Virus record (IMG/VR): IMGVR_UViG_3300025362_000007 | Coordinates: 6,852-70,851 of that record | Source: a virus | Direction: 5' to 3' (one strand) | Length of the DNA: 64,000 nt | Shown: positions 1 through 64,000 of the stretch, one piece after another | How positions within the stretch are numbered: position 1 is the first letter of the stretch | How the letters are laid out: the number at the start of each line of letters is the position of its first letter | Translations under genes and position numbers: made by a program | Notes under the pieces: generated by a model | The model's database searches: none | Seen by the model: only the letters and a program-made list of their open reading frames with translations | Told to the model about the DNA's origin: nothing

Positions 1-25
1 AATTAAAAGCAGATATAATAAAGTT

Positions 26-2404
26 GTGGAACTAAAAATGACTAGGCAATTTATAGCCGCTAAGAAAGGAGATACCTATGTAGATTACACAATAAAACCT
101 ATAGAGATACTGACTTCTATACACGACATTAAAAATGTATTACTAACCATGGAAACAGAGAAAATAGTGGCATTTGACTATGAGACAACAGGTATTCAAC
201 CATACAAGAAAGGGCATGAAATTATTTGCATGAGTGTAGCTACTTCTCGTAAGGCATATGCGTTTGAAAATACCAAAGCTATACTTCCTTATATACAACA
301 TTTTTTAACTAGTGATGTACCTAAAGTAATGCACAATGCAAAATATGAATTGATATGGAGTAAAGAACTAGCTAAAGTAGATGTAAATAATGTAATAGCA
401 GATACTATGCTTATTGCTCATAGTATAGATAATACTCCTGGAACTGTAGGGCTAAAACCTCAGACATTCTTTAACTTTGGTGTTGCTGGTTATGATGATA
501 CTATTGCACCACTATTAAAAGCAAAAGATAAATCTGTGCATAGCTTTAATTCTTTATATTATATGAAGCAACAAGGAGAACTAACCTATGTAATGGAAGA
601 ACTTTTAACCTACTGTGCTTTCGATAGTTTGTATACTATATGGTTGTATGAAAAGCAATTAGAACAGATATTACCACACATGCAACAAGGGATTGATATA
701 TTCTTAGAAGCAACCAAGGTATTTGCTGAAATAGAATATAGAGGAATGAGAATTGACATTGATATTGTACGTAAAAACATAAAGTTACTTACACTAAAAA
801 TGCAAGAATTAAAAGAACAAATATATGCTACAGAAGAAGTTAAAGCATGGAACAGAGAAACAGAGTTTAATTTTAATAGTAATAAGGATATGGGAGTATT
901 ACTCTATGAAATATTAGGGTATACACCGTATAAGGAAACTTCTAGTGGAGCAAACAGCACAGACAAGGAAGCATTAGAAAAGATTATAGAAAAAGAAGGA
1001 AGTGAGTTCCTTGTATTACTATTGGAATATAAGAAATTAGTAAAAATGAGGGACACTTATCTAGTAGGATTAGAAAGTGGGACATTAGATGGATATATTA
1101 GACCTAGTTTTAATTTGCATACTGTGCAGACTTTCAGAAGTTGCTTGGTTGGCAACACACCAATATCTACTATTAATGATACTATCCCAATAAAAGACGT
1201 TTTTATAGGAACACATGTAATGTGTGTTGATGAGAATAATAAGATTGTGCATAGAAAAGTTATATGGAGTGGGCTTACGGGACGTAGAAAAGTAATTAAA
1301 TTAAAACTAATCTACGCAGATTGTGCAGAGAAAACACTGCTTTGCACCGAAGAACATAAATTAAGGTGTTCAGATGGCACATATATTCAAGCACAAGATT
1401 CGTTGGGACACGTTATAAAAGGAGAAACTATAAATTATGCTGTGATGGCGATAGAAGCATTACCAGATAAAGTAGATGTGTATGATATAGAAGTAGAAGA
1501 ATTACATAATTTCTTTGCTAATGGCATCTGTGTGCATAATTCATCCTCCAACCCAAACTTTCAAAACGTGCCAAAAAGAGATAAGTTAGCATCAACAATG
1601 ATACGTTCTGCTTTCATCCCTGACGAAGGTGCTTTTATAGAGGAACTGGACTTTAGTAGTTTAGAGGTAAACATTTCACAGTGTTATAACCAAGATAAAA
1701 ACTTACTCAAGTATCTAACAGATCCTTCACACAATATGCACACAGATAGTGCTTGCGACATATTCCTAAGAACCAAAGAAACAATGCTTAAAGAAGAAAG
1801 GAGAAATACCAAAGGCGGGTTTGTGTTTGCCCAATCATATGGTTCTACATTTAAGAATTGTGCTAAGAATATGTGGGATAATATGGGACAAGTAAGTAAG
1901 AAACATTTAGCATCGAAAGGGTGTGTTAACTTAGATAAGTTCACTGATATAGTAGAAGAAGCAGAATATCAATTTTGGAATGTACGATTCAAAAGGTGGG
2001 GCCAATGGAAGAAAGAGAATTGGAGTGAGTACCTTAAAAAGGGATATATAGATACTTATACAGGGTTCAGGTTAAATGCTCTCATGGGCTCTACACAGGC
2101 TTCTAATGCTGCAATACAGGGGAGTGCTACACACTGTCTGCTTTTTGTACTTATGTTCTTACATATCTATACTAAACAGTTAGGGTTGAAGTCAAGGATT
2201 ATAGGTCAAATTCATGACTCGATAGTTTTAAATTTATTTCCCGAAGAGGAAGAGATTATCCATAAAATAGTTAAATTGGGCTTAGATAGATTAAGAGATG
2301 AATGGAAATGGGTTACAGTACAATTAACAATGGACTATGAGCAAACTCCTGTGAATGGAGATTGGAGTCAATTAGAAGAGAAAGGCGAGATAAGGAGTAA
2401 ATAA
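26..2404 (+). CDS. polA: Family A DNA polymerase with 3'-5' exonuclease domain and a mini-intein; the frame is open to the window edge, so it may start upstream
   Basis: ExoI FDYETTG, ExoII HNAKYE, ExoIII YCAFD; SSSNPNFQN, motif A LDFSSLE, motif C QIHDSIV; no stop in this frame between base 2 and 26. Confidence 0.95.
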   Translation: MELKMTRQFIAAKKGDTYVDYTIKPIEILTSIHDIKNVLLTMETEKIVAFDYETTGIQPYKKGHEIICMSVATSRKAYAFENTKAILPYIQHFLTSDVPKVMHNAKYELIWSKELAKVDVNNVIADTMLIAHSIDNTPGTVGLKPQTFFNFGVAGYDDTIAPLLKAKDKSVHSFNSLYYMKQQGELTYVMEELLTYCAFDSLYTIWLYEKQLEQILPHMQQGIDIFLEATKVFAEIEYRGMRIDIDIVRKNIKLLTLKMQELKEQIYATEEVKAWNRETEFNFNSNKDMGVLLYEILGYTPYKETSSGANSTDKEALEKIIEKEGSEFLVLLLEYKKLVKMRDTYLVGLESGTLDGYIRPSFNLHTVQTFRSCLVGNTPISTINDTIPIKDVFIGTHVMCVDENNKIVHRKVIWSGLTGRRKVIKLKLIYADCAEKTLLCTEEHKLRCSDGTYIQAQDSLGHVIKGETINYAVMAIEALPDKVDVYDIEVEELHNFFANGICVHNSSSNPNFQNVPKRDKLASTMIRSAFIPDEGAFIEELDFSSLEVNISQCYNQDKNLLKYLTDPSHNMHTDSACDIFLRTKETMLKEERRNTKGGFVFAQSYGSTFKNCAKNMWDNMGQVSKKHLASKGCVNLDKFTDIVEEAEYQFWNVRFKRWGQWKKENWSEYLKKGYIDTYTGFRLNALMGSTQASNAAIQGSATHCLLFVLMFLHIYTKQLGLKSRIIGQIHDSIVLNLFPEEEEIIHKIVKLGLDRLRDEWKWVTVQLTMDYEQTPVNGDWSQLEEKGEIRSK
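1142..1540 (+). mobile_element. Mini-intein (133 aa, no homing endonuclease) in DNA polymerase
   Basis: Starts CLVGNT, block B TEEH, ends VYDIEVEELHNFFANGICVHN followed by Ser; removal restores TFRS-SSSNPNFQN. Confidence 0.93.
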
Positions 2405-3321
2405 TGGAGATGTGGCAGTTGCAACAAAGGCAATCTTTACCTTTGGCACAAAAAATAGTTCTTTCACAGCAAAGAATAAAACAATGGTATTCTCATTACC
2501 AAGGGGATGTATATGTCTCATTTTCGGGGGGCAAAGATTCCACTGTGTTGCTACATTTAGTTCGCCAAATATACCCAAAAGTGCCTGCTGTTTTTATAGA
2601 CACGGGGCTTGAGTATCCAGAAATACGAGAATTTGTCAAAACTATCGATAATGTGGTGTGGGTAAAGCCCAAAGTGAATTTTAGGGATGTATTAGATAAA
2701 TATGGCTTTCCTATTATTAGCAAAGAAAATGCACAAAAAATAGCAGAGATAAGAAACACTAGTTCAGAAAAACTAAAAGAAAAAAGAATGTATGGTGACG
2801 ATAAAGGCAATGGTAAATTAGCTAACAAATGGAGATATGTTATAAATGCCCCTTTTAAAGTATCTGATAGATGTTGTCATATTATGAAGAAGTCGCCTAT
2901 CAAAACATATGAACATAAAACAGGTAATAAGCCTTATGTTGGTACAATGGCAGTAGACTCAAGTTTAAGAAATACTTCATACTTACAGCACGGGTGTAAT
3001 TCGTTTGATGGTAATCGACCTATGTCAACCCCCATAGCTTTTTGGAGAGAAAGAGACATCTGGCAATATATTGACGAATTAGAATTACCCTATTCTAAAA
3101 TATATGACATGGGATATGAGAGAACTGGTTGTATGTTTTGTATGTTTGGGGTACATTTAGAAGGACAACCTAATAGATTTCAAAAAATGGCAATAACACA
3201 TCCTAAACAATATGATTATTGTATAAATAAATTAGGTTGCGGAGAAGTTATGAATTTTATAGGAGTACCCTATAAAGAAAAAGTAAAAATAGAAAATCAT
3301 TCATTTTTTAATGAAGAATAA
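2404..3321 (+). CDS. PAPS reductase family (PP-loop) protein, probably Fe-S
   Basis: SFSGGKDS, DTGLE, RCC and ERTGCMFC motifs. Confidence 0.88.
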   Translation: MEMWQLQQRQSLPLAQKIVLSQQRIKQWYSHYQGDVYVSFSGGKDSTVLLHLVRQIYPKVPAVFIDTGLEYPEIREFVKTIDNVVWVKPKVNFRDVLDKYGFPIISKENAQKIAEIRNTSSEKLKEKRMYGDDKGNGKLANKWRYVINAPFKVSDRCCHIMKKSPIKTYEHKTGNKPYVGTMAVDSSLRNTSYLQHGCNSFDGNRPMSTPIAFWRERDIWQYIDELELPYSKIYDMGYERTGCMFCMFGVHLEGQPNRFQKMAITHPKQYDYCINKLGCGEVMNFIGVPYKEKVKIENHSFFNEE

Positions 3322-3337
3322 GTAAGGAGTAAATAAA

Positions 3338-4054
3338 ATGAGACGATTAGTATTAGGAGATATACACGCGGCGTACAAAGCCCTAGTAGATGTGTTAGCT
3401 AAAGCTAAGTTCAATCCAGATAAGGATTTATTAATTGGGATTGGTGATTATGTAGATGGTTATTCAGAAAGTTATAAAGTTGTTGAGTATTTACGTACAC
3501 TGCCTAACTTCATAGGGGTAAAAGGGAATCACGAAGAAATGGCCATTCCTTGGTTGTTAAGTGAGGGAAATAAAGATTATGAAATACCTCTATGGGTGAC
3601 TCAAGGTGGGCAGGCTACTATAAATAGTTATTTCTCTCTTGATGAGATGGCAAAGATGAAAAAACATGGTGCGTTTCTAGATTCACTCCCTTACTATATA
3701 GAATTAGATAACATGTTGTTTGTTCATGGAGGATACAATCCTAATTACCCAATAAGTGAACAGGATGTGTGGGACTTAACATGGGATAGAAGTTTATATG
3801 CATACCATGCAATTTGTAAACATTATAATAACCCCACTTCTACTGAACCCTATGATAAAATTTTTGTAGGTCATTCTCAAACTTATCACGGGAGTGGCGA
3901 TTCAAAACCATTTACTTACAACAACTTTTGGAATATAGACCAGACTGCTGGTTGGGGTGGAGTACTATCTTTAGTTGATATAGACACAGAAGAGTATTGG
4001 CAGAGCACATCTACTTCTATCCTATATCCACACGAACAAAGGAGAGAAAAATGA
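3338..4054 (+). CDS. Ser/Thr protein phosphatase-like metallophosphoesterase
   Basis: GDIH, GDYVD, GNHE, VHGG, GHS motifs. Confidence 0.9.
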   Translation: MRRLVLGDIHAAYKALVDVLAKAKFNPDKDLLIGIGDYVDGYSESYKVVEYLRTLPNFIGVKGNHEEMAIPWLLSEGNKDYEIPLWVTQGGQATINSYFSLDEMAKMKKHGAFLDSLPYYIELDNMLFVHGGYNPNYPISEQDVWDLTWDRSLYAYHAICKHYNNPTSTEPYDKIFVGHSQTYHGSGDSKPFTYNNFWNIDQTAGWGGVLSLVDIDTEEYWQSTSTSILYPHEQRREK

Positions 4055-4305
4055 ACTTGACAGATAGAATAAAGTACTCTATACTAGAGTTCCATCCATT
4101 GTTATACGTTAAGTCTTTATTTGTGAAGAAGAATGAAGGGAAGATACCGTTAGGATTTTATTGCTATGATAGTACTTCTTGTGAGTATTTATCTACGCAC
4201 AAGAGGTTTGGGGACACGTTTAATTGGTGTTCATATTGTAGACGATCAGATTGTATGTTGTTGGATGATGAGTGCAAAATATGCGGGGTAGATGAGGAAT
4301 GGTAG
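4051..4305 (+). CDS. Hypothetical Cys-rich protein
   Basis: AAGGAG RBS before ATG 4051, several CxxC motifs, overlaps both neighbours. Confidence 0.6.
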   Translation: MNLTDRIKYSILEFHPLLYVKSLFVKKNEGKIPLGFYCYDSTSCEYLSTHKRFGDTFNWCSYCRRSDCMLLDDECKICGVDEEW

Positions 4306-4880
4306 AAATTAGTAATGTAGAAGTTTTTGGATTAGAAAGAAGTGCAAGAGCAAGTGGGTATCCTATGCTCACATCTATTAAAGCACAAGAAGTTAATGAA
4401 GTTAAAGATTATGCTAGAATGGGTAAGTTAGCAAAAGTGCCTACAGGTAGTGGGCATGACAATGCTTTGAAGGGTGTAAGAGTTATGTTCGATATAAATT
4501 ATCCTCAATATTTTACACCACAATTACAAAGATATAATTTTATAGATATTATTTCAAGCCAAAGCAAAATGCATAAATTGGTAAAGATGGATATTGATAA
4601 AAGTTGTAATAAATATGTTACCAATGAAATATTAAGCATAGTAGACATATACAAACAAGATTATATAGATAATCCTTCTTATAAGAATTTTATGAGACTG
4701 TTGAGCAACACCCCACTGGGTTTCGAGCTTACCATGCGCATATCTACTAACTACTTGCAGTTAAAGACTATATATCAACAAAGGAAAAATCATAAATTGA
4801 AAGAAGATTGGGGTTCGTTTCGTGATATGATTAAAGCACTACCACATAGTGAGTGGATAACAGGAGAAGCAAATGGCTAA
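4299..4880 (+). CDS. Phage protein, possibly ThyX-like fold
   Basis: SGHDNALK, QLQRY, SQS and NYLQL...QRKNH loosely resemble ThyX motifs; canonical RHR absent. Confidence 0.4.
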   Translation: MVEISNVEVFGLERSARASGYPMLTSIKAQEVNEVKDYARMGKLAKVPTGSGHDNALKGVRVMFDINYPQYFTPQLQRYNFIDIISSQSKMHKLVKMDIDKSCNKYVTNEILSIVDIYKQDYIDNPSYKNFMRLLSNTPLGFELTMRISTNYLQLKTIYQQRKNHKLKEDWGSFRDMIKALPHSEWITGEANG

Positions 4881-5280
4881 AAATCTCAAAGTACACTTTA
4901 CGAGTGCATCAGACCAATATAGTACACCTACAGATGTTTACGAAAAACTAAACAAGGAATTTCACTTTGACTTTGACCCTTGTCCACTAGCAGATCCTCC
5001 GTTATTTGATGGGCTATCTACTGATTGGGGGGGGGTAAACTACGTAAACCCTCCATATTCACAAATAAAACTATGGTGCAAGAAAGCGTACGAAGAGTGG
5101 CAAAAGGGGAAAACTGTAGTGATGTTGATTCCATCGAGAACAGATACGAGATATTGGCATGATTATATTATGAAGGCGACAGAGATACGATTCATAAAAG
5201 GTAGATTAAAGTTTGGTGGAATGAAGAACTCAGCCCCGTTTCCATCAGCAATAATAATTTTTAAACACCCTATATGTTGA
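4873..5280 (+). CDS. Phage Dam-type DNA N6-adenine methyltransferase
   Basis: YSTP, FDFDPC, NPPYS, LIPSRTDT, FIKGRLKF, APFPS motifs. Confidence 0.88.
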   Translation: MAKNLKVHFTSASDQYSTPTDVYEKLNKEFHFDFDPCPLADPPLFDGLSTDWGGVNYVNPPYSQIKLWCKKAYEEWQKGKTVVMLIPSRTDTRYWHDYIMKATEIRFIKGRLKFGGMKNSAPFPSAIIIFKHPIC

Positions 5281-5378
5281 CTTCATCACATAGCGGGGGC
5301 TAAAAACACAGAAAAGGTCTGTAAAATGTTGTATTATATAGACATAACAATGAGGATTAAAAAAGGAGAAACGAGAAG

Positions 5379-6065
5379 ATGAATACAGTACACCTGATCG
5401 ACAACATGGAATTTATGAAGGGGATATCGGATAAGTATTTCGAGCTGGCGATAATCGATCCGCCGTATGGGATTGGTATGGATAACTCTAATAAACGTAC
5501 AAAACCGTCAAGACCAAATAGTTATACTGATTATCCAGATTTTAGATACCATGAGTCTAAATGGGATAACTCTATACCGACAAAAGAATATTTTGATGAA
5601 TTGTTTAGGATATCAGTAAACCAAATAATATGGGGAGCAAATTACATGTGCCAATATCTACCATCAGGGTATGGTTGGATTTTCTGGAACAAACTTAACG
5701 GAGAAAATAACTGTTTTTCAGACGGCGAATTTGCCTTCGCTTCTAGGGGAGTGCAAAGCAGATATATTGCTATATCTCAATTCGATAAATTAAGGGGTGG
5801 TAAGGATAGAATCCACCCCACCCAGAAACCTGTTTCCCTATATAAGTTTCTACTCAAAAACTACGCCAAGCCCAATGACAAGATATTTGACAGTCATGTT
5901 GGAAGTGGCTCAAGCCGTATAGCTTGTTACGATATGGGGTTTGATTTCGAGGGTTGTGAGCTTGACCCCGATTATTGGAAAGCTCAAGAGGAACGATTCG
6001 AACAACATACAATGCAAGGGGATTTGTTCTCAGGCTCAGACCTGCAGGAATTAATCTATACTTGA
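5379..6065 (+). CDS. N4/N6 DNA methyltransferase (beta class)
   Basis: DPPYG, HPTQKP, DSHVGSGSS motifs. Confidence 0.92.
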   Translation: MNTVHLIDNMEFMKGISDKYFELAIIDPPYGIGMDNSNKRTKPSRPNSYTDYPDFRYHESKWDNSIPTKEYFDELFRISVNQIIWGANYMCQYLPSGYGWIFWNKLNGENNCFSDGEFAFASRGVQSRYIAISQFDKLRGGKDRIHPTQKPVSLYKFLLKNYAKPNDKIFDSHVGSGSSRIACYDMGFDFEGCELDPDYWKAQEERFEQHTMQGDLFSGSDLQELIYT

Positions 6066-6090
6066 CATTACGGTATGGCGGTGGTACAAT
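6062..6090 (+). promoter_or_regulatory. Sigma70-type promoter
   Basis: TTGACA-17-TACAAT with extended -10 TG. Confidence 0.75.
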
Positions 6091-6109
6091 GAAATAAAGG
6101 AGAAGTAAA

Positions 6110-6784
6110 TTGAAAGTCTTAGAGTTGTTTTGTGGGACTAAGTCCATAAGCAAAGAGTTCAAGAAAGCAGGGCATGAAACCTACACAGTAGATTGGAATG
6201 TTGAGTTCAATCCTACATTGCAAGCAGACATCTCTACACTCACAAAAGAACAAGTGTTAGAATTGTGTGAAGGGTATCCTGATGTTATATGGATTTCTCC
6301 AGATTGTACCAGCTATTCTGTTGCGGCAATATATCGACATAGGAAAAAAGAAGCAAATGGTAATTTAAAAGCCACTAGTGAGTATGCTAAATTTTGTGAT
6401 ATGACAAATGCACATGTGCTTGATTTAGTAAAAGAACTAAACCCTAAATATTACTTTATAGAAAATCCTAGAGGTGCTTTACGTAAGATGAATTTTATGC
6501 AAGAATTACCTAGGTATACACTGACATATTGTCAATACGGAGATACTAGACAAAAGCCTACAGACATATGGACAAACCATCCAAACCCAAGGTTCAAGCC
6601 TATGTGCAAGCCAGGAGCTCCTTGCCATGTAGCGGCCCCTAGAGGCTCACGTACTGGCACACAAGGAATTAAAGGCGCTAGGGACAGAGCAATCATTCCA
6701 GAAGCCCTGTGCAAGCACATAGTAGAAATAAGTGAAGAATCCCTAGACGAAGTACAATCCACAACTTTCTTCAATATTAATTAA
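6110..6784 (+). CDS. Small C5-cytosine methyltransferase-like protein
   Basis: LELFCGT (motif I), SPDC (IV-like), IENP (VI). Confidence 0.8.
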   Translation: MKVLELFCGTKSISKEFKKAGHETYTVDWNVEFNPTLQADISTLTKEQVLELCEGYPDVIWISPDCTSYSVAAIYRHRKKEANGNLKATSEYAKFCDMTNAHVLDLVKELNPKYYFIENPRGALRKMNFMQELPRYTLTYCQYGDTRQKPTDIWTNHPNPRFKPMCKPGAPCHVAAPRGSRTGTQGIKGARDRAIIPEALCKHIVEISEESLDEVQSTTFFNIN

Positions 6785-6841
6785 AATAGTGCTTGTGTAT
6801 CTACACTAAGTATGATATAGTTGTACTTGAAGGAGAAAGAA

Positions 6842-7060
6842 ATGGAAAATGAAGAATATACTACTATAATAGTTACAAAAGAAGAACTTTCTGTTGTACT
6901 CAAAACTCTATTAGCTTTTAGGTATATGGGCAATACTAGCGAAAGTAAAGCAATCCACAGTATGCTCGATAAAATAGACAGAATATACGAGGCAAGATAC
7001 AAACAAAAGAAAGTAGAAGTACAACGGATGGATATATTAAAGGAATGTAATGAAAAGTAA
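6842..7060 (+). CDS. Hypothetical protein
   Basis: AAGGAG RBS before ATG 6842. Confidence 0.55.
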   Translation: MENEEYTTIIVTKEELSVVLKTLLAFRYMGNTSESKAIHSMLDKIDRIYEARYKQKKVEVQRMDILKECNEK

Positions 7061-7400
7061 AGCACAACAATTTACCGATATGGTAAGAAAATGGCAAAAG
7101 GAACTAGGATTGATGTCTTGGGAAATATTTATAGAAAGTGGGGTATCTGATGAAAATAGAGCATGGGTGAATGTCCATGCTTCAGGGTTGATTGCTACAG
7201 TATCCTATAATAAAAAATGGATACAAACAGCAAACAAAGATGAATTAGAAAGGGTAGCTTTCCACGAATGTTTCGAGATATTAATGATGAATATTGATAT
7301 GGATATGCGTAAATATTATTCAACTACACATATAGAAACTAAAATTCACGAAATTATTAGAACCATGGAGAATGTTATACTAGGACAAAAGGGGGTATAA
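7050..7400 (+). CDS. Hypothetical protein, possible zincin-like (HExxE)
   Basis: AFHECFE motif; operon packing. Confidence 0.45.
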   Translation: MKSKAQQFTDMVRKWQKELGLMSWEIFIESGVSDENRAWVNVHASGLIATVSYNKKWIQTANKDELERVAFHECFEILMMNIDMDMRKYYSTTHIETKIHEIIRTMENVILGQKGV

Positions 7401-7401
7401 A

Positions 7402-7614
7402 ATGAATATTGAATGGGAATACAAGTACAGGAGTTGCAGTGCTATAATTGGCAACTACACTTTAACAATAAACAGAGGGGCATATAATTTTATATGGCTA
7501 GTAGAAAAAGATGATAAAGAAGTTGCTACGGGAATAACCAATGAGTACGACACTGCCAGAGAGCTGTGTAGCATAGTAGTAGAGAAACTAGTAAAAGCAG
7601 AATATAAAGTATAA
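7402..7614 (+). CDS. Hypothetical protein
   Basis: Operon packing. Confidence 0.55.
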   Translation: MNIEWEYKYRSCSAIIGNYTLTINRGAYNFIWLVEKDDKEVATGITNEYDTARELCSIVVEKLVKAEYKV

Positions 7615-7623
7615 GGAGTAGAA

Positions 7624-7935
7624 ATGAAGATAGATGAAATCGTAAATAGTTGTTGGGCGTTTGAGGCTGACAAGATGGTAAAAGCAGAAGCAAATAGGGC
7701 TGTGTACAACAAGTACAAGCATTTGGTAAAAAGATACAGAGAACACTTATCACAAGAAGAGTTAGATAATTTTATTTGCATCAAATCTAAAATGCCCACT
7801 TATACTACAGCCCATTATGAGGTGAGAACTAACATCATTTGCAGTAATGATCTTAAAGCATTGATGTGTGATGGGGGTAACTTGTGTTTTGGCTATAGTT
7901 CAAGTGGAATTAATTTTAATATTCATACAGATTAA
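7624..7935 (+). CDS. Hypothetical protein
   Basis: AAGGAGTAGAA RBS. Confidence 0.6.
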   Translation: MKIDEIVNSCWAFEADKMVKAEANRAVYNKYKHLVKRYREHLSQEELDNFICIKSKMPTYTTAHYEVRTNIICSNDLKALMCDGGNLCFGYSSSGINFNIHTD

Positions 7936-7945
7936 GGAGTAGAAT

Positions 7946-8530
7946 ATGTTGGTGGTAGTGACAGGTAAAAAAAGAAGCGGTAAAGATACGTTGGGTGATT
8001 ATTTAGTTGATACATATGGGTGCGCAAAAGCTAGACCATTGGCAGTATTCAAAGAAGCATTTACATCTTGGTTCGATTGGGATGAACGACATATGAATGG
8101 GGAACTAAAAGAAGTAGTCGATGAAAGGTGGGGGTTCAGTCCACGTAGGTTGATGCAAGTTTTTGGTACTGAATTGATGAAATATGATTTAGGTGATAGG
8201 TTGCCACAGTATCGTGAAACTTGTGCTTATGATATTTGGGTACAGAGTTTTCTAATATGGTATTTGAAACAAGATAGGAATAGAGATTATGTATTGACAG
8301 ATATGAGGTTTCCAAATGAGCAAGATAGAATAAAAGACGAATTGAAAGATGAAGTTGTATTTGTGAAAACTATTTCAGATAGAAGTCCACAAGATGAACA
8401 CGAAAGTGAAAGTTATTTTGACCAACTCACATCAGACTTTTCTATTGTAAATAATGGTTGGGATACATACAAGGAATACTACACTAATATAGATAGCTTA
8501 ATGGATAATATTAAATGGTTGAGGGGATAA
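7946..8530 (+). CDS. Deoxynucleoside monophosphate kinase (T4 gp1-like)
   Basis: GKKRSGKDT, SPRRLMQVFGTE, TDMRFPNE, HESE. Confidence 0.9.
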   Translation: MLVVVTGKKRSGKDTLGDYLVDTYGCAKARPLAVFKEAFTSWFDWDERHMNGELKEVVDERWGFSPRRLMQVFGTELMKYDLGDRLPQYRETCAYDIWVQSFLIWYLKQDRNRDYVLTDMRFPNEQDRIKDELKDEVVFVKTISDRSPQDEHESESYFDQLTSDFSIVNNGWDTYKEYYTNIDSLMDNIKWLRG

Positions 8531-8531
8531 A

Positions 8532-9788
8532 ATGAACGTACTAAGTTTGTTCGATGGAATTTCCGTAGGAAGGGTAGCTCTAGAAAAAGCCAACATACAG
8601 GTAGATAAATATTACTCTAGTGAGATAGATAAATACGCTATTCAAGTAGCAGATAATAATTGGTCAAATAATATAAAGCTAGGCGATGTTACTAAGTGGA
8701 AAGAATGGGATATTGATTGGGCTAGTATCGATCTACTCATTGGGGGAAGTCCCTGCACCGGGTTCAGTTTTTCAGGCAAACAATTAAACTTTAATGACCC
8801 CCAAAGTAAACTATTCTTTGTGTACGCAGATATACTTCATCATTTACAGAAAGTAAATCCTAATGTGAAATTCTTATTAGAAAATGTAAAGATGAAAAAA
8901 GAATATCAAGATAAAATAAGTGAAATTATAGGAGTAGAACCTGTAGAAATAAATAGTGCCCTGCTCTCAGCTCAATCAAGACGCAGGCTATATTGGAAAA
9001 ACTGGTATGTACCACAACCAGAGGATAAGGGAATTATGTTAAAAGATATTGTGCATGAGAATACCTGGACGGACGCAGACAAATCATATTGTATTGATGC
9101 TAATTACTGGAAAGGTGGAAATGCCAAACAATATTATGAGAAAGCTAGGAGGCAGCAAGTATACGATAAGTTGAAAGAGTACATCGTCCCTTTCGACAAA
9201 ACACTAAAGATACTAGACAAGGAAGTAGAACGTGGTAAAGTGGGGTATTTTAGAAAAGACTCACAAGCCAACAGAGTATATTATATCCACGATAAAGCAG
9301 TTACACTCACAGGAGAAGCTGGTGGTGGGGCAGCTAAGATGGGGCAATATTTATTTGCAGACATTACAAAGAATTATTTGCAATATGATTTGTCGGGTAA
9401 AGGGCATAAAAGCCAAGACCAAAGGGCATATTATTTAGATGGTAAACATGGAACATTGCCTGCTACTGGGGGAGAAACTAAATGTAAGGTATTATTTGGT
9501 TGTATCACACCAGACAGAGTAGAAAAACGACAGAACGGGCAACGATTTAGCGAAGGTAAGAAATTCTACACACTTACAGCACAGGATCAACATGGAATAT
9601 TGATAGAAGGCTACATACGGAAACTTACTCCAATAGAAGCAGAGAGACTGCAAACATTGCCAGATAACTATACAGAGGGAATAAGCAATTCGCAACGTTA
9701 TAAGTGTTTAGGCAACTCGTTTACATCAGATGTGATAGCACACATACTGAGTAATATAGATAACACAGATAATATTTCATTTTTTTAA
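8532..9788 (+). CDS. C5-cytosine DNA methyltransferase with long repetitive variable region
   Basis: LSLFDG, GGSPC, LENV, QSRRRLYW, RKLTPIEAERLQT, LGNS. Confidence 0.93.
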   Translation: MNVLSLFDGISVGRVALEKANIQVDKYYSSEIDKYAIQVADNNWSNNIKLGDVTKWKEWDIDWASIDLLIGGSPCTGFSFSGKQLNFNDPQSKLFFVYADILHHLQKVNPNVKFLLENVKMKKEYQDKISEIIGVEPVEINSALLSAQSRRRLYWKNWYVPQPEDKGIMLKDIVHENTWTDADKSYCIDANYWKGGNAKQYYEKARRQQVYDKLKEYIVPFDKTLKILDKEVERGKVGYFRKDSQANRVYYIHDKAVTLTGEAGGGAAKMGQYLFADITKNYLQYDLSGKGHKSQDQRAYYLDGKHGTLPATGGETKCKVLFGCITPDRVEKRQNGQRFSEGKKFYTLTAQDQHGILIEGYIRKLTPIEAERLQTLPDNYTEGISNSQRYKCLGNSFTSDVIAHILSNIDNTDNISFF

Positions 9789-9797
9789 AGAGGTATA

Positions 9798-9826
9798 TTG
9801 ACACTTTTACAAAAATTGTATATATT
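9798..9826 (+). promoter_or_regulatory. Sigma70-type promoter for the downstream non-coding RNA
   Basis: TTGACA-17-TATATT followed by an ORF-free structured region. Confidence 0.7.
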
Positions 9827-9829
9827 AGG

Positions 9830-10304
9830 GATAGATAGGATAACTACCTACCTTACCCCTGGGGATGACCATCGTATTGGACGAAGATACTTAAACTCAG
9901 GGCAAAGTATCATTACTCTTTAGTTAAGAGCGTCCAGTAGGGTGGTTTTTCCTTTCTACGGGCAACTGAACCGAAAAGGTTAGTGGTTACGAGTATACCA
10001 GCAGTCCATAAAACGTAGGGTAGCTATTAGATAGGAAGCCGTAAATTTGCCTAACACCATGTCAGAGGAAAAGACCCTAAGCACCTCATATTGAGGGATG
10101 CTTGTGAGACGGACAATGGCAGGACTGATGGTTGCTATACATCAGTTGTCTTGGGCTCGCAGTGCTAATGCTAGTATGAGAGTGTTAGCTTTATCTGTTT
10201 ACCTATGCTCTAGGCTCGCCTCTATCGGATTGAGGAAAAGGCTTAGGGGGGGTACTGACAGGTAGCGATAGCTGTATCCACACTTAGGTAACTACCTAAC
10301 TATC
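9830..10304 (+). ncRNA. Candidate large structured non-coding RNA (~475 nt)
   Basis: No ORF in the track; more GC-rich than flanks; 5' GATAGATAGGATAACTACCTA pairs imperfectly with 3' TAGGTAACTACCTAACTATC; many internal helices and a likely pseudoknot. Confidence 0.75.
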
Positions 10305-10356
10305 AGCCTTTAATAATACTACATATATTATATATAAATATTTATAAAATTTCCTC

Positions 10357-10385
10357 TTGACAAACTATTTCCCATGCTATACACT
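10357..10385 (+). promoter_or_regulatory. Sigma70-type promoter
   Basis: TTGACA-17-TACACT. Confidence 0.7.
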
Positions 10386-10404
10386 GAAACACAAGGAGAA
10401 CGAA

Positions 10405-10740
10405 ATGAAAACAATACCAAGAGCAGTAGATTACAATTTACTGTATGCAACTGATGATGAGATAAGAGTACTAAGGGACTCTTTAGTTTGTTACGAAAGA
10501 AAACTCGATGCAAGGCGGAGAACTGCTTTAGATGAGTTAGCAAGTAGCCGTGACAAAAACACTGGTGCGGTACAGCCAAGGACAATAGAACTGGTAACTA
10601 TCATTGAAAAAGCAAAAGCAACACAAAAAGTAGCAGGAAAGTTACGAGATACTATACGTGATACATGTTTTGCTAATCGTAGTGCTGATGCTAATTTCGA
10701 TGCAGTAGACAACTTTGGAATGGAGGTAGCAGATGAATAG
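10405..10740 (+). CDS. Hypothetical protein
   Basis: AAGGAGAACGAA RBS before ATG 10405. Confidence 0.6.
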   Translation: MKTIPRAVDYNLLYATDDEIRVLRDSLVCYERKLDARRRTALDELASSRDKNTGAVQPRTIELVTIIEKAKATQKVAGKLRDTIRDTCFANRSADANFDAVDNFGMEVADE

Positions 10741-10996
10741 GCAATGGGTTGAAGCATTAGGGGATGAAAGAATCCTTTATACAGAGAATGATGGAGGATT
10801 GAGTTTTAGAACTCTTGGTTCAATAAATGAAGAAGGTTTCTTACCTTGTGGCTTTTGTTGGAAATATCCTGTAATACGCAATGACTTTGGGTTTTATAAT
10901 ATTGAGCATATACATACAGAAGAACACACTAAGATAATAGTTGGTGGGTTTAAAGATAAACAAGCCTTAAGGGATGAATGGAATAAGAGGGAATAA
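10733..10996 (+). CDS. Hypothetical protein (LPCGFC motif)
   Basis: GGAGG RBS; overlaps upstream gene. Confidence 0.55.
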   Translation: MNRQWVEALGDERILYTENDGGLSFRTLGSINEEGFLPCGFCWKYPVIRNDFGFYNIEHIHTEEHTKIIVGGFKDKQALRDEWNKRE

Positions 10997-10997
10997 A

Positions 10998-11306
10998 ATG
11001 GCTAATATATTATTTGAGTTAATAAAGCAAAAATACATAGATTATTTGAAATCGGTCAAGGGGGATATAAATAAACCTTTCGCTACATACGTAGATGTGT
11101 ACATAGAAGAAGCTAAGGCGTCCACCACTAAAGAAGAATTAGATAAAGTTAGTTATGCACTAAGCTTATCATTTAAAGCCATGAAGACAGCCTATGGTGG
11201 GGGAGTAAATAACTCAGAGTCATTTGATAATTTAGATCTTGTGAAAATAGTAACTGGTGATGGAAAGGAGATGTTTATGGAACGTCCTAAAGGTAAAAAA
11301 CTATGA
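10998..11306 (+). CDS. Hypothetical protein
   Basis: GAGG RBS before ATG 10998. Confidence 0.55.
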   Translation: MANILFELIKQKYIDYLKSVKGDINKPFATYVDVYIEEAKASTTKEELDKVSYALSLSFKAMKTAYGGGVNNSESFDNLDLVKIVTGDGKEMFMERPKGKKL

Positions 11307-11608
11307 AAGTTAAAGTAAATATTAGTAGTAGTGATTGTAGCTACAAATTTGAGGTTATATGTCCTTTCTGTGGGAATGAATATAGAGATAGTTGGGAATT
11401 ACCTGTTGGAGAAGATGAGTTAGATTGTGGTGCGTGTGGGAGAACTTTTATATTCTCTAAAGAAATTTCTGTAAATTATTCTTCTTACATAAAATCTATA
11501 GAAGGTATAGATTGGAAAGAAGGGGCTGAGGTAGAAGACGGCTTAAATGAGGAGGAAGAAGAATGGGCTAATAAGAATGGTAAAGTCCCTTGTGAGGTAG
11601 TAAAATGA
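11303..11608 (+). CDS. Zinc-ribbon protein
   Basis: CPFCG...CGACG. Confidence 0.6.
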   Translation: MKVKVNISSSDCSYKFEVICPFCGNEYRDSWELPVGEDELDCGACGRTFIFSKEISVNYSSYIKSIEGIDWKEGAEVEDGLNEEEEEWANKNGKVPCEVVK

Positions 11609-11964
11609 GTTTTAGAGAACACATGCAAGAAGTACACAAAAGATACACTAATATGTCTGACGAAGAATTGAGGGCAACTGCTATGCGTAGTGGAAAAACA
11701 AACCAAACTTACTTTCAATTTAAAATGGCATCATTTAGTAATGATCCTATTGTATTTAATAGAATAGTTATTATAGATAATATCTGTAATATAATGCGTC
11801 AGAAAGAAATAACTACAGCACAACTAGCTAAATCGATAAAGATGCACAAGCTAAAGTTACATAATATTCTTAATAACTATGTTAACTTCACTTTAGACGA
11901 GTTAAGTGTAATAACGGAAGCATTAGATAAAAAATTAGTAATGAAATTGGAAGATAAAAAATGA
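11605..11964 (+). CDS. XRE-family helix-turn-helix protein
   Basis: C-terminal ITTAQLAKSI...FTLDELSVITEALD pattern. Confidence 0.65.
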   Translation: MSFREHMQEVHKRYTNMSDEELRATAMRSGKTNQTYFQFKMASFSNDPIVFNRIVIIDNICNIMRQKEITTAQLAKSIKMHKLKLHNILNNYVNFTLDELSVITEALDKKLVMKLEDKK

Positions 11965-12099
11965 AGTTAAACATAATCACAGGGGTTAACGCAGGGTTAT
12001 ACTATGCTTATAGAGAAAAAAGTATGGTAAAAGCTGGGTTTGGAAGAACAGAGCGAGAGGCTGTAAAAGATTTATTAGCACAAGAGGGAGACTTAGCCA

Positions 12100-12128
12100 T
12101 TGACATAAGCAAAAAGGTAGTGTACACT
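12100..12128 (+). promoter_or_regulatory. Sigma70-type promoter
   Basis: TTGACA-17-TACACT. Confidence 0.7.
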
Positions 12129-12150
12129 GCTTAATGTAAAAGGAGACAAA

Positions 12151-12687
12151 ATGAAAAAAATATTTATATTGGTAGCAATAATGTTACTAATGGTGCTACT
12201 GCCTATGGGAGCAGAGGGGTTAGATAGTGCTACGCTAACAATAAATACTAGCGTACAAGGGGTTTACGAGGTAGGAGTTTTTGAAACTGCTATAACAAGT
12301 CTTTCTGCATTTACTGGTGGGGATACTGTAACAAAAGTACTGGCAGAAATAGATCCTGCTGATACTGATACAAAAAGTATTACACCTTTATTTTTAGCCG
12401 TACGTACCAATCAAAAATTAGGCACTAGTATAACTTTGCAAGTTCTTAGTTTAATGAATGGTACAAACGAAATGAACTATGATTTAGTATTTACAGGGGA
12501 ATTAAATGGCACGGTAGCTACAGTTACTTCTAGTAGTGCATCCTTACACACAATTAGTGTAAGTGGGGGGAATGGAGTACGGATATATAATTTTCCATTT
12601 CACGTTGATATTTTACAAGCCTATTACGTGGCAGCAGTTCCAGGTTCATACACAACTGCCATAGTAATAAATTATGAAACTTTATAA
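12151..12687 (+). CDS. Secreted beta-rich protein, fimbrial/pilin-like
   Basis: Signal peptide MKKIFILVAIMLLMVLLPMGA; C-terminal PGSYTTAIVINY strand. Confidence 0.55.
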   Translation: MKKIFILVAIMLLMVLLPMGAEGLDSATLTINTSVQGVYEVGVFETAITSLSAFTGGDTVTKVLAEIDPADTDTKSITPLFLAVRTNQKLGTSITLQVLSLMNGTNEMNYDLVFTGELNGTVATVTSSSASLHTISVSGGNGVRIYNFPFHVDILQAYYVAAVPGSYTTAIVINYETL

Positions 12688-12694
12688 ATAGTAC

Positions 12695-12723
12695 TTGACA
12701 TACATATTAGAGTATGGTAGTAT
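12695..12723 (+). promoter_or_regulatory. Sigma70-type promoter, nearest upstream of the RNA array
   Basis: TTGACA-17-TAGTAT with TG extension. Confidence 0.65.
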
Positions 12724-12743
12724 AGGATAAAAGGAGAAAAGAA

Positions 12744-12972
12744 ATGAGCGAAAAAGCAAAATTAGTAGTTGGGGGATGTTGTGTATTTAAACAGTGATGA
12801 AGAGAGACTTCAACCAATGACAATTACTTCCATAAAAAGTGGTTTCATTAATTTAATTTATATAACATTCCACCCTGTTGAAGTTAATGATGAAGGGACT
12901 CACATAGTACTATTTACTTTTGGGCATGAAGACTACATTAATGAAATACCTATTGAGTGTGTTTGGAAATAA
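12744..12972 (+). pseudogene. YodC/DUF2158-like small gene with a one-base frameshift in a G5 run
   Basis: RBS and ATG at 12744; deleting one G at 12771-12775 gives MSEKAKLVVGDVVYLNSDEERLQPMTI. Confidence 0.55.
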
Positions 12973-13109
12973 AAAGCAACAGAGCATTTGAAGAAGTTAA
13001 AATAGCACACCTGTGATGCCTCTGATGCAAGCATAATTTCATGGGTTATATAGAATTTGGTAGGGATGTTTTATAAATTCTCACCAATGACTCTTAGCAA
13101 AGACTAAGG

Positions 13110-13234
13110 TAAGATGAGTAGTGGAATGGTAAACCACAATCATGGTCGGTAGAGGAAGATACTGCGAACAACAGCCTCAAAGGAAAAGCCGATTGCCCAT
13201 GACCTAAAAACAGGTTCAATTCCTGTCCATCTTA
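13110..13234 (+). ncRNA. tRNA-like RNA A with a long helix in place of the anticodon arm
   Basis: Terminal stem TAAGATG/CATCTTA; D-arm GTGG-AATGGTAAA-CCAC; T-arm ACAGG-TTCAATT-CCTGT; central TCATGG/CCATGA, TCGGT/GCCGA, GAGG/CCTC. Confidence 0.75.
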
Positions 13235-13368
13235 ATTTGTCACAGACGTGTGGATCGAAACTCTTCGCAAGCCTCTTAATAATGCTCAAATGGCGGAGTG
13301 GATGAGGGAACGTTAGCCCCAAACTACAACGGAAAAGGGAGTGTAGTTGACTGCTGGGAAAGACTAGC

Positions 13369-13453
13369 TAAAGTAAGAATGTGGTGGACACATGGGGTGA
13401 GTTAAAGACTTGGGATTCCCCAACTAGCAACACTAGTATTTCTGCTTACTTTA
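13369..13453 (+). ncRNA. Cloverleaf-like RNA B without canonical T-loop
   Basis: TAAAGTAAG/CTTACTTTA encloses ATGTG/CACAT, GGGG/CCCC and ACTAG/CTAGT hairpins. Confidence 0.6.
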
Positions 13454-13474
13454 CGGACACTGGGAAAGACTAGG

Positions 13475-13568
13475 TAGTATGGTGGCTATCTATGAAAATA
13501 AATAGTTACTGGGAGTGGTGGCTTAATACGTAGGGTCACCTGTGTGAGTTCAAATCTTGCCCATACTA
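13475..13568 (+). ncRNA. tRNA-like RNA C with elongated D and central arms
   Basis: TAGTATGG/CCATACTA; T-arm GTGAG-TTCAAAT-CTTGC; GGTGGCTT/GGGTCACC central stem. Confidence 0.7.
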
Positions 13569-13602
13569 GGCTCTAGCTTTTAGTTAGAGGGAATTATTGC
13601 TG

Positions 13603-13778
13603 TACCATGTATGTACGTAGGGAGTACTAAACGTTAGGCAATCTATAGCCTAGAAAAAGAGCGGAGGATGGATAAATGAGACTGCGATTCCATAGGAGTA
13701 AATTCTACACCGCAAAGATGTTACGTTAAGTTAATAGGAATATTAACAGCAGAGGGGTTCAACTCCCCTCACATGGTA
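13603..13778 (+). ncRNA. tRNA-like RNA D (176 nt) with a large multibranched insert
   Basis: TACCATGT/ACATGGTA; GTAC-GTAGGGA-GTAC; T-arm AGGGG-TTCAACT-CCCCT; insert closed by AACGT/ACGTT with TAGGC/GCCTA and GCGG/CCGC. Confidence 0.7.
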
Positions 13779-13805
13779 GAATACGACACTTTGGAAAGAC
13801 AAAGG

Positions 13806-13906
13806 TAGCATAATGGTGGTGTAGGATAACCACACTGGCCAGTTTGGGGGTGAAGATATCCACTTCGTAAACAACAGAGAAACAGGTTCAAGTCCTGTCT
13901 ATGCTA
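13806..13906 (+). ncRNA. tRNA-like RNA E with extended central arm
   Basis: TAGCATA/TATGCTA; D-arm GTGGT-GTAGGATA-ACCAC; T-arm ACAGG-TTCAAGT-CCTGT; central CTG/CAG, GTTT/AAAC, GGGGTG/CACTTC. Confidence 0.75.
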
Positions 13907-13982
13907 AAGGTCGGATAATTACCGAATGAACTACGGAGATTTGGGGTAGCCGTAGAGAGATTGACAAAATTGCCCATCCATT

Positions 13983-14056
13983 GCTACAGTAGCTCAGTTG
14001 GTCAGAGCACGTGACTTGTAATCTCGGTGTCGTCAGTTCGAATCTGACTTGTAGCT
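13983..14056 (+). tRNA. tRNA-Thr(TGT), CCA not encoded
   Basis: GCTACAG/TTGTAGC, TAGCTCAGTTGGTCAGAGC, loop CTTGTAA, GTTCGAATC. Confidence 0.9.
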
Positions 14057-14070
14057 TTTAAGAGTATTTT

Positions 14071-14121
14071 GGAAGTGAGCCTAATGGTGGGAAACTGTCT
14101 TGAAAACAGTCGATGGTATCC
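14071..14121 (+). pseudogene. 5' part of tRNA-Ser(TGA); T-arm and 3' acceptor strand missing
   Basis: GGAAGTG start as in the intact Ser gene, ACTGT-CTTGAAA-ACAGT anticodon arm, no GTTCRA downstream. Confidence 0.6.
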
Positions 14122-14171
14122 AACGATGTTCACGTTAGAAGCGGAACAAGAGAGTAAGAGAAAGTAAAAAT

Positions 14172-14242
14172 GCATTTGTGGCATATTGGCTGTGCGCTAG
14201 CCTTCCAAGCTAGTGAAGAGAGTTCGATTCTCTCCAAGTGCT
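14172..14242 (+). tRNA. tRNA-Gly(TCC), CCA not encoded
   Basis: GCATTTG/CAAGTGC, CTAGC-CTTCCAA-GCTAG, GAGAG-TTCGATT-CTCTC. Confidence 0.88.
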
Positions 14243-14252
14243 TATAGTAATA

Positions 14253-14331
14253 GGGGGCGTAGCTCAATCGGCAGAGCACTGGGTGCACCATAACGTGGCA
14301 GTGGATAGGAGTTCGAGTCTCCTCGGCTCCT
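14253..14331 (+). tRNA. Atypical tRNA with enlarged, bulged anticodon arm; identity undetermined (CAT in loop)
   Basis: Canonical TAGCTCAATCGGCAGAGC D-arm and AGGAG-TTCGAGT-CTCCT T-arm; central CTG-GGTG-CAC-CATAAC-GTG-G-CAG. Confidence 0.6.
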
Positions 14332-14343
14332 ATTACTAGTATT

Positions 14344-14428
14344 GGAAGTGTGTAGCAGAATTGGTATTGCCCTAGTCTTGAAAACTAACGTGGTAAAACA
14401 CATGGGGGTTCGAATCCCTCCGCTTCCG
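14344..14428 (+). tRNA. tRNA-Ser(TGA), CCA not encoded
   Basis: GGAAGTG/CGCTTCC, loop CTTGAAA, long variable arm, GTTCGAATC, G73; two extra bases after the acceptor strand. Confidence 0.8.
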
Positions 14429-14432
14429 TATT

Positions 14433-14517
14433 GGAAAGTTGCCAGAGCGGTAATGGAGCAGATTGCTAATCTGTAGCCTCTTAATTGGGGTCAGGGGTTC
14501 GATTCCTCTACTTTCCG
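14433..14517 (+). tRNA. tRNA-Ser(GCT), CCA not encoded
   Basis: GGAAAGT/ACTTTCC, loop TTGCTAA, long variable arm, GTTCGATTC, G73. Confidence 0.9.
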
Positions 14518-14640
14518 AATATCGCACTTTGGACTCTTCGGAACAAAGAGGGTTTAGTCAGCCATAGAGTGACTTTGGAAAGTTGGTGGAAAGGTTTAGG
14601 CTATTTTCCTAAGGATGGACGAGGCACTTCAACTAGACGG

Positions 14641-14748
14641 TGGATTGACACCTACTGGGGTATATGTAATGGCAGAGGGGAAAACAAGCTAGGTAAAATA
14701 CTAATGGAAATACGGGATGTATTGAGAGAGCAGGAGAGTATGCTATAG
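14641..14748 (+). pseudogene. C-terminal remnant of a NADAR (YbiA-like) gene
   Basis: WIDTYWGICNGRGENKLGKILMEIRD matches the NADAR DxxWG...GxNxLGxxLMxxR motif; no N-terminal part. Confidence 0.7.
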
Positions 14749-14818
14749 CGCATTCTTAAGATTATGCTTAGCAACGTAATCTATTACATAGTATGGTATT
14801 GCATATAAGAAACTAACC

Positions 14819-14860
14819 GTAAAATTTCACAAAAAAGTAGTAGTATTTGTGAAATTTTAC
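14819..14860. repeat. Perfect 15-bp inverted repeat abutting a -35 box
   Basis: GTAAAATTTCACAAA-12 nt-TTTGTGAAATTTTAC. Confidence 0.8.
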
Positions 14861-14862
14861 TG

Positions 14863-14891
14863 TTGACAAAGAACGAGAAATATAGTAATAT
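14863..14891 (+). promoter_or_regulatory. Sigma70-type promoter
   Basis: TTGACA-17-TAATAT. Confidence 0.6.
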
Positions 14892-14900
14892 ACTATATAT

Positions 14901-14915
14901 CGGGGTGTAGCTCAG
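14901..14915 (+). pseudogene. 5' stub of a tRNA (Pro-like)
   Basis: CGGGGTGTAGCTCAG directly after a promoter; rest of tRNA absent. Confidence 0.45.
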
Positions 14916-15045
14916 ATGATGGCCCGTATGATTACAAATAGGAGAAATTAAACTGTTACTATAATTCTGTAAAAACATAGAAAAATATAGAAAGCTATAT
15001 TGACAAACACTTAAATATACACTAAACTCTAATTAAGAGGTATGG

Positions 15046-15639
15046 GTGTTATATTCAATAGGGAAATTTGCAAAACAGATAGGGGTAACAACCGCTACAC
15101 TACGAAATTGGGATGCTAGTGGGGAACTGACCCCACAAAAAGTTACAAATGGTGGTACTCGTTATTATTCAGAACAGCAATTAAATAGTTATATGAACAA
15201 AACTATTAGTAGCAAAAAAGAGACATATATATATGCAAGAGTATCAAGTAATAATCAAAAAAAGGATTTGGTAAATCAAGTAGATTTTTTAAGACAATAT
15301 TGTAATGCAAAAGGGTACATTGTAAATGTATTAACTGATACAGGTAGTGGATTAAATTATAAAAGAAAAAATTGGAATGTACTACTTGATTTAGTAATTA
15401 AGGGCAGTGTAGATCGAATAGTAATAGCGCACAAAGATAGATTTGTTCGTTTTGGGTGTGACTGGTTTTTCTCTCTTTGTGAAAAACATGGGTGTATTAT
15501 AGAGGTAGTAAATAATGACACACTAAGCCCCCAAGAAGAAATGGTTCAAGATTTAATTTCTATTATTCACGTATTCAGTTGCCGTATATATGGGTTACGA
15601 AAGTACAAAGAAAAATTACAGAATGATGAAAGCATATAA
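15046..15639 (+). CDS. tnpA: IS607 transposase (MerR-like HTH plus serine recombinase)
   Basis: TLRNWD...GGTRYY, YARVSS, DRFVRFG, LISIIHVFSCRIYG. Confidence 0.95.
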   Translation: MLYSIGKFAKQIGVTTATLRNWDASGELTPQKVTNGGTRYYSEQQLNSYMNKTISSKKETYIYARVSSNNQKKDLVNQVDFLRQYCNAKGYIVNVLTDTGSGLNYKRKNWNVLLDLVIKGSVDRIVIAHKDRFVRFGCDWFFSLCEKHGCIIEVVNNDTLSPQEEMVQDLISIIHVFSCRIYGLRKYKEKLQNDESI

Positions 15640-16771
15640 AATAGAAATAAATCCTACAGAGGAACAGAAAACAAAGATAAACAAGACTATGGGGGTTTGT
15701 CGTTTTATTTATAATCTATATATTTCTAAAAATAAGGAAGAGTACGAAACTACTAAAAAGTTTATAAGTGCCTATGATTTTAGTAAATATATAAATAATG
15801 TTTTTATTAAGGAGAATCCTTCCTATGCTTGGATTAAAGATGTATCAAGTAAATCAGTAAAACAATCTGTATGTAATGCTGAAAAGGCATTTAAATTATT
15901 TTTTAATAAAAAGGCATGCTTTCCTAAATACAAGAAAAAGCATGTATCTAACATAAAAATGTATTTGCCTAAAAACAATAATACAGATTGGGCAATAGAA
16001 AGACATAGGGTAAAAATACCCACATTAGGCTTTGTTAGATTAAAAGAATTTGGATATATACCTAAGGATGCTGTTGTATCTAGTGGTGCAGTAAGTAAAG
16101 AGGCTGATAAGTATTTTGTTTCTATTTTAGTGAAAGAAGATAGGGTATATACTAGCAAGAAAGGGAAACAAGCAATAGGAATAGATTTAGGGATAAAAAC
16201 GTTTGCTGTATGTTCTGACGGCAGAACTTTTAAGAATATAAACAAGACAGCTAAGATAAAAGCACTAGAAAAGAAATTAAAAAAAGAACAAAAAGCTTTC
16301 AGTAGAAAGTTAGGATCTCGAAAAAAGGAGGAGTCTAATAAAAATTTAGATAAAAATAGAATACGAGTACAAAGATTACATAGGCGGTTACGTAATATTC
16401 GTCAAGAATATGTAAAATTTGTGGTAAATTCACTTGTGAAAGCCAATAATTTACCTGTATACATTTCTATTGAAGATTTGAATGTCAATGGTATGATGAA
16501 AAACAGACATTTGAGCAAAGCTATCCAAAAGCAAAATTTTTATTATTTTAGAACTAAACTTATAGAAAAATGCAACAAATATGATGTTGAGGTAAGGGTT
16601 ATAGACAGATTCTACCCAAGCAGTAAAACTTGTAGTATTTGCGGAGCATATAAATCTGATTTGAAGTTAAGTGATAGAGTATATAAATGTGGGTGTGGTG
16701 GTAGTTTAGATAGGGATTTAAATGCAAGTATAAATATTAGGGATTGCAAGATATATAAAGTAGCAATTTAA
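15623..16771 (+). CDS. tnpB: RNA-guided endonuclease TnpB
   Basis: RuvC GIDLG, IEDL, DRDLNAS all intact; CSICG/CGCG zinc finger. Confidence 0.95.
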   Translation: MMKAYKIEINPTEEQKTKINKTMGVCRFIYNLYISKNKEEYETTKKFISAYDFSKYINNVFIKENPSYAWIKDVSSKSVKQSVCNAEKAFKLFFNKKACFPKYKKKHVSNIKMYLPKNNNTDWAIERHRVKIPTLGFVRLKEFGYIPKDAVVSSGAVSKEADKYFVSILVKEDRVYTSKKGKQAIGIDLGIKTFAVCSDGRTFKNINKTAKIKALEKKLKKEQKAFSRKLGSRKKEESNKNLDKNRIRVQRLHRRLRNIRQEYVKFVVNSLVKANNLPVYISIEDLNVNGMMKNRHLSKAIQKQNFYYFRTKLIEKCNKYDVEVRVIDRFYPSSKTCSICGAYKSDLKLSDRVYKCGCGGSLDRDLNASINIRDCKIYKVAI

Positions 16772-16935
16772 AGCATTTATATATGTGTACTGTGGGCTAA
16801 CACAGGAATTTACGATTGTGGACATCTACACAAACAATAGTAGCATTATGCGAGATTGGGGTGGTTGAAGCAATAAAACTCAAAAATATATAATTTTATA
16901 GATTTTTGTTAGCAGGAATTGGTATGATATTTGAA
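16772..16935 (+). ncRNA. Putative TnpB omegaRNA scaffold (IS right end) plus flanking guide
   Basis: Non-coding 3' end of the IS with CTGTG/CACAG hairpin; guide would be AATTGGTATGATATTTGAA after CAGG. Confidence 0.55.
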
Positions 16936-17358
16936 GTAGGAAAGAGTTATAAGTATGTTGGGGGTAATCCAGATTACTTTCGTAGTGATGGTGAGATGGA
17001 TTACATAAAACAAGGGACGCACACTGTTGTCTTTAGTGAGAAATGTCCAGGTAAGTACGATGTACTATTTGCGGACGACCCAAATGGGCGCTCGTGGTAC
17101 GTAGACTCAAAAGACTTTGTTCGTGTGCTTGCCCGAGGTGATAGAGTCACAGTCTGGGACATTGAGAAGCAATTTGCAGATAAAGCACTATTTTTGGGAT
17201 ATTTTGATGAAGCCCTATATCCGTATGTTGCAATGGTGGATGGTGACGTGTTACCCCAAGGTTTTATGCACGCAATACTGGAAGAAGACACTAAGCTAGT
17301 AGAACTTCAACTGGCGCTTACTGCTGCCCAGAAAGCAATTGACGATTATATAAGATAA
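16924..17358 (+). CDS. Hypothetical protein
   Basis: ATG 16924 just past the IS right end. Confidence 0.6.
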   Translation: MIFEVGKSYKYVGGNPDYFRSDGEMDYIKQGTHTVVFSEKCPGKYDVLFADDPNGRSWYVDSKDFVRVLARGDRVTVWDIEKQFADKALFLGYFDEALYPYVAMVDGDVLPQGFMHAILEEDTKLVELQLALTAAQKAIDDYIR

Positions 17359-17368
17359 GAGATTTACG

Positions 17369-17446
17369 GGGGTAAAATTGGTTTCGACAACTATTAAGTC
17401 TTGAAAGAGAAATAGTTGGAAGTGGGTTCGATTCCCACTTGCTCCA
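17369..17446 (+). ncRNA. tmRNA tRNA-like-domain-only RNA (78 nt)
   Basis: GGGGTAA/TTGCTCC acceptor with G3-U70 and A73; stemless D-loop AATTGGTTTCGAC; short P2 CAACTATT/AATAGTTG; T-arm GTGGG-TTCGATT-CCCAC; no tag ORF. Confidence 0.8.
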
Positions 17447-17703
17447 AATTAGTACATAGAAGGAAGTAGAAATATGGAACAATATTCAAACATATATTTC
17501 TTCATTACAAAATGATAAGGATATTGATTTAAAGATGGATGATAAAGATAAAGCTACAACTCATGGATTTGATAAATATTCTTTTCGGAATCCAATAAAA
17601 TAATGCTTGACACTCAATAAGTACTGTGGTAGAGTTAATAAATAGCAACGAATATTTCCACTACACTGTATATATAGTGCATTATGGAAAGGAAGGAGTA
17701 GAA

Positions 17704-17985
17704 GTGCGAAATAAAGAAGTGTATGATACACTCATAGCCATAGAAGGGATCACTACACAACGTGAAGCAGAAAGTAATTGGTATGATGAAACTATGTTTG
17801 AAGTAGGAAACTATTTTCTTATATATAATCCGTCTCATCATTCCTTAATAGCTGCTACAGGTAATCAGAGGTTTGGTACATACCTGTACACAGGGGCTAT
17901 TAGCGCTATAATGCTTGTAGAGAACGAAGTACATATACATGTGTCAAGCAGTACAATAATAATTAGTTTGAGTAAGGGAAAATAG
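17704..17985 (+). CDS. Hypothetical protein
   Basis: AAGGAGTAGAA RBS before GTG 17704; promoter TTGACA at 17607. Confidence 0.55.
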   Translation: MRNKEVYDTLIAIEGITTQREAESNWYDETMFEVGNYFLIYNPSHHSLIAATGNQRFGTYLYTGAISAIMLVENEVHIHVSSSTIIISLSKGK

Positions 17986-17987
17986 AA

Positions 17988-18200
17988 ATGTCATTAGACA
18001 AGGGAAAGGAAAATATTCAATACAAAATTAAAGGAATTAAAACTAAAGAACAAGATATGGAAAAGTTACTATTTACGTTAGGGTGTTATACAGGTGAACC
18101 AATAACAATAATAAATACTTTAGCATCTAATATGATTATACATATTAAAGATGCAAGATACAGTATCGACATTGAACTAGCAAAAGCTATATTAATATAA
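17988..18200 (+). CDS. feoA: FeoA-domain protein
   Basis: 70 aa; LFTLGCYTGEPITI and IKDARYSIDIELAKAI fit the FeoA SH3-like pattern. Confidence 0.8.
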   Translation: MSLDKGKENIQYKIKGIKTKEQDMEKLLFTLGCYTGEPITIINTLASNMIIHIKDARYSIDIELAKAILI

Positions 18201-18358
18201 AGGGGAAAGAAATGACACTTACGGACGTTCAAAACTATGAACAAGCACTAGTAGAATTAGAGGATGCATTTGCATCACAAGAACCAGATTACATAAAAAT
18301 AGATAATCTTTACAAAGTAATCGCAGAGTACGAAGATAGCATTTACAAGGAGTAGAAA

Positions 18359-19267
18359 TTGGCAGATTTATTAAAAGAACTTCGCCCAAAGAAATTTAGC
18401 GAGGTACTGGGCAACAAAGAGGCAGTCAAGTCTCTTAAAGAAAAATTCAATTCAGATCAAAAACCTCATTGTGTTATGTTCTCAGGATTATCTGGGGGCG
18501 GTAAAACAACACTCATGCGAATATGTTCTGGTATAGTGGGGGCAATGGATTTAGATATACATGAATTTAACATAGGGGATGCTAGGGGTATAGAGGATGC
18601 TAGAGGAATAATTCAATTAATGAATTACCAACCCTATGGCGGGAGTACTGTGATTATCTTAGATGAGATTCACAATAGCACTAAGCTATTCCAGGAATCA
18701 TTATTAAAACCGTTTGAGGACATTCCAGAACATGTGTATGTGTTTATTGCTACCACAGAACCAAGTAAAATTATACCTACATTAAAGAGAAGGTTTACTC
18801 ATTATCAAATAAAACCTGTGGAATCACAAGAACTATTTATGTATTTAGCAAAAGTTGCAAAGCAATATAGTATGAAATTGAATGAGGATGCAATGGATAA
18901 TATTATAGAGCAAGCCAGTGGAAGTACAGCTATTGCACTATCATTATTAAACACAATTATGGAAGTAGGTGTAGATGAGCAACTCGCCTTACTAGACTAT
19001 GCTAAAAATGAAACCAATGGGGTCATAAAGCTCTGTCAGTCGCTTTTATATCAAAAAGGGTGGAATAGTACTATTAGTATAGTAAACGAGCTAGAGGACT
19101 CACCAGAGGGCTACAGGAGGATTATACTAAATTATATGATGAAAGTATTGTTGAATCCTAAGTCTAGTAAGATGCACCACACTGCTGCGAGTATTATAGA
19201 TATATTTGTTGGCTATATAGATACAAAAGCTGAATTTGTGATGAGATGCTATAAGTGCACGATATAA
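18359..19267 (+). CDS. Clamp-loader AAA+ ATPase (DnaX gamma/tau-like)
   Basis: LRPKKFSEVLG, GLSGGGKTT, IILDEIH, LLKPFE, ATTEP. Confidence 0.88.
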   Translation: MADLLKELRPKKFSEVLGNKEAVKSLKEKFNSDQKPHCVMFSGLSGGGKTTLMRICSGIVGAMDLDIHEFNIGDARGIEDARGIIQLMNYQPYGGSTVIILDEIHNSTKLFQESLLKPFEDIPEHVYVFIATTEPSKIIPTLKRRFTHYQIKPVESQELFMYLAKVAKQYSMKLNEDAMDNIIEQASGSTAIALSLLNTIMEVGVDEQLALLDYAKNETNGVIKLCQSLLYQKGWNSTISIVNELEDSPEGYRRIILNYMMKVLLNPKSSKMHHTAASIIDIFVGYIDTKAEFVMRCYKCTI

Positions 19268-19479
19268 GAAAGTGCAAGTAATAGAGAGTAATTAAATTAA
19301 AAGGATAAGAAATATGTGTGCATATTGTGAGCAAGAAAAAGAAGTAACTCAGTCATTATTTTATGCTGTGAATCTTAAAGATAATTTTTTAGAAGTGTGG
19401 GCAAAGAATGAAGAAGTAAGAGGCAGGATTCTCTCTTTAGAGATAGCCTATTGTCCTTTCTGTGGAGAAAAACTACCAT

Positions 19480-19663
19480 GATGGGAAATAGACAAAGGTT
19501 AAAAAATGGTAATGAAATAGATGCTATATTAGCTAGACACTATTATAAGTATTTAGCTAGAGCAGGCAAAGCAAAAAGTGTAAAAGTTAAATTAGCAAAA
19601 CGCAGAAGATACGAAGCAAAACAGGAATTAAAGGAAAGGCAGGAACATGATATTACCAGATAA
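19480..19663 (+). CDS. Small basic hypothetical protein
   Basis: Overlaps helicase start; start codon approximate. Confidence 0.4.
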
Positions 19664-20984
19664 ATATAGTTATTTAGAGATGCACGCTGATTTAGAAAAA
19701 GCTCTAGATATACTTACAAATACCAATGATAATATGTGTATTATAGGGCCTAGTGGAACAGGGAAAACTGCGTTTCTTAGCCTTATTACAGATAGACAAA
19801 TATACCCACACAACACAATAACATGCTGTCCTACAGGAATTGCAGCAGTAAATGCCTCTACAGAGGGGATTAAAGCTCAAACTATACACAGCTTATTTAG
19901 ATTTCCCCCCATGAGTATTATCCCTGTCAATAGATTGAAAGTATCGGAAGATAAAGTACAAATGTTTAGAGCATTACACACATTGGTTATAGACGAAATT
20001 TCCATGGTGAATAGTGACTTACTTACAAAGATAGTTCACTTACTTAATATGTATAGAGATGGAGAACCAGTTAGGTTTATCTTATTGGGTGATCCTAGTC
20101 AACTAGCCCCTATATTGTCCACCAATGAAGAGAGGAATTATATGGAAGATATGTATGATTCTAAGTTCTTCTTTGGGGCTGATATGTTTAAATATATGCA
20201 CCTACTATACTTTAATAAAATATTTAGGCAAAAGGATATGGAGTTTAAGGAAGTATTAAATAGATTTAGGCACAATGAGGCGATACTGTCAGATTACGCC
20301 TACTTGAATGAAAAAGTAGTAGATTACAAAGAGTTTATACAAGATAGAGATGCGGTGTATATTGCTATGACTAATAAAACTGTTGATAAAATAAATGACA
20401 GATATATTACTGCTAACCCTAATCCTGAGAAAGTATACTATGGTATAGCAACAAACTTTAACGAAAGGATAGTGCCTCAAGAGTTAATATTGAAAGAAGG
20501 GGCGCAAGTAATGATTGTGGCTAATAATATGATTATGGGATATTTTAATGGATTACTGGGAAAGGTAAGTAAATTAAATAATGACAGTATAGAAGTGGTT
20601 ACAAATAAAGGTACAGTTACTATCACTCAATACACTTGGGAAAAGTATACTTTCAAATATGATAAAGAGACAAAAGAAATAACTGCCAAAGTAACAGGTA
20701 AGTATAGTCAGTTTCCAGTAAAAGTTGCTCACGCAATGACTTCACATAAAACACAAGGATTAACATTAGAAAATATTTATCTAGATTTAGAGAGAGGTAC
20801 GTTTAGTTCTGGTCAATTATATACTAGCTTATCCAGAGTTACTTCTATAGATGGACTAGGGTTAGCTAGACCAATAAAGAAAAGAGATAGTAAGTTAAGT
20901 AGAGAAGTAAAAAAGTTCTATAAAAGCATTGACACGAATAAAGAAGTAGCGTATGATACTAAATATGATGATTTACCTTTTTAA
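19647..20984 (+). CDS. Pif1/RecD-like SF1B helicase
   Basis: GPSGTGKT, TIHSLF, IDEISMV, GDPSQLAP, FRQ, HKTQGLT, YTSLSR. Confidence 0.92.
   Translation: MILPDKYSYLEMHADLEKALDILTNTNDNMCIIGPSGTGKTAFLSLITDRQIYPHNTITCCPTGIAAVNASTEGIKAQTIHSLFRFPPMSIIPVNRLKVSEDKVQMFRALHTLVIDEISMVNSDLLTKIVHLLNMYRDGEPVRFILLGDPSQLAPILSTNEERNYMEDMYDSKFFFGADMFKYMHLLYFNKIFRQKDMEFKEVLNRFRHNEAILSDYAYLNEKVVDYKEFIQDRDAVYIAMTNKTVDKINDRYITANPNPEKVYYGIATNFNERIVPQELILKEGAQVMIVANNMIMGYFNGLLGKVSKLNNDSIEVVTNKGTVTITQYTWEKYTFKYDKETKEITAKVTGKYSQFPVKVAHAMTSHKTQGLTLENIYLDLERGTFSSGQLYTSLSRVTSIDGLGLARPIKKRDSKLSREVKKFYKSIDTNKEVAYDTKYDDLPF
20929..20957 (+). promoter_or_regulatory. Sigma70-type promoter
   Basis: TTGACA-17-TATGAT. Confidence 0.65.
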
Positions 20985-21136
20985 GGAGGAGTAGAAAATG
21001 AACAAAAAGTTTAGACGGTTTAGTTTGGGGGATTCATTTGTAGCAGAGGGTAAACCTCATAGTGCTTATAGTAAAAATCCAGATGGAATGATAAAAAGAA
21101 ATTTTGAGAAAACAAATAAAAAATGGAGGAAGGAAA

Positions 21137-21634
21137 ATGGAAAGAAATTACCATGATGATTTAGAGATTAATGAGTTTGATTTAGTGGACGAATGGAAAA
21201 ACCAAGCAGGGTTGTATGTGAGTTATGCTACAGATGGTGTAGATTTACAGGAGGACACAGATAACAAGAAAGATGAACTAGATTTAAAGGAGGCTAAAAC
21301 AGAATTAGACATTCGTAATGGGGTATATGCCTTAGCAGGGGATATGAAGATTACAGACAAAGCTATCAGTGCTTTGGTGACTAATGACCCTGATGTTATT
21401 AGACTAAAGGAGGAATACAACGAACTCAAGAAAGAAGTAAGTTTAGCTAGAAAGGTAGAAGCAGGTTTTTACATGAGAAAAGAATCCTTAGAGAATATAG
21501 TTAAGCTAACTGGCAGAGAACAGTACTCCGAACCGAAAGACTCAACTGGATATGTGGACAATGAAAAAGAAAACTATGTGCGTGGCACAATGAACAACAA
21601 ATTGAATAATAAATATAATAAAGAGGAAAAATAA
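21137..21634 (+). CDS. UvsY-like recombination mediator (coiled coil)
   Basis: DDLEINEFDLVDEW, KITDKAI pattern; adjacent to SSB and RecA. Confidence 0.6.
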   Translation: MERNYHDDLEINEFDLVDEWKNQAGLYVSYATDGVDLQEDTDNKKDELDLKEAKTELDIRNGVYALAGDMKITDKAISALVTNDPDVIRLKEEYNELKKEVSLARKVEAGFYMRKESLENIVKLTGREQYSEPKDSTGYVDNEKENYVRGTMNNKLNNKYNKEEK

Positions 21635-21635
21635 T

Positions 21636-22799
21636 ATGGCTATAAAAGGGCTAAAGCAACAATTACAGAGCAGAGCAAGAGAAGTATATGATGAGAGAGA
21701 TAAAGGAGGAGTAACAGGAGAGCGCTATCTTAGCATTGGTGGAGACGTATCCATCTACAAACCTAAAGATGGGAAAAATGCTATTGATATTATCCCCTTT
21801 TACAGAGGGACAGACTTGTTCAAAGGCAAGCCAGCAGGCACACCAGATTATCAAATTGAAATATTTATCCACAAGAGTTTTAACCAATCTGGCGATAGAG
21901 TTATTTGCCCAAAAAAAACTCGTGGAAAACCATGCCCTGCCTGTGAAAAAAGATACCTTCTTATGGATTTAAATAGAGAGGAAACCGAAGCTAAAGATGC
22001 TAAGGAACGACAAACAGAGATTGATAATCTAAGACCACAAAGAAGAGTGTTGTTAAATGTTATTAATTTAAAAGAAGATGAGGATGATGAACATAATGGT
22101 GATATTCAGATTTTAGATGAATCACAGTATTTATTTGCTAAAGAACTTATTGAAGAATCTATGGAAGGGGATGAGAATGGCGACCCTATTGACTTTACCA
22201 CACCAGATGAAGGCAAGAGTGTGTTCTTTAGTGGTAGACCAAAACCAATTGGTAATAGCAAACACACTTACTTAGAGTTCAAATCCTTTAGTTTCACAGA
22301 AAGAGACGAACCTTATGATGATGAAATTATCAATGAATCACATAAACTTGACTCATTACTTAAAATACACACATATGAAGAGATTGCGGCTATGCTTAGT
22401 GAAACTAAAATTATTGCTAGTGAGGATACAACTGATGAAGAGGAAGAGAAATCTACCAAGAAATCTAAGGCTTCACGTTTCAAGAAAGGTAAAGCTAAGG
22501 TGCAGGAAGAAGAGGATGATGAGGAAGAGGAGTATGAAGAACCAGATGATGAGGAAGAGGAAGAAGATACTCCACCGCCAGCTTCTAAGAAACGGGCTAG
22601 AAAACCTAAAGCACCCGAAGTAGAGGAAGATGAGGACGAAGAAGAAGAAGCCCCTACCAAACCTAAAGGTAAAGCTGAGCTATGTCCACACGGGCTTACC
22701 TACGGAGTAGATGGTGACCCTACAGAAGAGACTTGCCAAAAGTGTGCTAAAGAAAATAAAACACTTTCCCGTAAGTGTATTCTAGCGAGTATATCGTAA
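21636..22799 (+). CDS. Single-stranded DNA-binding protein (gp32-like) with long acidic tail
   Basis: IDIIPF, H...CPK...PCPACE zinc motif, D/E-rich C-terminus. Confidence 0.7.
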   Translation: MAIKGLKQQLQSRAREVYDERDKGGVTGERYLSIGGDVSIYKPKDGKNAIDIIPFYRGTDLFKGKPAGTPDYQIEIFIHKSFNQSGDRVICPKKTRGKPCPACEKRYLLMDLNREETEAKDAKERQTEIDNLRPQRRVLLNVINLKEDEDDEHNGDIQILDESQYLFAKELIEESMEGDENGDPIDFTTPDEGKSVFFSGRPKPIGNSKHTYLEFKSFSFTERDEPYDDEIINESHKLDSLLKIHTYEEIAAMLSETKIIASEDTTDEEEEKSTKKSKASRFKKGKAKVQEEEDDEEEEYEEPDDEEEEEDTPPPASKKRARKPKAPEVEEDEDEEEEAPTKPKGKAELCPHGLTYGVDGDPTEETCQKCAKENKTLSRKCILASIS

Positions 22800-22807
22800 C
22801 TTTTAAT

Positions 22808-22833
22808 GGGGGTGTATAGCCCCCTTTATTTTT
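22808..22833 (+). terminator. Intrinsic terminator
   Basis: GGGGGT-GTATA-GCCCCC followed by TTTATTTTT. Confidence 0.75.
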
Positions 22834-22849
22834 CATAAGGAGTATATAA

Positions 22850-23604
22850 ATGAGATTGCTACAAGGTGACTGCCTACAAGAAATGGATAAACTAATAGAA
22901 GAGGGGGTTAGGGTGGACGCAATTATTTGTGATCCACCCTACTGAACGGAACTACAGCGTGTAAGTGGGATAGTATCATACCGTTTGATGCAATGTGGGA
23001 AAGATTGAATAAATTGATTAAACCGAATGGTGCAATAGTGCTGTTTGGAAGTGAGCCTTTTTCTAGTGCATTGAGAATGTCGAATATCAAGAACTATAAG
23101 TATGATTGGGTGTGGGAGAAAAACAAGGCTACTGGTTTTCTTAATGCTAAGAAACAACCATTAAATGATAATGAGCTAATTAGTGTTTTTTATGGAACCC
23201 AATGTACATACAATCCGCAGAAAAGTATAGCGGAGATGTTGTATAAAAGAGGTCTAGCAAAAAGAACAAAATCTGACTGTTATGGTCAAGAAAAAGACTT
23301 TGAGCAAATAGACGATGGAATGAGATATCCCAAGCGGATTATATATTTTAATAACAACTATACTAGAGAGCAAGTCCACCCAACCCAAAAGCCCGTCAAG
23401 CTCATGGAGTATCTTATCAAGACCTACACAAACGAAGGTGAAACCGTTCTTGATTTTACTATGGGAAGTGGGACTACTGGAGTAGCCTCAGTAAATACAG
23501 GCAGAAACTTCATAGGCATTGAATTAGATCAGGGATATTTCAAAATAGCAGAAAATAGAATAAAAAAAGCACAGAAAGAAAGAGAAATAGCGTTCTTTAT
23601 GTAA
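22850..23604 (+). pseudogene. N4/N6 DNA methyltransferase interrupted by a 5-nt insertion after DPPY
   Basis: RBS and ATG 22850 give MRLLQGDC...CDPPY, then TGAAC (22943-22947), then GTTACKWD in the frame of ORF 22993-23604 (HPTQKP, DFTMGSGTT). Confidence 0.88.
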
Positions 23605-23614
23605 AGGAGAAATT

Positions 23615-24691
23615 ATGGCTAAAGCTAAAGCAAAGATTGAAGATCAAATTATTAGGGTGAAAGAAAAACCACAATATATCACTACGGGATGTACTCTAAG
23701 AGATTTAGTACTAGGGGGAAATAAAGATTGTTTTGGATACAAAGTAGGAAAAATATATAACTTGGTAGCAGACAGTACTTTTGGGAAATCTCTCCTAGCA
23801 ACTCAAAGTGTTGTGGCAAATCATTTTGTCTTGGGCGATAAGTTTGCATGGAACTACGATGATGCCGAAAAAGGAAATACTTTCCGAACAGACATAATGT
23901 ATAGAATGAAGAAACCTCTCATTACAAAAGATTCCCTTACCTCTGAAACTGTAGAGGAACTGTACAATAATATTAGACTGTTCGATAGTACTTTAAAAAA
24001 AGGACAGATAGGGATGTATATAGTAGATAGCTTAGATAGTATTACTAGTGCAGCTACTATCCAACGAGGGGATGATAGATATAAAAAGTTTGAAGATGGC
24101 AAAGACTTCAAGGAAGGCACATATGCTATGGACAAAGCCAAGTTCTTATCACAAGAGTTCTTTCCCGATGTGTCCAGGAGAATAGAAGGATCGAACATAG
24201 TATTACTAATAATCTCACAAGTAAGGGATAAAATTAATGCTACTATGTTCGAGAAGAAACAAACAAGAGCAGGGGGTAGAGCCCTACAATTCTATTGCCA
24301 CTCAGTAGAATGGCTTGCAGCAGTGCAGAAGAAAGAGATGGAAGATGCAGATAGTGGCTTACGTGCTGGTGGAGTTATTGTATGTGAAACTGAGAAGAGC
24401 AAAACACCTCGTCCGTATAGAAAGGGAGTTATTACCATAGATTTCTCTATTGGAGTAGACGATATTGCTAGTAATATCGATTACTTATATGATTTAAGGA
24501 CTGATAAGTCATACAAACTTAGACCAACTAAGAGAGATAAATTAGATTGGGATGGTGGATTATACACTAGGGATGAATTGTGTGATTTTATTTATGACGG
24601 TGAACTAGAACCTGAGTTAAAGAAACGAGTAATAGATAAGTGGGAAGAGGCTGAAAGCAAGATGGTGAATAGACGGAAGTCGAGATTCTAA
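23615..24691 (+). CDS. RecA/UvsX-like recombinase
   Basis: ITTGC, DSTFGKS, DAE, IVDSLD, ISQVR, GGRALQFY. Confidence 0.88.
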   Translation: MAKAKAKIEDQIIRVKEKPQYITTGCTLRDLVLGGNKDCFGYKVGKIYNLVADSTFGKSLLATQSVVANHFVLGDKFAWNYDDAEKGNTFRTDIMYRMKKPLITKDSLTSETVEELYNNIRLFDSTLKKGQIGMYIVDSLDSITSAATIQRGDDRYKKFEDGKDFKEGTYAMDKAKFLSQEFFPDVSRRIEGSNIVLLIISQVRDKINATMFEKKQTRAGGRALQFYCHSVEWLAAVQKKEMEDADSGLRAGGVIVCETEKSKTPRPYRKGVITIDFSIGVDDIASNIDYLYDLRTDKSYKLRPTKRDKLDWDGGLYTRDELCDFIYDGELEPELKKRVIDKWEEAESKMVNRRKSRF

Positions 24692-24742
24692 CTAGTAGTA
24701 ATTATGGATATAGTATATACTTACTATTAAGGAGTTAGAAGA

Positions 24743-25138
24743 ATGGCTAGTACTGTTGCTTCAAGAAAAGCTAAGGGTAGAAATTTACAATATTGGGTGG
24801 CTAAAAGATTAGGCAAAGTATTTGGAATAGAGTTCAACCAGCAAGATGATTTGTGTAAGATTCACAGTAGAGAGATGGGGCAGGCAGGCACAGATATCTA
24901 CTTTAGAGATAAAGAGTTACATGACAAATTCCCATTCGATATAGAGTGTAAGAATCAAGAGAAGATATCAGTATACGCCTATATAGAGCAAGCATCAGCT
25001 AATACAGTAAAGGGAAGAGAGTGGTTGGTTATACATAAGAAAAACCGTAGCCAACCAATAGCAATATTAGATGCAGAAGCGTTCTTTTCTTTAATAGAAG
25101 AGAACATAAAATTAAAGGGGAAACTAAATGAAAGTTAG
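24743..25138 (+). CDS. PD-(D/E)xK Holliday junction resolvase (T5 D14-like)
   Basis: KAKGR, GTDI, IECKNQE. Confidence 0.8.
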   Translation: MASTVASRKAKGRNLQYWVAKRLGKVFGIEFNQQDDLCKIHSREMGQAGTDIYFRDKELHDKFPFDIECKNQEKISVYAYIEQASANTVKGREWLVIHKKNRSQPIAILDAEAFFSLIEENIKLKGKLNES

Positions 25139-25343
25139 AGTTAAAAAAGCAAAAGAAGATAGGTTGTGGTACGCAGATAAACTAGGGGAAGAGTTTGAGG
25201 TTGAAGAGTTCAATAAAAAACTTTATGTGGTAACTGGCGATGAGTTTTACAAACTACATAAATCTGATTGTACCAAAATACAAGAAACACTAGTAGATGA
25301 TATAGATGAAATAGAGGCAGAATTTTACAGAGAGGGTCAATAG
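25128..25343 (+). CDS. Hypothetical protein
   Basis: Operon packing; WYADKLGEEFEV. Confidence 0.55.
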   Translation: MKVRVKKAKEDRLWYADKLGEEFEVEEFNKKLYVVTGDEFYKLHKSDCTKIQETLVDDIDEIEAEFYREGQ

Positions 25344-25649
25344 ATGAAAATATATCTAAGTGAGGCTATTTCGAATAACCTCGACAAGTACGAAAAAGAG
25401 TTCAGCGATAAGGAACGGGTATTAATAAATGGTGGGTTTGAGGTACACAACCCTGTGGCACACAATAAGTATCTTGGGTGTAGAACCTACGAAGAGTTTA
25501 TGAAAGAAAGTATTCGAGCACTTCTAAATTGCGATGCTATCTACACAGTAAACGATACTACATTTAGTGGTGGGGCTATCTTAGAACATATTATAGCAAA
25601 AGCTATAGGACTAAGGGACATGTCTCACCATAAAGAGGGGCTTTCATGA
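25344..25649 (+). CDS. DUF4406 / nucleoside deoxyribosyltransferase-like protein
   Basis: KIYLS, VHNP, LLNCDAIY, SGGAILE. Confidence 0.75.
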   Translation: MKIYLSEAISNNLDKYEKEFSDKERVLINGGFEVHNPVAHNKYLGCRTYEEFMKESIRALLNCDAIYTVNDTTFSGGAILEHIIAKAIGLRDMSHHKEGLS

Positions 25650-26164
25650 AAGAAAAACTATTCAGGGTGTATGTTAAATTCATACGCCCATTTATTGAAA
25701 AAGGACTAAACGATAGGTTTGGTGTCCACAATCCTATAGATACATGGGGCACAATAAAGAATTTATCCTTGTATGACTTTAGCAAAGTAATCAACGTATA
25801 CGGGTATAAAATGGATAGGCTTGGAGGGTTAATAGACCATGCGTTTAATTTCGATAATCCTAATAGTTTTTTTGCTACCACAGAAAAAAATAGAGACTGC
25901 GACCAATGGGCTAGAATATGGGCTGTATGGGCTATACACAATGGCTATGAGTTCCAGGAGTACATAATTACTACTAGAGAACACTTAATAAAAGATAGCC
26001 ATGTTGTGTGTACTATACTAATTAAAGGTAAATGGTATCTATGTGATTATACTCCCTATGGAAAATACAACACGAAAGAACAAGCTGTTGAAGATGTAGT
26101 GGAACATTGGAATAAATATACAAAACATAATCTAGTGTATGAAGCATATCAAGGAAGGCAATAA
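25646..26164 (+). CDS. Transglutaminase/papain-like putative cysteine hydrolase
   Basis: RDCDQWA...SHVVC...YLCDY could supply a Cys-His-Asp triad. Confidence 0.5.
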   Translation: MKEKLFRVYVKFIRPFIEKGLNDRFGVHNPIDTWGTIKNLSLYDFSKVINVYGYKMDRLGGLIDHAFNFDNPNSFFATTEKNRDCDQWARIWAVWAIHNGYEFQEYIITTREHLIKDSHVVCTILIKGKWYLCDYTPYGKYNTKEQAVEDVVEHWNKYTKHNLVYEAYQGRQ

Positions 26165-26508
26165 TGAAATATATAAAATGGATTATAGGAATATTAGCAA
26201 TTATAGGGGTAGCAATTATCTCTATAGTTACTGTTAATAAATTTAATACAAGTAAATTATTTACATCGGTAAAAGAATACTTCTTTTTAAAAGATAGGGG
26301 ATATAAACGAAAAGATGATAAAGTAACTAATGATGAAGGTGATGAAATAGATATACCAGAACAATATGAAGATAATACGATTACAGGGGCAGGACACTCA
26401 ACTGAATATGACGTAGGAGAGGGAACAATAAACCACGAAACTGTAGATAGAAAAAATACTACTCCGATAGAAAATAGTTACAAGAAAAAGGTTGACAAGA
26501 AGCAATAA
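26164..26508 (+). CDS. Membrane protein with N-terminal TM helix
   Basis: WIIGILAIIGVAIISIVTV. Confidence 0.65.
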   Translation: MKYIKWIIGILAIIGVAIISIVTVNKFNTSKLFTSVKEYFFLKDRGYKRKDDKVTNDEGDEIDIPEQYEDNTITGAGHSTEYDVGEGTINHETVDRKNTTPIENSYKKKVDKKQ

Positions 26509-26540
26509 GATAGAGTAGAATGAAGAAATAGGAGAACGAA

Positions 26541-26942
26541 ATGAAGAAAGTAATTATGACACTCATTATACTGATGTGTGTATTCCAATTATCCGCTACT
26601 GTATACAAACCATTGACTATGGAACAAGCAGATAATTATTTAGATTCAGTCAAATATGAGGTGGTAAGGGATCTAGTTATTAAATATGATGTACTAGAGC
26701 ACACAATACCACAACTCACTATACCACATATAGAATATCTATTGATTGACAATGATTTAGTAATTACCCCAGTGACAAACATACTAATCAAACACGGTAC
26801 TTTTAGTTGGTCAGTACCAATGAAACAAGATATTATTTATAGTTTCACTGAACCCCCTAAGAGTGGCATACCTATATTAGCATTAATAACTAGCGTAGCC
26901 TCGGCATTAGCCATAGGCTTTATTATAGGGGTAGGATTATGA
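26541..26942 (+). CDS. Exported protein with C-terminal membrane anchor
   Basis: Signal peptide MKKVIMTLIILMCVFQLSA; C-terminal hydrophobic helix; promoter TTGACA at 26492. Confidence 0.65.
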   Translation: MKKVIMTLIILMCVFQLSATVYKPLTMEQADNYLDSVKYEVVRDLVIKYDVLEHTIPQLTIPHIEYLLIDNDLVITPVTNILIKHGTFSWSVPMKQDIIYSFTEPPKSGIPILALITSVASALAIGFIIGVGL

Positions 26943-28141
26943 TAAAAAGTATTAGACTAAGGAATTTCCAAGCACACGTAGACACCACTATCAATTTCCA
27001 TAAAGGGGTAAATGCTATCACAGGCAAAACTGATAGTGGGAAAACAGCTTGCATAAGAGCATTAAAGTGGGTATTAACTAACAGACCAACAGGAGACAGT
27101 ATAGTAAACCACAGTGCCTTTGTTGATGGCAAGCAGATAGCCCCTTGTATCGTCACAATTGTCACAGATACCAGTATAGTGGAAAGAGAGAAATTTGGGG
27201 CAACTAACAAATATACTGGTACAGTTGGGGGCAAAAACTTTGAATTGGATAGTGGTGTAGCAGTTCCCCAAGAGGTAATAGATGCCCTTAACTTAGATGA
27301 GATAAATAGCCAATACCAACTAGATATGCCTTTCTTACTCACAGAGACAGCAGGGGAAGTAGCTAGGATGCTTAATAAAATTGTTAAGTTAGATGATATT
27401 GATTCTACACTAAAGAATATCAATGGCTATACAAAGATAAAAGCAGCAGATAAAAAACGTATAGAGTATGAGTTGGCACAGATTACAGAAGAGATAGATT
27501 CTATAAATTTAGATGGAATTACTACACTAGTAGAAACAGGCGAATTGTTAGAGGAAGTAGAGGCTGTTCTAGTAGAAAAAATAGGTAGAATAGATGCTTT
27601 GGATTTGGACATTAGAAGGGTACAAGATTCTTTGAAACAGAGTGCCCTCACAGCCTCGTCAGCCGCTTTTCTCGATGATTGGTACAAACTATACCTTTCA
27701 CACAAAGAAGTCCACCAGAGAGCCTCTACGGTGGATACATACATCAAGGATGCAAAGGCACTAGAAGCTAAAATTTTAGTACAAAAACCTTATACTAACA
27801 TTGCTGTATTTGCAACAGATAAATATGTGAAAAACTATACTGAGATTAAAACCCAACTTACATTATTAAATAGTTTAACTACAGAATTAAAGAAACTTAA
27901 AGTAAGGGTAAATAGTACAAAGAAACTAACTTCCATTAATACAAGCAACACAGATGAATTAGTGGGTAAATTACAGAGTACTAATAAAAATATAAAAGTG
28001 CTTGACACTGTATATAACGATGTGGTAAACTACACTAAGTCACTAAAAGAAGGCAAGGCTACTATTAAGAAAGAAGAACAAGAGATTAAAGAAATGATTG
28101 GTGATGTATGTCCCATATGTGGGCAAAAGGTGGGAGAATGA
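26939..28141 (+). CDS. SbcC/Rad50-like ATPase, N-terminal half ending at the zinc hook
   Basis: LRNFQAH, GKTDSGKT, coiled coil, terminal CPICG. Confidence 0.88.
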   Translation: MIKSIRLRNFQAHVDTTINFHKGVNAITGKTDSGKTACIRALKWVLTNRPTGDSIVNHSAFVDGKQIAPCIVTIVTDTSIVEREKFGATNKYTGTVGGKNFELDSGVAVPQEVIDALNLDEINSQYQLDMPFLLTETAGEVARMLNKIVKLDDIDSTLKNINGYTKIKAADKKRIEYELAQITEEIDSINLDGITTLVETGELLEEVEAVLVEKIGRIDALDLDIRRVQDSLKQSALTASSAAFLDDWYKLYLSHKEVHQRASTVDTYIKDAKALEAKILVQKPYTNIAVFATDKYVKNYTEIKTQLTLLNSLTTELKKLKVRVNSTKKLTSINTSNTDELVGKLQSTNKNIKVLDTVYNDVVNYTKSLKEGKATIKKEEQEIKEMIGDVCPICGQKVGE

Positions 28142-29016
28142 AATTTTTAGTGGGAAGTGATTTTCATTTTATGGATACTACCCCTAGATGTAGGGTAGAT
28201 AATTTTTATGCTACACAGGAAGAAAGAGTTAAATGGTTGGTAGAGCAAATTAACTTTCACAAATGTCCTTTGTTTGTTCCAGGAGATGTCTTGGACAAAG
28301 GATCGATCAGTCAAAAAATGGAGAATATGCTAATAAGGGAATTAAAGAAAACTAAATATCCTATCTACACTAGTGCTGGAAATCACGATATGAATTACCA
28401 TTCTATTGCACACCTAAAAACATCTAGTTATTGGGTGTTATATCAAGCAGGGGTAATACAACATGTAGAAAGTATGGAGTTTGAAGGTATGCAAGTAACT
28501 GCTTTTCAATACGGACAAAAGATAGAGAATGGAACAGGTATGGCTATGATACACACCTTAGTATTTCCGCACAACCCACCAGCATATCTGCCAACTGCTG
28601 TTAAGGCTCAAACCTTATTAGAGAAGTTTGATTATGACATCATATTAAGTGGTGATAATCATATGGCATTTGTTACAGAATATGAGGGTAAAATACTAAT
28701 TAATGGTGGAGGTATATTTAGGTTAACAGGGGATAAAAAACACACTACTCCTAAGATATATTTATATGAAGAGGGAGAAGTAACTGCTATAGATGTTCCC
28801 TATACCCTAGATAATGTGGAAGAAGAATATCTATTAGTAGAGAAAGCCAGAAATGATAGGATTACTGCATTTGTTGAAAGAGTAAAAGTAAGCCAAGAGA
28901 TAGGACTTAGTTTCACAGACAATATAAGAACGACATTAGATACAACGGAAGTAAGTAAAGAAGTGCAAGAGCTCATTTTTAGAGCTTTGAATAATACGTT
29001 AAAAGAGAAGGAGTGA
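28138..29016 (+). CDS. SbcD/Mre11-like nuclease
   Basis: SDFH, GDVLD, GNHD, GDNH. Confidence 0.88.
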   Translation: MKFLVGSDFHFMDTTPRCRVDNFYATQEERVKWLVEQINFHKCPLFVPGDVLDKGSISQKMENMLIRELKKTKYPIYTSAGNHDMNYHSIAHLKTSSYWVLYQAGVIQHVESMEFEGMQVTAFQYGQKIENGTGMAMIHTLVFPHNPPAYLPTAVKAQTLLEKFDYDIILSGDNHMAFVTEYEGKILINGGGIFRLTGDKKHTTPKIYLYEEGEVTAIDVPYTLDNVEEEYLLVEKARNDRITAFVERVKVSQEIGLSFTDNIRTTLDTTEVSKEVQELIFRALNNTLKEKE

Positions 29017-29255
29017 TTATGTTTGATGTACAAGAGTATGAAAAAAGAAAGAAGATTATTGCAAATAAGAAAGAGCAATTAGCTAGGGATGAAGGTAAGT
29101 TAGAGAGCTTACAGGAAAGATTGCAAACTGAGTTTAACTGTTCTGTAGAGGAAGCTCCCATTAAAAGGGAAGAACTTCTTACTAAGCAACAAAAGATTAG
29201 TTTAGAATTAGATAAAATAGAAAAGGAGCTAGATAAATATGATTGGAGCGTATAG
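29013..29255 (+). CDS. Coiled-coil protein, likely SbcC middle piece
   Basis: Charged heptad pattern between SbcD and the SbcC C-half. Confidence 0.55.
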   Translation: MIMFDVQEYEKRKKIIANKKEQLARDEGKLESLQERLQTEFNCSVEEAPIKREELLTKQQKISLELDKIEKELDKYDWSV

Positions 29256-29841
29256 GCTTAAACTAGAGAGAGAACACGGCTACAAAGGCACTTTAGTAAA
29301 AAGACAGAATACATACAAAGATACATTAGATGCCACTAAGCAAACGCTCATCTATGCAGAGGAAGCCCTAGCGTTCATTCAGAAAGTAGCACAAGCAACC
29401 CAAGGACAGGTGAAAGTGCACATAGAAGATATTATCACTATGGCATTGGAAACTATCATGGACAATCCTTACAAATTAGAATTAGACTTTGTCCCACGAA
29501 GAAACAAAACTGAATGTGATATTTACTTCGTAAGAGATGGGCAGAGGATAAAGCCTATAGAAGAAGCTGGTGGGGGAGCAGTAGACATTGCTAGTTTTGC
29601 TAGTAGAATAGCTCTATGGAGTTTAGGGACAACAGATAATGTGTTGGTATTTGATGAGCCATTTAGATTTGTGTCCAAGCAGTACCAATTAAAGGTAGCA
29701 GAATTATTAAGTAAATTGAGTGAGCAACTTGGCTTACAAATTATTATGGTAAGTCATAATGATAACTACATACAGCAAGCAGACTTAGTGCTAGAGGTAT
29801 ACAAAGATGGGCAAGTGTCAAAGGTAAAAGAGGGAGTATAG
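29239..29841 (+). CDS. SbcC/Rad50-like ATPase, C-terminal half
   Basis: Signature-like AGGG, Walker B VLVFDEPF, H-loop MVSH. Confidence 0.88.
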   Translation: MIGAYRLKLEREHGYKGTLVKRQNTYKDTLDATKQTLIYAEEALAFIQKVAQATQGQVKVHIEDIITMALETIMDNPYKLELDFVPRRNKTECDIYFVRDGQRIKPIEEAGGGAVDIASFASRIALWSLGTTDNVLVFDEPFRFVSKQYQLKVAELLSKLSEQLGLQIIMVSHNDNYIQQADLVLEVYKDGQVSKVKEGV

Positions 29842-30008
29842 TGTTTAAACTTATTTATGGAATGGGGTTGGTGCTTTTACTTACTATAGGGGCGATTAGA
29901 GGGTTGTTAGAAGCAGAAGAAAATGAAGATGTGTTTGCAGAACTAATCTCTTTTTTCTTATTTGTGCCATTCTTAATATGGATAACAATAAATTAAAGGA
30001 GTAGAAAA

Positions 30009-30251
30009 ATGAAATTAACAGTTATAGAAATTATATTAGAACTTGCAGAAAAAGAAGGGTGGGATATACTAACCAAAGATGAAAGAATTAATTTAACAAT
30101 TACGCTAGCGTATAAGAGTGAAGGAAGTATAAATTTAATTAGTGACAAACTTTCTTTAATTTTACTGCACTCTTTTAATTGGGAAAAGACATCTCAAAGT
30201 GTAGATTATTGGGATAAGTTACATAGTAAACTTGATGATGCGGGATACTAA
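30009..30251 (+). CDS. Hypothetical protein
   Basis: AAGGAGTAGAA RBS. Confidence 0.55.
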   Translation: MKLTVIEIILELAEKEGWDILTKDERINLTITLAYKSEGSINLISDKLSLILLHSFNWEKTSQSVDYWDKLHSKLDDAGY

Positions 30252-30261
30252 GGGGAATAAT

Positions 30262-30759
30262 ATGACATACAATGAATATCAAGAAGCAACAAAGACGGTA
30301 GAGATTAGACCACAGACAGCAACAGTTAATTTGAGACTAATGTGTTCTATCTGTGGGTTGTTAGAAGAGAAAGAAGAACTATTTACAGCAAACTCAGAAA
30401 GTGATATAGTAAAAGAAGCTGGGGACGTACTCTTCTATATAGCAAGCATTGCTATTGAAACAGGGATTACCATGGAAGAACTAAAGCAGAGATTTACAGA
30501 AATAGAAGTTGTTTCTTATGTGAACACTCTACCATTAAAAATACTAAAAAAAACTTACAGAGATATGGGTGGAGCAATGTCAAAAGAATATAAAAATAGG
30601 TTATGGGGTTATTTATCAATTACACTCTATGATATACTTGCGTTTTTAAGTGTTAATAGTATAGAAACTACTATAGAAGAGATAATGGAAATGAATATTG
30701 CTAAACTCCAAGATAGGCTTGCAAGAGGGGTTATCAAAGGAGATGGTGATACCAGATGA
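30262..30759 (+). CDS. MazG-like NTP pyrophosphohydrolase
   Basis: NEYQ, GLLEE, KEAGDVLFY, NIAKLQDR...GDGDTR. Confidence 0.85.
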   Translation: MTYNEYQEATKTVEIRPQTATVNLRLMCSICGLLEEKEELFTANSESDIVKEAGDVLFYIASIAIETGITMEELKQRFTEIEVVSYVNTLPLKILKKTYRDMGGAMSKEYKNRLWGYLSITLYDILAFLSVNSIETTIEEIMEMNIAKLQDRLARGVIKGDGDTR

Positions 30760-31160
30760 AAGTAATAACAAAACTAGATTATGAAATACTAAAACGTATT
30801 ACCCTCTTCCCTAGAGAAATATCTAGGGGGGACATTGTACGAGACATAAAACTAACATATTCTACAGGAGAATACGACAACTTAACTACAGCTAGTTTTG
30901 ATTCCATATTACTAAAGTACACCTACATCTTTCCCTTGGTAGAAGATAAATTAGTGCCAGATCATGCGTTCTTTATAAATCTATATGATGATGCAGACTG
31001 TATGCAATCTACACTAGAAGAGTTATCCTTAACATGGGTAAAAAATAACATAGGGAAGCCTATCGATATTGATGGTAATGAATATATAGACTTATTTGGA
31101 GGTAAACTTAACCAAAAAAACTCTACTTGGTATAAAACTAGTGATTTTCGTTTTTCTTAA
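30756..31160 (+). CDS. Hypothetical protein
   Basis: Last + strand gene; converges on the structural arm. Confidence 0.5.
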   Translation: MKVITKLDYEILKRITLFPREISRGDIVRDIKLTYSTGEYDNLTTASFDSILLKYTYIFPLVEDKLVPDHAFFINLYDDADCMQSTLEELSLTWVKNNIGKPIDIDGNEYIDLFGGKLNQKNSTWYKTSDFRFS

Positions 31161-31347
31161 TTTGGTCAGCAAACGCTTTGGCTTTAGGTGTATACTTGGC
31201 TATGGTGTTTGCTGCAATATATGCTACTGTAATAGTAGTAAATTGTCCTGCATCCAGCAAAGCAAACATAAACAATACTAAACAAATAACCCACAGTATA
31301 AATTTTTTAGGCAACATAGAGTTGAGAAAGTAACTTACTTTTTCCAT
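31138..31347 (-). CDS. Putative holin
   Basis: 69 aa, two hydrophobic segments, basic C-terminus, end of late arm. Confidence 0.5.
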   Translation of the reverse strand: MEKVSYFLNSMLPKKFILWVICLVLFMFALLDAGQFTTITVAYIAANTIAKYTPKAKAFADQIKKNENH

Positions 31348-31721
31348 TATAATACCCCCATAGCACTTAGAACAACACTTCCTACAGTAATTATAGCCAT
31401 AGTAATATAGAGTGTATCTTTTACTCTTAGTACTGTGGCTTTTGGTTTGTCTTTTATGTTTTGTATATGTATTGATAGATTGTCTAATTTGTTGTTAATT
31501 TGTATATTATTTTTTTCCAAATCGTTTACTCTGCGTTGAAGAATTTCCACTCCATTTTGTATTTTACCGCTCCACCCATTTCCTAGTTTTAAATATAACT
31601 GTTCTATTTGGTATCGTTGCTTTTCAGTTTCAACATGGTCAGTGTGGTATTTTTCTATAAGTTTTTGCACACCTTCTTCATTTTTAGTAATCTTTTCGTT
31701 TAATAGTTGTTGTGTTTCCAT
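31347..31721 (-). CDS. Coiled-coil protein with C-terminal TM helix (lysis-associated?)
   Basis: Heptads followed by LYITMAIITVGSVVLSAMGVL. Confidence 0.55.
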   Translation of the reverse strand: METQQLLNEKITKNEEGVQKLIEKYHTDHVETEKQRYQIEQLYLKLGNGWSGKIQNGVEILQRRVNDLEKNNIQINNKLDNLSIHIQNIKDKPKATVLRVKDTLYITMAIITVGSVVLSAMGVL

Positions 31722-31801
31722 TGCTTATCCTCTTATAGTAATTTTTGTACATGATAAGTTCTGGCTTCTGTTGAGTATTATATCAGATACTAAAAGAAAA
31801 A

Positions 31802-32191
31802 TCAAGGAAGGGTTGGCCAGATAATATCAGTTGGAAACCCTTCTTGCTGTGGGATATCTCTGAGTGCTTGGATGTACTCGTCAATATTTGTAATGTTATC
31901 TGTTGTAGTAATACCTAATCTTGTTTCACTCTCATAGCGTTGCACACGCCATACAGTGTCGTTGATAAGCTTACCACGAGTAGACTTAACTTGTTCTACT
32001 AACAATTCTTGTTGCAATGCTTCAAAGTCTAATACATCTTCTGGATGTTCTAAAACGTAAGCCCTCACATCTTCTATGTCATATTTGTTGTATGGGTCAA
32101 CTGATTTAGGTACTACATTGTATCCACCATTGCCATTTTCATCTGCGTTTATTACATAATCATTTTCATTGCGAATTATTGTGTATTTCAT
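31802..32191 (-). CDS. Tail fibre assembly chaperone
   Basis: YIQALRDIPQQEGFPTDIIWP motif. Confidence 0.85.
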   Translation of the reverse strand: MKYTIIRNENDYVINADENGNGGYNVVPKSVDPYNKYDIEDVRAYVLEHPEDVLDFEALQQELLVEQVKSTRGKLINDTVWRVQRYESETRLGITTTDNITNIDEYIQALRDIPQQEGFPTDIIWPTLP

Positions 32192-35100
32192 TATGATATC
32201 CTCCATACAATACCTGCTACATTCGTACTCTCATACGAATGTGTTGTTTGCTCATAAACAATGCTTCCTCCTGAAAGATAGTTATCAGAAAAAGTTGAAC
32301 CAAAAACACCCCCACTTGGAAGAGTGATACTTGCTGTGTTGTCGTCCCTTGAGATTACATTCCCATAGAATCTTTTCGTTTCCCCTATCACCATTGAGGA
32401 GAGTGTGTATGTTCTCGAAGAAATAGAGGGTAGATAAGTACTAACAGAGGCATCCTCTGATGTTACTCTATACACCTCATTCGCCCCAAATCCTGTATTA
32501 ACTGTTGCAAACTCAACATCACTAGTTGTTAATACATCTTGTCCAATTTCAAAATTACCTTGTCCTGTATTGATAGTAGCCATGTGACCAGTGCCCGTTA
32601 AGTATAAATCCCTATAAAACCTATCAACAAGCCCAGCAGGGGTAACTACACCAATTTGACCTAAATCATAGTCCCCATTTATTTTTGGGTACATATTAGT
32701 GGTTAATACCGCTTCTTTCTGCTCATAGGTCGCTATAGCTGACATTGCTAAAGTTAAATACACCCCTATTGTTGTACCAACCTGAAACTTATTTATTAAA
32801 ACTTCGCCCTCACTAGCTAAGAAAAATTGCACATAATTATCACTAACACGTACACCAGATAAAGCATCTCCGTTAATTGTTCCGTCTGTTTGTATATAAG
32901 TGGAAAGAGGGAAAGAAGAAAAGGCATCATAAACATCGGTACCAGATTTTCTATCCATAATACTAGTGACATTCCAAGCAGGAGAGGAAGTAGAAAATGC
33001 ATAATTTTGATATTTTGTTGCTGTGTTAGTCATAGGAAGAATTTCCGTAGTATTGTCAGATTTTAATGCCACAATACCTGTATAATACCCTATAGATTGT
33101 ACTCTTGTATAAGTTGCTGTCACACTTAAACCAAAGGTAAATGAACTGGCGTTCCAATACATTTTGATTACATCCCCAGGATGAAGATAAGTAGAACTTA
33201 TAGGTATACTATAATTTCCACCCCATGAACCACCACTATAAGTTAAAACTAGTGAACCACCCCTATATACATTAATAAAACTAATTCCAGCAAGGTGGTT
33301 TCCAGCATCAATTTTTATTTTTACATAATTGGCAGTCTCATCACCGTTCGGCATACCACTAGGTACTGTCCATTCTTTAATTAGTTGATTACTAGTACCA
33401 AGCCATTGAGTAACACTAATACTAGGGCCGAGAGACTCCGAATAAATTAACTGTTGATTTACTACCTTAGTAGCTTTTGTATAGCTCGAACTAAGGTAAG
33501 AAAAGGTAACGCTTTGCAATTCTCTCGATACATCAACGGGAAAATTAGCATAAAAATTAGCTTCACTCCATAATGTATTAGTTGGGCTTACAGCGCTTGC
33601 TGATAGCCCCGAATCAACCGTTTTCTGCGTACTCAAAGGATCTGATGTTATTAACCCTCTTATATCTGCACCAACTAAAAAAGCACCTACTGCTTTTAAT
33701 ATACCGTCAGCCTCTACTTTCATCCCCTGTGAGGGGATTCCATCAGTTTCTTCATAATGTACATTAAGTTCTTTTGTTATATATACTTTATTAGCATACA
33801 ATTTATCTAAAAAAGCAGTAGCAGCGTACATTGTTGTTTTTGAGTCTTTAGCTATGTCGAGTGCATCTGTCAAAAGTTCTCCTTGGATATACTTGTTTTC
33901 TAATGTATCATCCCAACTTTCCCCAACCCTTGCATATATGTGGTTTTCTGTAAAATCTGCATCAGTTGTGCCTATATAGAGGAAATAGTCACCATCAACA
34001 AGTGGTTCTCCATCTGCACCAGTATTCACATCTGGTTCTTCTTCTAATGTGCCTAAATATTCTCCTTTGATTGGGGTGGCATACATTTTCGTACTAGTAA
34101 TAGATGAAGTATATCCCCCACAAGTTACACTAACAATAACAGAATCGCCTACCATAGTAGTACAATCAAGTATTTGGTTATTATCATCAACCACAGAAAG
34201 TGTACCACTAGTTGTGCTCCATACAACATTGTCTATATCTAGTAATTTTACACCAACAGTAAACAAAATATCCGTAGTTAAAAGCACCCCTCTATCAGAT
34301 ATTTGAATAGCAGAACTATTTGAAATAAGTGTTAAGCCTCTTGCATCAAAGTCACTTATAGCTTCATCTAACTCTGCTTTAGCTAACAAATAAGTAGCAA
34401 CCACAGCTCTAAACGCTGATCCTATAATAGCAGTAGAAACAGTTAAATCATCTAAAATACTATTTGTGGAGACATATGTTATTAATGCATCATAAGCAGT
34501 TATGTAATCAGTTGTAGTTACATCTCTTGCATCGGCAAGTCTTATAGCAACTATGTATTCAGCTACAATAGAATCATATTGTATTTTGAATACTTGCTTC
34601 TCAGAAGGAGCAATCCGATTATCACTAGAAATATCTGCAACCATATTATATACGCCAGTGCCATCAGGTATTTCTCTAATACTATTAGGCACTTCTTCTA
34701 GTGAGATTACATCCACATAAAACACACCCCCAGATGAATCCAATATCATAGCAACTTCATCAGTGCCAGTAGGCATGTTACTAGGGTTATCTGCGGTAGT
34801 ACTTCCCTCTACAAAGGCACTCCCTGTCCCTGAGACAAAACCTATATATGTAGCATACGCATCTGTGAGTACTTCATCGTTTAAAGTAATTTTAGGATAG
34901 TTAGTTAATAAAGGATTCCCATCTTTATTGAGGAAGTTCTTCTCTTTGTAAGCAACTAAAGAGGCAGATAACGTATTTACGTTTCCAGTGTCCCTACGAG
35001 CCTTCACAGTGAGTTTCTTTAGTAAGTTGGGTACATAACTAGTCGGAGTGCCAAAGATGATTGTCTGCGCTCCTGTGAGCTTTAAAGCATACCCAGAAGA

Positions 35101-35349
35101 AGCAGTAACATCTTTCACTATTTCCATAGTAGAAGCACTATCCCCTGTTCCTATCATAGATAAGAAATCTATGTCTACTGTAGTGTTGTTTTCTGCTACG
35201 AAAGCTATTTTAGTATAATCTTTTAACGATAAGGATTGGCGTATTTCCCCCTCAGTTATTGTTAATGGGATTGCATTATTTAAAGCTACTGGTATTGACC
35301 CATCGCCTTGCAAATAATTATTATCTAAATTGTCATATTTCTTTATCAT
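32191..35349 (-). CDS. Tail fibre / receptor-binding protein
   Basis: 1052 aa, S/T/G-rich, between tail tip and fibre chaperone; SDNRIAPSEK motif. Confidence 0.7.
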   Translation of the reverse strand: MIKKYDNLDNNYLQGDGSIPVALNNAIPLTITEGEIRQSLSLKDYTKIAFVAENNTTVDIDFLSMIGTGDSASTMEIVKDVTASSGYALKLTGAQTIIFGTPTSYVPNLLKKLTVKARRDTGNVNTLSASLVAYKEKNFLNKDGNPLLTNYPKITLNDEVLTDAYATYIGFVSGTGSAFVEGSTTADNPSNMPTGTDEVAMILDSSGGVFYVDVISLEEVPNSIREIPDGTGVYNMVADISSDNRIAPSEKQVFKIQYDSIVAEYIVAIRLADARDVTTTDYITAYDALITYVSTNSILDDLTVSTAIIGSAFRAVVATYLLAKAELDEAISDFDARGLTLISNSSAIQISDRGVLLTTDILFTVGVKLLDIDNVVWSTTSGTLSVVDDNNQILDCTTMVGDSVIVSVTCGGYTSSITSTKMYATPIKGEYLGTLEEEPDVNTGADGEPLVDGDYFLYIGTTDADFTENHIYARVGESWDDTLENKYIQGELLTDALDIAKDSKTTMYAATAFLDKLYANKVYITKELNVHYEETDGIPSQGMKVEADGILKAVGAFLVGADIRGLITSDPLSTQKTVDSGLSASAVSPTNTLWSEANFYANFPVDVSRELQSVTFSYLSSSYTKATKVVNQQLIYSESLGPSISVTQWLGTSNQLIKEWTVPSGMPNGDETANYVKIKIDAGNHLAGISFINVYRGGSLVLTYSGGSWGGNYSIPISSTYLHPGDVIKMYWNASSFTFGLSVTATYTRVQSIGYYTGIVALKSDNTTEILPMTNTATKYQNYAFSTSSPAWNVTSIMDRKSGTDVYDAFSSFPLSTYIQTDGTINGDALSGVRVSDNYVQFFLASEGEVLINKFQVGTTIGVYLTLAMSAIATYEQKEAVLTTNMYPKINGDYDLGQIGVVTPAGLVDRFYRDLYLTGTGHMATINTGQGNFEIGQDVLTTSDVEFATVNTGFGANEVYRVTSEDASVSTYLPSISSRTYTLSSMVIGETKRFYGNVISRDDNTASITLPSGGVFGSTFSDNYLSGGSIVYEQTTHSYESTNVAGIVWRIS

Positions 35350-38300
35350 TTATACCTCTATCTCCGTTACTATATTATTATAATATGTAGTATCTACCTT
35401 TCCAATATTAATTGTAGTCAATCCAGTGGCGAAAGCCAAAGTAGCATCATCATAACCATAACTATCAGGGCCAAACCCGTAAGAATCAAACAAAGTATAC
35501 CCATAACTATCTCCTGTTTCTGTGTAATAATAATTTGTACCATCAATAGATAATGTAACTGTAGTAGCCCAATCTATCGTGAATACATGAGCCCCTTCTG
35601 CAAGCACCTGTGTACCTGCATATTCGCCACCAGTAGCCTTTATATAAATATATATCCCACCAGCCATTAGTTGCAGATTGATATAATTATCAGCATCACC
35701 GTAGAGTTGTAACATTCCATAGAACACACCCTCATCTGGCATATTACTAATTTCTGTGGTTAATTCCAACCTAGTACTCGTAATAGCAAATGTATCATAA
35801 TTAGCTGTGAATGTCCCACTAATATAAGGGGGTACAAATGCTGTTTCAGATAACATCCCATATTTAACTGAATCCATTGTTAAAGTTAAAGTTTCCCCTG
35901 TACTTACAAATACAAGTGGATTGCCATAACTAGCTACACCATATGAAGTTGTGATAGTACCCCTATAACATTGTATTACCACTGCCCCTGCTGATATAAC
36001 TACATCTTGTGTTGTGGGATTATCAGGGCTAACAACAAGGTTGGTATATGTTTCGCCCATATAACCACTCATCCCATATCTACCAACTATGTGAGCAGTA
36101 GTCATATTTCCACTAGTAATAACTTCGCTTAAACCACTTGCATCTACTGTTACAGCAGCTAGGTATTCTTCACTTTCCCAATCCACTTCATCGTCTACTA
36201 GTAATTCAGCTCTTGTAGCTTCTCCACTAGTAACTTCATAAGCAGTAGTCTGCAATAGGTTATAAGGTAAGGCACTGCCCCCAATATGTTCCCATCTGTG
36301 TTGAGGATTAGGTTCATTAAATGTGTCTGTGTTCAATAAATCAAAAGCAGAAGAACCTCTCAATCTCCAATCTATTTGCTCGAAGGACGTACTCACTCTT
36401 TTGGAAATAGCACAATCATATATTAGTGAACCTACTAACCACAAATCTCCCTCAGTATAAGGAGGGACTGGTCTAGTTTGAAATATTCTCACATTACTAC
36501 TGTTGTTTTGTACACTAATTATTTGAGATAGCGTGGCATCCACATCCCCATATGTAGATATATCTACTCTAGGAGTTTTTTCATTGGTAATAGTGAGTAG
36601 AGATTCCCACTCTGGTATTTGCCCCAAATCATACATAGTCTCATTATAAATTACTGCTGAAATTCTACCATTCCCATTCTCGTCATAAGTTATATCAGTA
36701 ATAAGGCAATCAACTACTTCTGCTTCTGCAATACCAAAACTAAATAAATCACCTGCTAAAATTTCTCCCTCTGGTACAGACTCGTTCAATATAAGTGTGT
36801 TAGTTTCTCCGTTGTAAGTATCTATTTTATATCTGTTGATAGTAGTTCCTGTTCTTACTACAATGCCATAGTTCTTACCAAGTTCCATCGTACACACTTC
36901 ATCAACCAATAAAGTAGAAATCAATCCCCCAACTATTGTAGTAGATTTTACTCTCCCTGTAGACAGCCCAAGTAAAGAAGCATCATGCTGAACTAGTATT
37001 CTATCGCCTCTGGTGGCTACAAGTGCATCCAAACTTACTGTAAATACGTATCCTCTATCTTGAAGAAGCCTAGAATTATACACATATTTACCTATAGCAT
37101 ATGCTTGAGCATAGTTGTCTATATATCCTAATGTTATAGGATCTGTTTTCTTTTCTATATCAGGAGGTATTTGAATTGTGTTTGTAGTATACACAGCTTC
37201 TTTATCAATAAAAGTAACCTCTATAGATTCGGGAATGTCTTCATAGCTTCTTGAAGCAGAAAAACTATCCGCTAACATATTTCTAGCAGTAAACATTTGC
37301 ACAGGTGTACTTCTTGGTATATCATGTATTACTGTATACTTCCCATCTATTATAGCAAATTCTGCTCTAGCTACTCCTACTATATTTTTTAATTCCTCTT
37401 GTAAAGTTGTCTCCGTACTTAACAATCCATTACATGAGTAATTTACCCCCACACTGCCATCAGGATTCACATCGGGGTTTCCTTTATCACACCATTCATA
37501 AAAAGCAACTAACGCAGGGAAGTTAAAGTGTAATGCATCAAAGGGTATAGGGTATTGGTTTAACAAAGGATTAGTTACAGCATCAATATACATACTAGCA
37601 GGATTGTGACTTTCTCTTACTATCCACTTATCTTCTTCATTAGCAGACACAATAGTAGAATCATATTCTTTTACCCATCTAGTAACTACAGTTTGCAAAT
37701 CAGTAATACTACCAGAAAGTTGCTCACTTGCTTTTATTTTAAGTGCCATAAGTACTAAGTTGCTAGCTACATCTGTGGCTACTGGATTTATATTGTTGCC
37801 GTCTGTATCTAGTTTGTATGTACGAACATTCAATAACGTCATATTATCAGAAATACCAGTACCAACATTATCAGTACTTGTCCTAGTAATTCTCATATCA
37901 TACCTACCTATTACAGGAAAGTATATGTGAGCTTCTCTTCGATATGCTTCTCTAGTTTTACCCTTTGCAGTATTAGTCTCAGCGACAATCCACTCAGTGT
38001 CAGTAACTTCTTTATACTCTATTGTGTATTTAACTGAGGTTGCTTCCATTTTGTTGCTGTTAGTTATTTCTATTAAACCACTCATAAACCCGATATTTAC
38101 AAATGCTTCTTTTACACTTGCAGGGGTGGTGTAAAATATAGGGGAATTATACATGCAAGATTGGTTTAATGAGGCTTGTGTTACTTGATGAGGGTAATTA
38201 TTAGGCATAGTTCCATCATACCTAAATTCAATAAATAAGTCAGAATAAATTCCTGTATTTTCTAAAAAACTAAAGGTAATGCTTTCAGTACCACTCACTA

Positions 38301-39108
38301 CAGCTTTGTCTAAAGTTATAGTGTCTGAGGTTGCCGTAACTACAGAGTATTCTCCATAATTTACAACGCCTTCAATTAATACCCTCATCCCAACAACTAT
38401 ATCAGTAAATTTACCCACGGCTGTAACTGTGCTTCCTGAAAATGTAGCCATAAATGTACTTCTAATTCTTTCTATAGCAACAGAACCTTTGATAATAAGT
38501 TGTTCCAAAATAGTAGGTTGGTAGCCTAATACATATAATTGATGTAGAAATATTTCTGCATCTGCACCTTCACCTGTTGTAGTGGTGAAATCATTTCCAC
38601 CATATGAAGGGCTCATTTTTGTAGTGCCATATACTACAGGAACAATTGCATATTGCTCACCACTATTTCGCTTGCCTTCCATAGTGTGTGTAGGATCGAT
38701 AGCTTGGGTAGAATCATAAAGACGGCCAGCACTTATTCCCCCAGAAACAGCGCCAATAACACCTCCAATAATTCCCCCTATTAGAGCTCCAGGAGGCCCA
38801 AAAATAGCCCCAATACCAGCGCCTGCCCCAGCGCCTCCTAGTAAACCAACCCCTATACCTTTAAAGATAGTTCCTATACGCCCTTCTCCTGCTGGAAATG
38901 CCCTAATAATAAGTGTATCATTTTCAAATGGAATTATATCATAATCGGTAATAGAAATATCATTAAGAATAACAATACAGTTTTCAACAGGAAGCCCGAT
39001 ATCTTGTAAGTCAAATAACTCCTTAATGGAGTATTGTTGGGCTGTATATTCTTTTATTTCATATTCTACCTTAAAGGGATTGGGCTGTATAATAACTTTT
39101 ACTGACAC
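35350..39108 (-). CDS. Tail tip / host specificity protein (lambda I+J-like)
   Basis: Gly-rich N-terminus, VPVVYG, IKASEQLSG, HNPA, RGDRILVQHD. Confidence 0.85.
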   Translation of the reverse strand: MSVKVIIQPNPFKVEYEIKEYTAQQYSIKELFDLQDIGLPVENCIVILNDISITDYDIIPFENDTLIIRAFPAGEGRIGTIFKGIGVGLLGGAGAGAGIGAIFGPPGALIGGIIGGVIGAVSGGISAGRLYDSTQAIDPTHTMEGKRNSGEQYAIVPVVYGTTKMSPSYGGNDFTTTTGEGADAEIFLHQLYVLGYQPTILEQLIIKGSVAIERIRSTFMATFSGSTVTAVGKFTDIVVGMRVLIEGVVNYGEYSVVTATSDTITLDKAVVSGTESITFSFLENTGIYSDLFIEFRYDGTMPNNYPHQVTQASLNQSCMYNSPIFYTTPASVKEAFVNIGFMSGLIEITNSNKMEATSVKYTIEYKEVTDTEWIVAETNTAKGKTREAYRREAHIYFPVIGRYDMRITRTSTDNVGTGISDNMTLLNVRTYKLDTDGNNINPVATDVASNLVLMALKIKASEQLSGSITDLQTVVTRWVKEYDSTIVSANEEDKWIVRESHNPASMYIDAVTNPLLNQYPIPFDALHFNFPALVAFYEWCDKGNPDVNPDGSVGVNYSCNGLLSTETTLQEELKNIVGVARAEFAIIDGKYTVIHDIPRSTPVQMFTARNMLADSFSASRSYEDIPESIEVTFIDKEAVYTTNTIQIPPDIEKKTDPITLGYIDNYAQAYAIGKYVYNSRLLQDRGYVFTVSLDALVATRGDRILVQHDASLLGLSTGRVKSTTIVGGLISTLLVDEVCTMELGKNYGIVVRTGTTINRYKIDTYNGETNTLILNESVPEGEILAGDLFSFGIAEAEVVDCLITDITYDENGNGRISAVIYNETMYDLGQIPEWESLLTITNEKTPRVDISTYGDVDATLSQIISVQNNSSNVRIFQTRPVPPYTEGDLWLVGSLIYDCAISKRVSTSFEQIDWRLRGSSAFDLLNTDTFNEPNPQHRWEHIGGSALPYNLLQTTAYEVTSGEATRAELLVDDEVDWESEEYLAAVTVDASGLSEVITSGNMTTAHIVGRYGMSGYMGETYTNLVVSPDNPTTQDVVISAGAVVIQCYRGTITTSYGVASYGNPLVFVSTGETLTLTMDSVKYGMLSETAFVPPYISGTFTANYDTFAITSTRLELTTEISNMPDEGVFYGMLQLYGDADNYINLQLMAGGIYIYIKATGGEYAGTQVLAEGAHVFTIDWATTVTLSIDGTNYYYTETGDSYGYTLFDSYGFGPDSYGYDDATLAFATGLTTINIGKVDTTYYNNIVTEIEV

Positions 39109-39484
39109 TGTAATACTCCATTTTTGAAAATCTTTGTAGCTTAGGAGAATTTATGTGTTCAAACACACTATCTCGCTGCTCTGATGTGTGGAGCACACCG
39201 CCTTGCGTGTATACCCCTACATGCACTGGACGACTTCTTCTATAAAAAAGTACTATAGCTAATTCCGTAGGTTCGTCAAGTTTAGTACCCAATAACAAGG
39301 CTCTATCCACTGTAATCTCTTCTTTGCTAGTTTCTAGTGTATAGGAAAAGTCGTATTTAGGCAAGGTATAGCCCTTGGACTTCATATATAAATATACAAG
39401 TCCATAACAGTCACAACCATCATAATTTCTTCCATGTAGTTTATAGGGGATTCCTATGAAGCGTATGTCCATGCTATTCTCCAT
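39071..39484 (-). CDS. NlpC/P60 tail assembly protein (lambda K-like)
   Basis: GIPY...GR...DCYGLV, HVGVY, VLH. Confidence 0.88.
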   Translation of the reverse strand: MENSMDIRFIGIPYKLHGRNYDGCDCYGLVYLYMKSKGYTLPKYDFSYTLETSKEEITVDRALLLGTKLDEPTELAIVLFYRRSRPVHVGVYTQGGVLHTSEQRDSVFEHINSPKLQRFSKMEYYSVSKSYYTAQSL

Positions 39485-39518
39485 TCTAAGGGGGCTGAGA
39501 AGCCCACTAGAGCATTAG

Positions 39519-40010
39519 TTAGAACACTCCAGGGAATCTACTCGGTGTCTTAATAAGATACGGGTAGCGATACTGTAGGTATTCTAAATAAGTTAATTCC
39601 CCAGCTACAGTCGCTCTTGTTACCACTACATTTTTAAGGATATAGTCCCTTGATATTTCTATCCCCGCATCTGAACCAGAGTCAACCGCACTCACATCTA
39701 ATAAATGTTCAGTCATATGAATTTTAGTATTTTGAGGGACACTCAAAGCAAACGCAGATATTCTTCTGTCCACATTATCAATAGTAATACTAGCCCCTCT
39801 AGAACCTTCACTATCTTGGGGAATGATAAATGAAAAAGCTAAGGGTAAATAAGTTTTAGTATTACTTATAATAGCTTGGTGATTGTTTACCATATAAAAA
39901 GTTTCGTCAGTCCCATCAACAGTATACTTTAGTTCTATTAAAGTTAAATATAAATTTTCTATAGATTGTTTTTGTATGTCTTGCTTTACTTCATTACTTA
40001 TTGTTCTCAC
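39519..40010 (-). CDS. Minor tail protein (DUF1833-like)
   Basis: YLPLAFSFIIP, ITIDNVDR, TPSRFPGVF; synteny. Confidence 0.75.
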   Translation of the reverse strand: MRTISNEVKQDIQKQSIENLYLTLIELKYTVDGTDETFYMVNNHQAIISNTKTYLPLAFSFIIPQDSEGSRGASITIDNVDRRISAFALSVPQNTKIHMTEHLLDVSAVDSGSDAGIEISRDYILKNVVVTRATVAGELTYLEYLQYRYPYLIKTPSRFPGVF

Positions 40011-40357
40011 GGTAATATCTCCACACTAAAGGATACCATAAAGTTATCATATCCTGCATTAGATATACTAGGTAGTGATGTAAATCTCATATCAGCACTA
40101 GTATATCTACGGGGGTGAATCCATTCAAAGGAGACTACCCCATTTTTACATTCAGTATAATAAAAAGTATCTAAAATATCAACTTGGGTAGATGTGAGAT
40201 TCATAGCTATGTTGTACCCATAAGGGGTTGCTGTGAATATACTTCTATTTACACTTGGGCCAGAGTCCATTTTTGTGACTAACTTTCCATCTACTCTCTG
40301 TTCGTTATACCCATCTTGGTTTACAAATTGTGGTAATCCACTTGGCCATGTTATCAC
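40007..40357 (-). CDS. Distal tail protein
   Basis: WPSGLP, TKMDSGP, FEWIHP; follows tape measure. Confidence 0.75.
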   Translation of the reverse strand: MITWPSGLPQFVNQDGYNEQRVDGKLVTKMDSGPSVNRSIFTATPYGYNIAMNLTSTQVDILDTFYYTECKNGVVSFEWIHPRRYTSADMRFTSLPSISNAGYDNFMVSFSVEILP

Positions 40358-43300
40358 TATCTTCCCCTTCTTGTGCTACCATATACTTTCTGCATTGGTC
40401 TATCATATTCACCCGAAGCCATCCCTTGCTTGACTGTTTCATGTATCAAGAAATTTAGTGTCTTAGTGCCATCTGAGTTTTCTTTTACTTCTTTTGTTAC
40501 TTTGGCAGAAGTGTTATTTACTACATTTACATATACATTTCCTCCCCCACCACCAGCTATTCCTAATTTACCTGAACTTCCTCTAGTTAATGGCATTACA
40601 GCTTCTGTGCCAGCTTCCCCTATCACGCTTACACCGTATCCTGAACTTCTCATCATAGCTGAATCAGCTAGATACCCTTTGTTAAAAGTATCCCCACTAG
40701 CAGAATAAGAAATCTCTGATGGAGTAGTAGAAGATTCTACTTTACTTTCGGCACTAGTAAGCCCCCCTAAGAATGAAACCAAACCAGAACCAGCAATGAG
40801 TCCTACACCAATCCACTTGGTTGTGGAATCCTCGCTACTCAGCAGGGATAATCCAGCTTGCAACATTAGTTGTGGCATGGCTTTCATTATAGCATCACTT
40901 ACTGTTTGCAAAGCACTGCCCCACGCATCGATACCAGAAGCACCTTCGCCTATGCTAGTACCTAATTGTTCAAAAGCAGGGAGAATAGAACCTTCTAATA
41001 CCTTCTGAAAACTTTCTGCCAGGCCCATCAAAGTATCCTTAAGCTTTACTTCTTCATCCTCTATTTCAGGGAGTAACCCTTTTAATATACGCATAAGTTC
41101 AATTAGCTTTATTAACTCAGGCTTAGATTTCTTGATACTCTCTGGTAAAGCAGCAAAAGCATCAAAAATAGTATCTAAATCTATAAAATCATCTATCTCT
41201 CCTAAAGCGTCCATATCAAACATGCCCGCAAAGTCAATCATAGAAGTACCACTATTTTCGGTAAGTTTACGCATTTTCTCTTGTATCTTACTATACATGC
41301 CCTCTATCTCTAAATTTTCAATATACTCATCGAAAGACTTAGGACTGCCAATCAAGGCTTCTATAAGTGAAGTTTGATCTTCGGGTACACCAAGGGAGTT
41401 ATCGATAAATTCTTTAAGTTGTTTGTATCCAACATAAAACTCTATCCAAGCCTTTGCGCTTCCTTTGCTCATTCCATCTAATGCGCTGGTAATGTCTCCC
41501 GTCTTTGCTTCCACTTCCGCTAAGTACTGCAACTGATGCGCTGTACTGTCTGGGTTAAACTTTGTTTTTTCAATGAAGGCATTAAAAGTCTTTTCAAAGT
41601 CCTTTTTCATATTTCCTATCTTTATGGAGTCAAAATAAGTGGTTAAACTATCCTTGTCCCCTAGCAGAGCTTCTATAAGACTTTTATTGTCCCCAGCATC
41701 CTCTGTTAACTTTTTAATTTTGTCAGAGAAACTTACTACCAAAGCATAAGCATCTTGTGTAGCTTTATCTGCTTCGCCTATGAACCCTTCTAATGTTCCA
41801 GCTTTCATATGACCAAAAATAACATCTATCAAAGACTCATCGCCCGTTACTAGTGTGCCGAGGTCTGCGCTTTCCGCTAATTTGATGGCTAAATCACTAA
41901 TAGCAACTTTTATTTGTCTTTCCAACTTATCTATTTCAGTGGTAGCTAAATCACCCTCAAAAAAAGTAGTAAATAAAGAGATTCTATCTTTATGTGCTAA
42001 CTGCACAGCTAACCTCTCGCCTATTTCAGTAGAAGCATCTACCAATACTTGCACAACATCAGGTATTTTCCCTGTAAGCAACATATCTTCTATATCTGCA
42101 AATGAGTAGTCCAAACCAGCCATTTCTGTGCTAATTAAATCTAATTGAGCCTCTAATGTTTTTATTACATCTTTGTCATCGGAGATACCAAGTAGTTGCA
42201 AAATAGCCCCTTCATATCCAGTTTCGTCTTTTATTTCAAATACTCTATTCTGCATTAAACCAATTAAATCTGTATCAAAATTATCTAAACTAGTTTCATA
42301 AACCTCCAATGCGGTAGAGGCCTTTTTATCAAGAGATGCCTGTGAACCTTCAAAAGTATTAAAGTTTATCTCATTTTTAATAAGTTTATCCTCTACTTCC
42401 TCTCTCTCCTGTTCAATATCTTCCTTGAAATTACTGTATAACATCTTTACTTTATTTCTATTTTCTTGAAGCTTGTTGATTATAGTACTAGTAGTAGCAA
42501 GTTCATTATCGCCCATTGAACTCATTGAGGCAGAATTAACTCCTTCTAAAAAAGTTTCCAAAGGTGAGGCAACACTTAGCCCGCTGTCAATTCGTAATTC
42601 ACGCTCACTAGTCAATTTGCTAGCAGTTTCCAACAATAAATTTCTCCAATTTTCTTCACTTTGTGCCATAAATTCTTCTTTGTTAGGAACTTTAAGCCCC
42701 CCACTAAATAATACAGAAAAATTTTTATCAAATCCAGCTTCTATTAGTGCGCCTATTTCTTTTGAATCGCCTTTTAGGTCGCCTCCAATTAATTCAATAA
42801 CTCTTTTTTTGTACACTTCGTTAATATCAGCTAGTTCCTTGAAAGCCTTATTTAATGCATCATAATCTGCCTCAGAAGATTTGCCAAATCCTATGCCCTT
42901 TAAAATTGGTTTTATAGTGTCATTTATCCTAGAGAAAGTATTTGTTCTACCGTCATCTATCATAGACCTATATTGCTTTGAAGCCACAGAAAAGGCATCA
43001 GAAGCCTTAAAACCAGCCCTCAATTCAGCTAATAATTCTTCTGCTTGTAAAACTCTCCCAATCGCTTCTGCTTGTAAACCATAGGCTTTTGCTGTTTCAA
43101 ACAATCCCTTGTTCATTAAGGGCATATTAGTTTGACTATAGTCTTGTGCATCATTCATTCTTTCAGTGTACTCAGCTAATTTCTTAGCTTTATCCCCTGC
43201 TTCATCTAATTGTCCTTTCAACTTTTTATATGCAACATAAATAGCTGTTGCAGCAGCAGCTACAGCTATAAAAATAGCTAGTACAGGATTAAATGCAGTC

Positions 43301-45057
43301 TGTGCTAATTTCAAAGCAATGTAAGCAGAAGTAACTACTTTAATTCCCCCAGCTAATATTGTTAAAGCAGGCCCTACAGCGGCCAACCCAACAACTAATT
43401 TAGCTATGGATTCTCGTGTTCCCTCAGAAAGTAATCTAAATCCTTGTGACCAATCAATAAATCCTTCTAACATAGATTTTAAATCATCAGTAAATACTTC
43501 AAATACAGAAGCTAAATTAAGTTTCAAGTTGTCTAATGCAGTACTAAATCTACCTTCTAATGTCCTAGAAGTTCTCAGTGTCATATCATGGAATCTACCA
43601 CCAGAAGCAGTTAATGTTACAACAGCCTGATTAACTTGTTCAAAAGATATTTTATTTTGTCTAACCATCTCAAACAAATCCTCACCAGTACCACCAATGT
43701 TCTTCCGCAATTCTTGAAATATAGGTACACCAGCCATGATAAATCTATTTAACTCTCTCATGTGGGCTGTACCCCTAGAACGTACTTTACCAAAACTAGA
43801 GGCAATCCTTTCTAATTTCTCAGAATCACCCATTGCAATATCACCCAACATTCTTAATTCATTCATTACAGCCTCTAATGGGCTACCGAAAGCCAAAAGA
43901 ATCTGCACAGTTTTATCTAAATCAGGTAATTGGAAAGGAGTTACAGCACTAAACTCGACAATTTGTTTATATAATTTAGCTCCCTTTTCCATACTACCAG
44001 TAAGAATACTAAACCTAACTATTTGGCTTTCAATTCCAGCAGCCATTTTCACACCAGCCGCAACAGCCGCCATCATAGCAGGAGTCAACGTTCTAGTTAA
44101 TACTCTACCAGCAGTACGCATACCCCCCGTTAACGTATTCATAGTTGTTTTTAATCGCATCATAGAGTCTCTCTGCATTTTCTGAATAACAAGAGAAGCA
44201 GAAGTTTGCATTGCTAACTTTTCTTCCTCCATTGCTTTCCGTTTAGTAACAAGTATATTTTTCTCTGATACATCAGTTGTTTTCTTAATTGCTACATTAA
44301 GCCTATCAATAGCTTCTTGCTGTGATTTAACTATTACAGTGCTATCACGCATTACAGCCTTGCTAGCTTTATTGGCAGAGGTTACATGGGCTATAAGCCC
44401 TTTGTGTTTTATTATAGTAGAGTTCGCTTGTTTAATTGCTGCGTTGAGTCTGTCGGTGTTAGATACAAATTGTACCTCTTCACCCTTTAGCTCTGAAAGC
44501 TCTTGTTTAAGTTTTTTGATTGTAGCTTCATATTGCAACTGAGTTTTGTTAAGTCTTTCTAATGAACGTAATCTACCTTCGATTCCTTTTAGAGATTCCT
44601 TAACTACTTTATTTTCTGCCTTCATAGTTTTAAGTTGTTCTTTTTGAACTTTATTGCTTTCTTTAATGGCATCTTTTAGTTTATTCTCGGCTACTTTTCT
44701 ATTGGCAGTTTCTGTAGATATTTTCTTAATCATCTTTTCGTTAGTAGAAGATTGACTTCTAGTTAATTTATTATTCTCTTTAGTTATAGCCTGTAATGAT
44801 TTTTCTAATTTTTTATTCTCAAGTATTTGAGATTGAGTACTTCGTTTTTGAGTAGCTCTAAGCCCCTCAATAACTGCCTGTTGTTTTGCTAGTTTATTTG
44901 TTAATTTATCAACAGCTGCCATACCACTATTTTTAGCTAATTTAGTTATAGCTTTGTCTAACTTGTCCATTGAAGTATTTATTTTAGTGAGGGCATTGGT
45001 GGCACTTGCAAACCCTTTGGCACTTATCTCTAATATAACTGTGCTTTTCTCATCCAT
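40357..45057 (-). CDS. Tape measure protein
   Basis: 1566 aa helical; TPFQL, LGDIA, TLEGRFSTALDN; C-terminal GEAGTEAVMPL. Confidence 0.93.
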   Translation of the reverse strand: MDEKSTVILEISAKGFASATNALTKINTSMDKLDKAITKLAKNSGMAAVDKLTNKLAKQQAVIEGLRATQKRSTQSQILENKKLEKSLQAITKENNKLTRSQSSTNEKMIKKISTETANRKVAENKLKDAIKESNKVQKEQLKTMKAENKVVKESLKGIEGRLRSLERLNKTQLQYEATIKKLKQELSELKGEEVQFVSNTDRLNAAIKQANSTIIKHKGLIAHVTSANKASKAVMRDSTVIVKSQQEAIDRLNVAIKKTTDVSEKNILVTKRKAMEEEKLAMQTSASLVIQKMQRDSMMRLKTTMNTLTGGMRTAGRVLTRTLTPAMMAAVAAGVKMAAGIESQIVRFSILTGSMEKGAKLYKQIVEFSAVTPFQLPDLDKTVQILLAFGSPLEAVMNELRMLGDIAMGDSEKLERIASSFGKVRSRGTAHMRELNRFIMAGVPIFQELRKNIGGTGEDLFEMVRQNKISFEQVNQAVVTLTASGGRFHDMTLRTSRTLEGRFSTALDNLKLNLASVFEVFTDDLKSMLEGFIDWSQGFRLLSEGTRESIAKLVVGLAAVGPALTILAGGIKVVTSAYIALKLAQTAFNPVLAIFIAVAAAATAIYVAYKKLKGQLDEAGDKAKKLAEYTERMNDAQDYSQTNMPLMNKGLFETAKAYGLQAEAIGRVLQAEELLAELRAGFKASDAFSVASKQYRSMIDDGRTNTFSRINDTIKPILKGIGFGKSSEADYDALNKAFKELADINEVYKKRVIELIGGDLKGDSKEIGALIEAGFDKNFSVLFSGGLKVPNKEEFMAQSEENWRNLLLETASKLTSERELRIDSGLSVASPLETFLEGVNSASMSSMGDNELATTSTIINKLQENRNKVKMLYSNFKEDIEQEREEVEDKLIKNEINFNTFEGSQASLDKKASTALEVYETSLDNFDTDLIGLMQNRVFEIKDETGYEGAILQLLGISDDKDVIKTLEAQLDLISTEMAGLDYSFADIEDMLLTGKIPDVVQVLVDASTEIGERLAVQLAHKDRISLFTTFFEGDLATTEIDKLERQIKVAISDLAIKLAESADLGTLVTGDESLIDVIFGHMKAGTLEGFIGEADKATQDAYALVVSFSDKIKKLTEDAGDNKSLIEALLGDKDSLTTYFDSIKIGNMKKDFEKTFNAFIEKTKFNPDSTAHQLQYLAEVEAKTGDITSALDGMSKGSAKAWIEFYVGYKQLKEFIDNSLGVPEDQTSLIEALIGSPKSFDEYIENLEIEGMYSKIQEKMRKLTENSGTSMIDFAGMFDMDALGEIDDFIDLDTIFDAFAALPESIKKSKPELIKLIELMRILKGLLPEIEDEEVKLKDTLMGLAESFQKVLEGSILPAFEQLGTSIGEGASGIDAWGSALQTVSDAIMKAMPQLMLQAGLSLLSSEDSTTKWIGVGLIAGSGLVSFLGGLTSAESKVESSTTPSEISYSASGDTFNKGYLADSAMMRSSGYGVSVIGEAGTEAVMPLTRGSSGKLGIAGGGGGNVYVNVVNNTSAKVTKEVKENSDGTKTLNFLIHETVKQGMASGEYDRPMQKVYGSTRRGR

Positions 45058-45407
45058 CTATTTTCCCCCACTATTGGAACGTCTATGATATTCCATTCGT
45101 TCGCCTACATACGAATCAATTATGAACATTTCGTGTAACTCAAATCTCCCTATTTCTACTCCTGTCATTTGTGTATATGCATATGCTTCACTGACTCTAA
45201 AAATACCCTCCGTACGTATAAGCCAATACTGTCTCCATATATTGACACAATACACAGGAGGGATAGCACGATCAAACATACTATCCCTTTCACCCGATGT
45301 TTTCTCGTGCTGTATTAGGTGGTCAGCCAAAGTGCTACCATCTTTTCGAGGATAGCTTAAGTCAACCTTAGCAAAGACAGCTTCTTTTAAAGACTGTCTG
45401 ATACCGC
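45058..45407 (-). CDS. Tail assembly chaperone, frameshifted extension (gpT-like)
   Basis: -1 frame is open from the slippery site: SGIRQSLKEAVF...STLADHLIQ. Confidence 0.75.
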
Positions 45408-45779
45408 TAAAAAATTTGCACGTTCCGTTACAAACTCACTAATTTGGTCTTTAAATTGTGGACTCTCCACAAAAAACTTACGCAAGGCTACTTTGTCTTG
45501 GTTTTTAACCAAATCCTCATTATATTGAAACTCATCCCAAGACTTAACACAAGCAGTAATAAAGTCAAGCAGATACTCATCTTTTTTCCACTCTTTCATA
45601 TGTTTTACAGCCACAAGTTCCGAATATTTTCTACGGGCAAGGGTAACTATTTCAGAATCCATCCCATAAACCACAAATTTTGGTTCTTCGATTTCGAGCC
45701 CTGTTCTAATATCAGTTAAATAAAATTCAACCCCTGTTTCCGATAATTCTTTTACTGAATACTTCCCTAAGTTTACCAT
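45387..45779 (-). CDS. Tail assembly chaperone (gpG-like)
   Basis: Between tail tube and tape measure; ends RANFL. Confidence 0.8.
   Translation of the reverse strand: MVNLGKYSVKELSETGVEFYLTDIRTGLEIEEPKFVVYGMDSEIVTLARRKYSELVAVKHMKEWKKDEYLLDFITACVKSWDEFQYNEDLVKNQDKVALRKFFVESPQFKDQISEFVTERANFLAVSDSL
45408..45417 (-). promoter_or_regulatory. -1 programmed frameshift slippery site
   Basis: A AAT TTT TTA followed by AGACAG/CTGTCT hairpin. Confidence 0.75.
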
Positions 45780-45810
45780 GTTTTTCTCCTATAATTTCTG
45801 CCTGCTATGG

Positions 45811-46983
45811 TTAAGCCATAACAGGATAACGTGTGATACTAATGTTTGTCAATTCTGTCTGGTCGTCTAGTGCTTGGTAATTCATTGTGTTGATAATTGC
45901 AGCATCGCTAGATACTGGTGTGTCAGCAGATGAATATTTAATTCTAGGTAAGCTAATAACATAAGCATTACCTAACTGATCAGTTAATTTCAATTCGATA
46001 GCTGATTCTGTTTCATTTACAAACTTATCATACATTGTACTGTTTGCAAAATAGAGTGTTACACTTCCTGTTGCATTAGATTTCCCACTAGTCATTTGTG
46101 GACAAGTGTTTGCCATTAATACAAAGTTTCTTTCAAATCCATTGTCTAATGAAATTGACAAACTAGCTGTCTCAGCAGTAGCTGTCCCACCTTCCTTAAT
46201 GTAGCCTGTAAAAGCATCAAAAGGAGGATTAGCAACAACGCCAGCAACATCATTATGATATTTAACAGTTCCATTCTCAGCATCTTTAAATAACATACCG
46301 AATGAACCTGTAATCATTGCATTAGGTGAAACATCTAATGCAAATGAATTTATCAGCCCACCTGTATATAATTGGTATTCGGGAACATCAGTGTCAGTAA
46401 ATACTTTCTCAACTTGGAAAGAAGTAACTGTACTGCCTTTTATAATTTTTGCAGTAGTAGTATTAAATACACCTGCCTCTGCTACCGAAGCATCAGCTAA
46501 ACCAGTTGCATTAGCAAAAGTAATCACTAAAGCGGCAACAGCTGTAACTTCTGCTGTAATATTGTCTGCTGTGGTTGTAAGCCCTGTAATGGTGATTATA
46601 TCCCCCACTTTAACTCCGTCAGTTACCCAACTTCCTGTGGCTCTTGTAAATGTTTTATCTAATGCAACCACTGTTACTGCCACAGATAAATCAACATAAG
46701 GAGCAACCCATGCAGAAGCACCTAAAGCCGCTTTCAAAAAATCATCAAAAGCTCCATAGCTAAATTCGTAGGAAATATCACCTGCTGGCTGTTTATTCCC
46801 AAGTCTCATGTCATGAATACCTCTATCACCCCTACGTTCATTAGAAACAAAACTGTCCCTAGATAAATTCAATGAGTCCTCAGTATTACGAACCTCTGTC
46901 ATGTCAAGAACTTCTGGCCCAACACCATATGCAGTTTCCTCAACATAATATAAATCTCTTTGTGCACCTGAACTAAATGCCAT
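45811..46983 (-). CDS. Major tail tube protein
   Basis: GGAGG RBS; YVEETAYG, SNERRGDR, ISLPRIKY; synteny. Confidence 0.85.
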   Translation of the reverse strand: MAFSSGAQRDLYYVEETAYGVGPEVLDMTEVRNTEDSLNLSRDSFVSNERRGDRGIHDMRLGNKQPAGDISYEFSYGAFDDFLKAALGASAWVAPYVDLSVAVTVVALDKTFTRATGSWVTDGVKVGDIITITGLTTTADNITAEVTAVAALVITFANATGLADASVAEAGVFNTTTAKIIKGSTVTSFQVEKVFTDTDVPEYQLYTGGLINSFALDVSPNAMITGSFGMLFKDAENGTVKYHNDVAGVVANPPFDAFTGYIKEGGTATAETASLSISLDNGFERNFVLMANTCPQMTSGKSNATGSVTLYFANSTMYDKFVNETESAIELKLTDQLGNAYVISLPRIKYSSADTPVSSDAAIINTMNYQALDDQTELTNISITRYPVMA

Positions 46984-46997
46984 ATATAACCTCCAAA

Positions 46998-47420
46998 TTA
47001 TCTGCTTGTATAAGCATACCATCTAACGTTAATCGGCACTATGTACCAATTATCTTGAAAATCCTGCGTTGATTCCCACACTGTCTTACATTGTACTGAT
47101 ATTTCACCATTTGTCAATGTAGTCCCAGGAAGAAACAACTCTTTAATCTCTTTCAGGATAGGATTTACCCCACCTCTGCCTGTATTCATTTGTGTGTATA
47201 CGTCTATCTCAAACACACCATCAAACCTAAACTGACCTATTGTCCCTAAACTTGCTTGGGATGGCTCTGCCGCAAATATCATTACTTGAAGAAAAGTTTC
47301 TCCCGATGGAACATAGGAAGTGTTAATAAAATTTATATGGTCAGTAGAAATAGATGTTATTGTGGCTAATTGAGTTTCCATAATAGAAATAACATCACTA
47401 ATTGCTTCACTATATGCCAT
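46998..47420 (-). CDS. Tail terminator
   Basis: GVFEIDVY...GRG, WYIVPINVRW; synteny. Confidence 0.7.
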   Translation of the reverse strand: MAYSEAISDVISIMETQLATITSISTDHINFINTSYVPSGETFLQVMIFAAEPSQASLGTIGQFRFDGVFEIDVYTQMNTGRGGVNPILKEIKELFLPGTTLTNGEISVQCKTVWESTQDFQDNWYIVPINVRWYAYTSR

Positions 47421-47988
47421 TTTGTACCCCATTCATTTTTTGTTTGAATATATCAGCTACTTCAATAGCCACTATCTTTACCATACCACCTGTAGCTTTT
47501 AACGACCATCCACCACTAGTTAATTCAAAAGGTGTGGGCTGTATATAATATGGTCTAATAATATAATCATACACATGCCCTATATACGTACCACCCTCAA
47601 TCATCTCTGCATGATATACTGTATTCTCTATCTTGTATCTCATTACAGGCATCGAACCCTGCACATGGGAGCGTAGAGCTTGTCTAAAACTTTCAGATAA
47701 CTCAAAGGCTTTTTGCCTTGACCAACTCACCGTAGTATTCTCAGTCATATTTGCGTAGTCTATTAACTTTAACTCCGTATCTTCTCCCACATACACTTTC
47801 CAACCACTAATTAAAGTCCCCTTTTTAATAGGAGTGTTGGCAACAACACGAGTGAATGCTTCAATTACTGTTTCTTCAAGGGCTCTTGAAGTTTCTTTTA
47901 ACAACCCCTCACCAATTTTATGTTTAGAAGAGCTTGTTTGCCCCTTATGATCTACTCGCTCATACTTGGCAGTAATCATTATGCTCAT
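47410..47988 (-). CDS. Tail completion / neck protein (HK97 gp10-like)
   Basis: TPIKKGTLISGW, IENTVYHAEMIEGG, WSLKATGGMV. Confidence 0.7.
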   Translation of the reverse strand: MSIMITAKYERVDHKGQTSSSKHKIGEGLLKETSRALEETVIEAFTRVVANTPIKKGTLISGWKVYVGEDTELKLIDYANMTENTTVSWSRQKAFELSESFRQALRSHVQGSMPVMRYKIENTVYHAEMIEGGTYIGHVYDYIIRPYYIQPTPFELTSGGWSLKATGGMVKIVAIEVADIFKQKMNGVQNGI

Positions 47989-48374
47989 CGTCTCACTACC
48001 AACTTATACAACAGCGATACAGTGGAAGGTTTTACTTCATTTACTTTTACCACAGTGTGCTCAGTGCCATCTATGGAAACTGTGCTCCCAATAGCAGGCT
48101 TAGGTATTCCTGATACAAGAAAAATTGAATCATTTTCCTGAACATATCCCTTTGCTTTAAAATAATCACTTATTGTGGTTTGCAAACAAACCCCTTTATG
48201 TGTTACCATAGTAGGCTCGTTCACTTCATTCCCACTCAAATACCATGTGTATGAACTTGTACTAGGATTATATGTTTTTGTATACCCAGTAGGTTTAGTA
48301 GTATATGTAATTACTAAATCACTGTAATTTCCAATGAGGTTGCTTACTGTTTCTGCTAGTTGTGTATAATCCAT
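47985..48374 (-). CDS. Head closure protein
   Basis: Synteny; C-terminal VKPSTVSLLYKLVVRR. Confidence 0.65.
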   Translation of the reverse strand: MDYTQLAETVSNLIGNYSDLVITYTTKPTGYTKTYNPSTSSYTWYLSGNEVNEPTMVTHKGVCLQTTISDYFKAKGYVQENDSIFLVSGIPKPAIGSTVSIDGTEHTVVKVNEVKPSTVSLLYKLVVRR

Positions 48375-48377
48375 ATA

Positions 48378-48899
48378 TTACCCCTGTATAATTCGTATAT
48401 TAGCACTTGAATTTCTATTTTGTGTTATTAGGTTAGATGCCTTCAATAGATTATCTATATCAGTGTATCTGGTATAACGGGAACTACCCTCAGCATATGT
48501 AATATCAATGGTATCCACTTTTTCTCTTATGATACCACCTCTAGAAACATCAGGACTTAAATTTATTCCACCTAACATCCTAACAGCAGCTAAACAAGCA
48601 GCTTGCTTAATGACAGTGGGTATGCCAGATATAAGAGCCCCATCAATATCATATACTAAGCTTCTAGGAAACTGCAATGCTTGTGTAGAAAGTAATTTTC
48701 TTCCCTTAAATACATAAGTGGTATCAAGATACATAGAAGCTCTATTGAGACTTCTTTCAAGGTCAGCCTCAGTAACATTAGTCCACGTAGTATATTGTGC
48801 ACTAGTAAAATAAGAATCGGCATATGCAGAAGCAAACGCTAAATCTACATATGAAGTACTGGTTGCTAATCCTGTTCCATCGGCTACAACAAATGCCAT
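48378..48899 (-). CDS. Head-tail adaptor (DnaT-like family)
   Basis: DGTGL..STSYV, ASMYLD, QALQFPR, EKVDTIDITY. Confidence 0.8.
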   Translation of the reverse strand: MAFVVADGTGLATSTSYVDLAFASAYADSYFTSAQYTTWTNVTEADLERSLNRASMYLDTTYVFKGRKLLSTQALQFPRSLVYDIDGALISGIPTVIKQAACLAAVRMLGGINLSPDVSRGGIIREKVDTIDITYAEGSSRYTRYTDIDNLLKASNLITQNRNSSANIRIIQG

Positions 48900-48902
48900 A
48901 GT

Positions 48903-49205
48903 TTACTCCCCTGCTAATAATAGTACAGTGTATGTTCCGTCTGTTCTATCACTTACTTTTGCTCTAATATGTTTATGTAACCCTGTAATAATCTTTTCGG
49001 TAACTTCATTGGCAGTTACTGCTACAGTTTCAAGTACTACATAGTTAGTCCCATCTAATGACGATTCTAAGGCTACTGTAGCCCCTGTAAAGACATCTTC
49101 TGCAATAATATGAATAGTTACATAAGTAAATAATTGTACGTCCTTGTCAACGCCTACGGTATTTGCGACTACTTCATCTAATAACGTATATTCTAAATTT
49201 TTCAT
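48903..49205 (-). CDS. Hypothetical virion-associated protein
   Basis: ESSLDGTNY motif; in head module. Confidence 0.55.
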   Translation of the reverse strand: MKNLEYTLLDEVVANTVGVDKDVQLFTYVTIHIIAEDVFTGATVALESSLDGTNYVVLETVAVTANEVTEKIITGLHKHIRAKVSDRTDGTYTVLLLAGE

Positions 49206-49735
49206 TTTAATAATCCTTTCCTGTCTAACAATTTATAAGTTAGTTCAACAGCTTTCTCTTTAGTAACTTTAAGAAAAGTGGTATCCCCAAGTGCGTCATA
49301 TTCTTTCAGTATGCTCCTGAGTTTAGCTATTCCCATTGTCTTTATTTCTTTGTTAATTTTATGTTCGCCTAACAAATAGAAATTTCCAAGTTCCTCTTCC
49401 CCTTGTTCCTCTGCTTCTTTAACAGAGACTATTTTAACTGGTATATTAACTGTATCAGCTAAAGCATTGTACTTTCTGTAAAGTTCATCATACTTTTCTT
49501 CCAGCGCTACCCTTGCAAAATGTTCATTCTCATACCTATCTTGCCATTTAATCTCCGTACCACTTTCTTTATATGCTTCAAGAATATTTTTATTCTCTTT
49601 AGATGTATAACCTGCTTTCTTTAGTTGTTCAATGATATAAGCATCCTCGGTTACTAGCACGCCTCTTTCATCAAAAGCACATAAAACGCTACCTTTTTTT
49701 GAATCCCACACTCTTCCTCTTCCGTTAAATACCAT
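49202..49735 (-). CDS. Hypothetical protein
   Basis: AAGGAG RBS; head module. Confidence 0.55.
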   Translation of the reverse strand: MVFNGRGRVWDSKKGSVLCAFDERGVLVTEDAYIIEQLKKAGYTSKENKNILEAYKESGTEIKWQDRYENEHFARVALEEKYDELYRKYNALADTVNIPVKIVSVKEAEEQGEEELGNFYLLGEHKINKEIKTMGIAKLRSILKEYDALGDTTFLKVTKEKAVELTYKLLDRKGLLK

Positions 49736-49821
49736 AATTTTTTCTCCTTATTAATAGCAAAGGTGATGCCTTGCACCACCTTCACTTTATACTACTTTAA
49801 TCATTTTTACAACACAGTGCA

Positions 49822-50784
49822 TTAAATCAATACAATAGCGTATTCCCCGCTTGATGCCCCGACAACGACCTTGCCTACAACTAGTTTTTGTGCGTCCTCA
49901 GTAGCAGCGACATCTAAGTCAAGATTGACTGTAGAAGCAACTCCCCCCACCATAAGTGTATTAATTTTATAACTAAGCGCACTAAGAGCAACTTCTGTAG
50001 TCCCATTTAATGTAAGTACTAAATTGGTTTCATCAGCACCATCAGTAGCTTCATGCACAATAACAACATCAGTTGTTGAAGCACCATCTGCTACAAGTGT
50101 AGCTATTTTATTATAAGCATAACCATCAGTAATAGTTTCAATACCAGCAGACAATACTCCTGATGCTAAAGTTACAAGTGTGGCTGATGCTGATGCTTCT
50201 GATACAGTTATAATGCCAGAACAAACCGCATCAATAGTAATACCCGAAACAGTAGACCACAGTGCCGAAGCAGTGTCCACCTCAGTAGTACCATTAACAG
50301 CAAGCTCCTCAGTGATATAATCACCAGATGAATCAACCCCATACAAAGTAACCGTTTGGGAAGTATCAAGCGCACTATCCGAAACTATAGTAACAGTGTC
50401 AGTACTTGGTTGATTTGCGATAGTGAAATCTCCACCATCAACAGAAGCAATTTCAGTACTAATTAAATCAGAATCGATAAGCGCAATAGCTTTACCATTA
50501 GTGCCAGCTTTCACTTTTTGTCCAGCAACTAATGCTGTTCCAGCTTCTACATATACAAGCCCAGTTTCAATATCAAACATATCATCAATTGCCCGAACTC
50601 CATTTTGATTTGCCCCAATTACTCTAGCCGAATTAACTGATGCCTGTTGAATATTTCCTGTAGAAGCATTTCTTTCGACAAGACGATTGCTATTGATAAT
50701 AGCATCGGCTTCTAATCTAGTAATGAATTTTGATGTAAGTGTTTCCCTAATTGCGGGATTTTTTACAGCATACTTTTTTAACAT
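49822..50784 (-). CDS. Capsid decoration/cement-like protein with inserted domain
   Basis: Follows MCP; VEAGTALVAGQKVKAGTNGKA and terminal VVGKVVVGASSGE. Confidence 0.6.
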   Translation of the reverse strand: MLKKYAVKNPAIRETLTSKFITRLEADAIINSNRLVERNASTGNIQQASVNSARVIGANQNGVRAIDDMFDIETGLVYVEAGTALVAGQKVKAGTNGKAIALIDSDLISTEIASVDGGDFTIANQPSTDTVTIVSDSALDTSQTVTLYGVDSSGDYITEELAVNGTTEVDTASALWSTVSGITIDAVCSGIITVSEASASATLVTLASGVLSAGIETITDGYAYNKIATLVADGASTTDVVIVHEATDGADETNLVLTLNGTTEVALSALSYKINTLMVGGVASTVNLDLDVAATEDAQKLVVGKVVVGASSGEYAIVLI

Positions 50785-50846
50785 AATTTTCTCTCCTATA
50801 AATGTAGTGGGGGTTTTACGCCCCACATTTGTTCCATTTACCTAAT

Positions 50847-51875
50847 TTACACTAATGTGCTTCTACGAAGCCCTGAAATTTTACCGTGCATTTTTTGGTG
50901 TGAATAGTCCACGCCCATATGCCCAAGGAATTGTCCTTTCATAGCTGCACCACTTTTTGCTAAATCTTCATAAAGCAATAAGCCCTGATTACCAAGGTCG
51001 GTAACAACAGAGTTGAATACAGGTCTGATTGCATCCATAGAAGCAAAGAGAATAGTATCCGTACCAGCACCAGTGACATTTACCATTGGTTCGTACACAA
51101 CACCAACAGGCCCAAAGTCAGTTAAAATAACATCAATCTTAACTCCACCAATATCCCAAGCAGTAGGTTGATTACCAAAAATCTTACTTATATTTTGTTT
51201 CTGTGTTGCAGGAACAAATAAAAGTGGTGTGTTTTGGAAAGCCATGTTGTTAGTACCTTCTGCCATTGTTCGGAAAAGCTCTTGTAAAAGTGCTTCACTT
51301 AATTCTGCACTTGCGGCAGCAATAGCATTGGTTGTAGCCGCAGTAGAAACCCCACGGGAAAGAGATGAGACATCAGTACCAGTAGACATTTGGTATACCC
51401 CATTGATACAAGCATAGTTATAGTCTCTCGCAATTTTTTGTAAGATGTATGCTTTGCGTTCAGCGATTAAACCTTGAACTGCTCCACCCTCTGGTGCAAT
51501 ATAACCAACCCCACCATGAACAATACCAGTAGCTAAACGAGCATCAGTTGAAAGTTTCTTATAGGAAATATTCACTGCTTCTTGATAGATACCTACAGCA
51601 TTTCTCTGTTGGTCATACACAGGAGAAGTAGCCCCGGGAGCAGTATAAGAATCTGTCTCGTCAATGTCTGGCTGTGCAGCCGCAGGGAAATCGTATTCAT
51701 TTGTCATGACAAAATCAAAATCGTGTACAATTCTCATGTTAGCAGCATTAAGCCCACCCATGAGTGTGAGGAAAGGTGTCCCTGTTCCTTTACCTTGTAC
51801 TGCGTTTGCTGTCCATAATTGCCCTTCATAATGTGGGCTATTCCAATAATTTGTAATTCCTGTAATTTGTGACAT
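50847..51875 (-). CDS. Major capsid protein (DUF5309/SU10-like)
   Basis: TPFLTL, NAVGIYQEAVNIS, TDFG, EDLAKSG, HGKISGL; follows scaffold. Confidence 0.85.
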   Translation of the reverse strand: MSQITGITNYWNSPHYEGQLWTANAVQGKGTGTPFLTLMGGLNAANMRIVHDFDFVMTNEYDFPAAAQPDIDETDSYTAPGATSPVYDQQRNAVGIYQEAVNISYKKLSTDARLATGIVHGGVGYIAPEGGAVQGLIAERKAYILQKIARDYNYACINGVYQMSTGTDVSSLSRGVSTAATTNAIAAASAELSEALLQELFRTMAEGTNNMAFQNTPLLFVPATQKQNISKIFGNQPTAWDIGGVKIDVILTDFGPVGVVYEPMVNVTGAGTDTILFASMDAIRPVFNSVVTDLGNQGLLLYEDLAKSGAAMKGQFLGHMGVDYSHQKMHGKISGLRRSTLV

Positions 51876-51905
51876 AAATGTCCTCCATTAAAAATCAAGC
51901 TGTTT

Positions 51906-52781
51906 TTATTTTTCAGCATGCATTTTTGCTAATTTTTCTGACAGGATTAGTCTATCTTTTAATGTAATTTTAGGATCATCCAATTGTGCAATCAATTTAT
52001 CTTTTACACTTGGCCCAGCATTCGAGTTAGCCCCAGCACTACCACCACCACTATTATCCGCAGATAAAATGTATTTTTGGTGTTTTGCATCACTAGCCCA
52101 CGCATCCCAATACTTACTTAAAGGAATAGAATCTTTCCCCTCTTCCTTGAAAACAACTGTAAAGTTATCCCCATCCGTTTCTGCAATTTCGGCTCTGCCT
52201 AAATTAGCTTGCAGGATTAATGACTTATCTTCTGGATTCACATTAATTCTGGCGAGTTCGTTTTCTACAGCTTCTTTTTTAAGTTTACTAAAATACTTAC
52301 CTTTGTAAGTTCCAACAGCCGTAACTAACTTCTCTAATTCTGCTTCTAAAGGTTTTTTGTCCTCTAAAAACTTTGCTTCAAACTCTTTCTCTTTCTCTGC
52401 TATCTCAGAAGCATGTCTAGATTTAAGTTTATCAATATCAAAACCACCATCGTTTTCCTTAATAACTTCTTTCAAAGAAGTAAGTTCCTCAACAGCAGCA
52501 TTATATTTTGTTACAATGTTCTGGTCAACTTTCCCCCACTTTTCTTCCATTGAAGTTTTGTAGGTAGCAAAATCTTCTACTGCTTTCAATTTCTCCTGTT
52601 TGATTGTATCTCTATTCTGTAAGATACCTTCGTTTGCTTTATAAAAATTCTCTGTAAATTCATCATAATCAAATGTTACTTTAGAATCTTCTGGTAATGC
52701 ACCGTTAATGCTGTCTGCAAATCCCTTCATTTGTAGTAAAAACTTTTGCACACTTTTTACATCACTTAAATCATACTTCAT
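51906..52781 (-). CDS. Capsid scaffolding protein
   Basis: Charged coiled coil with SGGGSAG linker, between portal and MCP. Confidence 0.75.
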   Translation of the reverse strand: MKYDLSDVKSVQKFLLQMKGFADSINGALPEDSKVTFDYDEFTENFYKANEGILQNRDTIKQEKLKAVEDFATYKTSMEEKWGKVDQNIVTKYNAAVEELTSLKEVIKENDGGFDIDKLKSRHASEIAEKEKEFEAKFLEDKKPLEAELEKLVTAVGTYKGKYFSKLKKEAVENELARINVNPEDKSLILQANLGRAEIAETDGDNFTVVFKEEGKDSIPLSKYWDAWASDAKHQKYILSADNSGGGSAGANSNAGPSVKDKLIAQLDDPKITLKDRLILSEKLAKMHAEK

Positions 52782-52847
52782 AATTTAAACCTCCAAGGTT
52801 TTATTTCTTGCTTATATTAACACTTTTACCATAATGTGTCAATATAG

Positions 52848-54464
52848 CTATTCTTCTATTTGTTTAGTAGCATCAATTTGTAGTGGATTTGGCACTACAG
52901 CGTCTACTTCTGCTTTCTTTTTTATATCTTCGTCTGCTTCCTCTATAATCTTTGCATCTTTCTTATTAACATATATTGGTGAACTTTTAGAAACAACCAT
53001 CTTTCTTCCTTTCTTAATCAAAGCTAGTTCCTCTTCTAACGATCTAGTTGCGGAGGCTAATTCCCCTCGTTGCATTGCCCAATAATATGTTTCATGACTA
53101 ATATTACCAGCTTGCAATTCTTTACCCATAGCAATAAGTGTATTAGCATCCATGATAATTGGTGAAAAGTCTTTATTAATGTGTACAGTAATACTGTTGG
53201 TTTTAGCTCCCCTCCAATCTGCAATTATTTTTATTGCTGTTTCTGCAACTCCTTCAATAGTAGTGGCTACATCAGATAATATCCCTTGTTCCCCAGCCCT
53301 ATGAATTAATGCTGCTTCACCTGATTCTGCTTTACCAGCAGTTGTCGCTAATATCTTAGTACCCAGCACTGCCATTAAATTCTCTTTAGAATCTAATGCT
53401 TCTTTTATAGCATCGAGGCCTCTACCTTCATATTCCAAATATTTTGCCGTACCCCCTGGAGCTATAATTATTCCCCTAGAACTACCAATAGCAATTTCTT
53501 GTGCTTCATCGGGCAAGCCACTAAATACAGCTGTGGGTGATGCTGTCCATGCGATAGCTTTTTCATAAAATGCTGTATCTCTATAGTGAGCTAAGTTGAC
53601 ATTTACTAAATCCTCTATAATAGATTTACTTAACGTCCACGTAACTCCTTGGGCTGTAACAGGTATAAAAGGAATTTGTGTTAGCTTTTCTCCATTCTTT
53701 CGGGGATACACAATCTTTTTAATTTCATTAGCCGACCCTCTATTCATTCCTTCGGTTATAGCAACTGGTTCAACTATTATTTGTCTATAGTACCCATACT
53801 CGTCTAACTCTAATACTCTATAAGTAGTTTTTGCTACTGGTGTAAAAGAATCAATACGCACATAATCAATTTCCCGCAATATTACAAGACTAGTTACTAT
53901 CTTATTGTTTACTCTAGTTTCTTCCCAATTTATAATACTCTCCGCAGGGTACATTGTTGCATAAGGAGAAAAATTATATTTCTTCTCGTCTGCTTTAGTA
54001 AATGGGCTACCACTGTCTCTATATGGATAGTCAATAAAAATACCAACTCTATTAGTGGTAATTACTTCGGTTTCAACTTGCTCTAAAAACGTATTTATAG
54101 ATTCCCCTTTAATAGTAAAATTACTTTTTAAATCTTCTATCTCTTTTGGCAAATCTACTATGGGTGATTTTCTGTTCAAGAGCCCTCTATAGGCTTCAAC
54201 AGTCCGTCCTGTAGCATTAAACAACATTGCATACTCTACAAACTGTTTATAGTCTCTGTTGCCTTCCTCGTCATATGCGTGCCCACCAAGTCTAGCTAAA
54301 TACTTTTCTCTTTTAGCAAGGGTTTTTAATTCGGTTTCCCCCATTAATATATCACGGGCTTTACTCCATAAAGGAGAATACTTATCGTATTCAGGGTGAG
54401 TGTACTCTATGCCATTTATATATTTTTTTCCCTTCATCTCTTTTATATAGTTTGTTATAGCCAA
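52848..54464 (-). CDS. Portal protein (DUF4055-like)
   Basis: HPEY, YPAESIINW, IPFIP, NLAHYRD, ESGEA; follows terminase. Confidence 0.88.
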   Translation of the reverse strand: MAITNYIKEMKGKKYINGIEYTHPEYDKYSPLWSKARDILMGETELKTLAKREKYLARLGGHAYDEEGNRDYKQFVEYAMLFNATGRTVEAYRGLLNRKSPIVDLPKEIEDLKSNFTIKGESINTFLEQVETEVITTNRVGIFIDYPYRDSGSPFTKADEKKYNFSPYATMYPAESIINWEETRVNNKIVTSLVILREIDYVRIDSFTPVAKTTYRVLELDEYGYYRQIIVEPVAITEGMNRGSANEIKKIVYPRKNGEKLTQIPFIPVTAQGVTWTLSKSIIEDLVNVNLAHYRDTAFYEKAIAWTASPTAVFSGLPDEAQEIAIGSSRGIIIAPGGTAKYLEYEGRGLDAIKEALDSKENLMAVLGTKILATTAGKAESGEAALIHRAGEQGILSDVATTIEGVAETAIKIIADWRGAKTNSITVHINKDFSPIIMDANTLIAMGKELQAGNISHETYYWAMQRGELASATRSLEEELALIKKGRKMVVSKSSPIYVNKKDAKIIEEADEDIKKKAEVDAVVPNPLQIDATKQIEE

Positions 54465-54474
54465 AACACGCTCC

Positions 54475-56967
54475 TTATGATAATACTGTTCGTATTTTTC
54501 GAGAGCGATGCACTTTATGCACTACTCTATATTTGATTTCATCGACAACGTGATCCTCTTGTTCTTTAGCTATTTCTTCAATCCTATTCTCATCTCTCAT
54601 AATTATAGGCAAAGTTCTAGCTACATGCACATTCGTATTGAAAAAAAAGATACACTTCCTGTCCATATTAGGATAATTCAAAGAATTTTTCAAGTGAGTC
54701 CTCACCATCTCCCATCCTATTACATTAGAACCAGCTCCCTTTGATGCTTTTGTAAACACATCAAACAGTTTGTATGACTCTTTTCCATAGTAGCCAGCGT
54801 TAACTTCTTGTGCAATAGACATATATGAAGAATCATATTTTGGATTCTTATTCCATAACTGTGTATCGGCTGGCCCAGGATATACTTTGTGGATATTTTT
54901 AAATACAGGGTTGCTCTCTTCCATCTGCTTAACTCCGTGTCCTACTTCATATCCAGTGAGGCCACACCCTTCATTCTCTTCACCATTCCAACCATACCAT
55001 TCTGCTATTCTAAATAAAATACCAGCAGGATATGTGTATTTACTACCATCTTTCAGGGTAACTTCTGTACCATCACTTTCTGCGTACCAACCAATAGAGA
55101 ACGGAGCAGAAGAACCCCAATCGAGTGCTCTATCAACATACCAAGAAGAAGGTATTTCAAAAGGCTCAATCATGTGTACTTTTTCGTCCCACACATCATC
55201 AAACATCCCCCCTGCTATAGCATCCCAATCTCCTTCTAATAGCATTTTAGCTGTAGCAGCATTTCCAACACCCATAACTCTGCCTTCATACTCTTCTTTG
55301 TCAATAGAAGGATTATCGTCTAATGTAGCAGGAATAAATTGTCGCAACATACCCCCCATAGTCTTAGGCATCTTTACAATAGTAAGTGGGGGAGCTACTT
55401 TTACAAACTCTTTTCTTATTTTTGAATGAGATATACCTCCTGGGTTAGTGCCTAAAAGTATACGGGGAAAGAAATTCTCCCCCCATTTTTGTCTAAAAGC
55501 CAAAGGTGGTTGCCATGTTTTAGGTGTACGAACACGAGTACGGAGATATGTATATTTACTCCACGTAAAGTGTGTGGCCTCATCTATCATCAAAGCATCC
55601 ATCTCAGCCCCTTGATACTTGTACTTATCTTTCTCATACAAACAGTGACAGAGGTGAATAATACTTCCTCCCATATAGCCCCCACGAGGCCCATTCTTAA
55701 ACTGAATCTGATAGTCAGAGTTATTTATCTTTACAAATTTATCATCCACAGCATCACCCAGTAGTTCATGGAATGACCCTTTACCTGTCATATGATTATC
55801 TTCCAATTCTTTACGAGTTAAACGAAACAAATATATTTGTGCTCCTGGAGCTTCCATAGCCCATGTAATTGCAGCCACACGCATAAGAAAACTATTGTGT
55901 GTGGGAACTAATTCCTTACCTGCTAAGTATGTATGATTAGGGCTATCTACCTGAATACACTGCTTTGCTCTCGCTGGTATTCTGCGTATAGCCTTAATAT
56001 AGTATCTACTATTTTTTTCTGTACGCTTCTTCTCAGGTAGTTTGTCTTGCTCTAATTTTATTCTAGAAAATTCTTTTGTGCCCTCAAATCTTACCCGTAC
56101 TTCATACTCCCCTTTGTAGTTATTGAACTCAAACTCATTATGTGAACTTGTAATAGCACTACGTATCCCTAAAGAACGAACTAGTTCAACTATATCTTCG
56201 GCAAACTTCTGTGTTCTACAGTGGATACCTATTCTACTTTGTTTTAATTCAGGGCTACCTGATATATCTATAATCCCTTGAAGAACAGAAAGCCTTTGTT
56301 CTCTATCCCCATACTTATACATATCGGGAATTACTTTGTTATCTTCGGACAAACCTACTAAAGCTATGTGCTCATAGAAGTCCTTTGGGTTGGTATATTT
56401 CCCACCACAATAATCAGCTAATTGCCAAGTACTTCCCATAGCACTTGCTTGTTGTACCATGAGATCCTTTTTACGTTTTTTTAAAAACCCACCATTACAA
56501 AACATCCCTACTAAGTAGGGGTCAACTGGAAAATCTTTTGTTGGAAAATTTAAAAAAGGTGCTCCCTTAACTATAAACTTACTTCTATGAGTATCTGTAA
56601 ACAACCCTTCTCTAAGTAACTGCTCTGTGGTCAATAAAGCATTACGCCTTCCTAACCGTCTTTCAACAAGCCACCCATGCCTGCCATCGCATACTAACGT
56701 AGTACCACGATTAAATTCTACCTCATAAGTTTTGGATTTTGTATTTATAGCACTTTTTGCTAGTACATTGCATAAATTACCATTTCCCCCAAATACTTTA
56801 TCCCCTACTTCTAAAGTTTCCATTGTTTTCCAACAAGTATCAGTGAGTATTGGTGTGTGTATGTCTAATGCTTTTCCCCCACCTACAGCCCCACCATACA
56901 ATATTTCATTCGCAGGGGAGGTAAGTGCAATTATTTGCTTGGGGTGAAGTTCAATATTTAGTGCCAT
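54475..56967 (-). CDS. terL: Terminase large subunit containing an intein
   Basis: YGGAVGGGK|S Walker A, IDEATH, TNPGG, LEGDW, ALDWG, EDHVVDE. Confidence 0.95.
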   Translation of the reverse strand: MALNIELHPKQIIALTSPANEILYGGAVGGGKALDIHTPILTDTCWKTMETLEVGDKVFGGNGNLCNVLAKSAINTKSKTYEVEFNRGTTLVCDGRHGWLVERRLGRRNALLTTEQLLREGLFTDTHRSKFIVKGAPFLNFPTKDFPVDPYLVGMFCNGGFLKKRKKDLMVQQASAMGSTWQLADYCGGKYTNPKDFYEHIALVGLSEDNKVIPDMYKYGDREQRLSVLQGIIDISGSPELKQSRIGIHCRTQKFAEDIVELVRSLGIRSAITSSHNEFEFNNYKGEYEVRVRFEGTKEFSRIKLEQDKLPEKKRTEKNSRYYIKAIRRIPARAKQCIQVDSPNHTYLAGKELVPTHNSFLMRVAAITWAMEAPGAQIYLFRLTRKELEDNHMTGKGSFHELLGDAVDDKFVKINNSDYQIQFKNGPRGGYMGGSIIHLCHCLYEKDKYKYQGAEMDALMIDEATHFTWSKYTYLRTRVRTPKTWQPPLAFRQKWGENFFPRILLGTNPGGISHSKIRKEFVKVAPPLTIVKMPKTMGGMLRQFIPATLDDNPSIDKEEYEGRVMGVGNAATAKMLLEGDWDAIAGGMFDDVWDEKVHMIEPFEIPSSWYVDRALDWGSSAPFSIGWYAESDGTEVTLKDGSKYTYPAGILFRIAEWYGWNGEENEGCGLTGYEVGHGVKQMEESNPVFKNIHKVYPGPADTQLWNKNPKYDSSYMSIAQEVNAGYYGKESYKLFDVFTKASKGAGSNVIGWEMVRTHLKNSLNYPNMDRKCIFFFNTNVHVARTLPIIMRDENRIEEIAKEQEDHVVDEIKYRVVHKVHRSRKIRTVLS
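55894..56871 (-). mobile_element. Class 3 intein (326 aa) with LAGLIDADG-like domain, inserted in the terminase P-loop
   Basis: Starts with Ala (ALDIHTP); HGW in block B, QCIQVD in block F, PTHN|S end; LQGIIDISG. Confidence 0.9.
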
Positions 56968-56979
56968 ATACTTTTATCC

Positions 56980-57576
56980 TTATTTCTTTGCTTCAATAAC
57001 GTCCTGATAATCCTTGATTTCGTAAATCTGCTTTACTTCCCGTTGGTGCACATTGAGATTAACTATAAAGCTACTAGCTTCCCCATCAGCTTCTTTTGGT
57101 GAATAGGCTAATAACTCTTTTAGCGCTTGGGCTCTGTTAGCTAAGTCTACTTGCATCCATACGTTATCTTGATTTTTAGGGTGTACCATTCTTTTTATCC
57201 CTTCAACAACAACCGCATCAGCCCCAAGTTCCTTTTGATAATTTTTTACATCAAACCTTGGTTGTCCCTCTTCATCAATAAACTTAAAAGGATCGTAGAA
57301 AGCCCTGCGCCATAGTGTATCCATTATCTTAGCTTCTAACTTATCTGCTTTATCAGCCAGTACATATTTCATAAACTCTTTTATAGCTTCTTGAACTGCT
57401 TCGGAAGTAGCTACTTTCTGCGCATCTTTTACCTTGGCAGAGTTTGCCGCTAATTTAGAATTAAAGCCATTTAAACAATATTCTGCTACATAAGATTGGA
57501 CAGATGGTTCAAGTACCTTAAAATACACAGAATCAGATAAGAGATTAGCTATTACATCTACATTTTTACTATTCAT
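56980..57576 (-). CDS. terS: Terminase small subunit
   Basis: YVAEYCLNGFNSKLAA N-terminal motif; directly upstream of terL. Confidence 0.75.
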   Translation of the reverse strand: MNSKNVDVIANLLSDSVYFKVLEPSVQSYVAEYCLNGFNSKLAANSAKVKDAQKVATSEAVQEAIKEFMKYVLADKADKLEAKIMDTLWRRAFYDPFKFIDEEGQPRFDVKNYQKELGADAVVVEGIKRMVHPKNQDNVWMQVDLANRAQALKELLAYSPKEADGEASSFIVNLNVHQREVKQIYEIKDYQDVIEAKK

Positions 57577-57866
57577 ATACTTATACTCCCCTTTCTGTCT
57601 TTTTGAGGGTCATATTTTAATACATCGATTGTTTTGCCCGCATCTGTCAGAACATACGCTCGTGTATTAAATGATATCCTTACAGGTTCTTTTTTACTGT
57701 ATTCAATCAATAAATGTGAATAGGGAATATCCCCACCACCATCATCATACACAATATCCTCTAATGGCCCACCACTATTTGTAAATGTGTACGCATCTAC
57801 ATAATCGTAAGTTTTTTCTCGGTGTAGCCCCTTTTGTAATCCTATTACTTTTATAAACATATTCAC
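57573..57866 (-). CDS. Hypothetical protein
   Basis: AAGGAG RBS; AYVLTDAGKTID. Confidence 0.55.
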   Translation of the reverse strand: MNMFIKVIGLQKGLHREKTYDYVDAYTFTNSGGPLEDIVYDDGGGDIPYSHLLIEYSKKEPVRISFNTRAYVLTDAGKTIDVLKYDPQKDRKGSISI

Positions 57867-57926
57867 TCCTTTATGCTATTTCTATACCATATATTACCTT
57901 GTTTTTATAGGTTCGTCAATATAGTA

Positions 57927-58925
57927 CTATTTATCTTTAGATTTCCACATAAACCCGCCTGCTGTCTTATAACTTCCCTTACAGACATGGCTTATTGACC
58001 CAGCACCTACACCCACCACCTTAGCGGCTTCTACAAAACTAGAATACTCTGCTATAAACATACCATCTAACGTATACTGTAACACAGCATGAGAAGGATG
58101 TCTGACAACATACTCTTCAATAGGAAAATTATTATCTTTATATCTCCAAACAAACCCCCGTGATGCTTGTTGTACCCCCTGACACACCCTGATAATTGAA
58201 GATGAATCAGCCCCCGTAACATCACTAGCAAGTTTTACCCTACTCCATTCTTTTATAAAAGTACCGTCTTTTTCATACTGCAAAATAGATCTACCAATAG
58301 CATCCTTAAATACATCTGTGCGATGAGTTCCATACATAGGATGTTTATCTCCTATACGACCATAACAAGGAGCAAGTACCCCTTTTTTACCATACATAGA
58401 ATTATTCTTTCCTGACATTCTTTTACTTGCCGCTTTCCTTCTTTCCTCAGTATAACTACCCCTCATATTTTTGAGAACCGCTTCACTCCGTTTCTTGCCT
58501 GTATTTGCTATTCTTATTTTCTGTTTTGTTTCTTCACTAGGGCGTATGCCTGTACTAGATACAGCCATCTTTTTCTTAGATTCCTTCGAAGGATACCTCC
58601 CACAAGCCCCCTCTCCCCCATGAGTCATATTATACCCATTACTAGATAAGAACGTCCCGAATAAATCTATGTATAGTATTTCTACAGCAGGCAATTCATC
58701 AATGGGTATATTGTCTTCTAATACACGCCAACTAAAAGCAGTCTTCCCATACTTTTTTATTGCTTTATGAAAATGCACCCTTGGCTTCCTTAAAAAAGAA
58801 TTAAAATAATGTGTTGATTTTCGGTAATTTACCCCACCCGTTGTTTGTCCAATATACATCTTTCCATTCACTTTGTTAGTGGCACAATAAATTAATCCTG
58901 TTCTTTTTTCTCCCATATCAATCAC
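57927..58925 (-). CDS. Free-standing GIY-YIG homing endonuclease with NUMOD repeats
   Basis: LIYCATNKVNGKMYIGQT, GYNMTHGG, SEETKQKI, two NUMOD1-like QY..DG.FI domains. Confidence 0.9.
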   Translation of the reverse strand: MIDMGEKRTGLIYCATNKVNGKMYIGQTTGGVNYRKSTHYFNSFLRKPRVHFHKAIKKYGKTAFSWRVLEDNIPIDELPAVEILYIDLFGTFLSSNGYNMTHGGEGACGRYPSKESKKKMAVSSTGIRPSEETKQKIRIANTGKKRSEAVLKNMRGSYTEERRKAASKRMSGKNNSMYGKKGVLAPCYGRIGDKHPMYGTHRTDVFKDAIGRSILQYEKDGTFIKEWSRVKLASDVTGADSSSIIRVCQGVQQASRGFVWRYKDNNFPIEEYVVRHPSHAVLQYTLDGMFIAEYSSFVEAAKVVGVGAGSISHVCKGSYKTAGGFMWKSKDK

Positions 58926-59083
58926 CTAAATAAAAAAAGTGTATCATTCGTGTTGGATAGTTACTCCCAACCCCATTGTATAGATAATGGTTGAATAATA
59001 CACTTTTTTATTCTATACTTTATTTCAGTTAACTACTCTGATAATATTATTATACCATACACAGAGCTTTATGTCAATATAGG

Positions 59084-60313
59084 CTACTTACCTAAAAACT
59101 CAGGTGTATAATATACTATACTCATTAGTCCTTTAGTTTTATGCCACACAAACGCTTGAGCACGTCTATTACCAGAAAATCCTTTGGAATATTCCCAATC
59201 ACTTCTTTGTGCTAAACTAGGTATAGTACGTATAATTACACTCCCAAAATCTTCTACTAATTTTTCTTGGTGAAGGTGTGCTGTATGAAATTCTACGTTT
59301 GTACATTGAGACATATACTCCCTCATTTCACTTTGATAGACATGCCTTAACTGTTTAGCATCCTTATCCCCATGACTCCACCCTATTAAATTAATTCCAT
59401 ACACCTTATATTTTCTTAATGTAGGGGCGTTATCAATAATAACTTGTTCTACATCTCTATACCATGCTTCTAAATATGTCCCAAGATAATAAATCCTTTG
59501 TGTATCATGATTCCCAGGAACAATCTTTATTTCTACTTTATACCCTTTGCTTCTCCAAAACTCTATGGCTTGTACGGAGGCATCGCACCCCTTGCTAAAG
59601 GATCGTTGCCATCGACCATCTTCCATCTGAGGTGTGCCTTTAGTAGTTTCATTAATATTAGAATCAACATTATAAAAGTCGTTACCAATGGGTATAAGTA
59701 CAGTATCTACATCTAAATGTTTGTGCCTATCATAAAAATACTGGTGGGCTTTAATCCACTCTTTTACCGCTATATTTACATCATAAGGAGCGCCTGTCTC
59801 TTTTCCCCACGCTAATCTACCAAGGTGCAAATCAGAAATAGTCACTTCTAAAAGAACCTCGCCTACTTCCCCCTTATACTCTTGTAATTTAACTGGTTTA
59901 TAATTTTTTAAATTCTCTTCTAAAGTTTTCAACACCATTCCCGGTGTAATCCCTTTACTTCGTTGCCACTTAACTTTGAACTGCCAAGAGGGGCTTTCGT
60001 CACTTCCCCACTGATTTGTAGTTATACTACTCGCTTCCCATATATTTATATCTATATCACAATACTCAGCCATTTGTTTTGCTGTAGTGAACCTATCAGA
60101 AGAAACTATCGTAGCTTCTATAGTATCTTTTTGCTCTATCTTCTGCACTACCTTCACTTCCTCAACTTTCTTTCCCCTGCCCTTTAATTCTGATTTGTAG
60201 CGTTTAATAGTGTTCTCTGTTAAATTTAATATTTTACAAGCCTGTTCAACCCCATTTTCATTAGTAAAATCCACAACTGTCTTTAAACGATCAGTTGGTA
60301 TATTTTGAATCAT
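59084..60313 (-). CDS. Metallophosphoesterase with N-terminal HTH-like region
   Basis: SDLHLG, GND, PGNHD, HGD, AHLH. Confidence 0.8.
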   Translation of the reverse strand: MIQNIPTDRLKTVVDFTNENGVEQACKILNLTENTIKRYKSELKGRGKKVEEVKVVQKIEQKDTIEATIVSSDRFTTAKQMAEYCDIDINIWEASSITTNQWGSDESPSWQFKVKWQRSKGITPGMVLKTLEENLKNYKPVKLQEYKGEVGEVLLEVTISDLHLGRLAWGKETGAPYDVNIAVKEWIKAHQYFYDRHKHLDVDTVLIPIGNDFYNVDSNINETTKGTPQMEDGRWQRSFSKGCDASVQAIEFWRSKGYKVEIKIVPGNHDTQRIYYLGTYLEAWYRDVEQVIIDNAPTLRKYKVYGINLIGWSHGDKDAKQLRHVYQSEMREYMSQCTNVEFHTAHLHQEKLVEDFGSVIIRTIPSLAQRSDWEYSKGFSGNRRAQAFVWHKTKGLMSIVYYTPEFLGK

Positions 60314-60599
60314 AATTTCTCCTTAACTTTATCACAGCCTTCTTGGCTGCGTATTCAATAGTTTCTCCATTCCTGATAAACATAAAATATTCCTCAGATA
60401 TATCCTGCTCTAATCTGTGAATCACAAACGGCACTGACAATACTTCCTTACCATAAAAAGAAGCCAACAATACCCAATTAACAAAATCTAAGTAGTAATG
60501 TTCACCACGCTCATACCGTACAACCTTAATCTCAGGTATGTTTAAATAATGAGCTACTTGTAATGTTGTCCATCTTTTTTTAGTGCGTTTATTGTCCAT
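60291..60599 (-). CDS. HTH-like DNA-binding protein
   Basis: WTTLQVAHYLNIPEIKVVRYERG. Confidence 0.55.
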   Translation of the reverse strand: MDNKRTKKRWTTLQVAHYLNIPEIKVVRYERGEHYYLDFVNWVLLASFYGKEVLSVPFVIHRLEQDISEEYFMFIRNGETIEYAAKKAVIKLRRNYDSKYTN

Positions 60600-60774
60600 T
60601 TCTTCCCTTATATTTTGTAAAGCCACTGACTTTATACAGGGTAGTTGTGCCACCATAGATAATACGGTGCATTTGATACCCACACTTATCACACATAATA
60701 AGAGGTTCTTCTTTTATAGAATGTTGAACTTCTTTTACTTCGTCACAATTTATACATTTATAATCATAAACCAT
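60589..60774 (-). CDS. FmdB-family zinc-ribbon protein
   Basis: YDYKCINC...CDKCG...YKVSGF; AGGAG RBS. Confidence 0.8.
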   Translation of the reverse strand: MVYDYKCINCDEVKEVQHSIKEEPLIMCDKCGYQMHRIIYGGTTTLYKVSGFTKYKGRNGQ

Positions 60775-60900
60775 TTGCTACTCCTATGAATATATATTAA
60801 CACTTTATACATAGAAACTCTATAGAGTGACTTACGGGGTAATCGCTACATATTACGATATAATCCCTTATTACCAACATAATTCGCAATAAATTACGAC

Positions 60901-60988
60901 TCAACCCTACAGATTAGAAGGTTTCAACCCTACAGATTAGAAGGTTTCAACCCTACAGATTAGAAGGTTTCAACCCTACAGATTAGAA
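60901..60988. repeat. Perfect 23-bp tandem repeat, 3 full copies plus 19 bp
   Basis: (TCAACCCTACAGATTAGAAGGTT)x3 + TCAACCCTACAGATTAGAA. Confidence 0.95.
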
Positions 60989-61084
60989 AAACCGCCAATG
61001 TTAAACTGACGGTTTATATAAAATACTATTATAGAACTCTATAGTAAAAATCACCTATATAGTTCTCATTCATATCAATTGCTT

Positions 61085-61414
61085 TTACCATGGAACGTCC
61101 TCCTCATTGTGAATTGACATGTACCCTTGTTTCCATAGGGGAACTTCTCTCCATAGATTAAGTGTAGTCATTGCATGCACCACCCAAAAAATGAAAATTG
61201 ACATCAAGAAAGTAGAAATCCCAAAACCAAAAGCCACATCAATCTCAACTCTCTCTTCCCTAACCATTATTAGCATACTTATAATTCCTGTTGATAAAAG
61301 AACAAGCAACAAAACTAGTCCTATAAACTTATAGATTCTAAATTGCCTGTAGTTTTCCAATATCCATTTCTTATTTCCTTCAACGAATACTTTCTCATTT
61401 GAAACTTTTTTCAT
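61085..61414 (-). CDS. Membrane protein, two TM helices
   Basis: Two hydrophobic segments; AAGGAGTAGAA RBS. Confidence 0.65.
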   Translation of the reverse strand: MKKVSNEKVFVEGNKKWILENYRQFRIYKFIGLVLLLVLLSTGIISMLIMVREERVEIDVAFGFGISTFLMSIFIFWVVHAMTTLNLWREVPLWKQGYMSIHNEEDVPW

Positions 61415-61417
61415 GTT

Positions 61418-61630
61418 CTACTCCTTTGATTCGTGAAAATAACTGTTTCTAAAAGTATTCCCCGAAATCATCATTGCAAAGTTTGCAATATTTGCTGACA
61501 TCAGCAAAATCGTAAGAATGGGGTGCTTCCACAATTCTTCTAATTCATTCATTATTCTACTTTTGTAAGTTGTTAAATCATCTCGCTCAGCTTCTAGTGC
61601 TTTTACCACTTTCTGACGTATTGTATCCAT
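61418..61630 (-). CDS. Hypothetical protein
   Basis: AGGAGTAGAA RBS. Confidence 0.55.
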   Translation of the reverse strand: MDTIRQKVVKALEAERDDLTTYKSRIMNELEELWKHPILTILLMSANIANFAMMISGNTFRNSYFHESKE

Positions 61631-61639
61631 CTTCTACTC

Positions 61640-62137
61640 CTACAAGTTGTGTCTTATTCCATACTCAGCCAACAACAACCCATCTCCATCTTTGTGCTTT
61701 TGAATTACATCAAAATGCTGAGGAAACAACCTCTGACTTACGCACTTAGATGATTGCTTCAAGTCCTTACTTCCTTTTATCCCTTCGCCCAACAATTCCT
61801 TCTGCCACTTCTTGCTGTCCTCGTACTGAATTGCAACCCCCAATCTTTCCAATACACACAACGTAGATTCCAATGAACGTACAGCCGAAATGGTGGCAGT
61901 GAACAATCCAGGATTCACCAATGGTCTCTCTAGTACTGCTATCGCATTGCTTAAGTCATATGTAGACAAAATACCATACAATGTTTCATGGTCTATCCTC
62001 GTAATGTTTTTTACTTTTTTTGTATACGACTGTTCTTTCATAGAGGGAGTCAGTATACAGTCGCATACCTTCCTATCTTTGGAAATGACACCAATCGTGC
62101 CTGTCGTGCCGTTGTCGATTCCTATGTACAATCTCAT
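61640..62137 (-). CDS. RuvC-like resolvase/nuclease
   Basis: YIGIDNG, VLE, KKWQK, DGLLLAEY. Confidence 0.8.
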   Translation of the reverse strand: MRLYIGIDNGTTGTIGVISKDRKVCDCILTPSMKEQSYTKKVKNITRIDHETLYGILSTYDLSNAIAVLERPLVNPGLFTATISAVRSLESTLCVLERLGVAIQYEDSKKWQKELLGEGIKGSKDLKQSSKCVSQRLFPQHFDVIQKHKDGDGLLLAEYGIRHNL

Positions 62138-62155
62138 TTCATTCTCCTCCTACCT

Positions 62156-62184
62156 ATCCTACACCACCTTTCGTTCTATGTCAA
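62156..62184 (-). promoter_or_regulatory. Sigma70-type promoter
   Basis: TTGACA-17-TAGGAT on the - strand. Confidence 0.65.
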
Positions 62185-62389
62185 TCCCATATCGGCAATT
62201 TATCATTTTTTTGCCGATATGGTTAACCAAACCAGTGAAACCTATATATTCAGTGAAACCACACAGATGCCAAGCACAGCCCCTAGTCCACCAAAACATA
62301 CAAACTATCTACTTGCTGTAGAAAGGCTACTGACGGACTTCACAGACCCCTTAGAAGCAAGCACAGCTTATAGATACAATCCCCACTAC

Positions 62390-63652
62390 TCATTGATCTG
62401 ATTTAATATTGTATATAGGGATAATTTCCTCCACTATATTTGCAATCTCTTTTATATGTGTATAAATTTCTTTTGGATTTTTATATGCTTGAGGAGCTTC
62501 ATCCAATGTAGCTTCGTTCACGCTAGTTGTCCACACATGTGCCATAGAATCTCTGTACTCATCCATACTTATATTTTTCTTAGCTTGGGTTCTCGAACTA
62601 ACCCTCCCAGCACCATGGGGAGCAGAATAATTCCAGTCATATAAATTACTATGGAACTTCCCTTTTACCAACAACATCCCTGCTCCCATATTCAACGCAA
62701 TAAGTGCGTAAGTATCTTCAAACAGTTGTACAGCCCCCTTTCTAATAATTGGCTCGTCCACATCCACATCCACATAGTTGTGCACACTTTCTACTACAAA
62801 CGCATGTAGTTTAACAAACAACAAACTTCCCATGATATGCTCTGCTATCTGAAATGCTATTGCCTTTCTATTGGCAGAGGCAAATAAATTAGCCACCCTC
62901 ATCGCCTCTATATACTCATCGTAGTATCTAGTTCCTTTTTCTAGATAAGCTAAATCTTTATCTATCACAGGACATTTAGCAGTAAATTCCTTCAACGCAT
63001 GTTCTATCTCTCTTTCTCTCCCCTGAGATTTCAATGTCGATATGAGTGCCTCTCTCTGTCCCTTTTTCCCCTTTAATGTTTCGTAAGCTTTATTTTGGTA
63101 GTAAGTAGCAATTCGATTACCAAAATTCCTCGACCCACTATGCACAAACAACCAACTATCTCCCTTACTGTCTTTCCCTATCTCGATGAAATGATTTCCA
63201 GATCCGAGTGTGCCAATGGAATATATATCTTTTTGTGTCTTCCCTGTTGTGTTCGTTAATTTATTTATACTGTGAATGCTATCTCTTAGACAATCCCTAC
63301 CTCCTACATAAGTATCTTCTATGAAAGACTCCCTTATATTTCTCCCCATAGGAATACTCTTTCGTATAAACTCATCGAGAACTTTAAAATCTATATCTAT
63401 CTTACCTAGATTAATACCTAGTATCCCACAATTACAATCTAAGCCAATCAAATTCGGCACAATTTTATCTGTCAGTTTTGCAGTATACCCAATTAGACAC
63501 CCTTTCCCTTGATGATGGTCGGGCATTATTCGTACATGAGAGTTCTCTGCCATAGGTTGAGCTAACAACTCCAACAACTGCTCTTTTTCATTTGCTTCCA
63601 ATTTGTCACTGTGTACTACAGCTGTTTCGTATTTCCCTTTTACTTTTATCAT
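62390..63652 (-). CDS. rtcB: RtcB RNA 2',3'-cyclic phosphate/5'-OH ligase
   Basis: MPDHH, DCNCG, GTLGSGNHFIE, HSGSR, HNY, RKGA, HGAGR, DEAPQAYK. Confidence 0.95.
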   Translation of the reverse strand: MIKVKGKYETAVVHSDKLEANEKEQLLELLAQPMAENSHVRIMPDHHQGKGCLIGYTAKLTDKIVPNLIGLDCNCGILGINLGKIDIDFKVLDEFIRKSIPMGRNIRESFIEDTYVGGRDCLRDSIHSINKLTNTTGKTQKDIYSIGTLGSGNHFIEIGKDSKGDSWLFVHSGSRNFGNRIATYYQNKAYETLKGKKGQREALISTLKSQGREREIEHALKEFTAKCPVIDKDLAYLEKGTRYYDEYIEAMRVANLFASANRKAIAFQIAEHIMGSLLFVKLHAFVVESVHNYVDVDVDEPIIRKGAVQLFEDTYALIALNMGAGMLLVKGKFHSNLYDWNYSAPHGAGRVSSRTQAKKNISMDEYRDSMAHVWTTSVNEATLDEAPQAYKNPKEIYTHIKEIANIVEEIIPIYNIKSDQ

Positions 63653-63669
63653 ACTTTACTCCTGTATCT

Positions 63670-63698
63670 ATTCTACACCATACCAAAAAGATTGTCAA
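63670..63698 (-). promoter_or_regulatory. Sigma70-type promoter for rtcB
   Basis: TTGACA-17-TAGAAT on the - strand. Confidence 0.7.
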
Positions 63699-64000
63699 CA
63701 ACTATTCTAAATGTGTAGGAAGCCTGCCACTGCATCTTTTGGTGTAAAAGGTAAACTTGTACCACTATACTAGAAAGATTGGCTGAGCGAGCTTACAGGG
63801 GACTGTATAAGGTATGTTTCACTACTTATGCTAGTTTCACCCGCTTAGAAACAACACTAATTCGGTGAAACATATGATTTTTAATTTTTTTACTTAGGAT
63901 TAGTGAAAAGTATACACAGAGAAGTATAGGGGGGGGCATAGAGAGATGTAGGAAAGATATATAGAAAGTACAAAGACAAGGGAAACCAGACTAGATAAAG

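What the first reader, a model, noticed from the sequence alone, without database searches (positions are those of the whole stretch)
9798..10304. Large (~475 nt) ornate non-coding RNA with its own promoter, paired ends and a pseudoknot
Seen: an ORF-free block starts just after TTGACA-17-TATATT. Its ends form an imperfect ~20-bp helix (9830-9850 with 10285-10304). Nested helices include GACCATC/GGTGGTT, TGGACG/CGTCCA, GATACTT/AAGTATC, CTCTT/AAGAG, CTACG/CGTAG, AAGCA-CCTCA/TGAGG-TGCTT, ACTGATG/CATCAGT, GCTAATGCT/AGTGTTAGC and long-range TGTCAG/CTGACA. The loop CTCAGGG of the GATACTT hairpin is complementary to upstream CCCTGGG, giving a pseudoknot. G-U pairs favour RNA on the + strand. Known: phages carry large ornate RNAs of unclear function (ROOL, GOLLD), often near tRNAs. 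I cannot assign this one to either, so it may be a new class.
Basis: partly seen in the sequence, partly recalled or inferred. Interest (0 to 1): 0.85.

Follow-up and report, generated by a model that had tools for sequence, protein, structure and literature searches.

The report
Orphan structured RNA candidate in salt-lake phage
A gene-free, GC-rich 475-base block behind a strong promoter in an uncultured salt-lake phage probably makes a structured non-coding RNA, but only its first ~100 bases fold convincingly and no relatives exist to prove the rest.

Summary
The block is real. It has a consensus promoter (9798-9826) with no ribosome site or usable ORF behind it, and a sharp GC island (0.45 against a window mean of 0.36). 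In this window only the tRNA-cluster region and one window over the nearby abiF-motif region are as GC-rich. No Rfam family matches, even at E<=10, and there is no trace of a protein.

The + strand folds better than shuffles (z -3.4), but about 85% of that excess comes from one Y-shaped domain, 9861-9953. That domain has z about -5 to -6, is among the most stable local folds in the 64 kb, and is specific to the + strand. The rest is only mildly structured.

The paired ends are no better than shuffles and consist mostly of two copies of a near-palindromic 14-15-mer. The pseudoknot is marginal.

I found no homologue in any collection searched. Public runs carry only identical copies and none is an RNA run, so covariation and expression could not be tested.

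Verdict: a probable new phage ncRNA (about 0.5). The "475-nt ornate RNA with pseudoknot" is unproven (about 0.2). Rivals are an attenuator or leader, operator DNA, and a dead spacer.

The parts
8532..9788 (+). Upstream neighbour: C-5 cytosine DNA methyltransferase, complete. It is the last gene of a cluster of four methylase genes.
   Evidence: Pfam PF00145 at 1.7e-40. PHROG 116 at 3.9e-60. Relatives align over residues 1-410 of 418.
9798..9826 (+). Promoter P1, TTGACA-17-TATATT. The inferred start of transcription is near 9833.
   Evidence: 11 of 12. It is one of 3 perfect matches to TTGACA-N17-TATANT in the window. The window holds 14 sites with at most 1 mismatch, against 3.85 expected. Other sites of this motif sit just ahead of AAGGAG plus a start codon. 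P1 has neither within 60 nt.
9836..9850 (.). Copy 1 of the near-palindrome, TAGGATAACTACCTA. It overlaps the inferred transcript start.
   Evidence: Direct repeat D1, copies at 9841-9853 and 10289-10301, spacing 448. Pattern search.
9861..9953 (+). Domain 1: a Y-shaped fold. A basal stem of 21 pairs (5+7+9), interrupted by two single-nucleotide breaks, carries two hairpins. There are 34 pairs, 5 of them G-U. The 13-nt loop holds CUCAGGG.
   Evidence: -40.1 kcal/mol, z -5.03, 0 of 200 shuffles as good, and the MFE structure is 29% of the ensemble. The - strand gives z -1.28. It ranks 1 of 2556 window-strands of 103 nt, on a grid set to include it. A register-free RNALfold scan gives z -5.74, 7th of the 55 hits at z <= -4 on both strands.
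9945..9957 (+). U-rich tract, UUUUUCCUUUCU, directly after the domain 1 stem. It could act as an intrinsic-terminator tail.
   Evidence: The T-run was flagged by the terminator scan. A terminator role is inferred, not shown.
9960..10151 (+). Domain 2: a long-range helix, GGGCAACUG/CAGUUGUCU, encloses several short helices, including the AAGCA-CCUCA/UGAGG-UGCUU hairpin.
   Evidence: Helix probabilities are 0.8-0.9. The 200-nt fold gives z -1.94 on + and -0.68 on -. Support is weak.
10164..10189 (+). Hairpin GCUAAUGCU/AGUGUUAGC with 2 G-U pairs, followed by UUUAUCUGUUU.
   Evidence: Probability 0.59. Listed as terminator-like.
10192..10265 (+). Domain 3: a long hairpin whose core is CUCUAGGCU/GGCUUAGGG with inner CCUC/GAGG. 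It includes the run of seven G.
   Evidence: Core probability is 0.98-1.0. RNALfold gives z -3.93. A 61-nt fold gives z -2.01 on + and -1.03 on -.
10285..10298 (.). Copy 2 of the palindrome, TAGGTAACTACCTA, with perfect 6+2+6 dyad symmetry.
   Evidence: There is no third copy at up to 2 mismatches in the window, and the total number of matches is no more than chance gives.
10305..10404 (+). AT-rich spacer (GC 0.26) holding promoter P2, 10357-10385, then AAGGAG and the ATG at 10405.
10405..10740 (+). Downstream neighbour: a 111-aa ORF with no known family and its own promoter.
   Evidence: No Pfam or PHROG hit. No relative in viral contigs or metagenome contigs.

Best explanation
The block most likely encodes a free-standing non-coding RNA, transcribed rightwards from the sigma-70-type promoter at 9798-9826, with a start near 9833.

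Its secure part is a ~95-nt Y-shaped 5' domain (9861-9953). The GC-rich 350 nt that follow (to about 10304) are probably part of the same RNA and fold into looser long-range domains.

Shown here: the promoter match, the absence of coding signal, the GC island, and the strand-specific stability of domain 1.

Inferred: that the promoter fires, where the RNA ends, and that the 3' two-thirds are structured.

The function is not known. My working guess is an early phage RNA that acts in trans as a structured particle or decoy. This would resemble ROOL and GOLLD, which are phage RNAs of unknown role found near tRNA islands, or RNA mimics that counter host defence. That part is speculation.
For: 1. 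Promoter without a gene. P1 is a perfect match to a motif that is enriched in the window (14 sites against 3.85 expected; 0 of 100 shuffles reach 14). Elsewhere that motif sits just ahead of AAGGAG plus a start codon (5 of the 8 + strand sites printed). P1 has no such signal, and the next gene has its own promoter.

2. GC island. 9830-10304 has GC 0.4505, against 0.359 +/- 0.031 for 475-nt windows. Only 0.8% of windows reach that value. Among the 25 highest windows listed, all others lie at 13751-14301 (running into and across the tRNA cluster) or at 13101, over the abiF-motif region. The flanks are 0.32 and 0.26. Long GC-rich intergenic regions in AT-rich genomes are an established predictor of structured RNAs (PMC8723152 and PMC11109978; abstracts as shown in the search listing).

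3. Folding. The whole block gives z -3.41 on + and -1.62 on -. Domain 1 gives z -5.03 on + and -1.28 on -. It ranks 1 of 2556, and 7th of the 55 RNALfold hits at z <= -4. There are 13 local structures at z <= -2 on + and 6 on -. Domain 1 has 5 G-U pairs among 34.

4. Not protein.
- All six frames, read with X at stops, gave 0 families in PHROGs and in Pfam at E<=1.
- The three + frames gave no tblastn match in 50,697 phage records.
- Frame +1 against 1.84 billion representative proteins returned only a 49-aa call identical to this DNA. That protein is the only member of its cluster and was seen on 1 contig.

5. No tRNA or tmRNA was called, even with relaxed ARAGORN settings.
Against: - There is no homologue, so no covariation. 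See Tried and rejected for the searches.
- No RNA evidence could be obtained.
- About 85% of the excess folding energy is in domain 1. 103-nt windows over 9956-10308 give z between -1.3 and +0.7.
- The whole-block z lies within the tail of ordinary coding windows: 5 of 128 reach z <= -3.2.
- RNALfold gives roughly 25 hits at z <= -5 in 128 kb of strand, some of them inside genes. Domain 1 is therefore strong but not singular.
- Domain 1 ends in a U-run, so transcripts might stop there.
- No terminator is seen at 10304.
- The ends pair no better than 11.9% of shuffles.
Confidence: 0.5

Rival explanations
1. Attenuator or short leader RNA. P1 plus domain 1 form a promoter-proximal, branched intrinsic terminator. 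This gives a ~120-nt RNA, or a regulated read-through point in the manner of lambda PR'-tR' (6S RNA) or an antitermination site. On this reading the rest of the block is not an ornate RNA.
For: - The domain 1 stem is followed at once by UUUUUCCUUUCU.
- The same phage has a second perfect promoter, 59077-59049 on the - strand, followed by another Y-shaped stem with an A-tract and a U-tract at 59013-58927 (z -6.3), just ahead of a gene.
- Nearly all the thermodynamic signal is in domain 1.
Against: - This leaves 350 nt of the most GC-rich, ORF-free DNA in the region (GC 0.461) unexplained.
- The next gene has its own promoter only 20 nt ahead of its start.
- Branched terminators are unusual (general knowledge).
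- The U-tract is interrupted by C.
Confidence: 0.2
2. DNA-level control region. The two copies of the dyad-symmetric TAGG(A)TAACTACCTA are operator sites for a phage repressor, for example the Cro/C1-type HTH protein at 11605-11964. One lies over the P1 start and the other upstream of P2, and they may loop the 448 bp between them. The "paired ends" are a by-product of the palindrome occurring twice. A related variant is a transcription-primed replication origin.
For: - Copy 2 is a perfect 6+2+6 palindrome, and copy 1 overlaps the inferred +1.
- The inner pairs of the terminal helix, and its central A-C/C-A mismatch, are exactly what two copies of one palindrome would give (sequence).
- AT-rich stretches flank the block.
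- An HTH gene lies 1.3 kb downstream.
Against: - Copy 1 carries a one-base insertion that would upset operator spacing but is harmless as an RNA bulge.
- There is no third copy in 64 kb, and the total number of matches is no more than chance gives (9 found, 11.6 expected).
- Operators do not explain the GC island or the strand-specific domain 1.
- No iterons or other origin features were found.
Confidence: 0.1
3. Non-functional spacer. The block is a decayed or horizontally acquired fragment of higher-GC DNA that happens to lie behind a promoter. Its folding signal is chance.
For: - It is an orphan. No relative was found anywhere, in a phage that is itself nearly without relatives.
- The whole-block z-score falls within the tail of coding windows.
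- All public copies are identical, so no selection can be read from them.
Against: - No protein remnant was found in any frame.
- Domain 1 is among the most stable local folds in the window and is strand-specific.
- The GC island begins at domain 1 (9861), about 28 nt after the inferred transcript start, and ends at the AT-rich spacer (10305) that carries the next promoter.
Confidence: 0.15

Closest known systems
ROOL and GOLLD RNAs (large ornate RNAs of phages and prophages)
   Same: It is phage-encoded, several hundred nt long and ORF-free, and its function is unknown. It lies in an RNA-gene-rich part of the genome, with the first tRNA 3.7 kb downstream. ROOL and GOLLD are described as encoded in phages and prophages, often near tRNA islands (PMC12286853; passages read).
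   Different: Neither covariance model matches, even at E<=10. The RNA is smaller than GOLLD, many of whose members exceed 800 nt. It is not adjacent to tRNAs. It has no family and so no covariation-supported structure. Oligomer formation is untested.
Lambda PR'-tR' 6S RNA and other promoter-proximal terminator or antitermination leaders
   Same: A consensus promoter is followed within ~30 nt by a very stable stem that ends in a U-run. The arrangement occurs a second time in this phage, ahead of a gene on the - strand.
   Different: The stem is branched. 350 nt of GC-rich non-coding sequence follow it. The next gene has its own promoter. The comparison with lambda rests on recalled textbook knowledge, not on a call.
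GC-rich intergenic-region candidates from the DIMPL / GC-IGR discovery pipeline
   Same: It is a long intergenic region, far more GC-rich than its AT-rich genome. That is the selection criterion those pipelines use (PMC8723152 and PMC11109978; abstracts in the listing).
   Different: Those pipelines go on to require homologues and covariation. None is available here.

Membership tests
ROOL RNA (Rfam) | A match to the family covariance model at or near its gathering score | tested here: not met
   There was no hit in the gathering scan of the whole window or at E<=10 on 9700-10420.
GOLLD RNA (Rfam) | A match to the family covariance model, whose conserved part is the 3' region | tested here: not met
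   no hit.
ROOL / GOLLD (as a kind) | A location in a phage or prophage, often beside a tRNA island | tested here: inconclusive
   The phage context is met. The nearest tRNA is 3.7 kb away, with about ten ORFs and a further ORF-free stretch in between.
ROOL / GOLLD / OLE (as a kind) | An elaborate secondary structure supported by covariation | not testable with these tools
   No homologue was found, and the public copies are identical.
Other known large RNAs (OLE, HEARO/omega RNA, RNase P, group I and II introns, tmRNA, rRNA fragments) | A match to an Rfam model | tested here: not met
   At E<=10 only sR43 (15.2 bits) and SpR10 (14.3 bits) appear, both far below their gathering scores. ARAGORN finds no tRNA or tmRNA with relaxed settings.
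Intrinsic terminator / attenuator | A stable stem followed directly by a U-rich tail, downstream of a promoter | tested here: inconclusive
   The stem and the U-run are present. However, the stem is branched and 93 nt long, outside the simple-hairpin definition the scan uses. Function was not tested.
MITE or other small mobile element | Several copies, terminal inverted repeats next to target-site duplications | tested here: not met
   There is a single copy in the 70.9-kb record. There was no match in the 1203 Bacillota genomes sampled, in the plasmids or in the phage records. No inverted repeat lies just inside the direct repeat (sequence).
Protein-coding gene or pseudogene | An open frame, or residual similarity to a protein | tested here: not met
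   The three - strand frames were tested only against Pfam and PHROGs.

The most novel reading that the evidence does not exclude
The block is the founding member of a new class of large (~475 nt) multi-domain phage RNA. It would be made early from its own promoter and act as a free RNA particle. Its ends would be clamped together, and it would carry a loop-helix pseudoknot (CUCAGGG with CCCUGGG) or self-association through the palindromic CCCCUGGGG, in the spirit of the ROOL and GOLLD assemblies. It would come from a hypersaline-lake phage lineage with almost no sequenced relatives.
Probability: 0.2. Interest if true: 0.75.

Novelty: new variant of a known kind. Interest (0 to 1): 0.4.

Why it matters
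If real, it adds an unclassified structured RNA to the short list of large phage RNAs whose roles are unknown. It would come from a habitat and a phage lineage that are barely sampled. The 95-nt Y-shaped domain is a compact, testable object for probing or structure work. The same genome stretch also holds an abiF-motif RNA with no abiF gene, tRNA-like elements and an RtcB ligase gene, so this phage may rely heavily on RNA tools against its host. As it stands it is a single-sequence candidate. Its value is as a lead for RNA-seq and homologue hunting, not as a discovery.

Tried and rejected
Homologue searches. All came back empty, or with short chance matches only:
- blastn (distant mode) against 50,697 phage records and 72,556 plasmids.
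- nhmmer and blastn on the 80 viral loci around methylase relatives.
- nhmmer and blastn on all 219 loci held at that point, including the 80 metagenome methylase loci.
- BLAST of 47 whole IMG/VR records. These were 46 of the 80 methylase-locus records plus the one portal relative. The best hit had E 0.024 over 22 nt.
- Exact patterns in viral contigs. A 26-mer gave 0 hits. A 16-mer gave 12 hits, all limited to the seed.
- Synteny probes. The downstream ORF had 0 relatives in viral and metagenome contigs. The DNA polymerase had 0. ORFs 7624-7935 and 11303-11608 had 0. The portal protein had 1 relative, on an 8-kb contig.
- BLAST of 10 genomes named through TnpB hits. The only match was 35 nt inside a coding region, which I read as chance.
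- BLAST of 401 genomes of the family of a Blautia genome, 401 of its phylum, and 401 of the class of an Anaerobacillus genome. All gave 0 at E<=0.001. These are samples of their groups, so the result is "not found in those searched".
- A single-sequence covariance model of domain 1. It matched only itself in the window and 0 of 30 IMG/VR records.
- Cluster look-up of the 49-aa ORF call: 1 member, 1 contig.

Sequencing runs:
- 11 runs hold the stretch or a part of it (5 hold half its words or more). All are on record as DNA. Ten are labelled salt lake metagenome and one metagenome. No RNA holder is listed.
- The contigs of 4 runs that lie on the block itself (about 9830-10304) show 0 other letters. 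The few short pieces that differ lie in the methylase gene or in the spacer after 10304. The one difference inside the block is an extra G in the G-run, in one contig of depth 2.6. So there is no population variation to test pairing.
- Parts of the block lacked cover in some runs.

Other ideas rejected:
- A target for the domain 1 loop elsewhere in the window: none.
- A hidden ORF under recoded stops.
- A CsrB-like GGA sponge. Counted by eye, there are about 12 GGA against about 8 expected, so no enrichment.

Tools not available:
- No supplementary files were opened.

Full report
**Where it lies.** The window is bases 6852-70851 of a 70.9-kb IMG/VR virus record, estimated 75% complete. The phage has a family A DNA polymerase, a Dda-like helicase, portal, terminase, an RtcB ligase and several tRNAs. 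It is nearly without relatives:
- The portal protein finds one IMG/VR contig, at 60% identity.
- The polymerase finds none there.
- In GenBank phages the polymerase finds only SPO1-like and similar phages, at about 24% identity.
- The public runs that carry the sequence are labelled salt lake metagenome (10 of 11).

The block sits between the last of four DNA methylase genes (8532-9788) and a run of small unknown ORFs that starts at 10405 with its own promoter.

**Is the observation there?** Yes, literally.
- All the quoted arms are at the stated positions.
- TTGACA-17-TATATT is at 9798-9826.
- No credible ORF lies in the block, and none appears with TGA, TAG or TAA recoded.
- With X at stops, none of the six frames matches Pfam or PHROGs at E<=1.
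- The three + frames match nothing in 50,697 phage genomes.
- Frame +1, against 1.84 billion representative proteins, finds only a 49-aa gene call made on this same DNA. That call is the sole member of its cluster and was seen on one contig.

**Is it more than chance?** Three signals say so.
1. The promoter motif is real in this phage. There are 14 sites with at most 1 mismatch, against 3.85 expected. Five of the eight + strand sites printed are followed within about 45 nt by AAGGAG and a start codon. P1 is a perfect match with nothing to translate.
2. The block is a sharp GC island. Its GC is 0.4505, against 0.359 +/- 0.031, and the flanks are 0.32 and 0.26. Only 0.8% of 475-nt windows are as GC-rich. 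Among the 25 highest listed, the others lie at 13751-14301 (running into and across the tRNA cluster) or at 13101, over the abiF-motif region. GC-rich long intergenic regions are the basis of a published discovery pipeline for structured RNAs (PMC8723152 and PMC11109978; abstracts seen in the listing).
3. The + strand folds better than shuffles (z -3.41) and better than the - strand (z -1.62).

**How far the folding evidence goes.** I calibrated z-scores on the window itself.
- For 486-nt windows, 128 window-strands give a mean z of -0.82, sd 1.13 and minimum -4.07. Five of them are at or below -3.2. The candidate is in the tail but not outside it.
- Splitting the block shows why. 9856-9958 alone gives -40.1 kcal/mol against -23.5 for shuffles, z -5.03, and its MFE structure is 29% of the ensemble. 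The opposite strand gives z -1.28.
- That is 16.6 of the 19.5 kcal/mol excess of the whole block.
- On a grid of 2556 window-strands of 103 nt it ranks first. The grid was set to include it, which favours it.
- A register-free RNALfold scan ranks it 7th among 55 hits at z <= -4. It comes after several hairpins that look like terminators and one tRNA-like element.
- The remainder is weak. Domain 2 gives z -1.94. 10152-10285 gives -1.44. The best local hairpin, 10192-10265, gives -3.9 by RNALfold. 103-nt windows give between -1.3 and +0.7.
- Known RNAs in the window (tRNAs, RAGATH-18, the abiF motif) also score near zero in off-register windows. A weak z is therefore not evidence against structure.

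- Seven helices are favoured in the ensemble, at 0.59-1.0. Three are not: CTACG/CGTAG, ACTGATG/CATCAGT and TGTCAG/CTGACA, all at <=0.06. A long-range GGGCAACUG/CAGUUGUCU helix (0.8) replaces two of them.
- The end helix is matched by 11.9% of shuffles.
- Its inner part is the automatic result of a near-palindrome, TAGG(A)TAACTACCTA, occurring at both ends 448 nt apart. That could equally be a pair of operator sites.
- The pseudoknot is the best partner of that loop within the RNA, but it reaches only p of about 0.026 before correction. It also competes with the extension of the domain 1 stem.

**Known families.** Rfam 15 gives nothing at gathering thresholds in the block, and only two chance-level hits at E<=10. 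It is therefore not ROOL, GOLLD, OLE, HEARO, RNase P, an intron or a tmRNA. ARAGORN agrees for tRNA and tmRNA. The resemblance to ROOL and GOLLD is one of kind only: a phage RNA of unknown role in an RNA-rich region (passages of PMC12286853).

**Homologues and expression.** Every route open to me was empty; the list is in Tried and rejected. The contigs of four public runs that lie on the block are identical to the window, except for one extra G in the G-run. No RNA run is listed. Covariation and transcription therefore remain untested. This is the main weakness of any claim here.

**Reading.**
- A promoter-driven structured ncRNA is the best single explanation (about 0.5). Domain 1 is its secure part, and the 475-nt extent rests mainly on the GC island.
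- A serious rival (about 0.2) is that domain 1, which ends in UUUUUCCUUUCU, is a branched terminator or attenuator. The phage has a second perfect promoter followed by a similar Y-shaped A-tract/U-tract stem ahead of a gene on the other strand.
- Operator DNA (about 0.1) explains the "paired ends" but not the composition or domain 1.
- A dead spacer (about 0.15) cannot be excluded for an orphan sequence.

**Limits.**
- Collection scans allow only exact patterns, so relatives below roughly 90% identity in IMG/VR or the metagenomes would be missed unless they were syntenic with the methylase.
- No supplements were read.

Noticed in passing
window 12973-13982: A second ORF-poor, GC-rich stretch lies just ahead of the tRNA cluster. 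It holds an abiF-motif RNA (13263-13299, 46.6 bits) with no abiF-type gene after it, which could be an anti-defence decoy. It also holds several T-arm-like GGTTCAAnTCC hairpins and a 140-nt branched structure at 13695-13834 (RNALfold z -6.2).
   Followed up: partly
window 58927-59077 (- strand): A perfect TTGACA-17-TATAAT promoter (59077-59049) is followed by a Y-shaped stem with an A-tract and a U-tract (59013-58927, z about -6.3), directly ahead of the gene 58925-57927. The arrangement resembles a promoter-proximal terminator used for late-gene antitermination.
   Followed up: partly
window 15046-16876: An IS607-like element inside the phage. It has a MerR-HTH plus serine-resolvase gene (15046-15639), TnpB (15590-16771; PHROG 506 at 8.7e-105) and a RAGATH-18 RNA right after it (16815-16876, 55 bits). 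The nearest TnpB relatives in genomes are Blautia, at 54% identity.
   Followed up: partly
window 4873-9788: Four DNA methyltransferase genes lie within 5 kb: Dam-like 4873-5280, N6/N4 5379-6065, and C5 at 6110-6784 and 8532-9788. A PAPS-reductase-like gene is at 2404-3321. Together they suggest heavy investment against restriction.
   Followed up: no
window 17369-17447 and 14253-14331: A 79-nt hit to the tmRNA model spans model positions 1-374, so it is only a tRNA-like part, and ARAGORN does not call it. One of the five Rfam tRNA hits (14253-14331) is also missed by ARAGORN at default settings.
   Followed up: no
window 62390-63652 (- strand): An RtcB-type RNA ligase gene (PHROG 1075 at 8.3e-114) in a phage with its own tRNAs and possible intron-bearing or tRNA-like elements. 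This could point to repair of host-cleaved tRNAs.
   Followed up: no
window 10246-10252: The run of seven G has one extra G in one contig of a 2010 run (depth 2.6). Within the block, all other laid contig pieces from four runs are identical to the window.
   Followed up: yes

What the first reader, a model, noticed from the sequence alone, without database searches (positions are those of the whole stretch)
17369..17446. Minimal tmRNA mimic: tRNA-like domain only, no tag reading frame
Seen: a tmRNA-type 5' end (GGGG...GGTTTCGAC, D-loop without stem), a G3-U70 pair and A73 (alanine identity) and a normal T-arm. The whole pseudoknot/mRNA-like domain is replaced by a ~30-nt hairpin. Known: the TLD binds SmpB, and a TLD-only ssrA relative is described in mycobacteriophage DS6A. 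Inference: it could sequester SmpB to block trans-translation tagging of phage proteins, or add Ala to stalled chains without tagging them.
Basis: partly seen in the sequence, partly recalled or inferred. Interest (0 to 1): 0.78.

Follow-up and report, generated by a model that had tools for sequence, protein, structure and literature searches.

The report
Phage mini-tmRNA without a tag
This phage carries a 78-base RNA gene that copies only the tRNA-like end of the bacterial ribosome-rescue RNA (tmRNA) and lacks its tagging message; many other uncultured phages carry the same kind of gene, probably to interfere with or replace the host's rescue-and-tag system.

Summary
Window 17369-17446 (+) scores 54.1 bits on Rfam tmRNA (cut-off 47, E 1.8e-18), with 304 middle model positions replaced by 11 nt. 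It has a 7-bp acceptor stem with G3:U70, A73, a stemless GGUUUCGAC D-loop, a 29-nt hairpin and a normal T arm. There is no tag frame and no encoded CCA.

It is not a one-off. Every stem covaries. U70 and A73 were not in the first pattern, yet they are invariant in 85 of 85.

The one published example, mycobacteriophage DS6A, fits my model at 60.1 bits. ARAGORN of 116. Among 47 records, none has SmpB, and among 46 none has a full-length tmRNA. The same pattern hits only 14 stretches in 185,579 prokaryote genomes.

Most likely it is charged with alanine, needs host SmpB, and competes with host tmRNA at stalled ribosomes, so no degradation tag is added. That function is inferred, not shown. It is a new, divergent member of a known kind.

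The parts
17369..17446 (+). whole mini-tmRNA gene (G1 to discriminator A73), 78 nt
   Evidence: Rfam tmRNA 54.1 bits, E 1.8e-18. Family model R1 82 bits, but this sequence was in the model's training set. Fold -24.1 kcal/mol, z -3.4.
17369..17375 (+). acceptor stem, 5' strand GGGGUAA (G3 at 17371)
   Evidence: Pairs with 17439-17445 over 7 bp. Acceptor pairs 5-7 covary across the family.
17376..17388 (+). stemless D-loop analogue AAUUGGUUUCGAC (tmRNA-type)
   Evidence: Aligned to Rfam tmRNA consensus GAucuGGaUUCGAC. The GG and UUCGAC were demanded by the scan pattern, so their invariance in the family is not evidence.
17389..17417 (+). P2-like hairpin that replaces the pseudoknots and the mRNA-like domain: lower stem AACUAUU/AAUAGUU, internal loop UAAG, upper stem UCUU/GAGA, loop GAAA
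   Evidence: In the family, the lower stem has changes on both sides in 6 of 6 pairs and 94.9% of cells are paired. The upper stem covaries in the second set.
17418..17421 (+). linker GGAA (family consensus GGAC) between P2 and the T arm
   Evidence: Columns 54-56 are G (85 of 85, unconstrained by the pattern), G and A (90% or more) in A1.
17422..17438 (+). T arm GUGGG-UUCGAUU-CCCAC
   Evidence: T stem is 100% paired in the family; 3 of 5 pairs show changes on both sides.
17439..17446 (+). acceptor stem 3' strand UUGCUCC (U70 at 17443) and discriminator A73 (17446); next bases are AAU, so CCA is not encoded
   Evidence: U70, C71, C72 and A73 are invariant in 85 of 85 without being in the scan pattern.

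Best explanation
Window 17369-17446 is a gene for a 78-nt 'mini-tmRNA'. [quoted passage not shown] It belongs to a large, mostly phage-borne family that also includes the DS6A element.

Proposed mechanism (steps 1-5 are inferred from the anatomy and from published work on TLD fragments; none was tested here):
1. It is transcribed with the upstream gene and cut out by RNase P and a 3' tRNA-processing nuclease. The host CCA-adding enzyme then adds CCA, as for this phage's own CCA-less tRNAs.
2. Host AlaRS charges it with alanine through G3:U70 and A73.
3. Host SmpB binds it in place of an anticodon arm, and EF-Tu delivers the complex to ribosomes stalled with an empty A site.
4. It accepts the nascent chain. 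With no message to switch to, no degradation tag is added.
5. The chain ends in one or a few alanines, and the ribosome waits for another round or for a release factor.

The net effect would be competition with host tmRNA for SmpB and for stalled ribosomes. During infection, rescue would then be uncoupled from ssrA tagging.
For: Shown here:
- tmRNA-model match with the middle deleted.
- 115 of 117 IMG/VR pattern hits, plus 71 of 71 new loci from a second scan, share the architecture. That gives 141 distinct sequences with the window's own.
- Covariation score 0.651 against 0.142 in shuffles (0 of 500 reach it) and 0.07-0.13 when partners are slid. RNAalifold finds the same three helices on its own.
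- The second set gives 0.770 against 0.160, but its alignment was fitted to the model.
- U70, C71, C72 and A73 are invariant in 85 of 85 although not in the first pattern. Neighbouring acceptor pairs 5-7 vary freely.
- CCA directly follows A73 in 35 of 85.
- DS6A's element scores 60.1 bits on the family model.
- No SmpB gene in 0 of 47 element-bearing records, including this one. No full-length tmRNA in 46. So it must work with host factors.
- All five tRNA genes of the window (Rfam matches) also lack an encoded CCA.

From papers:
- PMC11915505 (passages): the DS6A form was shown to inhibit endogenous tmRNA in E. coli.
- PMC3929946 (passages): a TLD fragment with SmpB supports polyalanine synthesis without mRNA in vitro, and the crystallised TLD-SmpB complex used a hairpin-closed TLD of this design.
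Against: - No experiment or RNA data exist for this element. Its expression, its ends, its charging and SmpB binding are all untested.
- The host is unknown, so I could not test whether the TLD fits the host's SmpB or AlaRS.
- No promoter-like or terminator-like site lies directly beside the element.
- No conserved protein partner or release factor travels with the family: the best neighbour cluster is in 12 of 116 loci, and RF-1/ArfB-type domains occur in 1 of 47 records. Nothing in the genomes says what happens after peptidyl transfer.
- Both family sets were collected with motif patterns. Invariance of the patterned bases is circular, and members with other D- or T-loops are uncounted.
Confidence: 0.55

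Rival explanations
1. Pure SmpB sponge. The RNA only titrates host SmpB (and perhaps RNase R), never needs charging and never enters the ribosome. Trans-translation is simply switched off.
For: [quoted passage not shown] The D-loop analogue and the GGA(C) linker, which are TLD features, are kept.
Against: A sponge would not need the G3:U70 wobble, A73 or a tRNA-type 3' end. Yet U70 and A73 are invariant in 85 of 85 without being demanded by the scan, while neighbouring pairs vary. CCA follows A73 in 35 of 85.
Confidence: 0.15
2. Decoy or bait for host nucleases or defence sensors that act on tmRNA or tRNA (for example systems with SmpB-like sensor domains), or a substrate linked to the phage's own RtcB RNA-repair ligase.
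For: This phage and DS6A both encode RtcB. PMC11090510 (passages) reports defence systems with SmpB-like domains and cites tmRNA as the most frequent RtcB target in bacteria.
Against: RtcB is present in only 3 of 46 other element-bearing records of 25 kb or more, and in 1 of the 17 that are at least 90% complete. No defence-related neighbour is conserved. A bait would not explain strict conservation of the alanine identity.
Confidence: 0.07
3. Cis-acting tRNA-like processing or stability signal at the 3' end of the upstream mRNA (ORF 16906-17358 ends 10 nt before it), with no role in ribosome rescue.
For: The element lies 10 nt after the upstream stop codon, with no promoter-like site in between.
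Against: Any tRNA-like fold would do for that. The family instead keeps the tmRNA-specific stemless D-loop, G3:U70 and A73. Its neighbours differ from phage to phage.
Confidence: 0.05
4. Non-functional remnant: a recently deleted full-length phage tmRNA, or an attP copy of the host ssrA 3' end.
For: Phages often integrate into ssrA and carry its 3' end (stated in PMC9004378, passages).
Against: - Both halves of the TLD are present and joined by a covarying hairpin.
- The 141 distinct sequences are all short.
- No full-length tmRNA in 46 related records.
- No tyrosine integrase in this record, and one in only 7 of 47 records. In those seven it lies 3 kb or more from the element (coordinates).
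Confidence: 0.03

Closest known systems
TLD-only ssrA of mycobacteriophage DS6A (tmRNA Website tmID 11587; Hudson et al. 2014, PMC4131195; Mao et al. 2009, not held in the library)
   Same: Both are phage-borne and about 80 nt. Both have an acceptor stem with G3:U70 and A73, a stemless D-loop, a P2 hairpin with an A-rich internal loop and a small upper stem, a T arm and no tag frame. DS6A 28478-28557 scores 60.1 bits on the family model. Both phages also carry RtcB.
   Different: The element here has 41% G+C against 70% in DS6A. The D-loop here is the canonical GGUUUCGAC, while DS6A has an extra base and GUCGAC. The host here is unknown and probably low-G+C, while DS6A infects a mycobacterium. 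DS6A has a tyrosine integrase; this record has none. The DS6A element is unannotated in its GenBank records.
Canonical one-piece tmRNA (Rfam RF00023)
   Same: The 5' and 3' ends, G3:U70, A73, the D-loop analogue, P2a and the T arm are shared. The element passes the Rfam gathering score.
   Different: It lacks all four pseudoknots, the resume codon, the tag frame and its stop: 304 of 374 model positions. It cannot hand the ribosome a message.
CDS-less organellar tmRNAs: jakobid mitochondrial tmRNA and two ~65-bp Mallomonadaceae plastid genes (PMC11915505, passages)
   Same: A natural TLD-only form without a tag frame, thought to work with SmpB.
   Different: Those are organellar and reduced by genome erosion, and they are the only rescue RNA of their compartment. 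Here a virus brings the short form into a cell that, like nearly all bacteria, should already have full tmRNA.
Engineered TLD fragments used in crystal structures and in vitro assays (Gutmann 2003, Bessho 2007, Shimizu and Ueda 2006, as described in PMC3929946, passages)
   Same: The same design: the 5' and 3' ends of tmRNA joined by a short capped P2 helix. These fragments bind SmpB and support mRNA-free polyalanine synthesis.
   Different: Those are laboratory constructs derived from host tmRNAs. This one is a natural gene under selection in phages.
tRNA-Ala
   Same: G3:U70, A73, the T arm and a 7-bp acceptor stem.
   Different: It has no D stem and no anticodon arm with a 7-nt loop. ARAGORN does not call it. 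The best clan match in Rfam is tmRNA, not tRNA.

Membership tests
tmRNA (ssrA; Rfam RF00023) | tRNA-like domain: 7-bp acceptor stem with G3:U70, discriminator A73, stemless D-loop analogue, T arm | tested here: met
   Full end-to-end match at 54.1 bits against a gathering score of 47.
tmRNA (ssrA; Rfam RF00023) | mRNA-like domain with a resume codon, a tag reading frame and a stop codon | tested here: not met
   Only 29 nt lie between the D-loop analogue and the GGAA linker, with no GC dinucleotide in them. 304 model positions are missing.
tmRNA (ssrA; Rfam RF00023) | pseudoknots PK1-PK4 | tested here: not met
   Replaced by one hairpin.
TLD-only ssrA relatives of phages (DS6A type) | complete TLD closed by a short P2 hairpin, 60-85 nt, no tag frame | tested here: met
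   Family lengths are 59-84 nt.
TLD-only ssrA relatives of phages (DS6A type) | fits the same covariance model as the DS6A element | tested here: met
   R1 gives 82 bits for the window element (it was in the training set) and 60.1 bits for DS6A (it was not). Full-length or two-piece phage tmRNAs score 33.5 bits or less.
TLD-only ssrA relatives of phages (DS6A type) | encoded by a virus that lacks its own SmpB and its own full-length tmRNA | tested here: met
   G000 is a virus record. It has no SmpB match and no second tmRNA match above the cut-off.
TLD-only ssrA relatives of phages (DS6A type) | inhibits host trans-translation when expressed | not testable with these tools
   Reported for the DS6A-like form in E. 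coli (PMC11915505 and PMC4131195, passages). The primary paper, Mao 2009, is not held.
TLD-only ssrA relatives of phages (DS6A type) | alanylation by AlaRS and binding of SmpB and EF-Tu | not testable with these tools
   Only the identity elements can be read: G3:U70 and A73 are present and invariant in the family.
tRNA | cloverleaf with a D stem and an anticodon arm with a 7-nt loop | tested here: not met
   There is no D stem, and the central hairpin has a 4-nt loop. ARAGORN makes no call.
attP copy of the host ssrA 3' end | only the 3' part of ssrA, beside an integrase | tested here: not met
   Both halves of the TLD are present. There is no tyrosine integrase in the record. The serine recombinase 1.7 kb upstream belongs to an IS607-like element, together with TnpB and the RAGATH-18 RNA.

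The most novel reading that the evidence does not exclude
Mini-tmRNAs are a widespread class of small RNA found almost only in phages; annotation pipelines that rely on ARAGORN would miss them. They must be charged with alanine, because G3:U70, A73 and the CCA end are under strict selection. They therefore enter stalled ribosomes and turn host trans-translation into tag-less, alanine-only rescue. This would be a general way for phages to keep their nascent proteins from ssrA-directed proteolysis when host RNases or abortive-infection toxins create non-stop mRNAs.
Probability: 0.3. Interest if true: 0.8.

Novelty: new member of a known kind. Interest (0 to 1): 0.6.

Why it matters
Trans-translation is the main ribosome-rescue and protein-tagging pathway of bacteria, and it is a drug target. 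Until now one phage (DS6A) was on record with a TLD-only tmRNA; the 2025 tmRNA database paper still names only that one for phages (PMC11915505, passages).

This window adds a very divergent member: it has the lowest G+C of the 141 distinct sequences and is at most 78% identical to any other. Following it up showed that the form is common in uncultured phages of many sizes, from 36 to 201 kb among the complete records. It is rare in prokaryote genomes (14 pattern hits). ARAGORN misses it in 110 of 116 cases.

This gives a natural, diverse set of minimal SmpB and AlaRS ligands to test. It also gives a concrete question: do phages routinely disarm or rewire ribosome rescue?

Tried and rejected
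**Stop codon acting as a zero-length tag.** The window has UAA right after the lower-stem 5' strand. A stop triplet sits there in only 39 of 85 members. The conserved motif is N-A-A-R-R-C-C, and five short members lack the loop altogether. Rejected as a family feature.

**Upstream ORF 16906/16924-17358 as a hidden SmpB-like partner.**
- No Pfam or PHROG family.
- Atlas hits are all below 0.9.
- The single-sequence AlphaFold model has mean pLDDT 38.7, too poor to search with.
- Nothing can be said about this ORF's fold.

**Close relatives of this phage.**
- Megablast of 16500-18500 against 50,697 phage records: no match.
- The search for related loci with the clamp loader and with the upstream ORF: none.
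- The portal protein is below 30% identical to any named phage.
- Synteny of the element in relatives could therefore not be tested.

**BLAST with single elements against named phages.** It finds only T-arm matches or DS6A itself. Three followed-up hits (S-CAM1, S-SSM7, Wakanda) are not TLD-only forms.

**Linked genes.** None is a family trait:
- RtcB in 3 of 46 records.
- SmpB in 0 of 47.
- RF-1/ArfB-type domain in 1 of 47.
- Tyrosine integrase in 7 of 47.
- Best neighbour cluster in 12 of 116 loci, a DnaB helicase.

**Expression.** No RNA holder is listed among the public runs. Contigs of four DNA runs labelled salt lake metagenome cover the element with no differences (three of them across all of it), so they give no covariation information.

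**Host.** The only lead is a TnpB that is 57-60% identical to named Clostridia proteins. This is weak.

**Tools and papers that were unavailable.**
- Mao et al. 2009 is not held.
- Supplementary tables of PMC11915505 and PMC4131195 were not seen. They may list further phage TLD-only entries.

**Literature searches for a described phage family of such RNAs.** Searches found only the DS6A mentions.

Full report
**1. The observation**

The sequence at 17369-17446 (+) reads as follows:
- GGGGUAA (acceptor stem, 5' strand)
- AAUUGGUUUCGAC (D-loop analogue without a stem)
- AACUAUUAAGUCUUGAAAGAGAAAUAGUU (hairpin)
- GGAA (linker)
- GUGGG-UUCGAUU-CCCAC (T arm)
- UUGCUCC (acceptor stem, 3' strand)
- A (discriminator)

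The acceptor stem has seven pairs, with G3:U70 as the third. The bases after A73 are AAU, so CCA is not encoded.

Rfam's tmRNA model RF00023 matches 17369-17447 from its first to its last position at 54.1 bits (gathering score 47, E 1.8e-18). 304 central positions are replaced by 11 nt. The predicted fold is -24.1 kcal/mol, z -3.4. ARAGORN sees neither a tRNA nor a tmRNA here. The hairpin holds no GC dinucleotide, so there is no GCN resume codon.

**2. Setting**

The window is part of a 70,851-bp IMG/VR virus record, estimated 75% complete, with about 36% G+C.

Genes around the element:
- Upstream: a cluster of tRNA genes at 13983-14518.
- Upstream: an IS607-like insertion, made of a serine recombinase (15046-15639), TnpB (15590-16771) and the RAGATH-18 RNA (16815-16876).
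- Upstream: an ORF of unknown function that ends 10 nt before the element.
- Downstream: a clamp loader and a Dda-like helicase.

The phage also encodes a DNA polymerase, a portal protein and an RtcB RNA ligase.

It has no close named relative. The portal protein is below 30% identical to any named phage, and DNA search finds nothing.

Runs labelled salt lake metagenome hold the DNA. Contigs of four of them cover the element with no differences, three of them across all of it.

The nearest named TnpB homologues, at 57-60% identity, are from Clostridia. That is only a weak hint about the host.

All five tRNA genes of the window (Rfam matches) lack an encoded CCA, like the element.

**3. It is one of a large family**

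First scan:
- The pattern had 22 fixed bases: GGGG, GG-N-TTCGAC and GGTTCGA-N-TCC, with 15-45 nt between the last two blocks.
- It found 117 IMG/VR contigs.
- 115 of the 117 have the whole architecture, including a pairing 3' acceptor strand and A73. The two failures are L082 and L094.

Control for chance: the same pattern finds only 14 stretches in the 596 billion bases of 185,579 prokaryote species genomes. Nine of those 14 are true full-length members by the family model. So chance matches are few, and the element is far commoner in viral contigs.

Second scan:
- The pattern was looser in the D-loop and in the T stem, but it demanded TCCA at the 3' end.
- All 71 new loci hold a full-length match to the family model, at 48.7-82.4 bits.

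Together this is 186 viral contigs. With the window's own sequence there are 141 distinct sequences, 59-84 nt long (mode 78-79), with 41-80% G+C. The window's element has the lowest G+C of all and is at most 78% identical to any other member.

**4. Selection on structure and on alanine identity**

First set, 85 distinct sequences, MAFFT alignment A1:
- 91.8% of cells pair, against 64.1% in shuffles.
- The covariation score is 0.651 against 0.142 (0 of 500 shuffles reach it), and 0.07-0.13 when partners are slid by 1-3 columns.
- The lower P2 stem has changes on both sides in 6 of 6 pairs.
- The T stem is paired in 100% of cells.
- Acceptor pairs 5-7 covary.

RNAalifold finds the same three helices without being given a structure.

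The second set gives 95.8% paired cells and a score of 0.770 against 0.160. Its alignment was fitted to the model, so it leans that way.

The telling point is at the acceptor end. The first pattern fixed G1-G4 but nothing on the 3' strand. Even so, U70, C71, C72 and A73 are identical in 85 of 85, and position 3:70 is G:U in every one, never G:C. CCA follows A73 in 35 of 85, and a C in 75 of 85.

G3:U70 with A73 is the established identity set of AlaRS, and tmRNA is charged through it (PMC8012679 and PMC3929946, passages). The family therefore looks selected to be aminoacylated, not merely to fold.

About 20 of the 85 have a GGGGYGG/CRCCUCC acceptor stem that pairs only with one bulged C. Five to ten short forms lack the upper P2 stem.

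**5. Relation to what is known**

PMC4131195 lists 'Mycobacterium phage DS6A (TLD only)'. It says the sequence is little more than the TLD, and that a similar molecule, chargeable or not, strongly inhibits tmRNA, perhaps by titrating SmpB (passages).

PMC11915505 (2025) still names only DS6A for phages. It adds two plastid genes of about 65 bp and the mitochondrial forms (passages).

I fetched DS6A. Its element lies at 28478-28557, is unannotated in the record, and scores 60.1 bits on my model with the same layout.

Phage tmRNAs that are full-length or two-piece score 33.5 bits or less.

Five literature searches found no description of a phage family of such RNAs.

ARAGORN, which the cited phage tmRNA surveys used (PMC9004378 and PMC11915505, passages), calls only 6 of 116 elements: 2 as tmRNA and 4 as tRNA. 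Rfam's tmRNA model passes 42 of 46. This may explain why the family went unnoticed.

**6. What travels with it**

Nothing consistent travels with it.
- The most frequent neighbour cluster, a DnaB helicase, is in 12 of 116 loci.
- 25 of 116 elements lie within 1 kb of tRNA genes. The window's does not.
- Among records of 25 kb or more: SmpB 0 of 47, full-length tmRNA 0 of 46, RtcB 3 of 46, RF-1/ArfB-type domain 1 of 47, tyrosine integrase 7 of 47 and never adjacent to the element.

The RNA must therefore act with host proteins. It is not an attachment-site remnant.

**7. Mechanism**

Published work on engineered TLD fragments of the same design shows two things. They bind SmpB so that the pair mimics a whole tRNA. 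With SmpB they also support polyalanine synthesis on ribosomes without mRNA (PMC3929946, passages).

Combined with the strict conservation of alanine identity, the most likely working is as follows. The RNA is processed like a tRNA and given CCA. It is charged by AlaRS, bound by host SmpB, and delivered by EF-Tu to ribosomes stalled with an empty A site. It accepts the nascent chain but offers no message. It thus competes with host tmRNA, and rescue proceeds, or idles, without the degradation tag.

Every step after 'it has the sequence features' is inference. I put this at 0.55. The rivals are:
- Pure SmpB sponge, 0.15.
- Nuclease or defence decoy, 0.07.
- Cis-acting processing signal, 0.05.
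- Remnant or attP fragment, 0.03.

The idea that the UAA in the window's internal loop acts as an immediate stop was rejected: only 39 of 85 members have a stop triplet there.

**8. Verdict**

The finding is real and correctly read. It is a new and very divergent member of a known kind, the DS6A-type TLD-only tmRNA.

The added value is the family. It has at least 141 distinct sequences in at least 186 viral contigs and is strongly structured. Its alanine identity is invariant, and it is nearly absent from cellular genomes. What the RNA does during infection remains to be tested.

Noticed in passing
window 15046-16876: An IS607-like insertion inside the phage: a serine recombinase with a MerR-type HTH (15046-15639), TnpB (15590-16771), and a RAGATH-18 RNA at its 3' end (16815-16876, 55.1 bits). 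A contig from one other run carries a diverged version of that 3' end (11 substitutions and 9 inserted bases between 16756 and 16859).
   Followed up: partly
window 13263-13299: An abiF RNA motif (Rfam RF03085, 46.6 bits, gathering score 37) sits in a phage genome, in a non-coding stretch. It could be a mimic of a host abortive-infection RNA. Not examined further.
   Followed up: no
window 13000-13980: About 1 kb without long ORFs holds four T-arm-like hairpins (GGTTCAA-N-TCC type, near 13211, 13545, 13754 and 13884). Neither ARAGORN nor Rfam calls them tRNA. They may be degenerate or unusual tRNA-like genes upstream of the tRNA cluster.
   Followed up: no
window 14253-14331: A 79-nt tRNA-like gene: Rfam tRNA 43.1 bits, not called by ARAGORN, 23.3 bits on the mini-tmRNA model. 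It also has a G3:U70 acceptor stem, together with an over-long anticodon arm. This makes a second RNA in this phage that looks alanine-type.
   Followed up: partly
window 62390-63652 (-) and L123 301-1503: Both this phage and DS6A encode an RtcB RNA ligase, but only 3 of 46 other element-bearing records do. The pairing is not a family trait.
   Followed up: yes
loci such as L007, L028, L034, L037, L041, L047, L074 (alignment A1): A sub-family of mini-tmRNAs has a GGGGYGG/CRCCUCC acceptor stem that pairs only if one C of the 3' strand bulges out. The 5:68 positions still change together (U..A against C..G).
   Followed up: partly
L006, L015, L025, L042, L045, L053 and others (59-68 nt): Short forms keep only the lower P2 stem with a small loop. 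The upper stem and the A-rich internal loop are therefore dispensable for whatever the core does.
   Followed up: partly
L137 (Terracoccus sp. scaffold), L131 (Mycobacterium sp. MAG) and seven other genome-contig loci: Nine prokaryote assemblies carry true family members (65-90 bits on R1). Most are on short MAG contigs, and one is inside a 1.1-Mb scaffold. They are probably prophages or mis-binned phage contigs. Their context was not examined.
   Followed up: no
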